50,634 nt of DNA from a virus (Duplodnaviria; Caudoviricetes): positions 1 to 50,634 of the IMG/VR virus record IMGVR_UViG_3300044490_000254; one strand, written 5' to 3'. Below the pieces are notes generated by a model. That model did no database searches. It had not been told where the DNA came from and saw only the letters and a program-made list of their open reading frames with translations. The position numbers were made by a program, and so were the translations under genes. Position 1 is the stretch's first letter. Each line of letters starts with the position of its first letter. This document shows positions 1 to 50,634 of this stretch, in pieces.

Positions 1-2
1 CG

Positions 3-209
3 ATAGAGAAAGGCGTGGTGGTGGCGGACCATCTGGTTCAGCAAAAGGAAAAGGATCAGCGGATGGAAGCATTTCTGTCTCGGCTTGGCGATGGGAGCAT
101 TGAGCTGGGCCTGTCGTTCCGGGAGAATCTGTCCCGATACATGACGCAGAATCAGGTGCGACAGGGCGTGCAGGATGTGGTGTGGGGAAGTTTGGAGAGG
201 AGAGGGTGA
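3..209 (+). CDS. 5'-truncated ORF, probable C-terminus of an SbcD/Mre11-like nuclease
   Basis: Frame is open from the window edge. The tail (KEKDQRMEAFLSRL...LSFRENL) resembles phage SbcD C-termini and lies near an SbcC half gene. No catalytic motifs are in the window. Confidence 0.45.
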   Translation: MEKGVVVADHLVQQKEKDQRMEAFLSRLGDGSIELGLSFRENLSRYMTQNQVRQGVQDVVWGSLERRG

Positions 210-210
210 G

Positions 211-450
211 ATGGCGGACGTTGCGGCAGAATTACTGCGGATGAAGAAGCAGATCGAAGAGACGAAAGACAAGAAATCCCGATTGGAGGGAAAGCTGTCT
301 TCCCTGATGGACCGGCTGCAGAAGGAGTTCGGCTGCGAGACGGTGGAAGCAGCGGGGATGCTGCAGGAGAAACTGTCGAAGGAAGTGGCGGAAAAAGAAT
401 CGCAGCTGAATGCGAAAATTGCCGAGATGCGGGAGCAATATGGGATTTGA
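211..450 (+). CDS. Small coiled-coil protein
   Basis: ATG at 211 directly after the upstream stop; heptad-rich K/E/L sequence. Confidence 0.7.
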   Translation: MADVAAELLRMKKQIEETKDKKSRLEGKLSSLMDRLQKEFGCETVEAAGMLQEKLSKEVAEKESQLNAKIAEMREQYGI

Positions 451-715
451 TATAGGACCAGACAAGGTAAAAACATTGCAGCGACAGATTCAGAAATTGG
501 ATTTGGAAGTTAAACAGATTCAGCAGGAGTGTTCTCATCCAATAAAAAGAATTCGAGAGTTTCCTGATTCCTATGCCGGGTGGGGGAGTTCTACAGATTG
601 TGAAATGTGTTTTAAGAATCTCAATCGCGCAACAAGGAGGAGATTTGAAACGGACGTAGAGAAGAATTATGTAGTAGAATGCGCGACGGAAGAAGTTGTT
701 GAAGGAAGGGGCTGA
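440..715 (+). CDS. Hypothetical protein (CxH...CxxC)
   Basis: ATG at 440 overlaps the upstream stop, with GGGAG upstream. Confidence 0.6.
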   Translation: MGFDIGPDKVKTLQRQIQKLDLEVKQIQQECSHPIKRIREFPDSYAGWGSSTDCEMCFKNLNRATRRRFETDVEKNYVVECATEEVVEGRG

Positions 716-718
716 GAC

Positions 719-1336
719 ATGGGATCTGATGTCATCCGGGATTTCCGCTCGAAACTAGATCGGGAGAAGGGGCGACGAGATCAGGTCAAAGGGCAGCTTG
801 ACATGGTCTCTAAGCGCGTTCGCATTCTCCGTAGGGAGATCGACTATACGGAGCAGGCGCAGGTCATTATTCAGCAAGTTGCGCAGCAGACGCAGCAGGA
901 ATTGGAATATCATATCGGTGAGTTGGTGACGTTAGCCTTGGCGAGCGTGTTTCCCGATCCATACGAGTTGAAGGTGCATTTCGTGGTTCGCCGCGGGAAA
1001 ACTGAGGCGGATATTATGTTGTGTCGGAATGGGGAGGAAGTCGATCCGCTGACAGCCTCCGGTGGCGGCGTGGTAGATATCGTGTCGTTTGCTTTGCGCG
1101 TGGCGTTGTGGCGGTTGTCTCCGAAGCGGTCCCAGGCAATCTTCGTGCTGGATGAGCCGTTTCGGTATCTGAGCGAGGGGTTGATCCGTTTGGCTGGCCA
1201 GATGCTTCAGGAGCTGTCGTCGCGGTTCGGGTTGCAGATCATTATGGTCACGCATTCTCGGGAACTGATGGAGTGCGCGGACCGTGTGTTCGAGGTGAAG
1301 CAGCGGAAAGGGGTCAGTCAGGTGTCGGTGGTATGA
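719..1336 (+). CDS. SbcC/Rad50-like ABC ATPase, C-terminal half
   Basis: Coiled coil, then signature ASGGG, Walker B/D-loop IFVLDEPF and H-loop IIMVTH. No Walker A. Confidence 0.85.
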   Translation: MGSDVIRDFRSKLDREKGRRDQVKGQLDMVSKRVRILRREIDYTEQAQVIIQQVAQQTQQELEYHIGELVTLALASVFPDPYELKVHFVVRRGKTEADIMLCRNGEEVDPLTASGGGVVDIVSFALRVALWRLSPKRSQAIFVLDEPFRYLSEGLIRLAGQMLQELSSRFGLQIIMVTHSRELMECADRVFEVKQRKGVSQVSVV

Positions 1337-2127
1337 AGCAGCCCAAGAAATCGAATCTTCCAACCCGTGGCATCAAAGCCAAAGCCTCAAAAACCCGTAA
1401 GTTGTCGATGGCGGAGATGAATTGGGTGATGGATGCACTGGCGACGGGACTTAGTCCTCGTGAGGTTCGGGAACGGTTGTGGAAAGAGACGGGGACGGAT
1501 GTGACGCGCAATGCCATTGCGGCGTATCTAAAGACCCATGCGCATGAGATTGCGCTCCGCCGCAAGGCGTGGAACGAGAATGTGCTGGACAAGGTGCAGC
1601 TTCGGTTTTCCGGTGCCCGTGTCCTGGAATTGGCGAATGCGTACCGGCTGTTGTACCGTCAGTTCTTCCGCGAGGTGTGCAAGGAATGTATTGGGGAGGG
1701 GAAGACGCTGAAGCCAGGTTCTGTCACAACTCCGTTTCAGATGCTGACCATTGCGGATTATCAACGATGTGAAATCTGTCGCGGGCGCAGGTGGATCATT
1801 CCGAAGCGGTTGGAAATATACAGTCTCGGGGATGATGTGTTGATGGGTGCTGTCCGCATTGCTGCGCTATCGCAACCGCCGGGATTCGATCCGGTGATTT
1901 GGGACAAGATGGCGGCGATCTTGCGACAGATTCGCGAGGAGGTCGGAGACGCGAAGCCAGAGAAATCGAGCAGTAGCGAGGAACTGGAGGCCATTGCGCG
2001 GGCAGCGGCGTACCAATCGTTCAAGGAGCGCGTGGACAACATGACGACGGAGGAATTCATCGCGGCGATGCAGGCCAGGGGACAACGGACATTAGTCAAT
2101 GAAAAGAGACAAAATGATCTGTCATGA
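1333..2127 (+). CDS. Probable terminase small subunit / DNA-binding protein with Zn finger
   Basis: ATGA overlap with the upstream gene; N-terminal HTH-like segment; CKECIGEG...CEICRGR; lies just upstream of TerL. Confidence 0.5.
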   Translation: MKQPKKSNLPTRGIKAKASKTRKLSMAEMNWVMDALATGLSPREVRERLWKETGTDVTRNAIAAYLKTHAHEIALRRKAWNENVLDKVQLRFSGARVLELANAYRLLYRQFFREVCKECIGEGKTLKPGSVTTPFQMLTIADYQRCEICRGRRWIIPKRLEIYSLGDDVLMGAVRIAALSQPPGFDPVIWDKMAAILRQIREEVGDAKPEKSSSSEELEAIARAAAYQSFKERVDNMTTEEFIAAMQARGQRTLVNEKRQNDLS

Positions 2128-2299
2128 GTGTGGTCTGGATCGCCGACGCATTTTATCACCATTACACTTAATGGAGCATGGATGGACTAGAGAGGACGCG
2201 GAGGAGTATTACGATAGGAAGATTGATAAACTCTTCTTTTTTAGAACAAAGAAACAATTGAAAGACGCAAGAAACCTAATAGAGAATTACGGGAAATGA
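2114..2299 (+). CDS. Small CxxC/H zinc-finger-like protein
   Basis: MICHECG...HLMEH; overlaps both neighbours. Confidence 0.5.
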   Translation: MICHECGLDRRRILSPLHLMEHGWTREDAEEYYDRKIDKLFFFRTKKQLKDARNLIENYGK

Positions 2300-4074
2300 A
2301 CGTCGATTCCATAATTGAGCTAGAAGCTCTGGCTGCTAGAGCGCCGAAGACGAAAGAGGAGCTGTGGCATTATTGCAAACATGTCATGAAGCTGAGGTGT
2401 GAACGGTGCGGTGGATCTGGGCTGCATACGGATGCATTAGGCACCCATACTTGTCTCTGGTGTGAAGGTGAAGGGAAACAGGGGCTGCATTTCAGTTGCA
2501 AAGCAATTTGTGCTGGGCATGTTTCCCCGATGTCGATCTTCTGGGAATTGTGGTCGGGTGAACTGAAGGATGGGTTGATCATTGGGAATCGCGGCGGCGG
2601 GAAAACGATGATGTTGGCGCTTCTGGAATACTTGAAGATGCGGCACCATCGGTACACCATTGCTCATATGGGGGCGGTAGAGAATCAGGCGAACCGCGCA
2701 CGGGATCATTTCCATCGTTTCCTGTCTGAGCCGCCGTGGTCTGATCCTCTGCGCGGGGAGGACCCTGGGATGGAGAAGGTGAAATTCGATAATGGTGCGA
2801 AGATTGAATGGCTGGCCGGGTCCATAAAACAGGCATCAGGCCCCCATCCAGAGATGTCTGTGCTGGATGAGGTGGACGAGGTGGACATGGCTGTTCGCCA
2901 GCGGTTCCTCAAGACGCCGTTCGGTCCGCGTGCGCAGTTCATCGAGGCTTCGACGCACTATATGCAGCTTGGGACGATCAGCCAGATCCTGAAGGAGTTT
3001 CCGTATTTGCCGGTACGTCGGTTTTGCATCTGGGAGACATTGAGATCGTGCACTTACGACTGCGATCGGATGCCGCTCCCGGATGGCGGCATTGGTCGTT
3101 GTCCATTGTATGAGAGTGAAGAGGTTCAAATGGACGGGACCGTTCGAACGGTCCCGCTGTGCGGAGGGAGGATTGCAAGGGAGTGTGACGGACATATCCC
3201 GGTCCCGTCGTTTGCGTCTTTGTGGCTGAAATCGGATCCCTATACGCGGCGGGTGGAATTCCTCTGCCAGAAGCCAGATATGCCGATCGGTGGTCGCGCC
3301 TATTGGGCATATTCTGACGAGGTGGGAACCGGAAATGTGCTGCCGTTCATTCCGGAAGTCCGACCGGACATCCCGCTGGAGTGGACGATGGATTTCAATC
3401 CGGGGATTGGGATGAAGATGTGCAGCATGATCCTTCAGCAGGCGCCACCGGAATTCGGGCCAGAGTGTTGGATTATCGATGCCATTGTGCTGGGGACGTC
3501 TGCGACAGAGGAAACGGTGAGGGAATTTTTGCGGCGGTACGGAGTCGGTGGTTCTCGATTGACGGAGTCTGCGCGGGGCAAAGGACATATGGGCGGGCTG
3601 TGGATTTTCGGCGATGCGTCTGGGGATTCCCGCACCTCGATTACCGGGGAAACGAACTATCAATGCATCCGGCGGATGCTAGGCAACACTCCAGGGTTCC
3701 GCATGATGGTGCCGAATGTGAACCCTCCGCTGGTGGATCGGTTGAACACGACGAACCGGATGCTGCATGATTTACAGGGAGGGAGTGGCAGGCGGTGGAT
3801 CAAGGTGTCGCCGAGGGTGGCTGAGGTGCGACGCGAATTGGACATCATGCCGTTGGGTGCAGATCGGAAGAAGGATAAATCGGACCGGATTCAGAAACAG
3901 CTTGGGCTATCCCATCTTGGGGATGCCTTGGAGTATTGGGTGTCAGCACGGTTTCCTAATGGTCCGCAGATTGGGGGCCAGTCATTGGGGGTGGCCGTCG
4001 GGCAGCGCCGCGAATCCGGATCTGAGGTTGTCATTGGCGGCCGCCGCCGCAGCGCAGACAATCCGTGGAGCTAG
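2296..4074 (+). CDS. terL: Terminase large subunit
   Basis: Walker A GNRGGGKT, Walker B SVLDEVD, RNase H-like nuclease motifs MDFNP, IFGDASG and SHLGDALEY; upstream of the portal. Confidence 0.9.
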   Translation: MNVDSIIELEALAARAPKTKEELWHYCKHVMKLRCERCGGSGLHTDALGTHTCLWCEGEGKQGLHFSCKAICAGHVSPMSIFWELWSGELKDGLIIGNRGGGKTMMLALLEYLKMRHHRYTIAHMGAVENQANRARDHFHRFLSEPPWSDPLRGEDPGMEKVKFDNGAKIEWLAGSIKQASGPHPEMSVLDEVDEVDMAVRQRFLKTPFGPRAQFIEASTHYMQLGTISQILKEFPYLPVRRFCIWETLRSCTYDCDRMPLPDGGIGRCPLYESEEVQMDGTVRTVPLCGGRIARECDGHIPVPSFASLWLKSDPYTRRVEFLCQKPDMPIGGRAYWAYSDEVGTGNVLPFIPEVRPDIPLEWTMDFNPGIGMKMCSMILQQAPPEFGPECWIIDAIVLGTSATEETVREFLRRYGVGGSRLTESARGKGHMGGLWIFGDASGDSRTSITGETNYQCIRRMLGNTPGFRMMVPNVNPPLVDRLNTTNRMLHDLQGGSGRRWIKVSPRVAEVRRELDIMPLGADRKKDKSDRIQKQLGLSHLGDALEYWVSARFPNGPQIGGQSLGVAVGQRRESGSEVVIGGRRRSADNPWS

Positions 4075-4090
4075 GCGTGAGGAGGACATC

Positions 4091-4231
4091 ATGAAGTCAC
4101 GGAAAATCGCTATAATGATTGAGGCTGAGTCTGAAAATTCACTAAATGATCTGCGCAAAGTAGGCTATGTCATATTTTGCCATCCAAGCGGACAATCCGA
4201 GAAGAGCAAGTCGAGGCGCGAATGGAAATGA
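4091..4231 (+). CDS. Small hypothetical protein
   Basis: Strong RBS GAGGAGG before ATG 4091; stop overlaps the gmd ATG. Confidence 0.5.
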   Translation: MKSRKIAIMIEAESENSLNDLRKVGYVIFCHPSGQSEKSKSRREWK

Positions 4232-5208
4232 AGCGCGCGCTGATCACAGGCATCACAGGGCAGGACGGGAGCTACCTCGCCCAATTGCTGATGGAGAAAG
4301 GATATGTGGTCCACGGAATGGTCCGGCAGGCAGCCACAATCGGGTATCCAAGACATCTGATGTGGCGTCTGCGACCTGTTCTGGATCAAATTCAGTTTCA
4401 TTCGGGATCGCTGGAAAGTTTGTCCAGCATGGAGCGTATTGTGCGGCAGGTTCGTCCCGATGAATGCTATCATTTGGCCGCGCAAAGTTTTGTAGGGCCG
4501 TGGATTGAGGATGAGTATTCCATCATGTCGGTTAATACCAAAGGCACTCATCATGTATTATCTGCGATCCGGGAATGGGCACCTGCCTGCAGAGTGTATT
4601 TTGCGGCATCGAGCGAGATGTTCGGCAACGGACGTGAATTGCGCCAGAATGAAGAGTCACCGATGAATCCTATATCGGTGTATGGGATTTCGAAGTTCGC
4701 AGGGTTCCGTTTGGCGCGATATTATCGGGATATCCATGGGATCTACGTTTCGTCCGGCATTTTGTTCAATCACGAAAGCCCTCGCCGCGGAGCGGCGTTC
4801 GTGACGCGCAAGATTACCGACGGGGTCGCGGGGATCAAGGCCGGGATGCGGCGGGATTTGGCGCTGGGGAATCTGGACGTCTGGCGGGATTGGGGCTATG
4901 CTGGCGATTACGTCGAAGCGATGTGGAGGATGCTGCAGCAGGACGTGCCGGACGATTATGTCATCGCCACGGGGATTGCGCATTCCGTGTGGGAATTCGC
5001 CAAAGCGGCGTTCGCGCGGATCGGGCTGGACTGGAAGCAACATGTTCGGCAAGATTCTGCGCTGCTGCGACCATCGGACGTTCGTTGTTCGCGGGGGGAT
5101 TTTAGCAAAGCGCGGAAGAGATTAGGATGGACGCCGACGATATCGTTCGAGGAATTGGTAGGGATGATGGTGGATGCGGATTGCGTTCGGTACGGAGTAA
5201 AGATGTAA
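4228..5208 (+). CDS. gmd: GDP-mannose 4,6-dehydratase
   Basis: MKRALITGITGQDGSYLA, HLAAQSFV, SSEMFG, YGISK, GILFNHESPRRG, FVTRKI, LGNLD..RDWG. Confidence 0.95.
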   Translation: MKRALITGITGQDGSYLAQLLMEKGYVVHGMVRQAATIGYPRHLMWRLRPVLDQIQFHSGSLESLSSMERIVRQVRPDECYHLAAQSFVGPWIEDEYSIMSVNTKGTHHVLSAIREWAPACRVYFAASSEMFGNGRELRQNEESPMNPISVYGISKFAGFRLARYYRDIHGIYVSSGILFNHESPRRGAAFVTRKITDGVAGIKAGMRRDLALGNLDVWRDWGYAGDYVEAMWRMLQQDVPDDYVIATGIAHSVWEFAKAAFARIGLDWKQHVRQDSALLRPSDVRCSRGDFSKARKRLGWTPTISFEELVGMMVDADCVRYGVKM

Positions 5209-5249
5209 TGTTGGACAAGCGGAACAGGCGTGGCCAAAGGAGAGACGGG

Positions 5250-5507
5250 ATGACAGCGTTAGAACAGTTGGAGAAATGGGTAGCAGGTGAGAACGTACAC
5301 GACAAGGAGCGCGACGAATGTTGCCCGGATTTCGCTTGCTGTCAGCCGAATAACCACTTCTCTTAGGAACTGCGGGTGAAGTTTTTGGAAACATATCGGA
5401 CTGGCGGTGCGGACGCATGTTTGCCGATGTTGATGATGGGGCTGAGTGGAGCGCTTGCAGGATACAATGTGAAGGTATATGTGGCCAGGATGCATCATGA
5501 GCCATAA
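5250..5507 (+). pseudogene. Small Cys-rich phage protein interrupted by an in-frame TAG (5364-5366)
   Basis: RBS AAGGAG and ATG 5250. The frame stays open 46 codons past the TAG to a TAA overlapping the next gene start. Confidence 0.5.
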
Positions 5508-5727
5508 CATCGCATTGGGCAGTGACGATCCACGAGTAGCCTTCCTGCGCGAAGGGACGACCGACGTACTGATCGCTATGCTGTCTGAGATTATAACGCC
5601 AGCCTCGCTTGGATGCAGTCGGAACTTTTTCATGCTCGCAATGGACAAGCGCTTCCGCACGACTCAGCCGGTGGAACTGTATGACCTAATCACCGCTGTG
5701 CTCAGAGAGCGAGTGCCCAAACAATAG
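5497..5727 (+). CDS. Hypothetical protein
   Basis: ORF in a gene-dense run. Confidence 0.55.
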   Translation: MSHNIALGSDDPRVAFLREGTTDVLIAMLSEIITPASLGCSRNFFMLAMDKRFRTTQPVELYDLITAVLRERVPKQ

Positions 5728-5742
5728 CTATTACCAAAAACT

Positions 5743-6039
5743 ATGATGGTGAATGGCGAACAAGTGAAGGCCGCAGTCATGGCGACAAGGATAACCTGCA
5801 TCCCACACCACGAATGCGGAATCTGCGGCTGTTGGGTTGTCTACAGGGTGCGTGACGGCGATCTCTACTTCGATCCAGCGTGCGGGTGTTCGTGGAGTCC
5901 CGCAGAACCGAGAACATGGGATAGTGTAGCGGTCTGGATCAATATGCAAACCGACGAGCAGGCGTGAGCTTCTATCATGGCGGAATTTGGGATGACGCCG
6001 ATTCCGCCAGTTATGGAGTGCAGGTCTGATGTTGGATAA
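5743..6039 (+). pseudogene. Cys/His-rich small protein with an in-frame TGA (5965-5967), or intact at 5743-5967
   Basis: HHECGICG...PACGC. The frame continues (ASIMAEFG...) to TAA 6037-6039, overlapping the next start. Confidence 0.45.
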
Positions 6040-6463
6040 TCTGATTGGTGGGTATTTGCTGGAAGGGTATTCAGGGGGTCATATAGACATTTCATATGAT
6101 CCAGAATACTGTTGTTTGTGCGTTACTTTGCGGCGTGGTGATAGGCCAGAGAAATGTTGTCTTGTTTCTCTCGAATTATTGATGCGTACACGATATCCAA
6201 AGGTGATTTTAGAAGAGATTATTAGAGAAGAATTATTGGCGGATTGTAGTGGTTCTACTTTTGGTCTTACGTGTACCTTTGATCCTTCTATTGGGTTTGT
6301 GGTATGCGACGGGTGCGGGAATCACGTGCATGCAGTGATTGAGGATAGAGTGCAGGTCTATCCGGTGTATACCAGTAAGAAGCGACCAGAGTATCAACTG
6401 TGCCAGTCGTGTTATGAACGGGCGGAGCAAGCGGGTCGTGCGAGGCTGGAAAAGGAGGAGTGA
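6029..6463 (+). CDS. Hypothetical protein with C-terminal CxxC...CxxC
   Basis: GGAG RBS; CDGC and CQSC motifs. Confidence 0.6.
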   Translation: MLDNLIGGYLLEGYSGGHIDISYDPEYCCLCVTLRRGDRPEKCCLVSLELLMRTRYPKVILEEIIREELLADCSGSTFGLTCTFDPSIGFVVCDGCGNHVHAVIEDRVQVYPVYTSKKRPEYQLCQSCYERAEQAGRARLEKEE

Positions 6464-6494
6464 GCTACAAATATGACATCACAAAAAGACACCG

Positions 6495-6788
6495 ATGTTG
6501 GGGGAGGGGGGAGAGTTGGTGGCGCTTGATCTGTGGGTCATCACGCATCTCCAGGAATGGCTGAGCTCCGCCCGGCACGGCGAGGTGACGCTGAAGTTCG
6601 GCGCCAACGGCGTGGAGTATCTCCGCGAGAAGCGGCAGACGCTGGTCAGTTCCTGCGGGACAGGGCCTGCGGGACTGCGCGGGGGCATCGAGTACGGAAG
6701 AGTCACGACGCTGATCCGGAACGGTGTGCAGTACATGGTCGAGGAAGAGCGGACGATTAAGCGGCCGGGGCCTCGGGGGAAAAAGTGA
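6495..6788 (+). CDS. DUF2292 (YezD)-like small protein, possibly two repeats
   Basis: HGEVTLKF and YGRVTTLIRNGVQYMVEEERTIK resemble the DUF2292 pattern. Confidence 0.45.
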   Translation: MLGEGGELVALDLWVITHLQEWLSSARHGEVTLKFGANGVEYLREKRQTLVSSCGTGPAGLRGGIEYGRVTTLIRNGVQYMVEEERTIKRPGPRGKK

Positions 6789-6817
6789 AAATAATCCGCG
6801 GAGGCGCCGTTTTTCGC

Positions 6818-6846
6818 TTTACTTTTCGCGCCGGCCCGTGTAGAAT
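6818..6846 (+). promoter_or_regulatory. sigma70-type promoter for the head operon
   Basis: TTTACT (6818-6823), 17-bp spacer, TAGAAT (6841-6846) in the intergenic gap before the portal. Confidence 0.7.
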
Positions 6847-6885
6847 GCAGAAATAGGCCCAAAGTACAGGGACATCGGAAGCACC

Positions 6886-6930
6886 GAGCCCAGCTGCATC
6901 GGAAGAGATGTGCGGTTGGGCTTTCGTATA
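6886..6930 (+). terminator. Leader hairpin (possible attenuator)
   Basis: GAGCCCAGCTGCATC-GGAAGA-GATGTGCGGTTGGGCTT stem with G-U pairs, followed by TCGTATAT. Confidence 0.4.
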
Positions 6931-6996
6931 TCTGCTCGACTGGAGGGGTCATGCGCACGGCCTTTGTTGCGTCGCTCTGGGGTTGGGGGGGATACG

Positions 6997-8418
6997 GTGG
7001 ATATCAATAAAGTCCCGATGATGTTTCGATGGCTCCGCGCATTCGGATCAAAGACGGTATCTGTCAATCTTGCTTCTTCTGCTTCTCTTACCACGAAAGA
7101 CCTCCTCAATGAAGTCAGCGCCAACCGGCGTCCATTGTTCCAGCGCATGCCTGCTCCCCAGGCGAATCCGGATGACCTCGTCGGGAAGAAGGGGCTGCGG
7201 ATCTATGGAGAAATGCGCCGGGATGATGCGGTGAAGGCTGCGCTCTCGCTGAAGTGGCACGCTGTGCTGTCGACCGGATGGGACGTGGAGCCGGCGTCGA
7301 CGAGTCCTCAGGATGTGCAGATAGCGGACTTCGTGAAGGCAAATTTTGAATTGATGAAGGGCACCTTGGACGAGAACCTGTTCCAGATCATGAGCGCGAT
7401 GGTGTGGGGCTATTCCGTGTCGGAGCTGGTGCTCCAGAAATTGGACAAGGGCGATTTCGCAGGGAAGATCGGGCTGAAGGCCATCAAGACCAGGCTCCCG
7501 CACGATTTCCGGTTTGTGGTGGATGCGCACGACAATTTGGTGGAGGACGGGATCGAGCAGTTCGGGAAGCGGCTGCCTGCCTACAAGTTCGTGGTGTACA
7601 GCTTCAACGGCGACGGCGGGAACCTATACGGCACGTCGGACCTGCGGGCGTGCTATGAGCCGTGGTGGATCAAGTCGAACACCCGCAAGTGGTGGGCGCT
7701 GTTTCTGGACCGGTACAGCGTCCCGTTGGCGGAAGGCACGTATCCGAGGAACGGCGGGATACCGGATTCTGCGATCGGGGATCTCCGGACTATTCTGGAC
7801 CGGTTGCAGGCCGCTACATCCATTGTGCACCCGGACGACATCATGCTGAAGTTCCCGACGACGGGGATCAGCGCGCAAGGGGCATCTATTTTCGAGCGTG
7901 CGATCCAGAATGCGGACATGGCGATTGCGCGAGCGCTGCTGGTGCCGAGCCTGCTGGGGGTCAGTGCGCAGGGCGATACCGGGAGCTTCGGCCAGGCGAA
8001 GAAGCATTTCGATGTGTTCATCCTGATCATCGAGAAGCTGCAGCGGGAGCTGTCCGAGGCCGTGATGGGGGAGCAGATCATCCGGCGCATTGTCGACCTG
8101 AATTACACGGTGGAAGAATATCCCAAGTTTGTCTTCCTGCCGTTCACCGAATCGGACAAGTCGGCGCTGCTGCCGCTGTGGTATGAAGCCGTGTCGAGCG
8201 GATCGGTGAAATCCCGTCCGGAGGATGAGCTGCATATTCGACAGATAACGGAGTTCCCGGAAATCGATCTGGAAGATATTCAAGCTGAGTCGCCGTCGTT
8301 TGGACCGGAGGCCAATGAGCCGGGGACGGCGGAGGCGAAGAAGCCGGGAATGACGGATGCGGATTTGGTGGCTTTGATCGAGCAGACGATGGCAGAAGGA
8401 GTTTCTGCAAATGCTTGA
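6997..8418 (+). CDS. Portal protein (DUF935 / Mu gp29-like)
   Basis: IYGEMRRDDAVKAAL, WGYSVSELV, NLYGTSDLRACY, WALFLDRYSVP and GSFGQAKKH. Start is GTG 6997 or ATG 7018. Confidence 0.9.
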   Translation: MDINKVPMMFRWLRAFGSKTVSVNLASSASLTTKDLLNEVSANRRPLFQRMPAPQANPDDLVGKKGLRIYGEMRRDDAVKAALSLKWHAVLSTGWDVEPASTSPQDVQIADFVKANFELMKGTLDENLFQIMSAMVWGYSVSELVLQKLDKGDFAGKIGLKAIKTRLPHDFRFVVDAHDNLVEDGIEQFGKRLPAYKFVVYSFNGDGGNLYGTSDLRACYEPWWIKSNTRKWWALFLDRYSVPLAEGTYPRNGGIPDSAIGDLRTILDRLQAATSIVHPDDIMLKFPTTGISAQGASIFERAIQNADMAIARALLVPSLLGVSAQGDTGSFGQAKKHFDVFILIIEKLQRELSEAVMGEQIIRRIVDLNYTVEEYPKFVFLPFTESDKSALLPLWYEAVSSGSVKSRPEDELHIRQITEFPEIDLEDIQAESPSFGPEANEPGTAEAKKPGMTDADLVALIEQTMAEGVSANA

Positions 8419-9184
8419 GATGGAATGGGTAGTGTGCAAAACTCCATCGGGCGATGCAGTGTTATGTTTGAAACAAGGGGAGAAACTGCGCATCTATGGT
8501 GGATTCGATCCAAACCAGCCACGGAATGAAGTTGGAGAATGGTCTGGTGAAGGTGGGGCTGGTCCGGCGACTGGCGGGGCTGGTGGTGGTTCAGATCGTG
8601 AAATTGCAAGAACTAGGATGATGCACAAGAGCAGTGAGATTTATAATCACATGTTCGTTAAGCAGGCATCTGTAATCAAGTCAGTGGAAGAAGCGATAGT
8701 AACATACACTTCCGGCGCTTCAAATAAAGCAGTGAGTTATAAGACTATAAATGCCCATCTGCGGAATGGGGGCTCATTTGACGATATGTTTCCATCATTG
8801 CCATCTGTCGGCAGGCAGATGAAGGCGCTGCAGGAAGCCACAAAGCAAGCCATCCATCCTCCGGTGATTGTGTATCGCGCAGTCGACGCGAAGATTGCGC
8901 AGAAGTTTGGAGTGGACAAGGACATTGTCATGAAGGGGTTTGTGTCGACATCGATGTCTCCTGAGATCGCGTCGCATTTTACCGAAATGAAGGGCCGAAC
9001 ATTGCTGGAGATCAAAGCCAAATCCGGTCTAGCGGTGTCAAAATTGAAGGAAACGGATTGGTTTGGTGAGCTCGAGGTGCTCCAGGCGCACGGGACGAAG
9101 TACCGATATGTGGGGAAAAAGAAGGCGAAGATTGGCGAAAGAGGAGATCAATCTTTGCCTGTCATTATGCTGGAGGAGGTATAG
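8411..9184 (+). CDS. ADP-ribosyltransferase (VIP2/C3-like, R-S-E class) with N-terminal FDPNQPR motif
   Basis: YT..YKTINAHLR, VIVYRAV, GFVSTS and GELEVL...GTKY. Confidence 0.85.
   Translation: MLEMEWVVCKTPSGDAVLCLKQGEKLRIYGGFDPNQPRNEVGEWSGEGGAGPATGGAGGGSDREIARTRMMHKSSEIYNHMFVKQASVIKSVEEAIVTYTSGASNKAVSYKTINAHLRNGGSFDDMFPSLPSVGRQMKALQEATKQAIHPPVIVYRAVDAKIAQKFGVDKDIVMKGFVSTSMSPEIASHFTEMKGRTLLEIKAKSGLAVSKLKETDWFGELEVLQAHGTKYRYVGKKKAKIGERGDQSLPVIMLEEV
8504..8545 (+). repeat. FDPNQPR-x3-G-x-W peptide motif, copy 1
   Basis: Encodes FDPNQPRNEVGEWS. Confidence 0.9.
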
Positions 9185-9185
9185 T

Positions 9186-9317
9186 ATGGCGGAGAAGATT
9201 GAGGGAAAGCCACGCCCCAAGAAATCGGATGTTCGGCCCGAGCGGTTCTACGAGGACGATCCGAAGGCGTTCGAGTTTGTGCCTCGTAAGGGTGCGGAGA
9301 AGAAAGACAAGAAATGA
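9186..9317 (+). CDS. 43-aa charged protein downstream of the ART
   Basis: GGAGGAGG RBS; MAEKIEGKPRPKKSDVRPERFYEDDPKAFEFVPRKGAEKKDKK. Confidence 0.65.
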   Translation: MAEKIEGKPRPKKSDVRPERFYEDDPKAFEFVPRKGAEKKDKK

Positions 9318-9553
9318 CGCCCCATTCGTATTGGATCGTGGGCCGGTCGCTGCGGCAGGCGGATGACCTGGTGATGTGGCAGAAGATCGGGACCTTTCTG
9401 TCCCATGAGGACGCCGTGGCGTTCGGCAAATACGAGAAGGCGGATATCCTGCTGGAGGTTCCTATAGGTCAGTATGTGGCGGCTGTTGGGGACATCTGCG
9501 TGTCGGATCGAAATGTATGGTCCTCTCGGCTGAAGGAAAGGCCATGCCGTTAG
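9314..9553 (+). CDS. Hypothetical protein
   Basis: ATGA overlap with the upstream gene. Confidence 0.6.
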   Translation: MTPHSYWIVGRSLRQADDLVMWQKIGTFLSHEDAVAFGKYEKADILLEVPIGQYVAAVGDICVSDRNVWSSRLKERPCR

Positions 9554-12500
9554 CGACGAATCAGATGTGGCTGAAGACCTACGGGCGACTTCCGTGGTGG
9601 CGGGAGCCGGCTCCATCTTCATTGGTGAAGGTCTATTTCGACCCGAATCAACCAAGGGATGAGATAGGACAATGGATCGATACCGGTGGCGGCGGTTCAA
9701 AATCATTGCCGGGTGTTGAATCGAAGGGATCTCCTGATAAGAGCGCAATCAGAAGTTGGCAGATGCGGGGGAATCCTAAAAACATAGATGGGTATTATGT
9801 CGGGGGTTTAGGGAATTTGCTTGGATTGAAAGGGAAGTCTGCGAACGAGTTTGATAATAAGGTCGCCGACCTTTGGGCAAAACACGATGTGGCGAAGGAT
9901 ACGGCGGATATGGATGCCCGTCGAACTCTGACTAAGGAATTGGCCGATTCCCTGGCCACTTTCGAATCGAAATATGCTGCGACGCTGTCTGGAATTCGAG
10001 GAATTCGACTTGAGATGGACGAATTTCATCGTTTAAATGCTGATACGCATAGAGGCCGAGAGCCGCTTCTTGTGTCTAGTCATTGGGTTTTGAAGGCGTT
10101 GAGCGGAGGCGATCTCAGCCGAGCGAGGGAGCGGTATTCCTCGCATGATGAGGCTCATTTCTATCAATCCGGATTGTCTCGCCAGCCGACCCAGTATGAG
10201 CGCAAGGTGAATTTCGTCGCTATCGGGTCGGAACTGGACAATCTGGAGGCGCAGGGTCGGGAACGGGTCCGCGCACTATTGACTGGAGCGAAGGACAAGC
10301 TGCTGTCCCTCGTGTCCCGAAAGCTGGCGGACAATTCATTGACGACGAGGTTTGTGAATGACCTGGAGCTGCGTGGGCTAGGGCAATTGATTCCTACATT
10401 GAGAGAGATTTTGCGGAGCGGATTCCAGCAGGGACAGCAGAGCGCCAAAGCCGAGGTGAAGTCTGCTTGGACTATCGAGAAGCGGATGTCGCAAGAGAAC
10501 GGGAATACGACAATCAAGGATGCGATTCGCACATTGGTAGCGAAGCATCCTGAATTGACGAAAGACCAGATCCTGGGCGCGCTCAAAAAGCTCCGAGATA
10601 AGAAGCCGGAATTGTTTACTGCCAGAAAGTCCGATGTCCATGACTACCAGGTCCGCCACGTCTTGACAGGATTGCCGCCGGAGAAAGCGCTGGAGTTCTT
10701 TGAGTCCAAGGCGACATTATGGGGCGCGGAACTGCGCGATCCGATCCTTCGAGACGCGAAGAGCGTGCTGTACAATGTGATCAAGACTGGTCAGTCGCTG
10801 CGCGAGGCGCAGGCGGAACTGGAGCGGGTGTTTCTGCCGTATCTGGGCGACCCGGACCAGATGGTCGACGAGGAGATGCTGACGCCGTACCGCCTGGAGA
10901 CGACGATCCGCACCAATGTCATCGAGGCGTTGAACGAGGGGCGCAAGGCGATGTTCCAGCCTGAGGTGGACAGCGGATTCATCATCGCCTACCAGTACAG
11001 CGCGATCATGGACGCCAGGACCACGCGGGTGTGCCGCTATCTTGACAGGAAAATCCTCAGGCCGAACAGCCCTGAGTTGGACAGCTTGAGTCCGCCGAAT
11101 CATTATAATTGCTTTGTTGATGGGCAAACGCGTATCTATACGGTACATGGATGGAAGCCGATACGGGCGCTGGAAGTTGGGGATTTGGTGCTGACGCATG
11201 CCGGAAGGTTTCAGCCTGTGACATGTGTACATCACAAGCAGCAGCCTCAGCAATATGCTGGTGATGTTATTAAGTTGCATGTGTCCCGTCCAAACGCTTC
11301 GGGAAAAGGCAAGCCTCCTCTTATTCATACGATGACGGTGACCCCAGATCATCCTGTTGCGGTTGATGCAGGCTGGGTTCCTGCGGCACAGGTCAAAGAA
11401 GGGGACCGTGTTCGTTGTTTGGGATCGGCATGTCTTCGATGCGGAACAATAACTCCTTGGTTGACGGCGCAGCAGCCGAAGTATTGCAGTCGAAACTGCC
11501 ATATACAAGTCGTGTCACGAAAGGGTTGGCTGGTGCCTGGACGCCGGGAATACATGTCCAAGATCATTTCAGCTCAAATGCATCGTGAATATGCAAATGG
11601 GACTCGCGGCAGGAAAAAGATCACTGAAAAGGCGAATGCAGCAACTCGTGCCTTATATGCAAATGGAAAGGGAAAGGGAATGTTTCAGCGTCCTGAAGTG
11701 CAGGAAAAGATGAAAGACGCTAAACAAAAGAGTGCGAAATGGCGGCATGCGATCACTGAGGGGCGGCGGGGTGACAAGAATCCTTTGAGTAAATATCCGT
11801 TGTTTGCGCAACAAATAGGAAAACGATTACAAGCCTTTGTGGCGGCGCATCCTGAAAGGCATGGAAATCGGGTGATGGGCCGTGCGGTGATGGCTGGACA
11901 TGAAGGCTACCTATCAAAAGGACAGCGCAAGCTCTATGCTCTTGCACAATCTCTTTCTTATGGAGTGGTGGAACTGGAATATCCTATCAAAACCGAGCAG
12001 GGGTTGTTCTTTGTGGATGTGGCATTGCCGAGCCTTCAACTGGGACTCGAATTCGATGGGTCTTATTGGCATCAGGATGTTGAGAAAGATCTGCGTCGGG
12101 ATGCTTTGCTGGCACAGGAAGGTTGGAAGGTCATTCGGTATCGAGATGCTGTCCCATCGTTGTCTGCGCTTCGGGAGGATGTTGCGCGACTTGCAGCGAA
12201 TCATGCCCAGCAATATGTGTGGGCAACAACGACAGTAGAAAAGGTTGAGCGATGGGCATTGCGGAAGCCTCGGCAACTCTATAATATCTCTGTGTTGGAG
12301 GACGAGAGTTATGTTGCAAAAGGATTTGTTGTCCATAACTGTCGCAGCATCCTGACTCCCATCTTTCGCACTGAAGGGCCGGTGATGTTCGCTTCTGCGG
12401 AGGAGATCGCCCAAGGAATCAATCTGAAAGGCAAAGGATTCTGTGATGAGCAAATTCGCCATGACTACTTCGACCCGAACCAGCCACGAGATAAGATTGG

Positions 12501-13377
12501 ACGATGGTCCGGTGAAGGAGGCGCGCTAACATCCGGCGGGACAGGAAAGGATCGGGAGTTCCGGGATGCCAATGGTAATCTGGTGACGGATCAGGCAACG
12601 CTGAGTCGGATTGCCGGACTGCGAATCCCGCCGATGTGGACCGATGTGGAGGTCAGCGCAAATCCCAAATCCGAGTTGCAGGCGGTCGGGAAGGACGCGA
12701 AAGGCCGGACTCAGTATTTGTACAGCGCGGAAGCGACAGGCAGGAATGCCGCAGCCAAATTCGAGCGTGTCGCGAAGTTGGCGAAAGTGTATCCGAAACT
12801 GGTGGCCGGTGTGGGAAAGGACATCGCCAGGGGAAAAGAGGAAGCGATCGTGGTGGGCTTGATGCTGGGCTCCGCGATGCGCGTTGGTTCGGCTGGGGAA
12901 ACGCTGGCGAATGTGAAAGCCTTCGGCGCATCGACATTGGAGGCCCGTCATCTTTCGGTGTCCGGGAACGTGGTGCATTACGATTTCATCGGCAAGAAGG
13001 GAGTGGCGTGGAAAGGACAGATCGATGATCCCCAATTGGCTGGTGTCATTAAGCCGTTGCTGAAGGGCAAATCCGGGTCTGACCGGGTATTCTCGACATC
13101 GGCGGAGAATGTGAACGGCTATCTTAAAACGTATGGGCAATTTTCTGCGAAGGATCTGCGCACGTTGATCGGCACGTCTCTGGCGCAGCGCGAATTGAAG
13201 AAGTCGGCGATGCCAACCACCAAGACCGACGCGAAGAAACTGGTGGCGTCGGTGGCGAAAACTGTGTCTGGGTTTCTCAGGAACACCGCAGCGGTGGCGA
13301 AGAGTGCCTATATCAATCCCATCGTGTGGGCTCCGATGGAAGCGCGATTTGGATTTGCGGTATTGAAGACAGGATAG
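9544..13377 (+). CDS. MuF (SPP1 gp7-like) head morphogenesis protein with intein and C-terminal type IB DNA topoisomerase
   Basis: MuF: RLETTIRTN, YQYSAIMDARTTRVC, PPNHYN/CRS. TopIB: IPPMWTDV, LQAVGKDAKGRTQYLY, MRVG, FIGKKG, SAKDLRT, LRNT..VAKSAYI. Confidence 0.9.
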   Translation: MPLATNQMWLKTYGRLPWWREPAPSSLVKVYFDPNQPRDEIGQWIDTGGGGSKSLPGVESKGSPDKSAIRSWQMRGNPKNIDGYYVGGLGNLLGLKGKSANEFDNKVADLWAKHDVAKDTADMDARRTLTKELADSLATFESKYAATLSGIRGIRLEMDEFHRLNADTHRGREPLLVSSHWVLKALSGGDLSRARERYSSHDEAHFYQSGLSRQPTQYERKVNFVAIGSELDNLEAQGRERVRALLTGAKDKLLSLVSRKLADNSLTTRFVNDLELRGLGQLIPTLREILRSGFQQGQQSAKAEVKSAWTIEKRMSQENGNTTIKDAIRTLVAKHPELTKDQILGALKKLRDKKPELFTARKSDVHDYQVRHVLTGLPPEKALEFFESKATLWGAELRDPILRDAKSVLYNVIKTGQSLREAQAELERVFLPYLGDPDQMVDEEMLTPYRLETTIRTNVIEALNEGRKAMFQPEVDSGFIIAYQYSAIMDARTTRVCRYLDRKILRPNSPELDSLSPPNHYNCFVDGQTRIYTVHGWKPIRALEVGDLVLTHAGRFQPVTCVHHKQQPQQYAGDVIKLHVSRPNASGKGKPPLIHTMTVTPDHPVAVDAGWVPAAQVKEGDRVRCLGSACLRCGTITPWLTAQQPKYCSRNCHIQVVSRKGWLVPGRREYMSKIISAQMHREYANGTRGRKKITEKANAATRALYANGKGKGMFQRPEVQEKMKDAKQKSAKWRHAITEGRRGDKNPLSKYPLFAQQIGKRLQAFVAAHPERHGNRVMGRAVMAGHEGYLSKGQRKLYALAQSLSYGVVELEYPIKTEQGLFFVDVALPSLQLGLEFDGSYWHQDVEKDLRRDALLAQEGWKVIRYRDAVPSLSALREDVARLAANHAQQYVWATTTVEKVERWALRKPRQLYNISVLEDESYVAKGFVVHNCRSILTPIFRTEGPVMFASAEEIAQGINLKGKGFCDEQIRHDYFDPNQPRDKIGRWSGEGGALTSGGTGKDREFRDANGNLVTDQATLSRIAGLRIPPMWTDVEVSANPKSELQAVGKDAKGRTQYLYSAEATGRNAAAKFERVAKLAKVYPKLVAGVGKDIARGKEEAIVVGLMLGSAMRVGSAGETLANVKAFGASTLEARHLSVSGNVVHYDFIGKKGVAWKGQIDDPQLAGVIKPLLKGKSGSDRVFSTSAENVNGYLKTYGQFSAKDLRTLIGTSLAQRELKKSAMPTTKTDAKKLVASVAKTVSGFLRNTAAVAKSAYINPIVWAPMEARFGFAVLKTG
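9637..9675 (+). repeat. FDPNQPR-x3-G-x-W peptide motif, copy 2
   Basis: Encodes FDPNQPRDEIGQW. Confidence 0.9.
11110..12339 (+). mobile_element. Intein (410 aa) with Vsr/DUF559-type endonuclease
   Basis: Starts CFVDGQTRI, block B TVTPDHP, ends YNISV..ESYVAKGFVVHN followed by Cys. Splits the MuF PPNHYN|CRS motif. Endonuclease motifs VDVALP..GLEFDGSYWH..DLRRD..GWKVIR. Confidence 0.92.
12469..12510 (+). repeat. FDPNQPR-x3-G-x-W peptide motif, copy 3
   Basis: Encodes FDPNQPRDKIGRWS; followed by GEGGA as in copy 1. Confidence 0.9.
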
Positions 13378-13381
13378 CGCA

Positions 13382-13543
13382 ATGCAATTGCTGATATCGA
13401 TCGATGAGATGGAAATGCTGCAGGAGATGCTGTCCGCTCAGCATTGGACGGACGTGGTCCCGCCGACTGAGGGGTTGGATGATCCGGACGACGATGAGGA
13501 AGGCTCCGTGCGCTTGGCGTTGGATGAGCAGGAAGAGGACTAG
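13382..13543 (+). CDS. 53-aa very acidic protein (not in the ORF track)
   Basis: MQLLISIDEMEMLQEMLSAQHWTDVVPPTEGLDDPDDDEEGSVRLALDEQEED fills the gap exactly; its stop abuts the next ATG. Confidence 0.7.
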   Translation: MQLLISIDEMEMLQEMLSAQHWTDVVPPTEGLDDPDDDEEGSVRLALDEQEED

Positions 13544-14341
13544 ATGTCGAATCTCGTAGACATCGGCATCAGCGTGCGGGAGTCGGAGAATAACCCGTGG
13601 CTGGACCGGCTGATGAAGTCCCTGGAGGCCAGGTCCGCCGGGATGGAGGCCGACGTCTACATTGAGAAGGGCAAGGAGCTGACCAAGGTTGAGAAGCGCA
13701 TCCGGCTCTTTCGGCGCTCGCAGGCGCGGTATCTGGTGCTCATGGAGGACGATACGCAGGTGCTGCATGACGGATGGCTGGTCAATCTGGTGTGCCGCAT
13801 GTCGGCATTTCCGAGCATCGCGGTGATGAATCCGGCGGAGACCCGGCATCCTGCGGAGGATGTGCCGGAGAGCGCTCTTACGGATTTGACTCAGGAGGTC
13901 GCGTATTGCTGCGGGTTCTGCATGGTGGTGGACCGTGAGAGCGGCGTCGAGCCGGATGTCCGGGCGCAGACCCTTGAGGACCTGTGGCTGAGCCTGACGG
14001 CGCGGGCGAAGGGTTGGCGCTGCGCCAGGACGGAGGCGGCGATCGTCCGGCACACGAAGACGCCGTGGGGCAGCGATGACCTCAAGCCCGACGAGCAGTC
14101 CGACCGGAGTCGGTGGGGGGAGGGGTCTGATTATTACAATACGCTCAAGCATGAGCGCAAGCGGAAGCACGAGGCGAAACTGATGATCGAGGTGTTTGGG
14201 GATTTGGCCCGGATGACGTTGCCGAAGGAATTGATACAGGATCAGCGGATTGATCCCTTGTACGCAGGACCAGAGCTTGATGTGGTGGAGAAGACAGTCG
14301 TTGGAGATGCACAGTTGGCGTTGAGCGGAATGGGAGGATAG
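13544..14341 (+). CDS. GT-A fold (GT2-like) glycosyltransferase
   Basis: YLVLMEDDTQV (DxD-like), CGFCMVV, EDLWLSL..RAKGW, IVRH. Confidence 0.75.
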   Translation: MSNLVDIGISVRESENNPWLDRLMKSLEARSAGMEADVYIEKGKELTKVEKRIRLFRRSQARYLVLMEDDTQVLHDGWLVNLVCRMSAFPSIAVMNPAETRHPAEDVPESALTDLTQEVAYCCGFCMVVDRESGVEPDVRAQTLEDLWLSLTARAKGWRCARTEAAIVRHTKTPWGSDDLKPDEQSDRSRWGEGSDYYNTLKHERKRKHEAKLMIEVFGDLARMTLPKELIQDQRIDPLYAGPELDVVEKTVVGDAQLALSGMGG

Positions 14342-14345
14342 TCTG

Positions 14346-14534
14346 ATGTCGGTGAGTCCGGGAACGGTTCATCAAAAATGCGGCGGTCGATTTTATCGAA
14401 CCATGATTAACGGGAACCCTGCTGTCCGCTGTGGGGGCTGCGGGTTCACGAAATATGCGGGTACCAGCGTGGATCGAGGAGTGCGTGTGCATAATCCATG
14501 GGAACAGACCGAGAAAGAGGCGCAGCGCGGATGA
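14346..14534 (+). CDS. Small Zn-ribbon protein
   Basis: GGAGG RBS; HQKC...CGGC. Confidence 0.6.
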   Translation: MSVSPGTVHQKCGGRFYRTMINGNPAVRCGGCGFTKYAGTSVDRGVRVHNPWEQTEKEAQRG

Positions 14535-14690
14535 TGTCGGCGACACGAGCGGGTCAGAGTTCTCTTCTTCTCTGCCTCCAGCCCTACGTGCCTGTCGGAC
14601 AAGGCCACGGGTCCTGGTCGTGTGTCCGCGCCGACATGATGAATAGTAAAATGCTGGTGTCCTATGTGGCAAGGTGGAGGGGTGGTTTGT

Positions 14691-16343
14691 ATGAGTGAGA
14701 CGTTCGTGTTGAACGGCGTTCCGATCTTTTCGACAGGGCGGTGGAATAATGACGAGTATACCGAGGCGGACCTGGACCATATGATTGCGGCATATAACCA
14801 GGTCGGGTTCAAGCCGCCGATCAAACTGGGGCATGATCCGAGTCAGCCGCTGGCGAAGAGCGATGGGATGCCGGCTATCGGATGGGTGACGAACCTCCGG
14901 CGCGTTGGGAAGCAGCTCTACGCCGATTTGCAGAATCTGCCGAAGAAAGTCTACGAGGCTATTAAGCGGAAAAACTACGATCGTGTGTCCGCCGAGGTCT
15001 ATTGGGACTATAATGAGGGCTCAGGTAAGGTGTATCCTCGCGTGCTCAAGGCCCTGTCGCTGCTTGGAGCGGAGATCCCGGCGGTGACGAGTCTTGCGGC
15101 GTTGGAGGGGTTGTATGATGCGTCTGGGCATGCATTCAAGCGATATGATTTGTTTTTTCCATCTGAACAAGTGCCTATATCACCCATGATGCAAGGGGAG
15201 GAGAAGAAGAAGGACCGCTCGTTGGTGGATTACCGACGAGGCGGTGAGGATCTGCATAGGGAGAAGCGGGAGAGTTATTGCGGGAGTTGCAAATTCTTCT
15301 GCGGGATGTTTGATCCAGATGGTAAGCAAATTTCGATATCTTGTTGCGCATTGGTGTTGGGCGATGTCGCGTCTAATATGTTATGCGATCTGCATGAGTA
15401 TGCCGAGCCGTTTGCCGTAGCGAATATGTCTATGGATCAAAAGGTCTACATGATCGAAAAGCGAGGCAAGAAATGGGTGCTGGTCTCGAAGACCACGGGC
15501 GAGGTGCTTGGCGAACATGAGACCGAAGGGGACGCAATGGCGCAGGAGCGCGCCATCCAGGCGGGTAAATCCAAGAAGAAGGAGTCCATGATGATGGCGG
15601 AACAACAATCGGTAGAAGAAACCGATCCTGGCGAAGCTGCCGGTGGGAGCGAGGAAGATACAATGAGTGTGGAACAGGATGCGAAGATTGCGGAATTGAC
15701 GGCGAAACTGTCCGCACAGGAAGCGCAGAATGCGACATTACAAGGGCAGATAATGGAACTCTCTGACAAAGTGGCCGAGTTCAGCGCGAAGTTGCCGGCA
15801 GCGGAGGCCAGGGCGGCTGAGCTGGAGGCGGAGAAAGCAGAACTCGCTGAACAGAAGCGGAAGGCCGACAAGGAAGCCTGGTTGTCTGCGCAGACCACGG
15901 AGGGCAATTTGAAGATCCTGCCAGTGGAGTTGCCAATCGTGGAGCATGTGTACGATCAATTGGAATCTGGCGGGTTGAAGGTGTATACGACTGCCGATGG
16001 CACAGAGATTGACACGTTATCGGCGTTTAAATCTCTATTCGAGTCACGTAAGCCTGGTACCATGCTGTTCACGGAGCTTTCTCAGGGGCGCGGGACGGAG
16101 ACGGCTGGTGAGCCTGACGCTGGGAAGACGGGGATAATGAGTATTAGCGATGCTCGATTGGAGGCCACCAGGCGGGCCAAGGAATACATTGCGCAGAAGC
16201 CTGGGGCAACATTCAAAGAGGCCCTGTCTCATGTGTACAGCGCCGATCCTGATTTGAAGTCCAAGGCCGCTGGGGTAACTCCGCAGGGAGAAGCGAAAGC
16301 GGAAGCTGGTCAAGATCGGATGGTATCCCTGTTCAGGAAATAG
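14691..16343 (+). CDS. Mu-like prohead protease fused to scaffold
   Basis: PIKLGHD, PAIGWV, YDRVSAEV, LSLLGAEIPAV, then Cys-rich and coiled-coil regions; upstream of the capsid genes. Confidence 0.85.
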   Translation: MSETFVLNGVPIFSTGRWNNDEYTEADLDHMIAAYNQVGFKPPIKLGHDPSQPLAKSDGMPAIGWVTNLRRVGKQLYADLQNLPKKVYEAIKRKNYDRVSAEVYWDYNEGSGKVYPRVLKALSLLGAEIPAVTSLAALEGLYDASGHAFKRYDLFFPSEQVPISPMMQGEEKKKDRSLVDYRRGGEDLHREKRESYCGSCKFFCGMFDPDGKQISISCCALVLGDVASNMLCDLHEYAEPFAVANMSMDQKVYMIEKRGKKWVLVSKTTGEVLGEHETEGDAMAQERAIQAGKSKKKESMMMAEQQSVEETDPGEAAGGSEEDTMSVEQDAKIAELTAKLSAQEAQNATLQGQIMELSDKVAEFSAKLPAAEARAAELEAEKAELAEQKRKADKEAWLSAQTTEGNLKILPVELPIVEHVYDQLESGGLKVYTTADGTEIDTLSAFKSLFESRKPGTMLFTELSQGRGTETAGEPDAGKTGIMSISDARLEATRRAKEYIAQKPGATFKEALSHVYSADPDLKSKAAGVTPQGEAKAEAGQDRMVSLFRK

Positions 16344-16489
16344 AAAATAGATGTGGCATGAAGGGTCTGCGCATCGCAGATCGAGCGCGTGGAAGATCGG
16401 CATCCGAATCGGGTGATTAGAAGGGATAAGAGTAAACGTGGCGAGATCAAAAAAACACGTATGGCTGTGATGCCTAGATTAGGGGACGT

Positions 16490-16876
16490 ATGGCGGAATC
16501 CATAGCAGCGACAGGCGGTGCAATTGAGTTCACTGCCGTCAGTGAATGGGATGCCTCCGGCGCTCAATATCGGGGTGTTCGGTTCAGCACGACAGTAGAC
16601 AACAACGTGCGGGTGGCTTCTGTTACTGGGGTGGCGATTGTCGGGGTCCTGCAGAACAAGCCCACTTCCGGTCGAGCGGCCCGTGTTAGAACGCATGGGG
16701 TGACGAAGGCTGTAGCAGGAGCGGCGATTACCCGTGGAGATCGCGTGGATTGCGATGCTCAGGGGTATTTCCGCACAGCGGTCGGGAGCAACTATGCAGG
16801 ATATGCAAGAGAGACCGTGGTCGCATCGGGGACGTTCACGATGCTGTTGAATCCGCAGTATGCTGGTGCCGCCTAA
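16490..16876 (+). CDS. Capsid decoration/cement protein (DUF2190-like)
   Basis: IVGVLQNKP, GVTKAVAGAAITRGDRV; lies between scaffold and major capsid genes. Confidence 0.8.
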   Translation: MAESIAATGGAIEFTAVSEWDASGAQYRGVRFSTTVDNNVRVASVTGVAIVGVLQNKPTSGRAARVRTHGVTKAVAGAAITRGDRVDCDAQGYFRTAVGSNYAGYARETVVASGTFTMLLNPQYAGAA

Positions 16877-16902
16877 TAGCGGCAGAGAGGAGTAGCCACA
16901 TC

Positions 16903-17904
16903 ATGGGTGATCCACGAATGGCCGCTATCTCCGCCGAGCGGCATTATGCAGCGGCGGACACTGATTGGCATATCGATGCCGCTTTGTCTGAGATGTCGAT
17001 TCAGTTCAACATGGATCCCGGCATGTATATCGGGCCGAGCATTCTGCCTGTCGTCAACGTGGACAAGCAGAGTGACCGGTATCTGATCTGGGACAAGGAT
17101 TACTGGTTCCGGATTCCCCAGACCCGCCGTGCTCCGGCGACCAGGGCAAATCGGGTAGAGACCTCCGTGAGTAGTGCGGCTTATTATGCGCATAACTATT
17201 CGCTGGAGGAGCCGATCCCGTTTGAGGATTTGACGAATGCGGATGCGGCGCTGGCGATTGAGGAAGGGACTGCGCGTCATGTGATGCAGTTGCTCATGTT
17301 GGATCAGGAGAATCGGATTGCGACGCTGTTGACCACGGCGGCCAACGTCGGTTCTGGGAATGCACTGACTGGCACGGCGCAGTGGTCTGATCGTGCGAAC
17401 AGCGATCCTGTATCGGATGTTACAACGGGTCGCCTTTGGATTCTGAAAGAGACTGGTCAGAAGCCGAATACGTTGGTCAATGGGCAAGAAGTCCACGACG
17501 CGCTTCTGCTCCATCCGGATGTCATTGATCGGGTGAAGTATACGCAGCGCGCGACCAATGCGACGCTTGAGGCCGCGCTGTCTGATATCTTCGGGGTGGC
17601 GCGGTATCTGGTGGGCAGTGCGCCCAAGCAGAATGCAGCAGAAGGGTTGCCGACATCGGCGTCCTCGATGACCTTTATCTGGGGCAAGAACTGCTCTTTG
17701 TTCTATGCCGCGACGGCTCCTGGCCGGAACATCCCGAGCGGGGTGTATGCCTTCCGATGGCGACCGGCTGGGTTTACGGATTTCATCGTCGAGACCAAGG
17801 ATGACGATGACATCAAGGCTCGGGTGAAGCGTGTGAATTATTTCCAGGATGAGCGGATCACTGCGCAGCAGCTGACGTATTTGTTGTCCACAGTGGTTGC
17901 GTAG
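16903..17904 (+). CDS. Major capsid protein (HK97 fold, lambda E-like group)
   Basis: RBS AGAGGAG; IDAALSEMSI, ILPVVNVDKQSDRY, QWSD..SDPVSD, GQKPNTLV; 333 aa; position in head module. Confidence 0.88.
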   Translation: MGDPRMAAISAERHYAAADTDWHIDAALSEMSIQFNMDPGMYIGPSILPVVNVDKQSDRYLIWDKDYWFRIPQTRRAPATRANRVETSVSSAAYYAHNYSLEEPIPFEDLTNADAALAIEEGTARHVMQLLMLDQENRIATLLTTAANVGSGNALTGTAQWSDRANSDPVSDVTTGRLWILKETGQKPNTLVNGQEVHDALLLHPDVIDRVKYTQRATNATLEAALSDIFGVARYLVGSAPKQNAAEGLPTSASSMTFIWGKNCSLFYAATAPGRNIPSGVYAFRWRPAGFTDFIVETKDDDDIKARVKRVNYFQDERITAQQLTYLLSTVVA

Positions 17905-17953
17905 GTTCGATTGTCCACTTGAGAAATAGATCAGTGGGAAATGGCGATGAATA

Positions 17954-17996
17954 GGCGAGGCCGAGGCGATTATGATGGCTGGGTTTCGGCCTCGCC
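17954..17996 (+). other. Stem-loop after the major capsid gene
   Basis: GGCGAGGCCGAGGC...GTTTCGGCCTCGCC with 11 perfect bp; no U-tract. Confidence 0.6.
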
Positions 17997-18018
17997 AAAC
18001 GCCAAGAGAGGATAATAT

Positions 18019-18276
18019 ATGGGTTCTGGGTGGGGGCACGAGGATGCGGTCGGCGATTGGTACGCCACGCGAGATTTTAATCTGAAGACTCTGACAGTGC
18101 GTGCGGGAGGCAAATTGCCAGAAGGATGGCAGATAATCCAGAACATCAAGTACCTGCAGAATTTGTTTGGGAAAGACTGCGTAGTGCGGAAATCGAGCCG
18201 AGAATTGCTGGCGGAAATGGGAGCGTCCGGCGGCGAAATGAAACGGAGTCCGGGAAGGCCACGAAGAGATGTATGA
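18019..18276 (+). CDS. Hypothetical protein
   Basis: AGAGG RBS; basic C-terminus PGRPRR. Confidence 0.65.
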   Translation: MGSGWGHEDAVGDWYATRDFNLKTLTVRAGGKLPEGWQIIQNIKYLQNLFGKDCVVRKSSRELLAEMGASGGEMKRSPGRPRRDV

Positions 18277-18345
18277 TAGGGCGTCCCACGGAGCCCTTCA
18301 TGCAAAAAATCAATGTCCGTCGTGACATGCTAGAGGTGCAAGAAG

Positions 18346-18756
18346 GTGGGAATCTATAAAGTACGGACAAAAGCACAGTTCAAGGATGGGGCGACATTTG
18401 CAGGGTCGGCGGGATTTGACGGTGCAATTCAGGTGAACTCTGCGATGCGGGTTGTTGGACCGATCTCTGCCCCAACCGGATCATCGAATGCCCAGAAGTT
18501 TGGATTCCTCAGAATCAATTCTGGGGCCACGACGGCAACGCACAGTACCACGGCATTGAGTTCTGGTGCTTTGTTGATTGTCGGTGCAGGCGTGTTGGTG
18601 GGGGCTCAAGTGGCGTCGTACAATCTGGTTGGCGAGTTGGTGGTGAACACAATTGCGCAGCAGGCATCGGGCGGGTATTTCACGGTGGGATTCGCTGGGG
18701 TCAATGCCTATGCGGCTCCCCTTGATGTACCATGGTTCATCATTAATCCGGCATAG
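18346..18756 (+). CDS. Ser/Thr/Ala/Gly-rich putative virion protein
   Basis: Composition and position after the capsid gene. Confidence 0.55.
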   Translation: MGIYKVRTKAQFKDGATFAGSAGFDGAIQVNSAMRVVGPISAPTGSSNAQKFGFLRINSGATTATHSTTALSSGALLIVGAGVLVGAQVASYNLVGELVVNTIAQQASGGYFTVGFAGVNAYAAPLDVPWFIINPA

Positions 18757-18767
18757 CGGGATAGCAT

Positions 18768-19094
18768 ATGGCTGAAATTTATGTGACAGTGGCGAGTGGG
18801 CAAACAGTGAGCGGCGCGTTTGCGCTTGAGCATCCCTATCGACCATTGGTGATATTGGTGCCGAGCTTGGCTGCTGCGGCGGAAGTGAGACCACAGTTCA
18901 GCGCAACCTCTGGATCGGGTTTTATGTCGATGATGCGGCCAGATGGTTCGGCAAATCTGTTTGTCGTATGCAGCGGGGCGGGTCCTGGCATCGGGATCAT
19001 CGAGCATGTCCCTAGTCAATGGGGCCGGTTTTCCTTAACAGGCGTTCAAACCGATGTGCGGACGCTGACATTGTTTCCGGGAGCTTCGCGTTAG
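18768..19094 (+). CDS. Putative virion beta-sandwich protein
   Basis: VTVASGQTVSGA N-terminus typical of small phage structural proteins. Confidence 0.55.
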   Translation: MAEIYVTVASGQTVSGAFALEHPYRPLVILVPSLAAAAEVRPQFSATSGSGFMSMMRPDGSANLFVVCSGAGPGIGIIEHVPSQWGRFSLTGVQTDVRTLTLFPGASR

Positions 19095-19095
19095 G

Positions 19096-19767
19096 ATGGT
19101 GAGAATCATTGCGCATAGGGGATTCTGGTGGCCGGACATCGATCACCAGAACCGCCCATGGGCATTGCAGGCGGCGATTGATCGCGGATGGGATGTTGAA
19201 GTTGACGTGTGGGGCGTGCGAGAAGATCAGTTGCAGGTGGGGCATGATAAGGTGGAAGCGAGATGGACATTGCCCTCGATAGCTGAAAGCCATGTGTTTG
19301 TTCATATGAAAGCTCCGACCCAGGCTCTGCGAATTTCGGCGGTATTGGAGCGGACAGGGTATCAGGGGAAGAGTAGCGTGTTTGTGAGTCCGATGGGCAA
19401 GAATAACGAGCTGGTCCTCAGCGAGGCCGTAGTTCAGCTTCTGGTCGTGAGTTCTCACAACGATCTGTTCGACAAGATGGATGTGCTGCAGTCTGCGAAG
19501 CGGCGCGGATGGGAGCAGACCATTCGCGGGGTCTGGCTTGAGCAGCCGGACACCGATTGGGTGACGGATGGCGTGATTCATGAATTGCATGCCTATGGAA
19601 TGCGGGCTTATGTAGTATCGCCTGAGCTGCATCGACGGCAGCTGCGATTGGATATGCTGTCGGAATGGGCCGATGCCGATGGGGTTTGTACGGACTATCC
19701 GCATCTGCTGTCGCAGATATTGAATCCCAAAGATGTGATCGTGCATCCTGTGGGGGCATGGTGGTAG
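19096..19767 (+). CDS. PLC-like / glycerophosphodiester phosphodiesterase-fold protein
   Basis: IIAHRG, DVEVDVW, VSPELH, GVCTDYP. Confidence 0.85.
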   Translation: MVRIIAHRGFWWPDIDHQNRPWALQAAIDRGWDVEVDVWGVREDQLQVGHDKVEARWTLPSIAESHVFVHMKAPTQALRISAVLERTGYQGKSSVFVSPMGKNNELVLSEAVVQLLVVSSHNDLFDKMDVLQSAKRRGWEQTIRGVWLEQPDTDWVTDGVIHELHAYGMRAYVVSPELHRRQLRLDMLSEWADADGVCTDYPHLLSQILNPKDVIVHPVGAWW

Positions 19768-20414
19768 AGTACGGCCTCGATGAATTTATGAGGGAATTGG
19801 ATTTGGCGGTCGGGGATTTCTTTGAGCCTCGGGATGTCAATGGGCACAAGGACTTGCCGGGATATGATCCGCGGATGGGGCCGCGTTATGGAATCCCTGG
19901 GCATGATGTTCCGCTCTCGGTGTTCCGGGGCGAAGGCATGGCGCTGTTTCTGGTCGCGCGGGCGATAAAGCCTGAAGTCATTATGGAGTGTTATACCGGC
20001 ACAGGATATGCGGCGTGCTGCCTGGCGGCAGGGTGGTGGCCGGAAGCCCAAGTCATCAGCACCGACAACTATACCGAGGGAGGTCTCGGTGAAGCAGGAT
20101 GGGCACGGGCGCAAGGGCTCAGGGACAAGCTGGGACTTGACAACCTGGCCCTCCACTATGGAACAATCGAGTCCTTGCGCCAGGCAAATCTTCTGGCGGA
20201 TCTCTATTTCTCCGATGGGCCGTATGACGACGGCGCGTCGTTGCTGGCAGAGGGTGCGATTCGCATCCGCCATGATGATGGTGTAGGGCAAGTCGATGGG
20301 CGCCGATTTGTCGTCCCTGGCGGATCCAATTTGAGCGTGACATGCCCGACGATTGAGATGCGGGATTGGCTGATGGCAGAAATTGGCAAGACTATTCCGG
20401 TGAATGCGGCATGA
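19758..20414 (+). CDS. Class I SAM-dependent methyltransferase-like protein
   Basis: IKPEVIMECYTGTGYAA, VISTD, DLYFSDG. Confidence 0.65.
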   Translation: MVVEYGLDEFMRELDLAVGDFFEPRDVNGHKDLPGYDPRMGPRYGIPGHDVPLSVFRGEGMALFLVARAIKPEVIMECYTGTGYAACCLAAGWWPEAQVISTDNYTEGGLGEAGWARAQGLRDKLGLDNLALHYGTIESLRQANLLADLYFSDGPYDDGASLLAEGAIRIRHDDGVGQVDGRRFVVPGGSNLSVTCPTIEMRDWLMAEIGKTIPVNAA

Positions 20415-21097
20415 GAGCGATTGCAGGATATGTGGCCTTCGATCTGGATGGATGCCTGTGGGATTCCGATCGACTCCATTTCGACGCGGTGAACATGGCG
20501 CTGTCCCCATATCAGCAACGGATCACTGAAGAGGAGCATCGAACGATCTTCAAAGGGCTTCCAACGAAGCGCAAGCTGGCGATGCTGACTGAGATGGGCC
20601 GGTTACCGCAGTGGGCCCATGCCGATGTGGAGCGGTTTAAGCGGGAAGCCACGCTGATCGCCATTGAAAATACGCAGCCTCGGTCGGAAGTGTCCGCGCT
20701 TTTGATAGCGCTCTGCCAGGTGAATTGGCGGGTGTGCTGCTGCTCGAATTCTATTCTGGACACCGTGCAGATGGTGCTATTGAAGATGGGGATCCTCAAG
20801 TACATGGACTTTGTCCTCAGCAATGAGGATGTCGCGCGAGCCAAGCCCTCTCCGGAAATCTATCAGAAGGCTGCGCGGATCTGGGGCATCCAGCCACAAG
20901 AGATAGTGGTCGTTGAGGATGGTGAGGCCGGGAAGCGGTCGGCGCTGGATGCGGGATGCACTTTGATTGAGGTGTCTGGTCCTCATGACGTTGAGCCGTG
21001 GCTGATCCACAAGATACTGGCTGTTGGACGATGGGACATTCGCAGTCAAGACAAAAAAGCCAGAGAATCTACAGTTGGGAGCGCGATAACTGTATGA
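20411..21097 (+). CDS. HAD-family phosphatase
   Basis: FDLDGCL, CSNS, KPSPEIY, VVEDG. Confidence 0.92.
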   Translation: MRAIAGYVAFDLDGCLWDSDRLHFDAVNMALSPYQQRITEEEHRTIFKGLPTKRKLAMLTEMGRLPQWAHADVERFKREATLIAIENTQPRSEVSALLIALCQVNWRVCCCSNSILDTVQMVLLKMGILKYMDFVLSNEDVARAKPSPEIYQKAARIWGIQPQEIVVVEDGEAGKRSALDAGCTLIEVSGPHDVEPWLIHKILAVGRWDIRSQDKKARESTVGSAITV

Positions 21098-21885
21098 CCA
21101 ATGAGAAGGAGGTGCCCGTAGTGGACGCGATGCCGCATATCATCATTCCGATGGCGGGGGAAGGCAAGCGGTTCAAAGAAGCCGGATACCAGGGACCAAA
21201 ACCGTTGATTCAGGTCGGCGGGCGGCGTCTGTTGGAATGGGCGTTAGATGCGATTCCGAAACCTTGGCGACGCGCAGTCATTCCGGTCATCCATACCGGA
21301 CAAGCTGAGTTGTGTGATGTGTTTGTGGATATTGAGCCTTATTTCAATCGAATGTTTGGAACAGGAAAGCCCTGTCTACTGACAGGCCCGACGTCCGGTG
21401 CTGCGTGCTCGGTTTTGGCTGCGGCAGTTGGATTACCTTCCGATGCCCCTGTGATTGTGATGAATGCAGACCAATGGATCGACATTGACCTGGAAGCGGT
21501 CCACAAAACGGCAATAGCGGAGCAATGGGACGGGTTCGTTCTGACGTTCGAGGGGTCTGGCCCTCAATGGAGCTATGCAATCACTGACGGCACCGATTTT
21601 GTGGTGCAGATAGTCGAGAAAAAGGAGGTGAGTCCATATCCGACCTGCGGGTTGTACTGGTTCCGGCGCGCAGGGGATTTGGTGAAGGCGATCTGCTCAA
21701 TGGTGTACAAAGAGGATCGAACGAATGGGGAATTTTATCTGGCTCCGAGCATGAATCACCTGGAGCGTCATCGTCGCAATGTGCGGATTGTCCCTGTGAA
21801 GGAATTCCATGGGTTGGGGACGCCGGAGCAGGTGAGGGAATTCGAGGCACTGCTGAATGCCGGATGGAAGCCGAAACATGATTGA
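21094..21885 (+). CDS. Sugar-phosphate nucleotidyltransferase
   Basis: IIIPMAGEGKRF..GY..PKPLI, NADQ, EKK, NGEFYLAP, LGTPE. Confidence 0.9.
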   Translation: MTNEKEVPVVDAMPHIIIPMAGEGKRFKEAGYQGPKPLIQVGGRRLLEWALDAIPKPWRRAVIPVIHTGQAELCDVFVDIEPYFNRMFGTGKPCLLTGPTSGAACSVLAAAVGLPSDAPVIVMNADQWIDIDLEAVHKTAIAEQWDGFVLTFEGSGPQWSYAITDGTDFVVQIVEKKEVSPYPTCGLYWFRRAGDLVKAICSMVYKEDRTNGEFYLAPSMNHLERHRRNVRIVPVKEFHGLGTPEQVREFEALLNAGWKPKHD

Positions 21886-22675
21886 TGTGATCATTCCCAC
21901 ACGCAATGCGCCGTCGGTGCTATCAATGATGCTGGCGCATTATTGGGCGAACGCGCACGACGATCGGCTCGTGTCCTCTGTCACGCTGCTGGATAACTGC
22001 TCGGCTGCGGAAGGCATGGAGGATGTTTTCGCGGATGCGCTCAGACGAGGGGCCAAAGTCATTCGGCACGAGCGAAACATCGGGGTCTGGGCATCCGTCA
22101 ATCGAGGGGTGGTCCTCAGTCGCGCGGACAAGATGCTGGTGTTGACCTCCGATATTTTGTTGGCTCCTGATGCGCTATCGTGGTTGGATGCCGTACAGGA
22201 CGATTCAGGATGCGCATTCCTTGGGCCGGTCGTTGTGAGCGATCAGATCGAATATGCATGGAAGCTCTATGAACATCCCTTGCCCGCTGAGCGAGTGAAT
22301 ACCGCCCATTACAATGGCGCATGTTGGCTGATGACGCGGCAATGCATCGATAAGGTAGGGTATTTTGATCCTCGATTTTACATATGCTTCGGGGACGTGG
22401 ACTATACCCAGCGGGTGGTAGATGCGGGATTGGCCTACGGGGTGACGGACGCGGTGCGGTGTTTGCATTTGGACAAGTGCTCTCGCAGGGCAGACCATAC
22501 TGCGAGCCAAGACACGGAGGTTGAGATTCGGGATTGGAGCTGCTTCGCCGAAAAGTGGCAAGCCCGATCAGATGTGATGGAGAAGCATCCGTGCCCCAAC
22601 AGGATCGTGTATAACATGTTGAAAGAGCGATATTGGAATAACAGTATTCAAGAAACCATGGAGGTGTCCGCGTGA
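21878..22675 (+). CDS. GT2 glycosyltransferase
   Basis: IDVIIPTRN, LLDNCS, NIGVWASVNRG, GACWLM..IDKVGYFD, DVDY. Confidence 0.9.
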   Translation: MIDVIIPTRNAPSVLSMMLAHYWANAHDDRLVSSVTLLDNCSAAEGMEDVFADALRRGAKVIRHERNIGVWASVNRGVVLSRADKMLVLTSDILLAPDALSWLDAVQDDSGCAFLGPVVVSDQIEYAWKLYEHPLPAERVNTAHYNGACWLMTRQCIDKVGYFDPRFYICFGDVDYTQRVVDAGLAYGVTDAVRCLHLDKCSRRADHTASQDTEVEIRDWSCFAEKWQARSDVMEKHPCPNRIVYNMLKERYWNNSIQETMEVSA

Positions 22676-25600
22676 CCGAGAAATCATCGACCGACCCGAT
22701 GGAGCTGCTGAAAAATGACAAGGCACTCGAAGCCAAGCTGAAGGTGTCAAGACTCCCGTGGGACGATCCTACCCGGCAGCGAGTGGAGGAACTGACTGCG
22801 CATACGAATTCATCGGAAGCCTATCAGGAATACTATCGGACTATGCGGGGCGGGATTTGCCCAGAGGATCAAGTGTTCCGTCGCCATGAGCAGGTCAAGC
22901 GGTTTGCGAGAATTCGGGAATTGATCCTGGAGCGGAAGCACAAGACGGTGCTGGACTTGGGGTGTCTGGACGGGTGGCAACTGCTGAATCTTGCAGCGTC
23001 GGGGATCGTTGGGGTCGGTATAGACCTGAGCCCTCAGGCATTGGCTGTAGCGGTTGAGCGTTCTGCAAAATGGGGATTCGGGCTGCGGTTCATTGAATCT
23101 TCTATCGAGGATGCGGAAGTCACAGAAAACGATCTGGACGGTTCTGGAATTCCTCTCGGAACGAAGCACCTCCGACTGTTCGATGCGGTGATCCTGTCTG
23201 AGGTATTGGAGCATGTCCTTGATCCGGTTGCGTGCATGAAGACCGCCGCAAGGCATCTCGCTCCTGGCGGAATTGTGTACGTCAGTGTTCCGGCCACTCC
23301 GATTCCTCACCATGGGAAATTGGAAGATGCGCGGGAGCATCTCCGAGTCTACAGTGAACAGGACCTGATTGATCTCGCAACAAAAGCCGGTCTCCACGTG
23401 GTGGTCGATCAGGATATGACAGAAGAGCAGGACCAAGGGCAGTCATTCTCAAATCGGATGATGAGCTTTCGTCGGGCGACAATTACCATTTATACCGGCC
23501 ATGTGACTGGTGGCTGGAATCCGCCGATTCCTGAGAGTCTTGGCGGATCGGAGGAATTGGTGGTTAAGGTGGCTGAGGCATGGGCGCGGCGGGGGCACCA
23601 GGTGGCGGTTTATGCAGATGTCCTGTCAGGAACTGTGAATGGCGTTCAATACCACAGCCGGTCACGAATTCCTGATCCCAATCCCGATGTCCTGGTGTGC
23701 TTCAAGACCCTGGAGTATATCGACTATCCAGCGGGTCGAACCGTATTTTGGACGACGGACCTTCCGGCTCCGGGGCAGTCTGCGACATTTCTACCGCCGA
23801 AGCTGATGGATGATATCGACGCGGTGATCTGCATCAGCGAATATCATCGGCAGGAACTGTTGAAAGCTGTCCCGTGGCTGAGTCCGGCGAAAATCCATCA
23901 ACATTGGCTTGGCGTCAATCATGCGGAGATCGAGCAGGCGTGTCAGACGCACCAGAAGGCTCCTCATCGGGTGTTGTATGCGTCTTCCTATGACCGTGGG
24001 TTGCGCCAGTTGCTTGAAGTGTGGCCGACCGTCCGCGCTGCTGTCCCTGATGCGGAGTTGCATGTGACCTACGGTTGGGATTTCTGGATCAAGTCGGAGG
24101 CCGTGGTCGCGAAGCCTGTCGCGGACAGCATGAGGCAGGAACGCAAGGAGCTGGAGAAACTGCTGGCGCAGTCTGGAGTAGTGCATTGCGGACGCCTGCC
24201 GCGCCAGGATGTGCTGCAGGAATTTGCGGAAGCGGAGATATGGGCGTATCCGTGCACTGGCGGCGAGCTGTGTTGCAAGACGGCGTTGGAGGTGCAAGTT
24301 GCAGGATGCGAGCCTGTCGTGGTTCCGGTGATGGCCCTGGCTGAGACGGTGCAGATCGGGACAAAGACAACCCATGCGCAATTTGCGGACGCACTGATCC
24401 TTGCTTTGCTAGAGAAGTCGAAGGTGGGTGGGCCGTTCACTGCGCCTTCTTGGGATGAGTTGTCACAATGGGCATGGGAGCTTGCGAAACCAAAACAGAC
24501 GGCAAGTGTCCAAATGGAATCCCATCCAGAGGTCGAGCCGACGGTGATCCCGGAACGCTTTTCGATTCCGTCTTGCGCCACGGTTCCTCCGGTGAGGGAG
24601 CTGTCCATTCTGATGGCGGTATCCGGTATGCCGTTCGACGGGACCACCGACCGGACAAAGGACCTCGGAGGGTCTGAAACCTGCGCGGCGCAGTTGTCAC
24701 GCGCATTGGTAAAGCGCGGGCACAGCGTGACGGTGTTCTCGAATCTGCCGGATAAGCCAGGCAAGTTCGATGGCGTGACCTATCTGCCTATCGCCGAATA
24801 CGCACGGTATGCGGTCTCCACTCCGCACGACATCAGCATCATCCAGCGCGATCCGACAGGATTCAATCTCGGGCTGCAGAGCAAGATGAATATCCTGTGG
24901 TGCCATGATCTTGGGCTGAAGCGGTACCACACGATGTTCCGGTCCAGCATGTGGAATGTGGACTACGTGGTTCCGGTGTCCCACTGGCACGGCAGGCAGC
25001 TGTGCGAAATCTACGACTTGCCGCCCGACGTGGTTGTGCCGATGAACAACGGCATTGACCTTGAGATGATCCACAAGTTCATTGATCGATCCAATGAGCG
25101 CGATCCGAATGCGGTGGTGTTCGCCTCCCGACCTGAGCGTGGGCTGGATGTGCTGCTGCAATCCATCTTCCCCAGGCTGCTGGAGCGCAATCCGAAATTG
25201 ACGCTGTATGTGGCGGAGTATGCGAATACCATTGAGAGCATGGTGCCATTCTACCAGCACTGTCAACAGCTGATGCAGAACCTCGGCGCCCGCGCGAAGT
25301 GGATGGGAGCGCTGAAGAAGCCTGAGTTATACGCTCTCTATTCGATATCGTCGGCGTATCTCTATCCGCAGCGCAGTTTCAAAGAGGTGAGCTGTCTGAG
25401 TCTGCTGGAAGCGGCGGCATGCGGATTGCCGTTCGTCGGGACGAACCTCGGGGCGCTGCCGGAGACGTCCCAGCGGGTAGAAGGGGCGACCCGTTTGGTG
25501 GATCATCCTGGACATGAGGCCACAGCGGAGTTCATCGACCGGTATGTGGACGCAGCCTGGGAGGTATTGAGCAATCCGGAGCTCAATTTTCAGATGTCGG

Positions 25601-27330
25601 TGGCTGGGCGAATCGGAGCGATGCATTGTTCTTGGGACGCCATCGCGGAAGAATGGGAGAATTTCCTGCTCGGGGGAATAGAGCTTCGCAGTCGGGACAA
25701 GTTGCGGTTGGCTCGGCATTGGTGGCGGCTAGGGGATGTGAATGGGGTTGAGTATTTGCTTGATGAGTTGACGCCTGAGGAGAGGCAGACGTTTCGGCCC
25801 ATTGGAGACATAAAAGTAGCTCGACAAACCGATGCGCCAATAAGACCCGCGTCCCACATCATCAATGCGATTTGTAACGTAGCCGCGCAATACCGGCCGA
25901 AAACCATACGGGGACTCGGGTTGGACGGGGTCTGGCTCGCAGATCAAGTTGCCGGCGTGATTGGGGCGGAGGTGGTCAATGATGCTATGGTTGATTTCGT
26001 GGTGGGATTCGAGACACTAGAGCGAGCGAAGAATCCCGTGGAGTACATCGCCTCCGTAGAGCGCTCCGTGAATCCTGGCGGGTACATTTGTTTCATCTCT
26101 GCGATCTCTGGAGTGCAGCAGGATCGGATCCACCAGGGACTGCCGCGCGATATACGGTGGGTCTTTGACAATCACGACCTGAAAGAATTGCTTGGCAACA
26201 AGCCGGATCTGCTCGCTATGATTGTTGAGGGTGGGGCGTTGTCGAAATACGACGGTAGGCCCCTTGCTTGGCAGTTGAATTGCTATCAGAACAAAAAGGA
26301 GGTGCCGCAGAGCACATTCAACCTTGAGCGGCGTTCATGGCTGCAGTCTCCGCAACTGAGTTTGACCGGCGCAATGATTGTGAAGAATGGCGAATCGTTG
26401 CTGACGCGGTGCCTGAAGTCCATCGTTCCGTACTGCGATGAAGTCATTGTGGATGATACCGGTTCAACCGACACGACCCCGGATATCCTCCGGCGATTCG
26501 GCATTGAGCCTGGTCAGGGATTGAATCCGATAGATGTGGGATTTGATGCGGCGCGGAACAGGGGCTTGAAGCGCGCAACCGGAGATATTGTGCTCTGGAT
26601 CGATGCGGATGAAGAACTGTTGGATGCGCACAATCTGCCGAAATATCTGCGCTGGTCGATGTACAACGGCGTGGCTATCCAGCAGCATCATTTCAGCGCT
26701 GTTCCGATGAATGCCTTCAAACCGGATTTGCCGGTCCGGATATTCCGACGAATCTGGCTGAATGGCAAGCCGACGGGGATACGGTGGTATGGATTCGTGC
26801 ACGAGCATCCGGAATTGGCGATCAACCATTCCGTCGGCCAGAGCATTGTCCTGTCGGATGTGCATATCGCCCATGACGGATACCTCACGGAGACGGGACG
26901 CCGTGGCCGATTCGACCGCAACATCGCATTGATGTTCAGGGACCGGGCAGCGTATCCGGATCGCGTCCTCGGGAAGTTTCTGATGATTCGGGATTGGATT
27001 CACTTGGCGCGATATGAGGCCGAGCAGAATCGAGGGATGCTGACGCCGTCGGGCGTTCAATACCTGGAGGCGGCGCTGGAGAGCTATCGCAAGAACTTCC
27101 TGGGAGCCACGCATCAGATGGCGGTGGATGGCTTGCCGTATTACAATGAGGCTCTTCAGCTGCTTCGGCGAGGATTTGAGGTCCAGGTGGTTCTGAAGGT
27201 TGGTGGGATCGACGGTCAGCCGAGAGAAGTCACGTATAGCGGGCGGGTCACCGATAAAAAGGATTTGGAGACATTGGTGACGAGCGGCATCCATGATTTG
27301 ACGTCGGTGTGGGACGGGGAGTATTTGTGA
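22672..27330 (+). CDS. 1552-aa multidomain enzyme: methyltransferase, GT4, GT4, degenerate methyltransferase, GT2
   Basis: VLDLGC..SEVLEHV; LGGSE..YASSYDRGL..CKTALE; LGGSE..FASRPERGL..EVSCLSLLEA; FETLER..PGG; MIVKN..VDDTGSTD..WIDADE..VHE. Confidence 0.9.
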   Translation: MTEKSSTDPMELLKNDKALEAKLKVSRLPWDDPTRQRVEELTAHTNSSEAYQEYYRTMRGGICPEDQVFRRHEQVKRFARIRELILERKHKTVLDLGCLDGWQLLNLAASGIVGVGIDLSPQALAVAVERSAKWGFGLRFIESSIEDAEVTENDLDGSGIPLGTKHLRLFDAVILSEVLEHVLDPVACMKTAARHLAPGGIVYVSVPATPIPHHGKLEDAREHLRVYSEQDLIDLATKAGLHVVVDQDMTEEQDQGQSFSNRMMSFRRATITIYTGHVTGGWNPPIPESLGGSEELVVKVAEAWARRGHQVAVYADVLSGTVNGVQYHSRSRIPDPNPDVLVCFKTLEYIDYPAGRTVFWTTDLPAPGQSATFLPPKLMDDIDAVICISEYHRQELLKAVPWLSPAKIHQHWLGVNHAEIEQACQTHQKAPHRVLYASSYDRGLRQLLEVWPTVRAAVPDAELHVTYGWDFWIKSEAVVAKPVADSMRQERKELEKLLAQSGVVHCGRLPRQDVLQEFAEAEIWAYPCTGGELCCKTALEVQVAGCEPVVVPVMALAETVQIGTKTTHAQFADALILALLEKSKVGGPFTAPSWDELSQWAWELAKPKQTASVQMESHPEVEPTVIPERFSIPSCATVPPVRELSILMAVSGMPFDGTTDRTKDLGGSETCAAQLSRALVKRGHSVTVFSNLPDKPGKFDGVTYLPIAEYARYAVSTPHDISIIQRDPTGFNLGLQSKMNILWCHDLGLKRYHTMFRSSMWNVDYVVPVSHWHGRQLCEIYDLPPDVVVPMNNGIDLEMIHKFIDRSNERDPNAVVFASRPERGLDVLLQSIFPRLLERNPKLTLYVAEYANTIESMVPFYQHCQQLMQNLGARAKWMGALKKPELYALYSISSAYLYPQRSFKEVSCLSLLEAAACGLPFVGTNLGALPETSQRVEGATRLVDHPGHEATAEFIDRYVDAAWEVLSNPELNFQMSVAGRIGAMHCSWDAIAEEWENFLLGGIELRSRDKLRLARHWWRLGDVNGVEYLLDELTPEERQTFRPIGDIKVARQTDAPIRPASHIINAICNVAAQYRPKTIRGLGLDGVWLADQVAGVIGAEVVNDAMVDFVVGFETLERAKNPVEYIASVERSVNPGGYICFISAISGVQQDRIHQGLPRDIRWVFDNHDLKELLGNKPDLLAMIVEGGALSKYDGRPLAWQLNCYQNKKEVPQSTFNLERRSWLQSPQLSLTGAMIVKNGESLLTRCLKSIVPYCDEVIVDDTGSTDTTPDILRRFGIEPGQGLNPIDVGFDAARNRGLKRATGDIVLWIDADEELLDAHNLPKYLRWSMYNGVAIQQHHFSAVPMNAFKPDLPVRIFRRIWLNGKPTGIRWYGFVHEHPELAINHSVGQSIVLSDVHIAHDGYLTETGRRGRFDRNIALMFRDRAAYPDRVLGKFLMIRDWIHLARYEAEQNRGMLTPSGVQYLEAALESYRKNFLGATHQMAVDGLPYYNEALQLLRRGFEVQVVLKVGGIDGQPREVTYSGRVTDKKDLETLVTSGIHDLTSVWDGEYL

Positions 27331-27479
27331 TGATCCCAGCCACTGTTGCGATTCAAGATTATTTTGGTGCGGTGACGCTTGGAATTGCGCAGGCCCGATT
27401 TTCAGAACAAATCACTTTCACTCGATATTTCATTGCGGTTTTGAAAATCAGACATTGGGATGCTATTTATGGTGATTAG
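27330..27479 (+). CDS. Possible 49-aa ORF
   Basis: TGATG overlap with the upstream stop; no recognisable motif. Confidence 0.3.
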   Translation: MIPATVAIQDYFGAVTLGIAQARFSEQITFTRYFIAVLKIRHWDAIYGD

Positions 27480-27518
27480 TTTTGCGTGCCTTTCATGGCG
27501 GTGTGAAGAGTCAATGTA

Positions 27519-28049
27519 ATGTCCAATAAAAAAGAAACATATACAGCGGTGACCCCCACACCAATCTATGGGTTTCCTATGAAGGGCACGTATCTCATCA
27601 GTGTGGAGCGGCGGACGCCTGGATTCTCGAACTTTGGGACAACGGAACATTATCGCGCTGACAATGCGGTGGTGTTGAACGGGTTGACAATGTTGGCGCG
27701 ATGGATTTCCTCCTATGCTGTGGGAGTGAATTCACAGATGGCTTATATCGCAGTCGGAACAGCGACAACCGCCGCGTCTGTCAATCAAACGAATCTTGCG
27801 GGAGAAGTCAAACGTCTTCCGTTCTCAGCAGTGTCTGTTACCGCAAACAACTCTTGGTCCGCTGTTTCAACATTTGGTGGTGGAACAGATAGCATTGTGG
27901 GCGTAGTAATCGGCGAGGCCGGGGTATGGAATGCAGCGGGATCGGGTGCGGGGGTGATGTTCAACCGAGCCCCGTTGTCCGCAACATTCACGTTGCAGAG
28001 CAGTGATGTGGCAGCAGTGCAGGTAATCGTGAGCGTGGGTAGCCTGTAG
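27519..28049 (+). CDS. Putative virion structural protein
   Basis: NAVVLNG..YIAVGTATTAA..QTNLAGEV..EAGVWNA pattern, common in phage collar/fibre-base proteins. Confidence 0.65.
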   Translation: MSNKKETYTAVTPTPIYGFPMKGTYLISVERRTPGFSNFGTTEHYRADNAVVLNGLTMLARWISSYAVGVNSQMAYIAVGTATTAASVNQTNLAGEVKRLPFSAVSVTANNSWSAVSTFGGGTDSIVGVVIGEAGVWNAAGSGAGVMFNRAPLSATFTLQSSDVAAVQVIVSVGSL

Positions 28050-28057
28050 GAGCTTAA

Positions 28058-28381
28058 ATGGCATATCCGTTCCGACAGGTGGAGGTAGGTGGTACCTATC
28101 AATTCACATGGACAGCATCCACCAATCCATCTTCATTATCTATGGTGATCAAGACGGCTTCGGACACTATCGTGGCCAGTGTGGCGGCAATATCATCGGG
28201 TACTGGAGCTTGGTATGCATTCGCCACGATTCCCGATTCCTTTGGAAAGTACCCGAGCTATTTGTTGCAGCAATGGACGGCCACCGCCTCGACGCCGGCG
28301 GGATCTGCCTCGCCATTCATCACGAAGCAGGTGTTTGAGGTGATAAAAACGCAAGCCTTCGTCCAGGGGAGGTTGCAGTAA
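28058..28381 (+). CDS. Putative Ig-like virion protein
   Basis: AGGAG RBS; beta-rich and S/T-rich. Confidence 0.55.
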   Translation: MAYPFRQVEVGGTYQFTWTASTNPSSLSMVIKTASDTIVASVAAISSGTGAWYAFATIPDSFGKYPSYLLQQWTATASTPAGSASPFITKQVFEVIKTQAFVQGRLQ

Positions 28382-28878
28382 TGGGCCGCTATGTTGAAGC
28401 GGGACAGATCATGGAGATTTTGCCCGTCTTCATTTCGACAGCGGGTATGACGCCTGGTCAAGTCGAGTTTTTCATCGAGGGGCGCGAGGATGAGATCGAT
28501 GCTCGGCTTGGTCGGTTTTGGAACACAACAGTCTTTTCCGGCAACGCGCCTCCGATGGTGAAGACGCTTGCCAAACTCGGCGCAACAGTAGACATCCGCA
28601 AGTCGAAGATCAGCATGGAAGATCCGAGCATTAGTCAGTGGATTGTAGAGGACGAGAAGAAATTTGAGGCGTTGATCACCAGCCTGGTCTCCGGGACAGC
28701 GGATCTGGTTACTGGATCAGGGACGGTGCTCGCTAGAACTGGTCGGATGCAAGACCAGATCTGGTCCTCAACAAAAGACTATGCGCCTACAATGACGATC
28801 TTGGATGCGACAGATCAGAATATGTCACGACAGCGGGAACTTGACGAGGCAGATCGGCAATCGGCGGATGCTGGATAA
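28381..28878 (+). CDS. Head-tail adaptor (Mu gp36-like)
   Basis: MGRYVEA..., EIDARLGR, PPMVKTLA; position. Confidence 0.6.
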   Translation: MGRYVEAGQIMEILPVFISTAGMTPGQVEFFIEGREDEIDARLGRFWNTTVFSGNAPPMVKTLAKLGATVDIRKSKISMEDPSISQWIVEDEKKFEALITSLVSGTADLVTGSGTVLARTGRMQDQIWSSTKDYAPTMTILDATDQNMSRQRELDEADRQSADAG

Positions 28879-29324
28879 TGGCGAAGATTGACTATACAGG
28901 CATCATGAAAGCAACACGGGACACCATCGCCAATGATGCGAATGTGCGGGCGTTGCGGACGACCGTGGAAATCGCTCGGGCCGTACTGACGATGAACGCG
29001 ACTCCCCATGTCAATATCTTTGAGGGGCGTCGAGTCAATGCGACACAGGTGATCTCCGCTGGGAAGCGACATCGATATACGCTGCATTGGCAGGTGGTGG
29101 TAAGTGCGTTTTCTGCTGCGGGATTCGAGGATGCGATGTCCCAGCGAGATGAATTGCTGGGTTACGTTGAACTAGCGCTGATGAGTAACCGATCATTAGG
29201 CGGAATTCTCACACATCAGCAGTTGCAGCTCGCTGGCGGGGAGCTGAGGAGCAATCCAGGGGACAACGGGTTCTGGAGCCAAGGGGCGATTGATCTTACA
29301 GCGGATGTGGATGCGACGCTATGA
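28878..29324 (+). CDS. Tail terminator/completion protein
   Basis: Size, PHVNI and NRSLGG motifs, position. Confidence 0.55.
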   Translation: MAKIDYTGIMKATRDTIANDANVRALRTTVEIARAVLTMNATPHVNIFEGRRVNATQVISAGKRHRYTLHWQVVVSAFSAAGFEDAMSQRDELLGYVELALMSNRSLGGILTHQQLQLAGGELRSNPGDNGFWSQGAIDLTADVDATL

Positions 29325-29566
29325 ATGGGATGGATGTATTCACTGAAGCCCTACGGTTGAAGACGCCGGATGAAAGCTATCGCATCCGCTGTCCGGAGTG
29401 CGAAGCGGTGCTCGCGGAGTATCTATCCGGAGTCAACGTGTTTCGGTGCCGCGCATGCAAATGGCATGGGGTGGTGTCTCGGATGTCCGCGTCATTGGTC
29501 GCGAGCATGACGACATTGAAGCCAGGGCTGACGGAGCGGATATTGCGCCGCAAGGAGTGTCCGTAA
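29321..29566 (+). CDS. Com-like Zn-ribbon protein
   Basis: IRCPECEAVLAE...FRCRACK. Confidence 0.55.
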   Translation: MNGMDVFTEALRLKTPDESYRIRCPECEAVLAEYLSGVNVFRCRACKWHGVVSRMSASLVASMTTLKPGLTERILRRKECP

Positions 29567-30213
29567 TGGCTGGGATACAGGTGAAGGGGTTGGATGCCGT
29601 GACCCGACAAATACGGCACGCGATAAATGGAGTGAAGAAAAGAGTCACTCTCTATCGCAGGATCGGCACCGCATTGGTCGCGTGGATCGACAGGAATTTC
29701 ATGGATGAAGGGACAGAACAGCGGTGGGAGCCGTTGGCTGCAGGGACGCTGTTTGCTCGAAGAAAAGGAGGAGTAGGCGCCAAGATTTTGCAGAATAACG
29801 GGTTGCTACGGGCGTCTCATACCTACGAAGCGTCAGCGGGTAAAGTAGTTGTCGGATTCCCGAATAACCGTATTGCGGAATATCATCATTGGGGCACGCC
29901 AGGGCCATATGAGATCAGGCCTCGAAATGCAAAAGCCCTGATGTTCTTCGCTCCGCCTGGAACAGGCGGGGCAGGCCGCACCACTATCATCAAACGGAAG
30001 AAAGGTGCGCCAAAAGTGGGACTCGCCAACAAAAGCGGCAGCAAGCAGTCCGTGATTTTTGCTACACACGTCATGCATCCTGGATTGAAGGCGCGGCCAT
30101 TGCTTCCATCAGTGCCATTGGCGGAAACATTGGTGGCGGAAGTCATCAACGAATATGTCGAAGAGCTATTGAAACCCAAAGACGCATCATTGAAACCCGA
30201 AGGCGCATCATAG
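29566..30213 (+). CDS. Virion morphogenesis protein (Mu gpG / P2 S-like)
   Basis: RNF..EG..WEPLA, KILQNNGLLRAS, AEYHHWG, ARPLLP. Confidence 0.8.
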   Translation: MAGIQVKGLDAVTRQIRHAINGVKKRVTLYRRIGTALVAWIDRNFMDEGTEQRWEPLAAGTLFARRKGGVGAKILQNNGLLRASHTYEASAGKVVVGFPNNRIAEYHHWGTPGPYEIRPRNAKALMFFAPPGTGGAGRTTIIKRKKGAPKVGLANKSGSKQSVIFATHVMHPGLKARPLLPSVPLAETLVAEVINEYVEELLKPKDASLKPEGAS

Positions 30214-30229
30214 CAGAAAAGGGGTATTC

Positions 30230-30460
30230 ATGCGGTTGGAATGGACCGATAGAGAGGTGGTGTTTATCGCGGATGTTGGGACAGTGGGGCCTGGTACGGA
30301 ATTCGAGATCGAGGATTCTCGTGGACAAGATCTGCTGAATCGTGGGTGCGCAAAACTTGTAGAGAAACCTCTTGTTCAGAACAACGAAGCAGAAGAGATG
30401 GACGACAAACGAGACATCCATGTCGTTGTTACGGACGGATTTGGAGCAGGAGATTACTAA
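30230..30460 (+). CDS. Small hypothetical protein
   Basis: AGGGG RBS; precedes the tail tube gene. Confidence 0.6.
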   Translation: MRLEWTDREVVFIADVGTVGPGTEFEIEDSRGQDLLNRGCAKLVEKPLVQNNEAEEMDDKRDIHVVVTDGFGAGDY

Positions 30461-30489
30461 TGGCGCTGGTCGTCAAGGGATAAAGGTAC

Positions 30490-31470
30490 ATGGCTGAAGG
30501 AGTATTGGGATTTTTGGGGATTTCGCGGCAGCAGAGCTTTGGGACAGCAACCTCCTCCTGGAATTTCATCCCATTCACATCGGAGGGAATCGCCACGACC
30601 ATCGATCAGATCCGTCGGGGAAGCATCGTTGGGCGCACGGCGGAAGGGATTGCGCAGGCCGGTATCGAAAAGGGTGGAGGTGATGTTACAATGGAGCCTC
30701 ATCCGATCCTGATCGGCCACATCCTCCGTGGAGTGTGCGGGCAATCCAGCGTTAGCGCAACGGCGACGACGTCAGTGGCGGGGTTTCAGGATTACACACA
30801 TGAGTTTATCCCCCGCAACGCAAAGTTTGATACAAAATGCATGCTCCCTCCTTACACACTGCAAGTCCATCGAGATGTCACCTCGGCATTCCAATATGGG
30901 GATTCGATCTTCACGAACGTGGAATTGAACATAAAAGGCAATGCTTTGGTGGAAGCCAAGGCAACAGTGATGACTCGCGTAACGTCTATCATGGCAGCTT
31001 CCACGGCAACATTCACGGAACCGGCCGAGTGGGCGTGGAACGTGGCGTCGGTCAGTATCGCGGGCACTGCGATCGATTTCATCGAGAGCCTGACGGTGTC
31101 GATTGATCAGCCCACCGATGGAGTGATCATGTTGGACGGGACGCGGATGGTGAACCGTTTTGTGCGGAACGGACCGACAGCCATCCGAGTCAGCGGGACG
31201 TTGGACTTCCAGGATTTGACGGAGTTCAACGCATTCAAAACCCAGACGCAGCGACGTCTATTGGTCAATCTCGCCCCAGCGGTAGCGTCCGGACCGTATA
31301 TGCTGATTGATATACCGAAGATGCTTTACACGACGTTCCCGGCGAACATCGGCGGCCCGAATCGGATCTCGGTGGGATTCCAGGGCACTGGGGAATTCGA
31401 CACCACAAGCAGTTATGCAATCAGGATCACGTTGACGAACACGCAGGCGACCGGATACAGCGTCATCTAA
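30490..31470 (+). CDS. Major tail tube protein
   Basis: LGISRQQSFGT, IPFTSEGI, YTHEF, VSGTLDF; followed by chaperones and tape measure; no sheath gene in the module. Confidence 0.8.
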   Translation: MAEGVLGFLGISRQQSFGTATSSWNFIPFTSEGIATTIDQIRRGSIVGRTAEGIAQAGIEKGGGDVTMEPHPILIGHILRGVCGQSSVSATATTSVAGFQDYTHEFIPRNAKFDTKCMLPPYTLQVHRDVTSAFQYGDSIFTNVELNIKGNALVEAKATVMTRVTSIMAASTATFTEPAEWAWNVASVSIAGTAIDFIESLTVSIDQPTDGVIMLDGTRMVNRFVRNGPTAIRVSGTLDFQDLTEFNAFKTQTQRRLLVNLAPAVASGPYMLIDIPKMLYTTFPANIGGPNRISVGFQGTGEFDTTSSYAIRITLTNTQATGYSVI

Positions 31471-31532
31471 CCAATGTTCATGCGGAACTGCTCGCAGTAG
31501 CGCGAGGGGATAACGCAGAAGGAGATGTCCCG

Positions 31533-31961
31533 ATGGGATTGATTACCTTGGTGCAGCCCGATGAGAGGTTTTGGCTCCATGTCACGGTGGACGACACTGA
31601 TCCTACTGAGATCAAGCACAAATTGACCAACGACGAACCTGATGAGCAAGACCTGAATTCGAGCGGATGGTCCGCTATTGAGTGTCGTCGAATGCCTGCT
31701 GACTGGTTTGAGGACGCGAAGACGCGGTACACGAAATGGGTGAATGATCGGACGGGACGATACGAGCAGACCAATTGGCAGGGATACCGGAAGGAGATTG
31801 TCAAACACATTGTGATCTCCTGGAAAGGGATGAGCGGGAATCCGCCGTGCACCGAGGAGAATAAGCTGAAACTCCCGCAGGCTGTGCAGTTGTTGGTAAT
31901 CAGTCAATCCTCCGGGTTGGTGTCGGCCCCAGATAAGGGGGAATTGCAAAAAAACTCCTGA
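31533..31961 (+). CDS. Tail assembly chaperone (G-like)
   Basis: IVISWKG..PCTEENKLKL; ends in a slippery site. Confidence 0.75.
   Translation: MGLITLVQPDERFWLHVTVDDTDPTEIKHKLTNDEPDEQDLNSSGWSAIECRRMPADWFEDAKTRYTKWVNDRTGRYEQTNWQGYRKEIVKHIVISWKGMSGNPPCTEENKLKLPQAVQLLVISQSSGLVSAPDKGELQKNS
31949..31955 (+). promoter_or_regulatory. -1 programmed frameshift heptamer A AAA AAC
   Basis: CAA AAA AAC TCC TGA; the -1 frame reads AAA CTC CTG ATG into ORF 31961. Confidence 0.8.
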
Positions 31962-32215
31962 TGGCCGTTTCCGGTGCAACACGACCGGACGGCCAGGATC
32001 CTAGGGACGATCCGCTGATCGTGGAGACCTTGCGGTTGTGGTCTTATTTGGGACGGCCCATGGTGAAGGATTTCGGGTTGGGGCTGGTGGCGCTCGAATT
32101 GGCGGGCGGGTTGCGAGGGACGAAGAGTGATATCCTTACGATGTGGGACTTGTTGTGCTTTTACTATGAGCATTTGCTCCAGGAAGCGGAGCGGAATCCG
32201 AAGCGTTCATCGTGA
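31961..32215 (+). CDS. Tail assembly chaperone extension (T-like)
   Basis: -1 frame ORF between the chaperone and the tape measure gene. Confidence 0.7.
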   Translation: MAVSGATRPDGQDPRDDPLIVETLRLWSYLGRPMVKDFGLGLVALELAGGLRGTKSDILTMWDLLCFYYEHLLQEAERNPKRSS

Positions 32216-32260
32216 GTCCATTGAAACAGCCATCGCCCATTGTGGTGCCGACATGAAAAC

Positions 32261-35200
32261 GTGCCACAAGTCACACTGACCATCACCGCAGAAGATCAGG
32301 CTTCGGGTCCTTTGTCGAAAATTGGCGAAGGGCTGGATGCGCTCGGGAAAAAATCCACCGAAGCTAGTGGGGCGACAGACAAGCTGAAAGACTCCACCGA
32401 GAAACTTGGCACGACAGTGACTCAGACCACAGGTTCGATGGAGAATCTGCAGCGTGTTACTGGCGCAATTGCGGCGGGTTTTGCGAGCGCAAAACTTACC
32501 CACTTTCTCCGTGATATTGCGGAGACCCGCGCCAGGACGGAGCAGCTTGGCATCGTCATGAATGTCATAGCGAAACAGGCTGGAATTATGCCGGGTCTCG
32601 CAGATGATTTATCCAAGGCGATGCAGAAGCAGGGCATCACTGCGCAAGAGGCCAATTCCGCTGTCACGAAATTCATCCAATCGAATCTGGAGCTGGCGAA
32701 AGCATTAAAGCTGGCGCGCGGGGCGCAGGACGCCGCCACGATCAGTGGCGAGAATTCGTCACAATCGCTGCAAGGCTTGGTCCATGGCATCGTGACGTTG
32801 CAGCCAGAAGTCCTGCGTACGCGGGGTGTGATAGTCACATTGGAGCAAGAGCTGCGCAAGGCGGCGCAAACAACCGGCCGGACGGCGCAAAGTTTCAGTG
32901 GCACAGAAAAACAAGCCCTTGTTTTTGCTGCCGTCTTGCGCGAATTGGAAAAACTCACCGGCGCGTATGAAGCCTCCATGACCAATGCCTCGAAACAATT
33001 GAAGTCCATGGAGCGGTATATTGAAGAGGCGAAGGAAGCGCTCGGCGAAAGTTTGCAGCCGGCATATCTTGCGATCATCCTGACCATCAATGATTTTCTG
33101 AAAGCCGTTGCGAATGCGGATCCGGTCGTTCTGAAATTCGCCGTATCTATAGGTATTCTGACAACCGCTATTGTATCGATGGCCGCAGCGATCGCTGGAT
33201 TTCAGATATTGGGACTCAAAACCGCATTCGCCGCGCTATTTACTGGCCCAGGATTGGCGGTGGTGGCCATCGCCGCGCTGGTGTCCATTGTAGTGGTCTT
33301 CTGGGAGGATCTTGGTAAATTATACTCCCGAATGACAGAGTCTGCGCCGTGGAAAGCGTTTAGTGGATTTTTAAGCGACGCGTCCGTTACATTAAAGACT
33401 TTCCTTCGAAACATCGGACTTTTGAATGCGGAAATGGACAAGTTGGATGCAGGGAAATTCGAGAAAAGGCGGAAAGAGATCGCACATGATGCCCTCATGA
33501 ATATGTTGGCGCAAGACACCATAAGGAAGGCCACGAAAGACGCAGCGGATGCGAAAGCCGCGGCAGAGGCTCTTGAAGCGGAAAAAGTCAAAAAAGCAAA
33601 CAAAGCACTTGAATCTATGATCGAATCCCTGACTATCGAGATGGTCAAGCTCAGAGAAGGGGAGCATGCAGCCCTTCGGTACAAGCTCAGCCATGGGGAA
33701 CTCGCCAAAGGCAGCGAAGCAAGCAAGAAAAAAATCTTGGATTTGACCGTTGCCCTAGAAGTTCAGAAGCATGTCTTGGAGGAGGCGAAGAAGGAGCTTG
33801 AGGAATTAGCAAAGGCGACTTTCGTCTTGTCCGCCGGATTGCTGCCGAAACTCACAGAGCAGATTGTCGCTCATACATCAGCGGAAGATCTGCTGGCAGA
33901 ACGAGTGAAAAAGGCGATAAAGGGGATGTCGGATGAAGTGGATAAGGCAATTCCACCACTAGGAAGCCTCTCCAACGCCTTCGGTCGTGTTAATAAAGCT
34001 ACCATGATATTGAGTGAGGATATGGAGAGGCTGGACAAACAGTATGGAACCAACAATATCAATGTCAGAGACGCGATTGCGCTCATTGATAGAATGGTGA
34101 AGTCCGAGATGGACTACATCGATGCCCTCGAAGCGCTGAAGAAACTGACGCCATTGGAAGCCGATAGAGCCAGGGTGGATCTGCTTACTAAGCAACGCAA
34201 TCTGTTGGAAGGTGTCCGAGCTGCCGTCAAAGACCTGAATGATCCGCAGGCATTGGTTGAATTCGATACCATGCTGCTTCAGATCAGTGGGACGATAAAG
34301 AACCTCAAGGACGAAACGGTTCTATGGAAGCAGGCATTTGATGGCTTCTTCGACATACTCTCCTTGTTCGGCGTGAAGATCGGGAAGCTCATTATCATGT
34401 TGCAGGCCATCCCGCGTGCATTGGGTGGGCTGGAGAAGATTGCCGGAGCTATCGGCGGGATAATTCAACTGTCGGCTCCGGCTGCGGCTGGCGCAGCGGA
34501 ACTGCTTCCTGGCCTCTCACAGGCGGAATCAGAGATCGCCTCACTAGGCCAGTCTGCGGCGGTGGCCAGCGGTGATCTCGGTATTTTCGGGTCATTATTG
34601 GGATGGGCATCGAGGCTGCTCTCGATTTTCGGCGGAGGATTGGGAACGTTCGGGAGCAAGATCGGAGACCTCCTGATTAAAATGGGCGTCCCTGCTGGAG
34701 CGGCTGGGGCCATCGGACGGGGAGCCGCAGGGGGGATGCTCGGGTTTGGTGTAGGGTCGTTTCTTGGTGGGCCTGGGGCGAAATACACTGGGATGCTTGG
34801 CGGCGCGGTGGGTTCGCTGGCGTTTGGCCCGGTTGGCGGCGTTATCGCTGCCATCGTAAGCTCGCTTGCCGGGAAGCTGTCCGATATTGTGACCAAATCG
34901 CTGTGGAGCGGGAACAAGGGCGCGCAAATCGGGGGGATGATTGGCACGATAGTATTCCCAGTCATTGGCACGCTGCTCGGCGGGTTCCTTGGTTCGCTAT
35001 TCGGCAAAACGCCAAAAGCCACACTAGCTGCCTCGGTCCTGCCGTTCAATCGCTCCAACATCGGGCGGGAGTTTGCTGACGAAGGCGTGCGCGGGACGCA
35101 GATCGGGCCGATCATGGTTGACGTCGGCGGCAATATCATGAAGAATTCGAAAGAGCACGAACTACAGAAACAGTTGGCCGAGGCATTGAACAAGCTTTTT

Positions 35201-37447
35201 AAGGGCATTGTCGATTCAACGGTGAAACTTATCGCGGTGTTGCCTGAACGATTGGCGGCTGAGCTGGATGTCTCGCTGTCCGCATTGGAAGCCTCTGGCC
35301 TGGAGATTGTAGACAAAACGTGGGCGGGCGGGAAGGCGGGCAAAAAGCTGAAGAAACGGGTCAAGGGGCTTGCTGATGAGGCCATCCGGGATATCGTGGA
35401 CGCGCTTGGTTTTGGGGACGTTGACCTGAAGGCGCTCGGCGGCGGCAAGCGAGGCGATGCGGCGAAGGGATTTGACGCGATGATGTCGGCTCTCGGGACC
35501 GTTTCGGCAGTCATCAAGGAGACCAATGCCGATCTGGACAACTATACCGGATCACTCGCCGACTTCACCAAAGCCACAATAGACTGGTTCAAGCAGTTCC
35601 AGCAAGAGGGCGAGTCGTTCGTCGACACGGTCAAGCGCGTGGGAGAGTCGGTCGGCAACATTGTCTCCCTCATGCGCCAGCTCGATCAGATGACCGATAC
35701 ATCACGCACGCTGCGGAATGCCATCGACGATCTCAATCGATCCGCAGAATCGATGATTGATGCCCTGACGGTGGCCGTGGAGAGCGAAAGCGGGCCGGAT
35801 GAAGTGCTGAAAGCCGCGCAAGCAGCTGTCGAAGCCGTCACAGTCGCACGGGATGCGGAGATTGATGCGATTACACAACTCCGTGACGCTGTGCAAGCGT
35901 TGAATACCGCACTGAACGACGGGCTTGATGCGTTTGTCGAACTTGAACAGCAGATTGCGGCACTCGGCGGCACCACGATGGCCACCGGAACCACGATCCC
36001 GCATATCGTGGAAGCGTTCAACGCAGCCATGGACGTGTCGCAACAGATTGCGCTCTGGTCTGCCGGGATGCGATTGGTTGTTGCGGAAGGCGGGAATCTG
36101 ATCGAGCAGATGCCGCTCATTGCTGCTGGATTCAACGAGATCATGTCCGGCATCCGGCAGATGACGAACGCGCAACAAGCCGTGGCAAATCTCAATGCTA
36201 CGGCAGCAGGCATCAACGCTGCGCTGAGTGCCGGAGTGGCTGCTATTCAGGCGCGGTATGCCTCGCTCCGGGAATCGGTACAGGGGCAAATTGACGTCCT
36301 CAAGTCCCAGCGGGACGCAATCGATGCCAGCTATGACGCGCAGCTCGACGGGTTGAAGGCCCAGCGGGACGCTGCTAGGGACCTTCATCGGGCTGAGCTG
36401 GATGCTCTCCGCGAGCAGATGGATCTCGCGCGGGAATGGCAGGTAATCGGGAGGAGTGCCAGGGATCAGCTTGTGGCGCTGTTCAATCTGCTAGCCCCAA
36501 CACACCCGTTGACCAGCCTGAATGAAATACGGGCGCAATTCGATGCAGCGCGAGCAGCGTTCGCGGCAAGTCCAACGACGGGCAACGCGGCAAAAGTCCA
36601 AGACCTTGCACAGCAATTGCTTCAACTGGCCCAGCAAACGCCTGGATTTGAATTACCGTCTAGCACATTTCAGAGCCTTGCTGCGGAGATTCAATCCACA
36701 TTGGACGCGATTGCTACATTTGCGGAGGGCCAATTATCTGTCGAGGACATTCAAGCCAAGATCGCTGATCTGGAATCGCAACAGGCCGCCAGTTTGGCCA
36801 GCATCGACGCGAAGATCGCCGAGGTCGAAGCTGCGCGGGATGCTGCGTTGGCAAAGATCGACCAACGCATTGCTGATGCTAATGCTGCATTGCAAGGCAC
36901 GCTGTCCGGCCTGTCCGCCCAGGAACAAGCCGAGATCAGGGCACTGCAGCAGGCAGCAGCCTCCGGACTGCAGCAGGTCCGCGATGAGCTAGGGCGTCGG
37001 TTGCTGGAACTGCAGGCGCAGCAGCAAGTCGCCCAGGATGCGCTTCAGGCTGTGCTTGGGGACAAGAGCTTCGAGCAGTACATCGCCGAGAAACAAGCGG
37101 AAGCCGCTGTCCTGCTCCGTGGAATCGACACGACCTTGAAGCAATATCTCGGGGCGATCCTCACAGCAATCGCGCCTAGGGCAACGGTTCTGGCAATGGC
37201 CGCTGGCGGGATTGTGACGCGGCCAACCAGAGCCTTGATAGGAGAGAATGGCCCCGAAGCGGTGGTTCCGCTCTCTCAATTCATGAATCGGGAGTCCCGC
37301 ATTGTGTTCGCGCCCAACATCGTCGTCAACGGACAGACGAACGCGCGGAAACTCGCGGACGAAATCGAGGATGCCCTGGTGGAGAAGATGCAGACCGGAA
37401 GCCGATTGCGCAACGCAACGCAAGCCCTGATAGAAAGGCGGAGATAA
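32261..37447 (+). CDS. Tape measure protein
   Basis: ~1730 aa, Ala/Leu/Gly-rich helical; N-terminal ITAEDQASG; C-terminal MAAGGIVTRPTRALIGENGPEAVVPL. Confidence 0.92.
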   Translation: MPQVTLTITAEDQASGPLSKIGEGLDALGKKSTEASGATDKLKDSTEKLGTTVTQTTGSMENLQRVTGAIAAGFASAKLTHFLRDIAETRARTEQLGIVMNVIAKQAGIMPGLADDLSKAMQKQGITAQEANSAVTKFIQSNLELAKALKLARGAQDAATISGENSSQSLQGLVHGIVTLQPEVLRTRGVIVTLEQELRKAAQTTGRTAQSFSGTEKQALVFAAVLRELEKLTGAYEASMTNASKQLKSMERYIEEAKEALGESLQPAYLAIILTINDFLKAVANADPVVLKFAVSIGILTTAIVSMAAAIAGFQILGLKTAFAALFTGPGLAVVAIAALVSIVVVFWEDLGKLYSRMTESAPWKAFSGFLSDASVTLKTFLRNIGLLNAEMDKLDAGKFEKRRKEIAHDALMNMLAQDTIRKATKDAADAKAAAEALEAEKVKKANKALESMIESLTIEMVKLREGEHAALRYKLSHGELAKGSEASKKKILDLTVALEVQKHVLEEAKKELEELAKATFVLSAGLLPKLTEQIVAHTSAEDLLAERVKKAIKGMSDEVDKAIPPLGSLSNAFGRVNKATMILSEDMERLDKQYGTNNINVRDAIALIDRMVKSEMDYIDALEALKKLTPLEADRARVDLLTKQRNLLEGVRAAVKDLNDPQALVEFDTMLLQISGTIKNLKDETVLWKQAFDGFFDILSLFGVKIGKLIIMLQAIPRALGGLEKIAGAIGGIIQLSAPAAAGAAELLPGLSQAESEIASLGQSAAVASGDLGIFGSLLGWASRLLSIFGGGLGTFGSKIGDLLIKMGVPAGAAGAIGRGAAGGMLGFGVGSFLGGPGAKYTGMLGGAVGSLAFGPVGGVIAAIVSSLAGKLSDIVTKSLWSGNKGAQIGGMIGTIVFPVIGTLLGGFLGSLFGKTPKATLAASVLPFNRSNIGREFADEGVRGTQIGPIMVDVGGNIMKNSKEHELQKQLAEALNKLFKGIVDSTVKLIAVLPERLAAELDVSLSALEASGLEIVDKTWAGGKAGKKLKKRVKGLADEAIRDIVDALGFGDVDLKALGGGKRGDAAKGFDAMMSALGTVSAVIKETNADLDNYTGSLADFTKATIDWFKQFQQEGESFVDTVKRVGESVGNIVSLMRQLDQMTDTSRTLRNAIDDLNRSAESMIDALTVAVESESGPDEVLKAAQAAVEAVTVARDAEIDAITQLRDAVQALNTALNDGLDAFVELEQQIAALGGTTMATGTTIPHIVEAFNAAMDVSQQIALWSAGMRLVVAEGGNLIEQMPLIAAGFNEIMSGIRQMTNAQQAVANLNATAAGINAALSAGVAAIQARYASLRESVQGQIDVLKSQRDAIDASYDAQLDGLKAQRDAARDLHRAELDALREQMDLAREWQVIGRSARDQLVALFNLLAPTHPLTSLNEIRAQFDAARAAFAASPTTGNAAKVQDLAQQLLQLAQQTPGFELPSSTFQSLAAEIQSTLDAIATFAEGQLSVEDIQAKIADLESQQAASLASIDAKIAEVEAARDAALAKIDQRIADANAALQGTLSGLSAQEQAEIRALQQAAASGLQQVRDELGRRLLELQAQQQVAQDALQAVLGDKSFEQYIAEKQAEAAVLLRGIDTTLKQYLGAILTAIAPRATVLAMAAGGIVTRPTRALIGENGPEAVVPLSQFMNRESRIVFAPNIVVNGQTNARKLADEIEDALVEKMQTGSRLRNATQALIERRR

Positions 37448-37450
37448 TCT

Positions 37451-38245
37451 ATGCCGTTCCGGACAGTGGGGTCGTTTTCGATGTTTACGGCATCGGCGAC
37501 TTCCCAAGACGGGAGCTTTCCGGCCACATTCATCAATTCTTACCCATACGCGCCGTTCCGCCTGTGGAAATCCGGGTCTGGTGGAACGCAGGATTTTACG
37601 CTGGATTTCGGCTCCGGACAACAAGTGAATTCCCTCCACGCGATACCAGCCATCTTCTTGGACAATCTGAACGTGTCGAGCCTGCTCATCCAAGGGAACA
37701 CCGCGACGGGATCGTGGGGTGCGCCGGCATGGGAAGTCGCGCGCGGAATCGAGACAGAACTCTACACGGGGCGCAAAAGGATCGCCGTTAAGTTTTCGGA
37801 CCTCGCGCCAAACAGCGCGATAGCGTTCCGATACCTGAATTTCCGGATCAATTCGCAAGCCCCGTCGAGCGGATCTGCATATCAGATTGGCACAATCCTT
37901 GTGGGGACAGCCCCTGATCTTGTAGCGGACCCGCTCTATGCCGTTGAACGGCAGCGCATTGATCCCGTGTCTGTTATTGAGTATCCCGACGGAGGGCGGG
38001 AGGTGCTGTCTACCGGTAACGCCCGGACGCGGTTGACCTTTCCGACGGAGGCGGTCGGCTCTTCTGAATTGACTGGATTGCTGGGCGTCGACCGGTTTGG
38101 CATGGCGCAGCCGTTCGTGCTGTGGGATGCGACCACCAGCGGCACCGCCGATGCATGGTTGGTGCGGCGCGTGGAACACCGTACGTGGACTGAGCGATTC
38201 TTGGCGCAATACGAGGGTTCGTGGGTGCTGGAGGAGGTTAGCTGA
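37451..38245 (+). CDS. Distal tail protein (probable)
   Basis: Directly follows the tape measure gene; beta-rich. Confidence 0.55.
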   Translation: MPFRTVGSFSMFTASATSQDGSFPATFINSYPYAPFRLWKSGSGGTQDFTLDFGSGQQVNSLHAIPAIFLDNLNVSSLLIQGNTATGSWGAPAWEVARGIETELYTGRKRIAVKFSDLAPNSAIAFRYLNFRINSQAPSSGSAYQIGTILVGTAPDLVADPLYAVERQRIDPVSVIEYPDGGREVLSTGNARTRLTFPTEAVGSSELTGLLGVDRFGMAQPFVLWDATTSGTADAWLVRRVEHRTWTERFLAQYEGSWVLEEVS

Positions 38246-38270
38246 TGCAGATATTGGAGAATAAGATCCT

Positions 38271-39089
38271 ATGACATACGTCGCAGATCGGGTCAAGGAA
38301 ACATCGACCACGACCGGCACCGGAACGATCAATCTGGATGGAGCCGCCTCGAAGTTTGTTGGCTTTGTAGCAGGAATCGGGTCCGGCAACGTCTGCTATT
38401 ACTCGATTGTCCACCAATCGGCCGCAGAGTGGGAAGTCGGCATTGGGACCGTGACCGATGCGACACCAGACACCCTCTCCCGCACGACGGTCCTCGCCAG
38501 CTCAAATGCCGGATCGCTCGTCAACTTCTCCGCCGGAACGAAGGACGTCTTTGTCACGATTCCGGCGCAGGCGATTGCCGGCAAGCAGAATCTGTGGGTT
38601 GGTGCCGGAGAAATGCTCCCCCGGATCACCAATGGTCCGTCGCGGGGCGACACGGAAATGACCACCAACAAGAACAACATTGAGACGCTCGATTTCGACC
38701 AGACAACCCAGGAATTCGCGCAATTCACGCGGAGAATGTCGAAGTCCTGGAATCGGGGGACCATAACATTCTTTCCGTACTGGACGGCGGCGTCTGGTTC
38801 CGGTGGAGTTGTCTGGGCACTTCAGGCGATCTCTACTGGCAATGACGATGCGATGGATGTTGCGTTTGGGACAGAGCAGACCTCGACCGACACATTTATC
38901 GTGGCGAATGACTGGCATGAGGGGCCGGAGTCGGCAGCGATCACGGTTGGAGGAACTCCGGCTTCTGCTGACGGAGTGATGTTCCAGATCAAGCGGAACC
39001 CGTCAGATGGTTCAGACACCCTAAATGCCGATGCGAAACTGATCGGGATTATCGTGGTCTGGACAGCCGAGAAAGGTAGCGACGACTGA
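38271..39089 (+). CDS. Tail fibre / virion protein
   Basis: ADRVKETSTTTGTG..WEVGIGT..LSRTTVLASSN..NFSAGTKDVFVT, a recurring phage fibre N-terminus. Confidence 0.7.
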   Translation: MTYVADRVKETSTTTGTGTINLDGAASKFVGFVAGIGSGNVCYYSIVHQSAAEWEVGIGTVTDATPDTLSRTTVLASSNAGSLVNFSAGTKDVFVTIPAQAIAGKQNLWVGAGEMLPRITNGPSRGDTEMTTNKNNIETLDFDQTTQEFAQFTRRMSKSWNRGTITFFPYWTAASGSGGVVWALQAISTGNDDAMDVAFGTEQTSTDTFIVANDWHEGPESAAITVGGTPASADGVMFQIKRNPSDGSDTLNADAKLIGIIVVWTAEKGSDD

Positions 39090-39913
39090 TGTTGCTCACG
39101 TTACCTAGAACAGGCCGACTCTCTTACGGTCACACCGAACTAATCCACACCATCCGGCGGTGCGGGTTGACGAGCGGATTAAAACTCTGCCTCGATGCGG
39201 GAGATGCGAACAGTTACAGCGGGTCCGGCCAGTCATGGTTGGATACGAGCGGAAACGGCTACGACTTCTTCCGAGGGGCGACGAGCGCATCTGCGGCGGA
39301 CGATCCGACGTTCAACGGCACCGCAGGGCGGCGGAGCAGCGGCGAGTACTGGTCGTTCGATGGCGGGGACTTTTTCCGGTACGACTCCGCCAACGAGACG
39401 TGGATGAACAATTTGCACAAGGACAACGCAATCTTCTCGGCGGCAGCGTGGGTGTATGTGGTGAATGTAGCAGCCGGGAATGATGGGTCCGTCTTCGGGA
39501 CGTGCGATCATGCTGTAACAAATGGGGTGAAGTTTATACTGGACGAGAACGAGCTGCCGTACATCGCCGTCTGGTCAACCACTGGAAGCGTGTTGATCAG
39601 TGGCACTGGCACATCCTTGGGTCTCAATGCGTGGCATTTTATGTCTGTGTCGCTGGATGAAGCGGTAGGAGCGAACGGCGGGCGTTTTGTCATCGATGGG
39701 ACGACGACCACATTCACCAGCACCTATACAAGTCCCGGAACAGGGGCAGCGGGCTATACAATGGAGATCGGCGCGGGCGGTAATGCCGCAGCAGCGGGAA
39801 TGATGCCGTCAGGGACTCGGATGGGGATGCTGGCGATATGGGAAGGGGCAGTACTCACGCAAACACAACTGCTCGCCCTCTATCAGGCGACGCGAGGGAG
39901 GTTTGGGGTCTAA
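39089..39913 (+). CDS. LamG/ConA-like domain virion protein (possible receptor binding)
   Basis: GLKLCLDAGDANSYSGSG..W.DTSGNG, FSAAAWV, WHFMSV, LT..Q..ALY.A.RGRFG. Confidence 0.8.
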   Translation: MLLTLPRTGRLSYGHTELIHTIRRCGLTSGLKLCLDAGDANSYSGSGQSWLDTSGNGYDFFRGATSASAADDPTFNGTAGRRSSGEYWSFDGGDFFRYDSANETWMNNLHKDNAIFSAAAWVYVVNVAAGNDGSVFGTCDHAVTNGVKFILDENELPYIAVWSTTGSVLISGTGTSLGLNAWHFMSVSLDEAVGANGGRFVIDGTTTTFTSTYTSPGTGAAGYTMEIGAGGNAAAAGMMPSGTRMGMLAIWEGAVLTQTQLLALYQATRGRFGV

Positions 39914-40221
39914 TGTATGCGATACTCAATCCAGACGGATCATTCGCCGAATTGCGCGAGGGCGAGATCGGCCCTGGCGAGAACACGCAGAATCGGACGA
40001 AGCGGTATGCGGTGCCATATTCTCAGACAAAGCCGACGCTGCAGGCGGGTGAGGAGCATGTCTTGAGTCAGCGTCAAGTGACTGCGGATTCAGTGACGGA
40101 TGTGTTTTTGGTACAAGCCATTGCTTCGCTTCCGAAGAGCGACGCCGAAGTGTTGATCGCAACTTTGATCCGCAAAAGGGTTGTAACGCGAGCAGAAGTT
40201 GACGCGGAGAGGCTTCGCTAA
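39913..40221 (+). CDS. Hypothetical tail-associated protein
   Basis: TAATG overlap with the upstream gene. Confidence 0.6.
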   Translation: MYAILNPDGSFAELREGEIGPGENTQNRTKRYAVPYSQTKPTLQAGEEHVLSQRQVTADSVTDVFLVQAIASLPKSDAEVLIATLIRKRVVTRAEVDAERLR

Positions 40222-40707
40222 ATGCTCGGTCATCATTCCATCAGTGAGGCTCCGCTCTCGACTGAGAGTGATACAGGCCCCGCTAGTGTCAGCGCGACTG
40301 ATCTGGAAGCGATCCTGTTTGTCGATAGAGTTGTCGCCGCCATTCCCTTTTCATATCGAATCCAAAACGACCCGATATTATTGAGAGACACCATTTTGTC
40401 TCTGGTGTATATTCCTCCGAAAACAGTTTTAGAATCACCTGCGCTTACAGATATTATTGTCCGCAATCTCATTGCCAGACGATTGGCAGCAGACAGCCCA
40501 GAGATTGTAGATATCATTCGTGCGGCGATTCTCCGAGCGCGCGGCATCGTGGACAACACGGGACCGTTTCGCGATACATGGTCCACGGGGCTGTCCCTTC
40601 AGCCAACCACTATTGCCAACAAATCCAGACCGCTTGCGGCCCCACGGTGGTTATTGGCGTTGGATGGGCAACGCTACAGCTCTGAAGATCTGGAATCCAA
40701 TGTCTGA
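40222..40707 (+). CDS. Hypothetical virion protein
   Basis: MLGHHSISEAPLS N-terminus; abuts the upstream stop. Confidence 0.6.
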   Translation: MLGHHSISEAPLSTESDTGPASVSATDLEAILFVDRVVAAIPFSYRIQNDPILLRDTILSLVYIPPKTVLESPALTDIIVRNLIARRLAADSPEIVDIIRAAILRARGIVDNTGPFRDTWSTGLSLQPTTIANKSRPLAAPRWLLALDGQRYSSEDLESNV

Positions 40708-40726
40708 TAAGGAAGGACGGCGATAG

Positions 40727-43126
40727 ATGAGTTTTTACGGACGCCGTATTCTCAACGCAGAGGACATCGAGGTCCGCCATGCGCTGTCCGATCCGTTGGG
40801 CGGCATCGTCACGCCCGAGGACGTGGTAATAAAGCTGTCGAACACTGACGGCTATTTCAACGCCACGGATCTGCGCGGACAGGCGATAGACCTGACGCGG
40901 TTTGATCGCACGGACAGCGAATCGGCGCTGGAGTTGTCTGGGATCATCGCGGAACAGTCCATCTCGGATGAGCAGGCCATGATCCGGGTTGTGAGCCAAG
41001 ACCAAGACGTCCTTCAAACGCTTATCCCCCGACGGACGGTCACGGCATCCTTGTTCTCGTTGGCGCATGCAGACCAGGGATTGGGGCGGACAGTCCCTGT
41101 TCTTTTTGGGAGGGTCGCCAGCCCGTACCCGCTCCCGTATGTCACGGACAATACCACCTCCAACGCTTATGACTACTTGATCGGCGAAGGGGCCAGCTAC
41201 ACCAATGTCTCGCTGTATCGGGACACCATCGGGGATATCCTGTCGCTGGTCTCCTCCACGGAATACACGCTGAATTCTTCGGCCTATTCCGGGTTCCTGG
41301 TCGCGCGGTTCCCGTTGCGACAAGCAAAGTTCGGGGGAGGCCTGCATGCGCTATACGCCACGGCCACCGGACTCACAACGGAGCAGAACTTCGCGCAGGC
41401 GATCCGCACAACGCTCGTCAACTCAGCCTGGGGGCTGCGCCAGGCAGTGGACGAGCCAAGCTTCTCGAATGTGTCATCTGTATTGGTGACTGTCGGATCT
41501 CTTTCCTGCGACGGCGCTCTGATAGAACCCCGTCCTGCGATTGATGTGCTGAATCAACTGCTCTCCGTGCGCGGGATGTCCCTGAGCAAAACCACGAGCA
41601 GCAACTGGACACTGAAAATCGATCAAGGGTCCGCGCAGCCAGTCTACGTCGCGAATTTCGGCCATGGGCCGGGACAGCACTGGAACAACGTGAGCCAGTT
41701 CGACGGGATCCAGCGCACCCCGATCCGGGAAACCGTCTCCCACTTGTCACTGGATTACGCAAAGGATTATCGGGCCAGGATCTATCGGTCGACTGTGACG
41801 CGATCCGGGTTGAGCCTCGGGCGGGAGCGGCGAATCCAGAACGACTTCATCCAGACCGGCGTCACCGCAGACAAGACGGTGGATTACCTTGCCAAGCGTC
41901 TTATCCAGAGCGACCAATCTATTTCGTTCGTGGCGGGGCAGGAGGCTCGTGATGTGCAAGTCGGGGATCTCATCCTCTATACCGCACCACGATTGGGCAT
42001 CACGCAGCAGGTGTTCAGGGTCACGGAACTGACGAGGCGATTAGACGGCACCCGCGTGAGGGGCGAGGGATGGGCCAGCTCGATTTACAGCTACACGATC
42101 ACCGGATCGATCCCTCCTGATGTCACGGTACCAGTTGAGAGCCTTTGGTCTGTCACGACGCCATCCGCCGTCACCAGCCTGTCGATTGTGGGCTCAGGTG
42201 TCCTTGCGGATGGGCAGGGCGGGTTTTCCGCATTCCAGACGCTCCAGTATAATGTCGCCAGCGAAAGCTACGCGCAGACGATAGTCCGGTACAGCACCAC
42301 AGGGAATTCCCGCTGGATGACGGTGGCGGTCGATCAGGGGATGGGAAGCAATCTATCGACCCGCATCGACGGATTGATCACCGGACAGGCCTATGACTAT
42401 CGCGTGAGCAGAATCAACCTGCTGAATCCAATGCTATTTCAGAATGTCGATCTCACGAACCGCACGGCTCCTGCGGATGCGTCGGGTCCGGCAGCGCCGA
42501 CGGCTTTGGCAATTACGGATCAGCACCTCAAATCCATTTCATTCGAGTGGACCGCTCCGGCGGATAAGGATGTGGCGTATTATCAGTGGGAAATTCGCAC
42601 TGCAGCCAGCGGAGGAGGCTCGCTGGTCGATAGCGGAAACACGGAAGGTCCAGGAACGAAAGTCAGCCTCACACTCAACCAGATTGCCTACTCAACCACG
42701 CGCTATCTTCGGGTGAGAGCCGTCGATTGGTCCGGAAATACGGGAAGCTATTCATCCAGCCTGTCGTTCAGCTTCAGCAAAGTCGTCACGGGCGATGTGG
42801 GCAGCGGGCAGATCACGGGGACCGAGATCAGCACAGGTGGAGTGCAAACTGGGAATGTCGCCGGGAATGCCGTGACGACGGCGAAACGACAACTCGTGAA
42901 TTCGCAATCTTCGACACTTTCATGCACGACGGGTGCGCTCACCACGTTTACATTCACTGTGGGTACTGGCGCAGTCAATATGGTGACGGCGTTTGCACAG
43001 GTCTCATCCGTCTATGCCAACATCTCGGTTTATATCTATGATAATGTTGAATCTCAAATTCAAGTTCGCGTGTTTAACAATTCTGGAACAACTACCAATG
43101 TACAAGTGGACATTTTTTACTGGTAA
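40727..43126 (+). CDS. Tail tip/hub protein with fibronectin type III domains
   Basis: GRTVPVLFG, VQVGDLI; FN3-like GLITGQAYDYRV and PAAPTAL..FEWTAP..YLRVRAVDWSGNTG. Confidence 0.75.
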   Translation: MSFYGRRILNAEDIEVRHALSDPLGGIVTPEDVVIKLSNTDGYFNATDLRGQAIDLTRFDRTDSESALELSGIIAEQSISDEQAMIRVVSQDQDVLQTLIPRRTVTASLFSLAHADQGLGRTVPVLFGRVASPYPLPYVTDNTTSNAYDYLIGEGASYTNVSLYRDTIGDILSLVSSTEYTLNSSAYSGFLVARFPLRQAKFGGGLHALYATATGLTTEQNFAQAIRTTLVNSAWGLRQAVDEPSFSNVSSVLVTVGSLSCDGALIEPRPAIDVLNQLLSVRGMSLSKTTSSNWTLKIDQGSAQPVYVANFGHGPGQHWNNVSQFDGIQRTPIRETVSHLSLDYAKDYRARIYRSTVTRSGLSLGRERRIQNDFIQTGVTADKTVDYLAKRLIQSDQSISFVAGQEARDVQVGDLILYTAPRLGITQQVFRVTELTRRLDGTRVRGEGWASSIYSYTITGSIPPDVTVPVESLWSVTTPSAVTSLSIVGSGVLADGQGGFSAFQTLQYNVASESYAQTIVRYSTTGNSRWMTVAVDQGMGSNLSTRIDGLITGQAYDYRVSRINLLNPMLFQNVDLTNRTAPADASGPAAPTALAITDQHLKSISFEWTAPADKDVAYYQWEIRTAASGGGSLVDSGNTEGPGTKVSLTLNQIAYSTTRYLRVRAVDWSGNTGSYSSSLSFSFSKVVTGDVGSGQITGTEISTGGVQTGNVAGNAVTTAKRQLVNSQSSTLSCTTGALTTFTFTVGTGAVNMVTAFAQVSSVYANISVYIYDNVESQIQVRVFNNSGTTTNVQVDIFYW

Positions 43127-43138
43127 AGGAGTGGTGTC

Positions 43139-43405
43139 ATGCGTTGCGGAGTGCTGTGCGATAAAGACGGGAATATCAAGCGGCGATGGTCGCTTGTGAA
43201 CGACAGTATGCAGATTGCACTAGAAGCGGATGGGGATGAGACGATTGAATGGATTATCGACCACGGACAGCCTGAAGACACGGATAGTGTGCGCAGCGAA
43301 AAGATCGCGGCGGCTGTAAGCGCGCAGCGGCGTATTTCGACGTTGCAAAACAAGCAGGATACAATTGCTCTACGGAACGAGACAGAGCAAAAGGACCGCG
43401 CGTGA
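43139..43405 (+). CDS. Hypothetical protein
   Basis: AAGGAG RBS. Confidence 0.6.
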   Translation: MRCGVLCDKDGNIKRRWSLVNDSMQIALEADGDETIEWIIDHGQPEDTDSVRSEKIAAAVSAQRRISTLQNKQDTIALRNETEQKDRA

Positions 43406-44142
43406 CTGCCGCACGGACACTTATGTCGATCTCAGTGGTGCGTTGGTTGATTCTTATGATTGTGTGGGGTCTGGTTGGGGCATCTCCTGCCTGGAGCACG
43501 ACGGGTGAGGTGTTGCCGAGGCTTGCGGTCGTCGGACGGGGAGAATTAAATCCAATTGAGCAGGCCGTGCTGCAGGGGCTTCTTGTTCGTGTGCCGCGTC
43601 GCCTCTACGCGAATCTGCGGGAGATTCATCTTGACGGCGCGGGGTTCGATCCGCAGGCGATGGATATGATCAACTGCGTCTCGGGGCGGAACTTGCATGG
43701 GGTCTGCGCCCATGAACTCGGCCATCAGATCGACGTGGCTGCGCCGACATGGATACACGCCTGGGCGACAGAATTGATCGCCGAAGCCGGATGCGAACCG
43801 TCGGCCTATGTGCGGTCGATGCTCCCGCGCTGCTATTTTCAAACATTTCCGCAGGAATTTATCGCGTCCATGGTCGGGGAGTGGCTGACCGACTCTCGGG
43901 CGATGATGGAACGGGCACTGGCGCAGCACCGTCTCGGCAATCATTCGCCGTTGAATCAGCTTATCCTTGTCATGGCCCTATTCGGACAGGATGGGTTTGT
44001 CCTTGCTTATGCTCCAGGTCAGTATGGCTCGCTCGTCTCACCGTGGCATGTCTGGCCGTGGCAGTGCGAGGGGTCGCACTGGATCATCTCAGCGAGTGAA
44101 ACATGGCAAATAGAGTTGAATGCGGCATGTCGAGTACAGTAA
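43402..44142 (+). CDS. Exported zincin-like metalloprotein
   Basis: Hydrophobic N-terminal signal ending SPAWS; HELGH; downstream QEFIA. Confidence 0.6.
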   Translation: MTAARTLMSISVVRWLILMIVWGLVGASPAWSTTGEVLPRLAVVGRGELNPIEQAVLQGLLVRVPRRLYANLREIHLDGAGFDPQAMDMINCVSGRNLHGVCAHELGHQIDVAAPTWIHAWATELIAEAGCEPSAYVRSMLPRCYFQTFPQEFIASMVGEWLTDSRAMMERALAQHRLGNHSPLNQLILVMALFGQDGFVLAYAPGQYGSLVSPWHVWPWQCEGSHWIISASETWQIELNAACRVQ

Positions 44143-44283
44143 TGCCGATCAGTTGGGGCGATGCGCTTGGCCGTTCCTACCCGTGCGATGTGAAGGCCTG
44201 CCCTTTCATGCGAGCGTCCACGATGACGCCATTACCATGTGAGACATGCATCGGTCTGTGTACCGAAGAAGGGATTCTGCGTG

Positions 44284-44571
44284 GTGAATCATGATGATGA
44301 AAACTCAGTAGATGTAGAACGACGCATTGCGTTGGGCGAGCGGCTGGCTCGCATTGAAACTCGCTTGGGCGCAATTGAAGATCATCTCCTATCGTTCGCT
44401 CGTTGTCCGCATCAGCGCAAGGATGGATCGTGTGAATTGGGAGAGAAAGTGTATGAACTGAAAGAATGGGCATGGCAGGCCAAGGGCGTGATGATCGCCG
44501 TTGGATTCCTGAGTACACTCTTTGGCGGTGCGATTGCCGCAATGATTGTGAAACTGTGGAGTGACAAATGA
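44284..44571 (+). CDS. Coiled-coil protein with C-terminal TM helix (holin/XhlA-like)
   Basis: ERLARIETRL, then GVMIAVGFLSTLFGGAIAAMIV. Confidence 0.55.
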   Translation: MNHDDENSVDVERRIALGERLARIETRLGAIEDHLLSFARCPHQRKDGSCELGEKVYELKEWAWQAKGVMIAVGFLSTLFGGAIAAMIVKLWSDK

Positions 44572-44717
44572 CGAGATTATGCTGGTTGGTGCTGATCCTG
44601 CTTTTTACTGGATGTGCGCCCTTGAGTATTGTAGATACTGCGAAAGGCTTTTGGTGTATCGTGACCGAATGCGACGAGACAGACACCACTCACGATTCGG
44701 ATGGGACACGCAAATGA
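44568..44717 (+). CDS. 49-aa lipoprotein (not in the ORF track)
   Basis: MTRLCWLVLILLFTGC lipobox; ATGA overlaps at both ends. Confidence 0.65.
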   Translation: MTRLCWLVLILLFTGCAPLSIVDTAKGFWCIVTECDETDTTHDSDGTRK

Positions 44718-45526
44718 GGAAGCGTGCACGACTCTCACTATCCATGCTCCTGATCGTAGCGACAGGTTGCGCCTCGCTTCCACCGTCTCGCCCATCTCCC
44801 CTGCCGGAACCGCTGGATGCCTACGCCATGAATATCACGGCGCTCGACTTGACTGATCCGATTACAGCGGCATGTCGGTTGAATGTGTATCTGACGGAGA
44901 TCGAACAGGCCGGTCACCAGAAGCACATCCGTATCGTCTACCCGCCAGATTGGGGGCCATACATCTTGCAACACTGGTTCCCCGTCATCCGTAGTCACGG
45001 GTTTCGGGTGACGATCATTCTGGCACAAGAGCGAACGCCAGTTACCAATGTTGCAGCGTGGCTGACGGTGGGGATTCCGCCGATCAGAGACTTGATTGAT
45101 GGCGCAGAATTGATGAACGAGCCGAGCAGTACCTCGCAGATGGGGCCACATGAGTATGCCTTGTGGCACCGAGCATTACTGCCATTGGTTCGTCAAGCGC
45201 TTCCGGGCGTCCCAGTGCTCAGTCCGACTATTAACTTCGGAAAAGGATGGGAGACATGGCTCAGGCGTACCGGCTTGACCGTCGCGGCTGGCGACTATGA
45301 CATCATGTCCATTCATCCGCAAGGCGGATCGCAAGCCGAGATGAGACAGATCACGCAGATGGTCGGATCGCATCGCGTGTGGGCCACAGAGTCATTTTGG
45401 ACGGAACCGTCGAAACTGAGAGCGCTTGGCGTGAACGTCGAGCGAACCTACGTCTACACCTGGAACCCGGACCCACAGCATCCTGAACAAGTCTGGCGGC
45501 CGGGAGGAATGACGCCGCCATGTTAG
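44714..45526 (+). CDS. Lipoprotein with clan GH-A-like glycoside hydrolase domain
   Basis: MRKRARLSLSMLLIVATGC lipobox; ELMNEP, DIMSIHP, VWATES. Confidence 0.65.
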   Translation: MRKRARLSLSMLLIVATGCASLPPSRPSPLPEPLDAYAMNITALDLTDPITAACRLNVYLTEIEQAGHQKHIRIVYPPDWGPYILQHWFPVIRSHGFRVTIILAQERTPVTNVAAWLTVGIPPIRDLIDGAELMNEPSSTSQMGPHEYALWHRALLPLVRQALPGVPVLSPTINFGKGWETWLRRTGLTVAAGDYDIMSIHPQGGSQAEMRQITQMVGSHRVWATESFWTEPSKLRALGVNVERTYVYTWNPDPQHPEQVWRPGGMTPPC

Positions 45527-45651
45527 CGGAATGGTTGGCCCATAGCGGAACGCAGGGCTCGGTGGCAGTGGTCCGGTGGATTGTGCTGACGGTGCTCGCG
45601 ATCAGCATTGGGTATGGGCTGGCCGCTCTCGTTGTCTGGTGGCAGAGGTGA
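45520..45651 (+). CDS. 43-aa single-TM protein (not in the ORF track)
   Basis: GGAGG upstream; WIVLTVLAISIGYGLAALVVWW. Confidence 0.5.
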   Translation: MLAEWLAHSGTQGSVAVVRWIVLTVLAISIGYGLAALVVWWQR

Positions 45652-45654
45652 GCG

Positions 45655-46077
45655 ATGACATGGCGTGAGATCGTGACAGAGCAGTTGAGTCGGCACGAAG
45701 GGGTACGTCCAAGGCCATATCTCGATACCGAAGGCAAGACGACCATCGGCATCGGGCGGAACCTGACCGACAAGCCGCTGAGATTGGATGAGATCGACTA
45801 CCTCTTCCGGCACGATTTGGCCGACGCGGAAGAGGACGCCCGGACGGCAATAGGCGATGCAGTGTTTGAGGCGCTGTCGGATGCACGGAAAGCGGTATTG
45901 GTCAACATGGCGTTCAACCTCGGCCTGACGCGCCTGCGGAAGTTTAAGGACATGATTGCGTCGGTGAAGGCCGGTCAGTGGCAAGAAGCGAAGGCAGCTA
46001 TGCTCGATAGCCGATGGGCGCAACAAGTCGGGACGCGGGCGACGGAGTTGGCTGATTTAATGGTACGAGGATCGTGA
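45655..46077 (+). CDS. Endolysin, T4-lysozyme-like (GH24)
   Basis: RHEG..PYLDTEG.TTIGIGRNL, NMAFNLG, MLDSRWAQQV..RA. Confidence 0.93.
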   Translation: MTWREIVTEQLSRHEGVRPRPYLDTEGKTTIGIGRNLTDKPLRLDEIDYLFRHDLADAEEDARTAIGDAVFEALSDARKAVLVNMAFNLGLTRLRKFKDMIASVKAGQWQEAKAAMLDSRWAQQVGTRATELADLMVRGS

Positions 46078-46095
46078 TAAGGGGGGGGAGTATCA

Positions 46096-46209
46096 ATGAG
46101 ACGGTGGCTACTTGTTTTTACAGTGTGCGTGGCATTGAGTATGACTAGTTGTGCGGCAGCTAAGGGGCTGTGGGATTGGATTTCAGATCCGCATTGTTGC
46201 GGAGAGTAG
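46096..46209 (+). CDS. 37-aa lipoprotein (not in the ORF track)
   Basis: G-rich RBS; MRRWLLVFTVCVALSMTSC. Confidence 0.55.
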   Translation: MRRWLLVFTVCVALSMTSCAAAKGLWDWISDPHCCGE

Positions 46210-46227
46210 AAAGGAGGCATATGCGCA

Positions 46228-46467
46228 ATGGCTGATGAGCAGGCTGGTACACCGATCGTGGTAAGTGAAGATGAGGAGAATCCTCGGTCAGACAGTAAGT
46301 TGGTGATAGTCGTTCGTGCGTTGGTCAGGCCATACGTTACGGTGCTGTTCGGGACGGCGATGACGGTGGGGTGGCTGATGGGGAGAGTGTCCGGAGATGC
46401 CTTTTTGGGCACTGCCGGCATGGTCATCGGCTTTTGGTTCAGATCACGACAGGAGGCTAGTAAATGA
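46228..46467 (+). CDS. Holin-like 2-TM protein
   Basis: AGGAGG RBS; VRPYVT..TM..TM..FWFRSRQ. Confidence 0.7.
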   Translation: MADEQAGTPIVVSEDEENPRSDSKLVIVVRALVRPYVTVLFGTAMTVGWLMGRVSGDAFLGTAGMVIGFWFRSRQEASK

Positions 46468-46859
46468 ATCGTAGAGCGCAAGTTTTTGTTGGGTTGTTGC
46501 TGCTCGTAGCACTCGCGGCGTGCGCCACGACGCCGATCGGAAAGGCCGTACAATCAGCGCATGTCCAGAAGCAAATCGTAGAAGCCTCGGCGGTGGAGTT
46601 TGCCAAGCTCCACTTCCAGGGCAAAATTCCGGCTGACAAGTACGCGAAGGGACGAGACGCCTATGAGAAGTGGGCGGCTGGTGAAGTGGCGCTGGCGAAG
46701 TCTCTCGCCGATTGGAAACGGATCGGCGACACGGAAAGCAGCCAGCGCTTGAGCAAAGCCCTACAGCTATCCGGGGAGTTATTCAGATTGTGGTCGGAGG
46801 CGGTAGGTGGATTTGTTGATTTGGTTAAGATGAAATCACAGATTGAAGGAGGTAAATAA
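46464..46859 (+). CDS. Lipoprotein (possible spanin-like)
   Basis: LLLLVALAAC lipobox; helical body. Confidence 0.65.
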   Translation: MNRRAQVFVGLLLLVALAACATTPIGKAVQSAHVQKQIVEASAVEFAKLHFQGKIPADKYAKGRDAYEKWAAGEVALAKSLADWKRIGDTESSQRLSKALQLSGELFRLWSEAVGGFVDLVKMKSQIEGGK

Positions 46860-47119
46860 TGGACCCAGTAACAATTCTTACTATCGGCATCAAGGTCGCA
46901 ACGACCGCGTGGAATATGGCAAAGAGCGCTGGTCTGGTCGGCAGTCCTGAATGGGTCGCCTATGCGAATACCGGCCTGTCCGTCGTCAAGAAGGCGCAAG
47001 ACATTGTCGCCGAGATCAAGGCTGGCAGCACGAAGTATGATGACCTGACGCCGGAGGAGATTGAAACGCTGCTTAGACCCATGAGTTGGGAGGAGATCGA
47101 AGCCAAAGCGAAGGGATAG
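46859..47119 (+). CDS. Hypothetical amphipathic protein
   Basis: GGAGG RBS; MDPVTI N-terminus. Confidence 0.65.
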   Translation: MDPVTILTIGIKVATTAWNMAKSAGLVGSPEWVAYANTGLSVVKKAQDIVAEIKAGSTKYDDLTPEEIETLLRPMSWEEIEAKAKG

Positions 47120-47134
47120 CATAAAGACTCATAG

Positions 47135-47422
47135 TTATGCCTCCGTAATCAGGCCGCGCCTGAGCAGGCCGTCAATCTCATCCTCGCCTATCGTCCATCC
47201 CTCGATCATGTGTTTGGCCTGATCGTGGGTTACCAGCAGCATCCCTGGCGCCCTGTCGGGGTGTTCTTTATCTACGGTTGTGACCATGACCAGCTGCCCA
47301 GTATATCGCGCCTCCATCAGCAGGCGTGCGCCACAATACATGCCCTCCCGGTAGTCCGATGTCGAGCAGAGACAGAGCATCTGCTTCTGATCGTACAGTT
47401 TCCCGTTAATGACCTGCCGCAT
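47135..47422 (-). CDS. Hypothetical protein
   Basis: GGAGG RBS; MRQVINGKLYD N-terminus. Confidence 0.65.
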   Translation of the reverse strand: MRQVINGKLYDQKQMLCLCSTSDYREGMYCGARLLMEARYTGQLVMVTTVDKEHPDRAPGMLLVTHDQAKHMIEGWTIGEDEIDGLLRRGLITEA

Positions 47423-47750
47423 TGGTATCCTCCCTCCGCTGCTCGATCTGCGTGGTAAGCACCTGAGCCTGCGCCTTCCCGATCTTGACCGGCGGATGGT
47501 GATGCTGCCAACTATGTTCGGCCACGGCCTGCCATTCCGCGACATTCGCGGAGAGCACTTCCAGGCGGACGCCTAACCAGACGAAGCACGTCGCAAACCC
47601 CACCATCGCCGCAATCATTCCGACTGATACCATCTGCCACCTGCGCCGACGCTGGTGATCCTGCACGATCGCTGGCAACAGGTGACGGATGGGGTGTGAG
47701 GCGAGGCCGAAGCGAGAGAGTTCTTGAGTGAGACGGTCAGTGAGGGTCAT
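47406..47750 (-). CDS. Single-TM hypothetical protein
   Basis: TM segment MVSVGMIAAMVGFATCFVWLGV. Confidence 0.6.
   Translation of the reverse strand: MTLTDRLTQELSRFGLASHPIRHLLPAIVQDHQRRRRWQMVSVGMIAAMVGFATCFVWLGVRLEVLSANVAEWQAVAEHSWQHHHPPVKIGKAQAQVLTTQIEQRREDTNAAGH
47440..47469. repeat. 30-bp exact direct repeat, copy 1
   Basis: TGCTCGATCTGCGTGGTAAGCACCTGAGCC. Confidence 0.9.
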
Positions 47751-47899
47751 GACGTCTTCCTAATATCTGGCGCCATTTCCCGCCACAACTGTTCGGCGTT
47801 ATCTATGTGTTCACGTGCCTCTTGAATGCAGGATAAGAAATCACCACCAAGGTTCTTAGGAGCATTCTCAAGACAGACGCGGGCCTTAAAACAGTTCAT
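47747..47899 (-). CDS. Small hypothetical protein
   Basis: AGGAGG RBS before MNCFK. Confidence 0.5.
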   Translation of the reverse strand: MNCFKARVCLENAPKNLGGDFLSCIQEAREHIDNAEQLWREMAPDIRKTS

Positions 47900-47968
47900 T
47901 TTGCGCCTCCTTGAAAAGATACTTGTTGAGCCCTTCTTGTCGAATAGCTTGCATGGCATCGGTCGTAA

Positions 47969-48283
47969 TCATGTGCTATCTCCTTTCGTTGACGGCTGGT
48001 GGTGCAGATATTTACCAATCGCGTTGACCTTCTCATATTCCATTTTCAATATCTTGGCCCAACTAATATCACTCGCATTTGCGAGCATACCCATGGCGAC
48101 TCTAATGTCTGCTAGTTCTCTTTCCAAGGCCTCCCGGTTTGTTGGACCATGTTTCAGAAGTGGATTTGTCCTGTAACCATGACGCAATATCTTTCCAACC
48201 GCATGGATAGCTTCGCCAAGTTCCTCGACTAACAACGCGAGTCGCTCGGTTTCTGCTGGCGTCAGTCCATTAAATGACATCAT
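47969..48283 (-). CDS. MazG-like NTP pyrophosphohydrolase
   Basis: LVEELGEAIHAVGKILRHG...LERELADI (EExxE...ExxD). Confidence 0.75.
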   Translation of the reverse strand: MMSFNGLTPAETERLALLVEELGEAIHAVGKILRHGYRTNPLLKHGPTNREALERELADIRVAMGMLANASDISWAKILKMEYEKVNAIGKYLHHQPSTKGDST

Positions 48284-48529
48284 TTATTCTTCCTTCCCTC
48301 GTTGCTCGATCTGCGTGGTAAGCACCTGAGCCGCTGCAAGCGCCCGCTTATTATCCATCCGTTTACCACAGCAACCATACAATAGGCTAGCATTTACGCG
48401 CGTGGGTTTATTAAGCATCCAGAATAGACGAACAAATCTGATGGTCTCAGCGAGCTTCTGTGCGCAAGCAATACACATAGACGGTTCACCTTCTATCGCC
48501 ACCGCGAGAGCTTTCTTACTCTGCATCAT
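48284..48529 (-). CDS. Hypothetical protein
   Basis: AAGGAG upstream; shares C-terminal AQVLTTQIEQR with 47406-47750. Confidence 0.5.
   Translation of the reverse strand: MMQSKKALAVAIEGEPSMCIACAQKLAETIRFVRLFWMLNKPTRVNASLLYGCCGKRMDNKRALAAAQVLTTQIEQRGKEE
48303..48332. repeat. 30-bp exact direct repeat, copy 2
   Basis: Identical to 47440-47469. Confidence 0.9.
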
Positions 48530-48710
48530 CTCTTAGTCTTACTCCTTTTGTTGAGTGATTTGCCACCAGTGACACGCTCAGCCTGCCCGGTGGCCCGCAG
48601 GGAATTTGGAGAGGCCCATCGATCTGAACCCAGCCCGTTCAGGCTGCCCGCCGACCGATGGATCGCAGTCGTGCCATGCTGCGAGGACAACTAGGCGGGG
48701 TCATTTTCTC

Positions 48711-49118
48711 CTATGGGCACGCGACGATCTCAATTGTCGCCGGCTGTCCATTCACCCACGCTCTCCACGGACCGGCCAGCGTCCAGTGATCACCGTGGAC
48801 AATGGTCACAGAAAGAGTGTGATAGTCGCCTCCTGGCAGTTCTCCTGTGCCCGTCAACGCTGCCCGCACAAACTCTCCGCTTTCAGCAGAGACCGCCGCA
48901 CCAGCGAGGACTACGGCATGACCGCCATACCATTGACCGGATGTGGTAACTTGTGCCAATGATGGTGTGATTGGCGTCAGGTAACCCTTGAGCGAGAGAA
49001 CGATTTCTGTCCCAATAGGCCGCAGTACCACACAGGCCGAATCAGGGACTGTGGCATGTCCTACGGTGGCGAAAGTGAACAACCCTGCGATCATTCCTAC
49101 TGCGAGCATCCGCTTCAT
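48711..49118 (-). CDS. Secreted hypothetical protein
   Basis: AAGGAG RBS; signal peptide MKRMLAVGMIAGLFTFATVGHA. Confidence 0.7.
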   Translation of the reverse strand: MKRMLAVGMIAGLFTFATVGHATVPDSACVVLRPIGTEIVLSLKGYLTPITPSLAQVTTSGQWYGGHAVVLAGAAVSAESGEFVRAALTGTGELPGGDYHTLSVTIVHGDHWTLAGPWRAWVNGQPATIEIVACP

Positions 49119-49204
49119 GATTCTTCTCCTTTCAATGAGTAAGTGTGTTATGCTCTATTTGTGCCGCGGGGACTGGACGACGTTGAGAATGACCTTTCGT
49201 GGTT

Positions 49205-49411
49205 TCATGGCTTCCTCCTTTTCAGTAATGTATGATCTGATCCATCCGTTGCAACGCGCTCTACCGCTTCCGATGCCCGCTTCAAGCACTCAGCGAGACC
49301 GTCTTCACGCCGATGCTCGAATTGGACAATAGGATCGAGGTTGATCCTGACTTCGTACTGATGGATACCGGTACGTGATGGATTCTTGCTGATGTTGACG
49401 ATGGCGATCAT
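49205..49411 (-). CDS. Hypothetical protein
   Basis: MIAIVNIS..HQYEVRIN..FEHRREDGLAECL. Confidence 0.6.
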   Translation of the reverse strand: MIAIVNISKNPSRTGIHQYEVRINLDPIVQFEHRREDGLAECLKRASEAVERVATDGSDHTLLKRRKP

Positions 49412-49412
49412 G

Positions 49413-49700
49413 CTACCACTCCGTATAGACGTCAACGTGCAAAAACCCACGCTTTTTAAGTTCGCGCTTGATGAAAGCCTGAAGTCGGAAACATTCTGGG
49501 GCTGCATTATTAATCCACACTTCATGCCGAGCAACCCCGGCATCATCTATCACATATTCAGCACTGAAACATGACAGCTTGGCGAATTTGATTGGCTCTC
49601 CTCGAAAAACTTCCATATCTGATCCCACTGCTCGTGCTGCCGCCAACAGACACGCATCGGTCGCCGCTTGTCTGAGTTCTTTAAGGTCATACATGCTCAT
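49413..49700 (-). CDS. Hypothetical protein
   Basis: GGGGGAG RBS; ATGA overlap with the upstream gene. Confidence 0.6.
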   Translation of the reverse strand: MSMYDLKELRQAATDACLLAAARAVGSDMEVFRGEPIKFAKLSCFSAEYVIDDAGVARHEVWINNAAPECFRLQAFIKRELKKRGFLHVDVYTEW

Positions 49701-50119
49701 AGCAACATCTCCCCCCGCTCCGGTCGCCACCACCGGCTCAGTCCTGGTTCGTGCTCTGCCAGTTGTTGAGCCGCCATCTTACTGCCGGCCAGGGCCAGCC
49801 CCATGAGTTGTTTCCGCCGACGTAGATGCGCCTTGCGGTCCTCAGCCAATATGACGAAGGGAGAGCAGCGCTCTGTCTCACCTAACCTTTTTGCCGGTGC
49901 GTTCAAGAGCAATCTCCGTCCATTGGCAAGAAATCTCGCCGCGAACTGCTCCGCCTCAGTGGGGTCGATCCTATATTGCCTAGCTGCTCCTGACCGCCCC
50001 TCACCACGAAGCGTTACAGTAGCGTTCAGCATACCACTGCGAATTGCCTTTTGCACAGTATTTCTACTTATGCCAAGGCGAATCGCAAGTTCTTTTGGTG
50101 TAATCATCGGATCCATCAT
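49697..50119 (-). CDS. Excisionase/MerR-like HTH DNA-binding protein
   Basis: ITPKELAIRLGISRNTVQKAIRSGML.A...YRI. Confidence 0.8.
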   Translation of the reverse strand: MMDPMITPKELAIRLGISRNTVQKAIRSGMLNATVTLRGEGRSGAARQYRIDPTEAEQFAARFLANGRRLLLNAPAKRLGETERCSPFVILAEDRKAHLRRRKQLMGLALAGSKMAAQQLAEHEPGLSRWWRPERGEMLL

Positions 50120-50179
50120 GCTATGATAACTAAAACAACACTCACAATTAAGTAGCCAATAGCTATTTTGTCAGCCTCT

Positions 50180-50365
50180 TTAGGATCTTGTGAGGTCATT
50201 TGTCGCCTCCTCGTTGACGTGTCGACCAGCATCCCTGCATGTTCGGCATACGCCGCGCGCGTCTATTTCAGCTTGATAGACGCCGGGGTGAATGGTTTTA
50301 CATACGCGGCATCTTGCATGCTCGTTGGTTCTAACACGGTTCCATCTTGTCGAAGCCTTTATCAT
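50180..50365 (-). CDS. Small Zn-finger protein
   Basis: CRVC...CRTC. Confidence 0.55.
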   Translation of the reverse strand: MIKASTRWNRVRTNEHARCRVCKTIHPGVYQAEIDARGVCRTCRDAGRHVNEEATNDLTRS

Positions 50366-50634
50366 ACTTTCATCCCCTTCGCCTCAAGCCATGCAATCGG
50401 GTCATCCTCGCTAGTCTCTTCATCAAACCATGAGATCCACCCAGGCGTTCCCTTGCCGTCACTGTCGCTGTCAAACTGATCCAAACCGCCGGCATTGCTG
50501 AAATCTGGTTTGATGTTGTGTTCGAGTTGAAACAGGTCGTAGTCTGCTAAAATGATTAGCAGTTTCGCGCCCTCTTCTACAGTTGCAACGTCAACTGTGA
50601 AGGGTGTCGCCATTGGGATTTGCGGAATCCACCA
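50362..50634 (-). CDS. P22 gp17-like protein, 5'-truncated by the window edge
   Basis: Open from the edge: WWIPQIPMATPFTVDVATVEEG..LADYDLFQLEHNIKPDFSNAGGL, matching the remembered gp17 pattern. Confidence 0.7.
   Translation of the reverse strand, partial: WWIPQIPMATPFTVDVATVEEGAKLLIILADYDLFQLEHNIKPDFSNAGGLDQFDSDSDGKGTPGWISWFDEETSEDDPIAWLEAKGMKV

What the first reader, a model, noticed from the sequence alone, without database searches (positions are those of the whole stretch)
9544..13377. MuF head protein fused to a complete type IB topoisomerase
Seen: after the MuF domain and intein the ORF continues without a stop into a ~275-aa TopIB. All five catalytic positions are recognisable: R (MRVG), K (GKKG), R (KDLRT), N (LRNT) and Tyr (SAYI). 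Established: MuF/SPP1 gp7 proteins are minor capsid proteins associated with the portal and DNA, and some carry C-terminal toxin domains. I do not know of a described TopIB cargo. Inference: the virion packages a topoisomerase, either to relieve torsion during packaging or ejection, to relax the incoming genome, or to act as a DNA-nicking effector in the host.
Basis: partly seen in the sequence, partly recalled or inferred. Interest (0 to 1): 0.9.

Follow-up and report, generated by a model that had tools for sequence, protein, structure and literature searches.

The report
Phage head protein carrying topoisomerase IB
An uncultured lake phage joins its head protein MuF to a complete DNA-relaxing enzyme (type IB topoisomerase) behind a likely cut site of its own head protease and before a tiny acidic partner gene, so the enzyme is probably loaded into the virus particle and likely delivered with the DNA, a habit reported for poxviruses.

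Summary
Observation confirmed. ORF 9544-13377 (1277 aa) is open and lies unbroken on contigs of two runs; a third run bridges the junction. It holds MuF, split by a 410-aa intein, then a bacterial-type topoisomerase IB with all six active-site residues (PDB match E 3.5e-32; model pLDDT 95.7). An intein-free relative carries the same fusion.

TopIB is an optional cassette: 4 of 15 close MuF relatives carry it, and three syntenic phages lack both it and the 53-aa acidic ORF behind it. In 48 of 67 related viral loci TopIB is fused to or beside head genes. A short tag precedes it. The residue before that tag tracks the phage's protease family (Asp, Lys or Tyr), which points to a cut during head maturation.

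Most likely MuF carries TopIB into the prohead, the protease frees it, the acidic peptide restrains it, and it acts on entry. Packaging, cutting, binding and activity are all unmeasured. A general packaging-torsion role is weakened because close relatives lack the enzyme. My paper searches found no description; this scan noted the same cargo on at least eight other genomes.

The parts
9544..13377 (+). MuF polyprotein, 1277 aa (about 867 aa after predicted intein splicing): leader, tag, cargo 1, MuF backbone with intein, tag, TopIB
9544..9636 (+). Leader conserved in the MuF clade, ending in a Tyr (probable protease site, inferred)
9637..9675 (+). Tag copy 1 (F-D-P-x-Q-P-R-D-x-x-G-x-W)
9676..10164 (+). 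Cargo 1: about 160 aa of no known family, in a slot that relatives fill with other domains or leave empty
   Evidence: no hit in Pfam, PHROGs or ESM Atlas; slot comparison
10165..11109 (+). MuF backbone, N-extein (Pfam Phage_Mu_F at 10765-11109)
11110..12339 (+). Intein, 410 aa, Cys...His-Asn followed by Cys, with a DUF559 endonuclease-like domain at 12001-12147
   Evidence: same intein at the same site in TopIB-less P0176; absent from P0002
12340..12468 (+). MuF C-extein, ending at Tyr984 (12466-12468), the predicted prohead-protease cut
12469..12507 (+). Tag copy 2, predicted new N-terminus of a released 302-aa, 32-kDa, pI 10 protein
12550..13374 (+). Type IB topoisomerase: N domain 12559-12696, catalytic core 12736-13302; R 12880, K 12994, K 13150, R 13159, N 13282, Tyr 13309
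13382..13543 (+). Acidic 53-aa ORF (18 Asp/Glu, 1 Arg, pI about 4), gained and lost with TopIB; probable inhibitor or chaperone (inferred)
8411..9184 (+). ADP-ribosyltransferase cargo gene with the same tag (8504-8542) two residues after a Tyr; relative L081 has a different tagged cargo fused to the portal in this slot
6910..8418 (+). Portal protein (Portal_Mu, phrog_113)
14664..16343 (+). Head maturation protease-scaffold (phrog_976); the protease domain ends at Lys-Arg-Tyr (Tyr at 15144-15146)
16750..17904 (+). Major capsid protein (phrog_1005); Arg-His-Tyr just before the mature-domain match (Tyr at 16945-16947)

Best explanation
The gene encodes one polyprotein in which MuF is joined to a complete type IB topoisomerase; MuF likely carries the enzyme into the prohead, the head protease likely cuts it free after Tyr984, the acidic peptide next door likely keeps it quiet in the producing cell, and the freed enzyme probably enters the next cell with the DNA and relaxes the incoming phage genome. 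Shown: the fusion, the intact active site, the fold, the modular tag-plus-cargo build, joint gain and loss with the acidic ORF, and covariation of the pre-tag residue with protease family. Inferred: packaging (about 0.85), cutting (about 0.75), inhibition by the peptide (about 0.6), ejection and action on phage DNA (about 0.55). The benefit would be easier first transcription, as reported for the vaccinia enzyme, or a relaxed genome that is a poorer target for supercoil-assisted defences.
For: Fusion, residues, fold. Independent MuF-TopIB fusions: P0002 (no intein, 64% identical over the region), P0029, P0030, P0011. Head context: of 67 non-redundant viral loci, 23 are portal-fused, 6 MuF-fused, 19 have a head gene nearby and 19 were not placed (tally). 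Proteins that carry this TopIB also carry Acb1, InPase, Tad3, Kinase-PolyVal, NUDIX, Zeta-toxin or LPD1 domains; Iyer 2017 (PMC5512222, passages) reads 2H, InPase and Zeta-like domains in such proteins as probably packaged and injected. Tag: 75 raw matches on the coding strand and 0 on the other; in frame within 133 aa upstream of TopIB in 41 of 67 loci. Cut site: Asp within the last three residues in 13 of 15 tags from 13 DUF2213 loci, Lys in 6 of 6 tags from 4 S78-type loci, Tyr in 7 of 7 tags from 2 phrog_976-type loci; by eye each protease domain ends in the same residue; same-locus tag pairs share the residue in 37 of 44 cases against a shuffled mean of 21.8 (0 of 5000 shuffles). In the MuF clade 15 of 15 distinct tags have Tyr within four residues. 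Partner: type A within 450 nt in 42 of 67 loci, type B by eye in 19 more; the two types follow the deepest well-supported split of the TopIB tree; both genes are absent from L083, L086 and L087. Precedent: T4 Alt and internal proteins are in the head and cut by the prohead protease (PMC9026906, passages and section 2.6); vaccinia topoisomerase works mainly in early transcription (PMC12188299, passage).
Against: No virion, proteomic, expression or activity data. No virion RNA polymerase was seen among the window proteins scanned (about 31 kb of the 82-kb contig is outside the window), so the poxvirus logic does not transfer directly, and a bacterial host has its own relaxing enzymes (established knowledge). 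The residue classes were chosen after seeing the data; tags within one phage can be recent duplicates; the Tyr class rests on two loci with a protease in view; 2 of 15 DUF2213 tags lack Asp. The strict tag is missing upstream of TopIB in 26 of 67 loci. The window's acidic ORF scored no better than shuffles on the type-A profile (129 of 500) and the first type-B profile (54 of 500) and only modestly on a richer one (7 of 500). An enzyme-plus-small-gene layout fits a toxin-immunity pair equally well.
Confidence: 0.45

Rival explanations
1. The enzyme is packaged and ejected as above but is aimed at the host chromosome: it would strip negative supercoils or leave covalent nicks, shutting down host transcription, and the acidic ORF would be its immunity protein, as in MuF polymorphic toxins.
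For: C-terminal enzyme on MuF followed by a small ORF is the layout of 89.4% of MuF toxins (PMC5576092, passage). It shares slots with ADP-ribosyltransferases, PemK-like and Zeta-toxin domains. The acidic ORF is gained and lost with it. P. aeruginosa TopIB was toxic under typical expression conditions (PMC2666729, passage).
Against: All religation residues are kept in 53-54 of 54 relatives, so nothing suggests a nick-only poison. MuF is present in only 1-2 copies per SPP1 capsid (PMC5576092), little against a whole chromosome with active gyrase (inference). The clade gave only 11 hits among 185,579 prokaryote genomes, all on metagenome-derived contigs (one pattern), unlike prophage-borne MuF toxins.
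Confidence: 0.2
2. The enzyme works inside the head, relieving twist during packaging or ejection, and need not leave the capsid.
For: 23 of 67 loci fuse it to the portal's C-terminal side, where DNA enters. In natural TopIB-partner fusions a Lys or Asp of the cut-site kind lies between enzyme and peptide by eye, so maturation could remove the brake inside the head.
Against: It is optional: 4 of 15 close MuF relatives have it fused and L083, L086, L087 lack it at this locus. It carries the same tag as cargoes with no plausible job inside a capsid. The predicted cut would untether it from the portal vertex.
Confidence: 0.2
3. The enzyme is not a virion cargo. It rides the strong late operon and relaxes replicating or transcribed phage DNA in the producing cell.
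For: Stand-alone versions exist in the same clade (P0027, P0028), 21 of 67 loci have under 100 residues before TopIB, and some jumbo phages encode a TopIB listed among DNA-handling genes (PMC7824862, passage).
Against: Release at a prohead-protease site implies presence in the prohead. Many short forms still carry a leader plus tag. Repeated fusion to several unrelated portal families and to MuF (scattered on the tree) is unexplained by operon hitch-hiking.
Confidence: 0.12
4. The fusion is an assembly or gene-calling artefact, or the TopIB is a dead remnant.
For: Only contigs, not raw reads, could be laid, and two of the runs may be the source.
Against: Run X8 bridges the junction; four other proteins have MuF and TopIB in one chain; all active-site residues are present.
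Confidence: 0.02

Closest known systems
Bacterial type IB topoisomerase (D. radiodurans TopIB, PDB 2f4q/3m4a; P. aeruginosa TopIB, PMC2666729)
   Same: Two-domain build (PF21338 + PF01028), fold, and the Arg-Lys-Lys-Arg-Asn-Tyr active site; about 32-33% identity in the structural alignment.
   Different: About 275 aa, sits at the end of a head polyprotein behind a tag and probable cut site, and has a dedicated acidic neighbour; activity not measured.
Poxvirus topoisomerase IB (vaccinia, variola; PDB 2h7f)
   Same: Same fold (TM 0.79). Vaccinia encapsidates it and uses it mainly in early transcription (PMC12188299 passage and two reference titles).
   Different: Eukaryotic virus with its own virion transcription machinery (recalled); free protein, His instead of Asn at the fifth position, no MuF carrier or acidic partner known to me.
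MuF polymorphic toxins (Jamet 2017, PMC5576092) and MuF- or portal-fused effectors and polyvalent proteins (Iyer 2017, PMC5512222)
   Same: MuF gene just downstream of the portal, variable enzymatic cargo, small ORF behind it; relatives combine TopIB with InPase, 2H/Acb1, Kinase-PolyVal, LPD1.
   Different: TopIB is not among the cargoes: no hit in 6 searched supplement files of Jamet and only a reference title in Iyer's main text (supplements unreadable). Toxicity, immunity and a temperate lifestyle are not shown here.
Phage T4 Alt and internal proteins IPI-III with the capsid targeting sequence (PMC9026906)
   Same: Enzymes loaded into the prohead and trimmed by the prohead protease.
   Different: T4 cuts after Glu and removes a short N-terminal targeting peptide. 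Here the carrier is MuF, the predicted cut is after Tyr, and a conserved tag would remain on the cargo's new N-terminus.
Stand-alone TopIB of jumbo phages (phiRSL1, PaBG, Motura; PMC7824862)
   Same: Phage-encoded TopIB fold.
   Different: Only 20-27% identical to this domain; not described there as head cargo.

Membership tests
Type IB topoisomerase, bacterial/poxviral | Catalytic core PF01028 above the curated cut-off | tested here: met
   74.6 bits against 23.7
Type IB topoisomerase, bacterial/poxviral | N-terminal clamp domain PF21338 with the Gln-x-x-Tyr DNA-contact strand | tested here: met
   52.8 bits against 27; Gln 49 of 54 and Tyr 53 of 54
Type IB topoisomerase, bacterial/poxviral | Arg, Lys, Lys, Arg, His/Asn and the Tyr nucleophile (set as listed in PMC2666729) | tested here: met
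   R1122, K1160, K1212, R1215, N1256, Y1265; aligned to D. radiodurans TopIB; conserved in 53-54 of 54
Type IB topoisomerase, bacterial/poxviral | TopIB fold rather than tyrosine recombinase or telomere resolvase | tested here: met
   All listed PDB matches with E up to 0.001 are TopIB; recombinases start at E 0.018
Type IB topoisomerase, bacterial/poxviral | ATP-independent relaxation through a 3'-phosphotyrosine | not testable with these tools
   needs an enzyme assay
MuF / SPP1 gp7 minor head protein | PF04233 domain | tested here: met
   44.7 bits against 29.6; TIGR01641 37.1 bits, just under 39.65, with the intein splitting the domain
MuF / SPP1 gp7 minor head protein | Gene between portal and protease/capsid genes | tested here: met
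   portal 6910-8418, protease 14664-16343, capsid 16750-17904
MuF / SPP1 gp7 minor head protein | Binds the portal and is present in virions | not testable with these tools
   shown for SPP1 gp7 (PMC5576092 passage), not for this protein
MuF polymorphic toxin | Variable C-terminal domain on a conserved MuF | tested here: met
   4 of 15 close relatives end in TopIB; others end in a different extension or nothing
MuF polymorphic toxin | Small ORF directly downstream | tested here: met
   53-aa ORF 4 nt after the stop; lost with TopIB in 3 of 3 syntenic relatives spanning the junction
MuF polymorphic toxin | C-terminal domain is toxic and the small ORF neutralises it | not testable with these tools
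   no assay possible; no complex prediction was obtained
MuF polymorphic toxin | Encoded by a temperate phage or prophage | tested here: inconclusive
   no integrase among the window proteins scanned, one weak excisionase-like HTH hit; part of the genome is outside the window; clade rare in prokaryote genomes
Intein (Hint superfamily) | Hint N- and C-terminal splicing regions, Cys start, His-Asn end, Cys at +1, removable without harming the host protein | tested here: met
   flanks join to match intein-free P0002
Prohead-protease-processed internal cargo (T4 Alt/IP type) | Cut sites of the phage's own protease at cargo boundaries | tested here: inconclusive
   pre-tag residue covaries with protease family, but classes were chosen after seeing the data and no cut was observed
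Prohead-protease-processed internal cargo (T4 Alt/IP type) | Presence in virions and injection with the DNA | not testable with these tools
   no virion data

The most novel reading that the evidence does not exclude
Many uncultured tailed phages carry a portable three-part cassette: a protease-cut tag, a type IB topoisomerase and a dedicated acidic inhibitor. They load the enzyme into the head on whatever carrier is at hand (portal, MuF or a short leader) and inject it to set the supercoiling of the entering genome. That would be a virion-delivered DNA-topology effector in bacteria, possibly a counter-defence against systems that need negatively supercoiled targets, with a natural peptide inhibitor of TopIB and a readable cut-site code (Asp, Lys or Tyr by protease family).
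Probability: 0.35. Interest if true: 0.85.

Novelty: new variant of a known kind. Interest (0 to 1): 0.66.

Why it matters
Phage heads are known to carry ADP-ribosyltransferases, nucleases and anti-defence enzymes. My searches found no described topoisomerase among them. If true, phages would control DNA topology in the first minutes of infection, as poxviruses are reported to do. The acidic partner would be a candidate natural inhibitor of type IB topoisomerases. The tag-plus-cut-site rule would let cargo boundaries be predicted in many uncultured phages. The 302-aa predicted product and the 53-aa peptide can both be tested in vitro without culturing the phage.

Tried and rejected
A natural single-chain TopIB-partner fusion (P0071, 20-row alignment) folded with the partner at pLDDT 59-67 as a continued helix and no contact read-out: no verdict.

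Single-sequence locus search with the window's TopIB found nothing in viral contigs; an alignment query did. Annotated phages: 5 of 50,697 records matched, all at most 30% identical; their gene context was not examined. Expression: no RNA holder listed. Cargo 1 and the acidic ORF: no hit in PHROGs or the ESM Atlas; cargo 1 shares only the tag with the ADP-ribosyltransferase gene. Promoter and terminator scans of 8300-14800 were at chance level (4 vs 3.7; 6 vs 5.0).

The first tag test used a pattern that missed the window's tag type and gave 38 of 2000 shuffles. double-counted two window tags. One search is the corrected test. The careful tree did not finish; only the quick tree is used and the one-clade test gave no result. 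The 835 representatives at E below 1e-30 were not sorted into phage and cellular forms, so I do not give them as a phage count.

Rejected: tyrosine recombinase or telomere resolvase identity; frameshift or chimera; the intein as the means of releasing TopIB, since it lies inside MuF, is absent from P0002 and is present in TopIB-less P0176.


Full report
Verdict. The fusion is real and the topoisomerase looks intact. It is best read as an optional, probably protease-released head cargo that travels with a small acidic partner. What it does for the phage is inferred, not shown.

The sequence. One ORF runs 9544-13377 without a stop, between portal and protease, cement and capsid genes of a tailed phage. 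Numbering from the upstream ATG at 9517, Pfam places MuF at 417-532, the TopIB N domain at 1015-1060 and the catalytic core at 1074-1262, all above cut-off. The intein spans 532-941 and interrupts MuF's own C-terminal motif; its flanks join to match the intein-free relative P0002. The TopIB aligns to D. radiodurans TopIB at E 3.5e-32. The residue set listed for vaccinia and P. aeruginosa TopIB (PMC2666729, passages) is complete, with Asn at the His position as in the D. radiodurans alignment, and is kept in 53-54 of 54 aligned relatives. The model has pLDDT 95.7 and matches only TopIB structures at E below 0.001. Of 10 listed runs, all lake-water metagenomes, I laid 4 as contigs. Two hold the whole region in one 82-kb contig but may be the source, one not flagged as a source bridges 10818-12799, and one is patchy.

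How widespread. Among proteins of 707-2251 aa, 25 carry this TopIB. They join it to MuF, three portal families, InPase, Acb1, Tad3, Kinase-PolyVal, LPD1 and others. In IMG/VR 153 stretches matched; the best 80 were kept and reduce to 67 at 90% identity. Of these, 23 fuse TopIB to a portal and 6 to MuF (one below Pfam's cut-off, one with MuF on the C-terminal side). Another 19 have a portal, MuF, protease, capsid, cement or scaffold gene nearby, and 19 were not placed, with only nearest neighbours scanned (hand tally). On a quick tree of 78 domains, portal fusions are no more clustered than shuffled labels (23 changes against 22.6) and MuF fusions need 6 changes, so the carrier has changed many times. 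A one-pattern scan of 185,579 prokaryote genomes gave 11 hits, all on metagenome-derived contigs.

It is a cassette. The MuF backbone exists as a bare 369-373-aa protein and in versions with inserted cargo. Of 15 proteins at least 50% identical over the MuF core, 4 carry TopIB. Some of the other 11 come from short contigs and could have TopIB as a separate gene; stand-alone forms of this clade exist. In L083, L086 and L087 the MuF stop is followed directly by the gene that follows the acidic ORF in the window, and no TopIB was found in any of the 12 loci checked. TopIB and the acidic ORF are therefore gained or lost together, and heads of this kind can be encoded without them at this locus.

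The tag and the probable cut. A 13-residue motif starts each cargo in the window: the ADP-ribosyltransferase gene, cargo 1 and TopIB. It occurs 75 times on coding strands and never on the opposite strand across 67 loci and the window, and lies within 133 aa upstream of TopIB in 41 of 67. The residue before it follows the protease family of the same locus: Asp in 13 of 15 tags with DUF2213, Lys in 6 of 6 with S78-type proteases, Tyr in 7 of 7 with the phrog_976 type. By eye each protease domain ends in that same residue. Same-locus pairs share the residue in 37 of 44 cases, against 21.8 on average and never as many in 5000 shuffles. That the HK97 protease, of the S78 type, cuts after Lys is recalled and comes from no call; that DUF2213 is a protease is inferred from its position. 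In the window, basic-x-Tyr also stands before the MuF core, at the end of the protease domain and near the capsid N-terminus, and relative L081 keeps Tyr at these places. Caveats: classes were chosen after seeing the data, tags in one phage may be duplicates, and the Tyr class has two loci. A cut after Tyr984 would free a 302-aa, pI 10 protein. T4 Alt and internal proteins are the precedent (PMC9026906, passages and section 2.6).

The acidic partner. I took this lead from earlier scan notes and tested it. A type-A peptide lies within 450 nt downstream in 42 of 67 loci, using a profile built from those loci, and three more copies are displaced. A type-B peptide was picked by eye in 19 others. 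A 99% SH-aLRT branch holds all type-A loci, and none of the 21 loci outside it has type A. The window lies outside. Its 53-aa ORF is clearly orthologous to that of L001 (0 of 1000 shuffles) and aligns by eye with type B, but profile support is modest: 54 of 500 shuffles on the first profile, 7 of 500 on a richer one. At least 14 other proteins have the type-B peptide fused behind TopIB. An acidic peptide (pI 4) tied to a basic DNA clamp (pI 10) suggests a DNA-mimic brake. That is inference; binding was not modelled.

How it most likely works. MuF binds the portal in SPP1 at 1-2 copies per capsid (PMC5576092, passage), so the polyprotein would enter the prohead. The protease would cut at the Tyr sites, and the tagged cargoes would leave with the DNA. 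The peptide would protect the producing cell's DNA during late expression. On entry the enzyme would relax the phage genome. Vaccinia gives the parallel (PMC12188299, passage and reference titles). A defence-evasion benefit is possible, since negative supercoiling enhances CRISPR R-loop formation (PMC6409811, start of abstract only), but nothing here tests it. I give this chain 0.45, a host-directed toxin with immunity 0.2, work inside the head 0.2, a non-virion late enzyme 0.12 and artefact 0.02.

What is in print. Searches for MuF with topoisomerase IB (0 papers), MuF/topoisomerase/polymorphic toxin (20 of 104 listed), TopIB/portal/virion (20 of 6,236 listed, none with 'TopIB'), the tag (20 of 3,346, none with the term), polyvalent/head/protease (4 of 4), type IB topoisomerase with bacteriophage (20 of 51) and topoisomerase IB/phage/virion (11 of 12) showed no description of this cargo; these were listings with abstract starts. 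Iyer 2017 (PMC5512222, passages) has 'topoisomerase' only in a reference title; its supplements could not be read and could list such architectures. Jamet 2017 has no hit in 6 searched supplement files, with one image file unsearched. PMC9503650 (passages) covers MuF and portal fusions without topoisomerases. PMC7824862 (passages) notes TopIB in some jumbo phages. Subscription journals are mostly outside the library. This scan has noted TopIB head cargo on eight other genomes and protease-site tags on others; there was nothing for this genome. Those notes are unchecked and are not counted as support.

Score. A new cargo type, with its own partner, for a known kind of system. The anatomy is firm, the mechanism is inferred, and the key steps can be tested in vitro. 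Interest 0.66.

Noticed in passing
window 8411-9184: Stand-alone ADP-ribosyltransferase gene with a short leader, Tyr and the same tag; relative L081 has another tagged cargo fused to the portal in this slot.
   Followed up: partly
window about 9189-9317: A small basic ORF of about 43 codons follows the ADP-ribosyltransferase gene (seen as the tail of ORF 9063-9317); it could be that enzyme's partner gene.
   Followed up: no
window 9676-10164: Tagged cargo of about 160 aa with no hit in Pfam, PHROGs or the ESM Atlas; P0002 has an ADP-ribosyltransferase-like stretch (by eye) in the same slot.
   Followed up: partly
window 11110-12339: Intein with a DUF559 endonuclease-like domain and a Cys-rich stretch; the same intein sits in P0176, and P0029 has another intein at a nearby MuF site. 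The portal of L081 carries two intein-like inserts.
   Followed up: partly
window 13544-14341: Gene of no Pfam, PHROG or NCBIfam family, conserved directly after MuF in L081, L083, L086 and L087; looks glycosyltransferase-like by eye.
   Followed up: no
window 20998-27330 and 4177-5208: Sugar-handling genes among the virion genes: nucleotidyltransferase, GT2, a 1552-aa methyltransferase-glycosyltransferase fusion, and a GDP-mannose dehydratase; possible virion glycosylation.
   Followed up: no
window 15447-15590 (protease ORF, residues about 262-309): Small module matching phrog_3684 starts right after a Lys-Val-Tyr site inside the protease-scaffold protein; L081 has the same module after Arg-Arg-Tyr.
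   Followed up: no
L026, L047, L063 downstream of TopIB: The type-A acidic partner lies inverted or displaced (two copies in L047), suggesting invertible or rearranged segments next to the cassette.
   Followed up: no
L017, L050, L073, L075: The acidic partner is fused to the next protein (MuF, DUF2213 or a ferritin-like domain), so in those phages it may itself enter the head.
   Followed up: partly
L007 3900-5000; P0021: Other tagged proteins beside TopIB include a metallopeptidase-like domain (ATLF Pfam hit) and a CCA-adding-enzyme-like plus Tad3 polyprotein.
   Followed up: no
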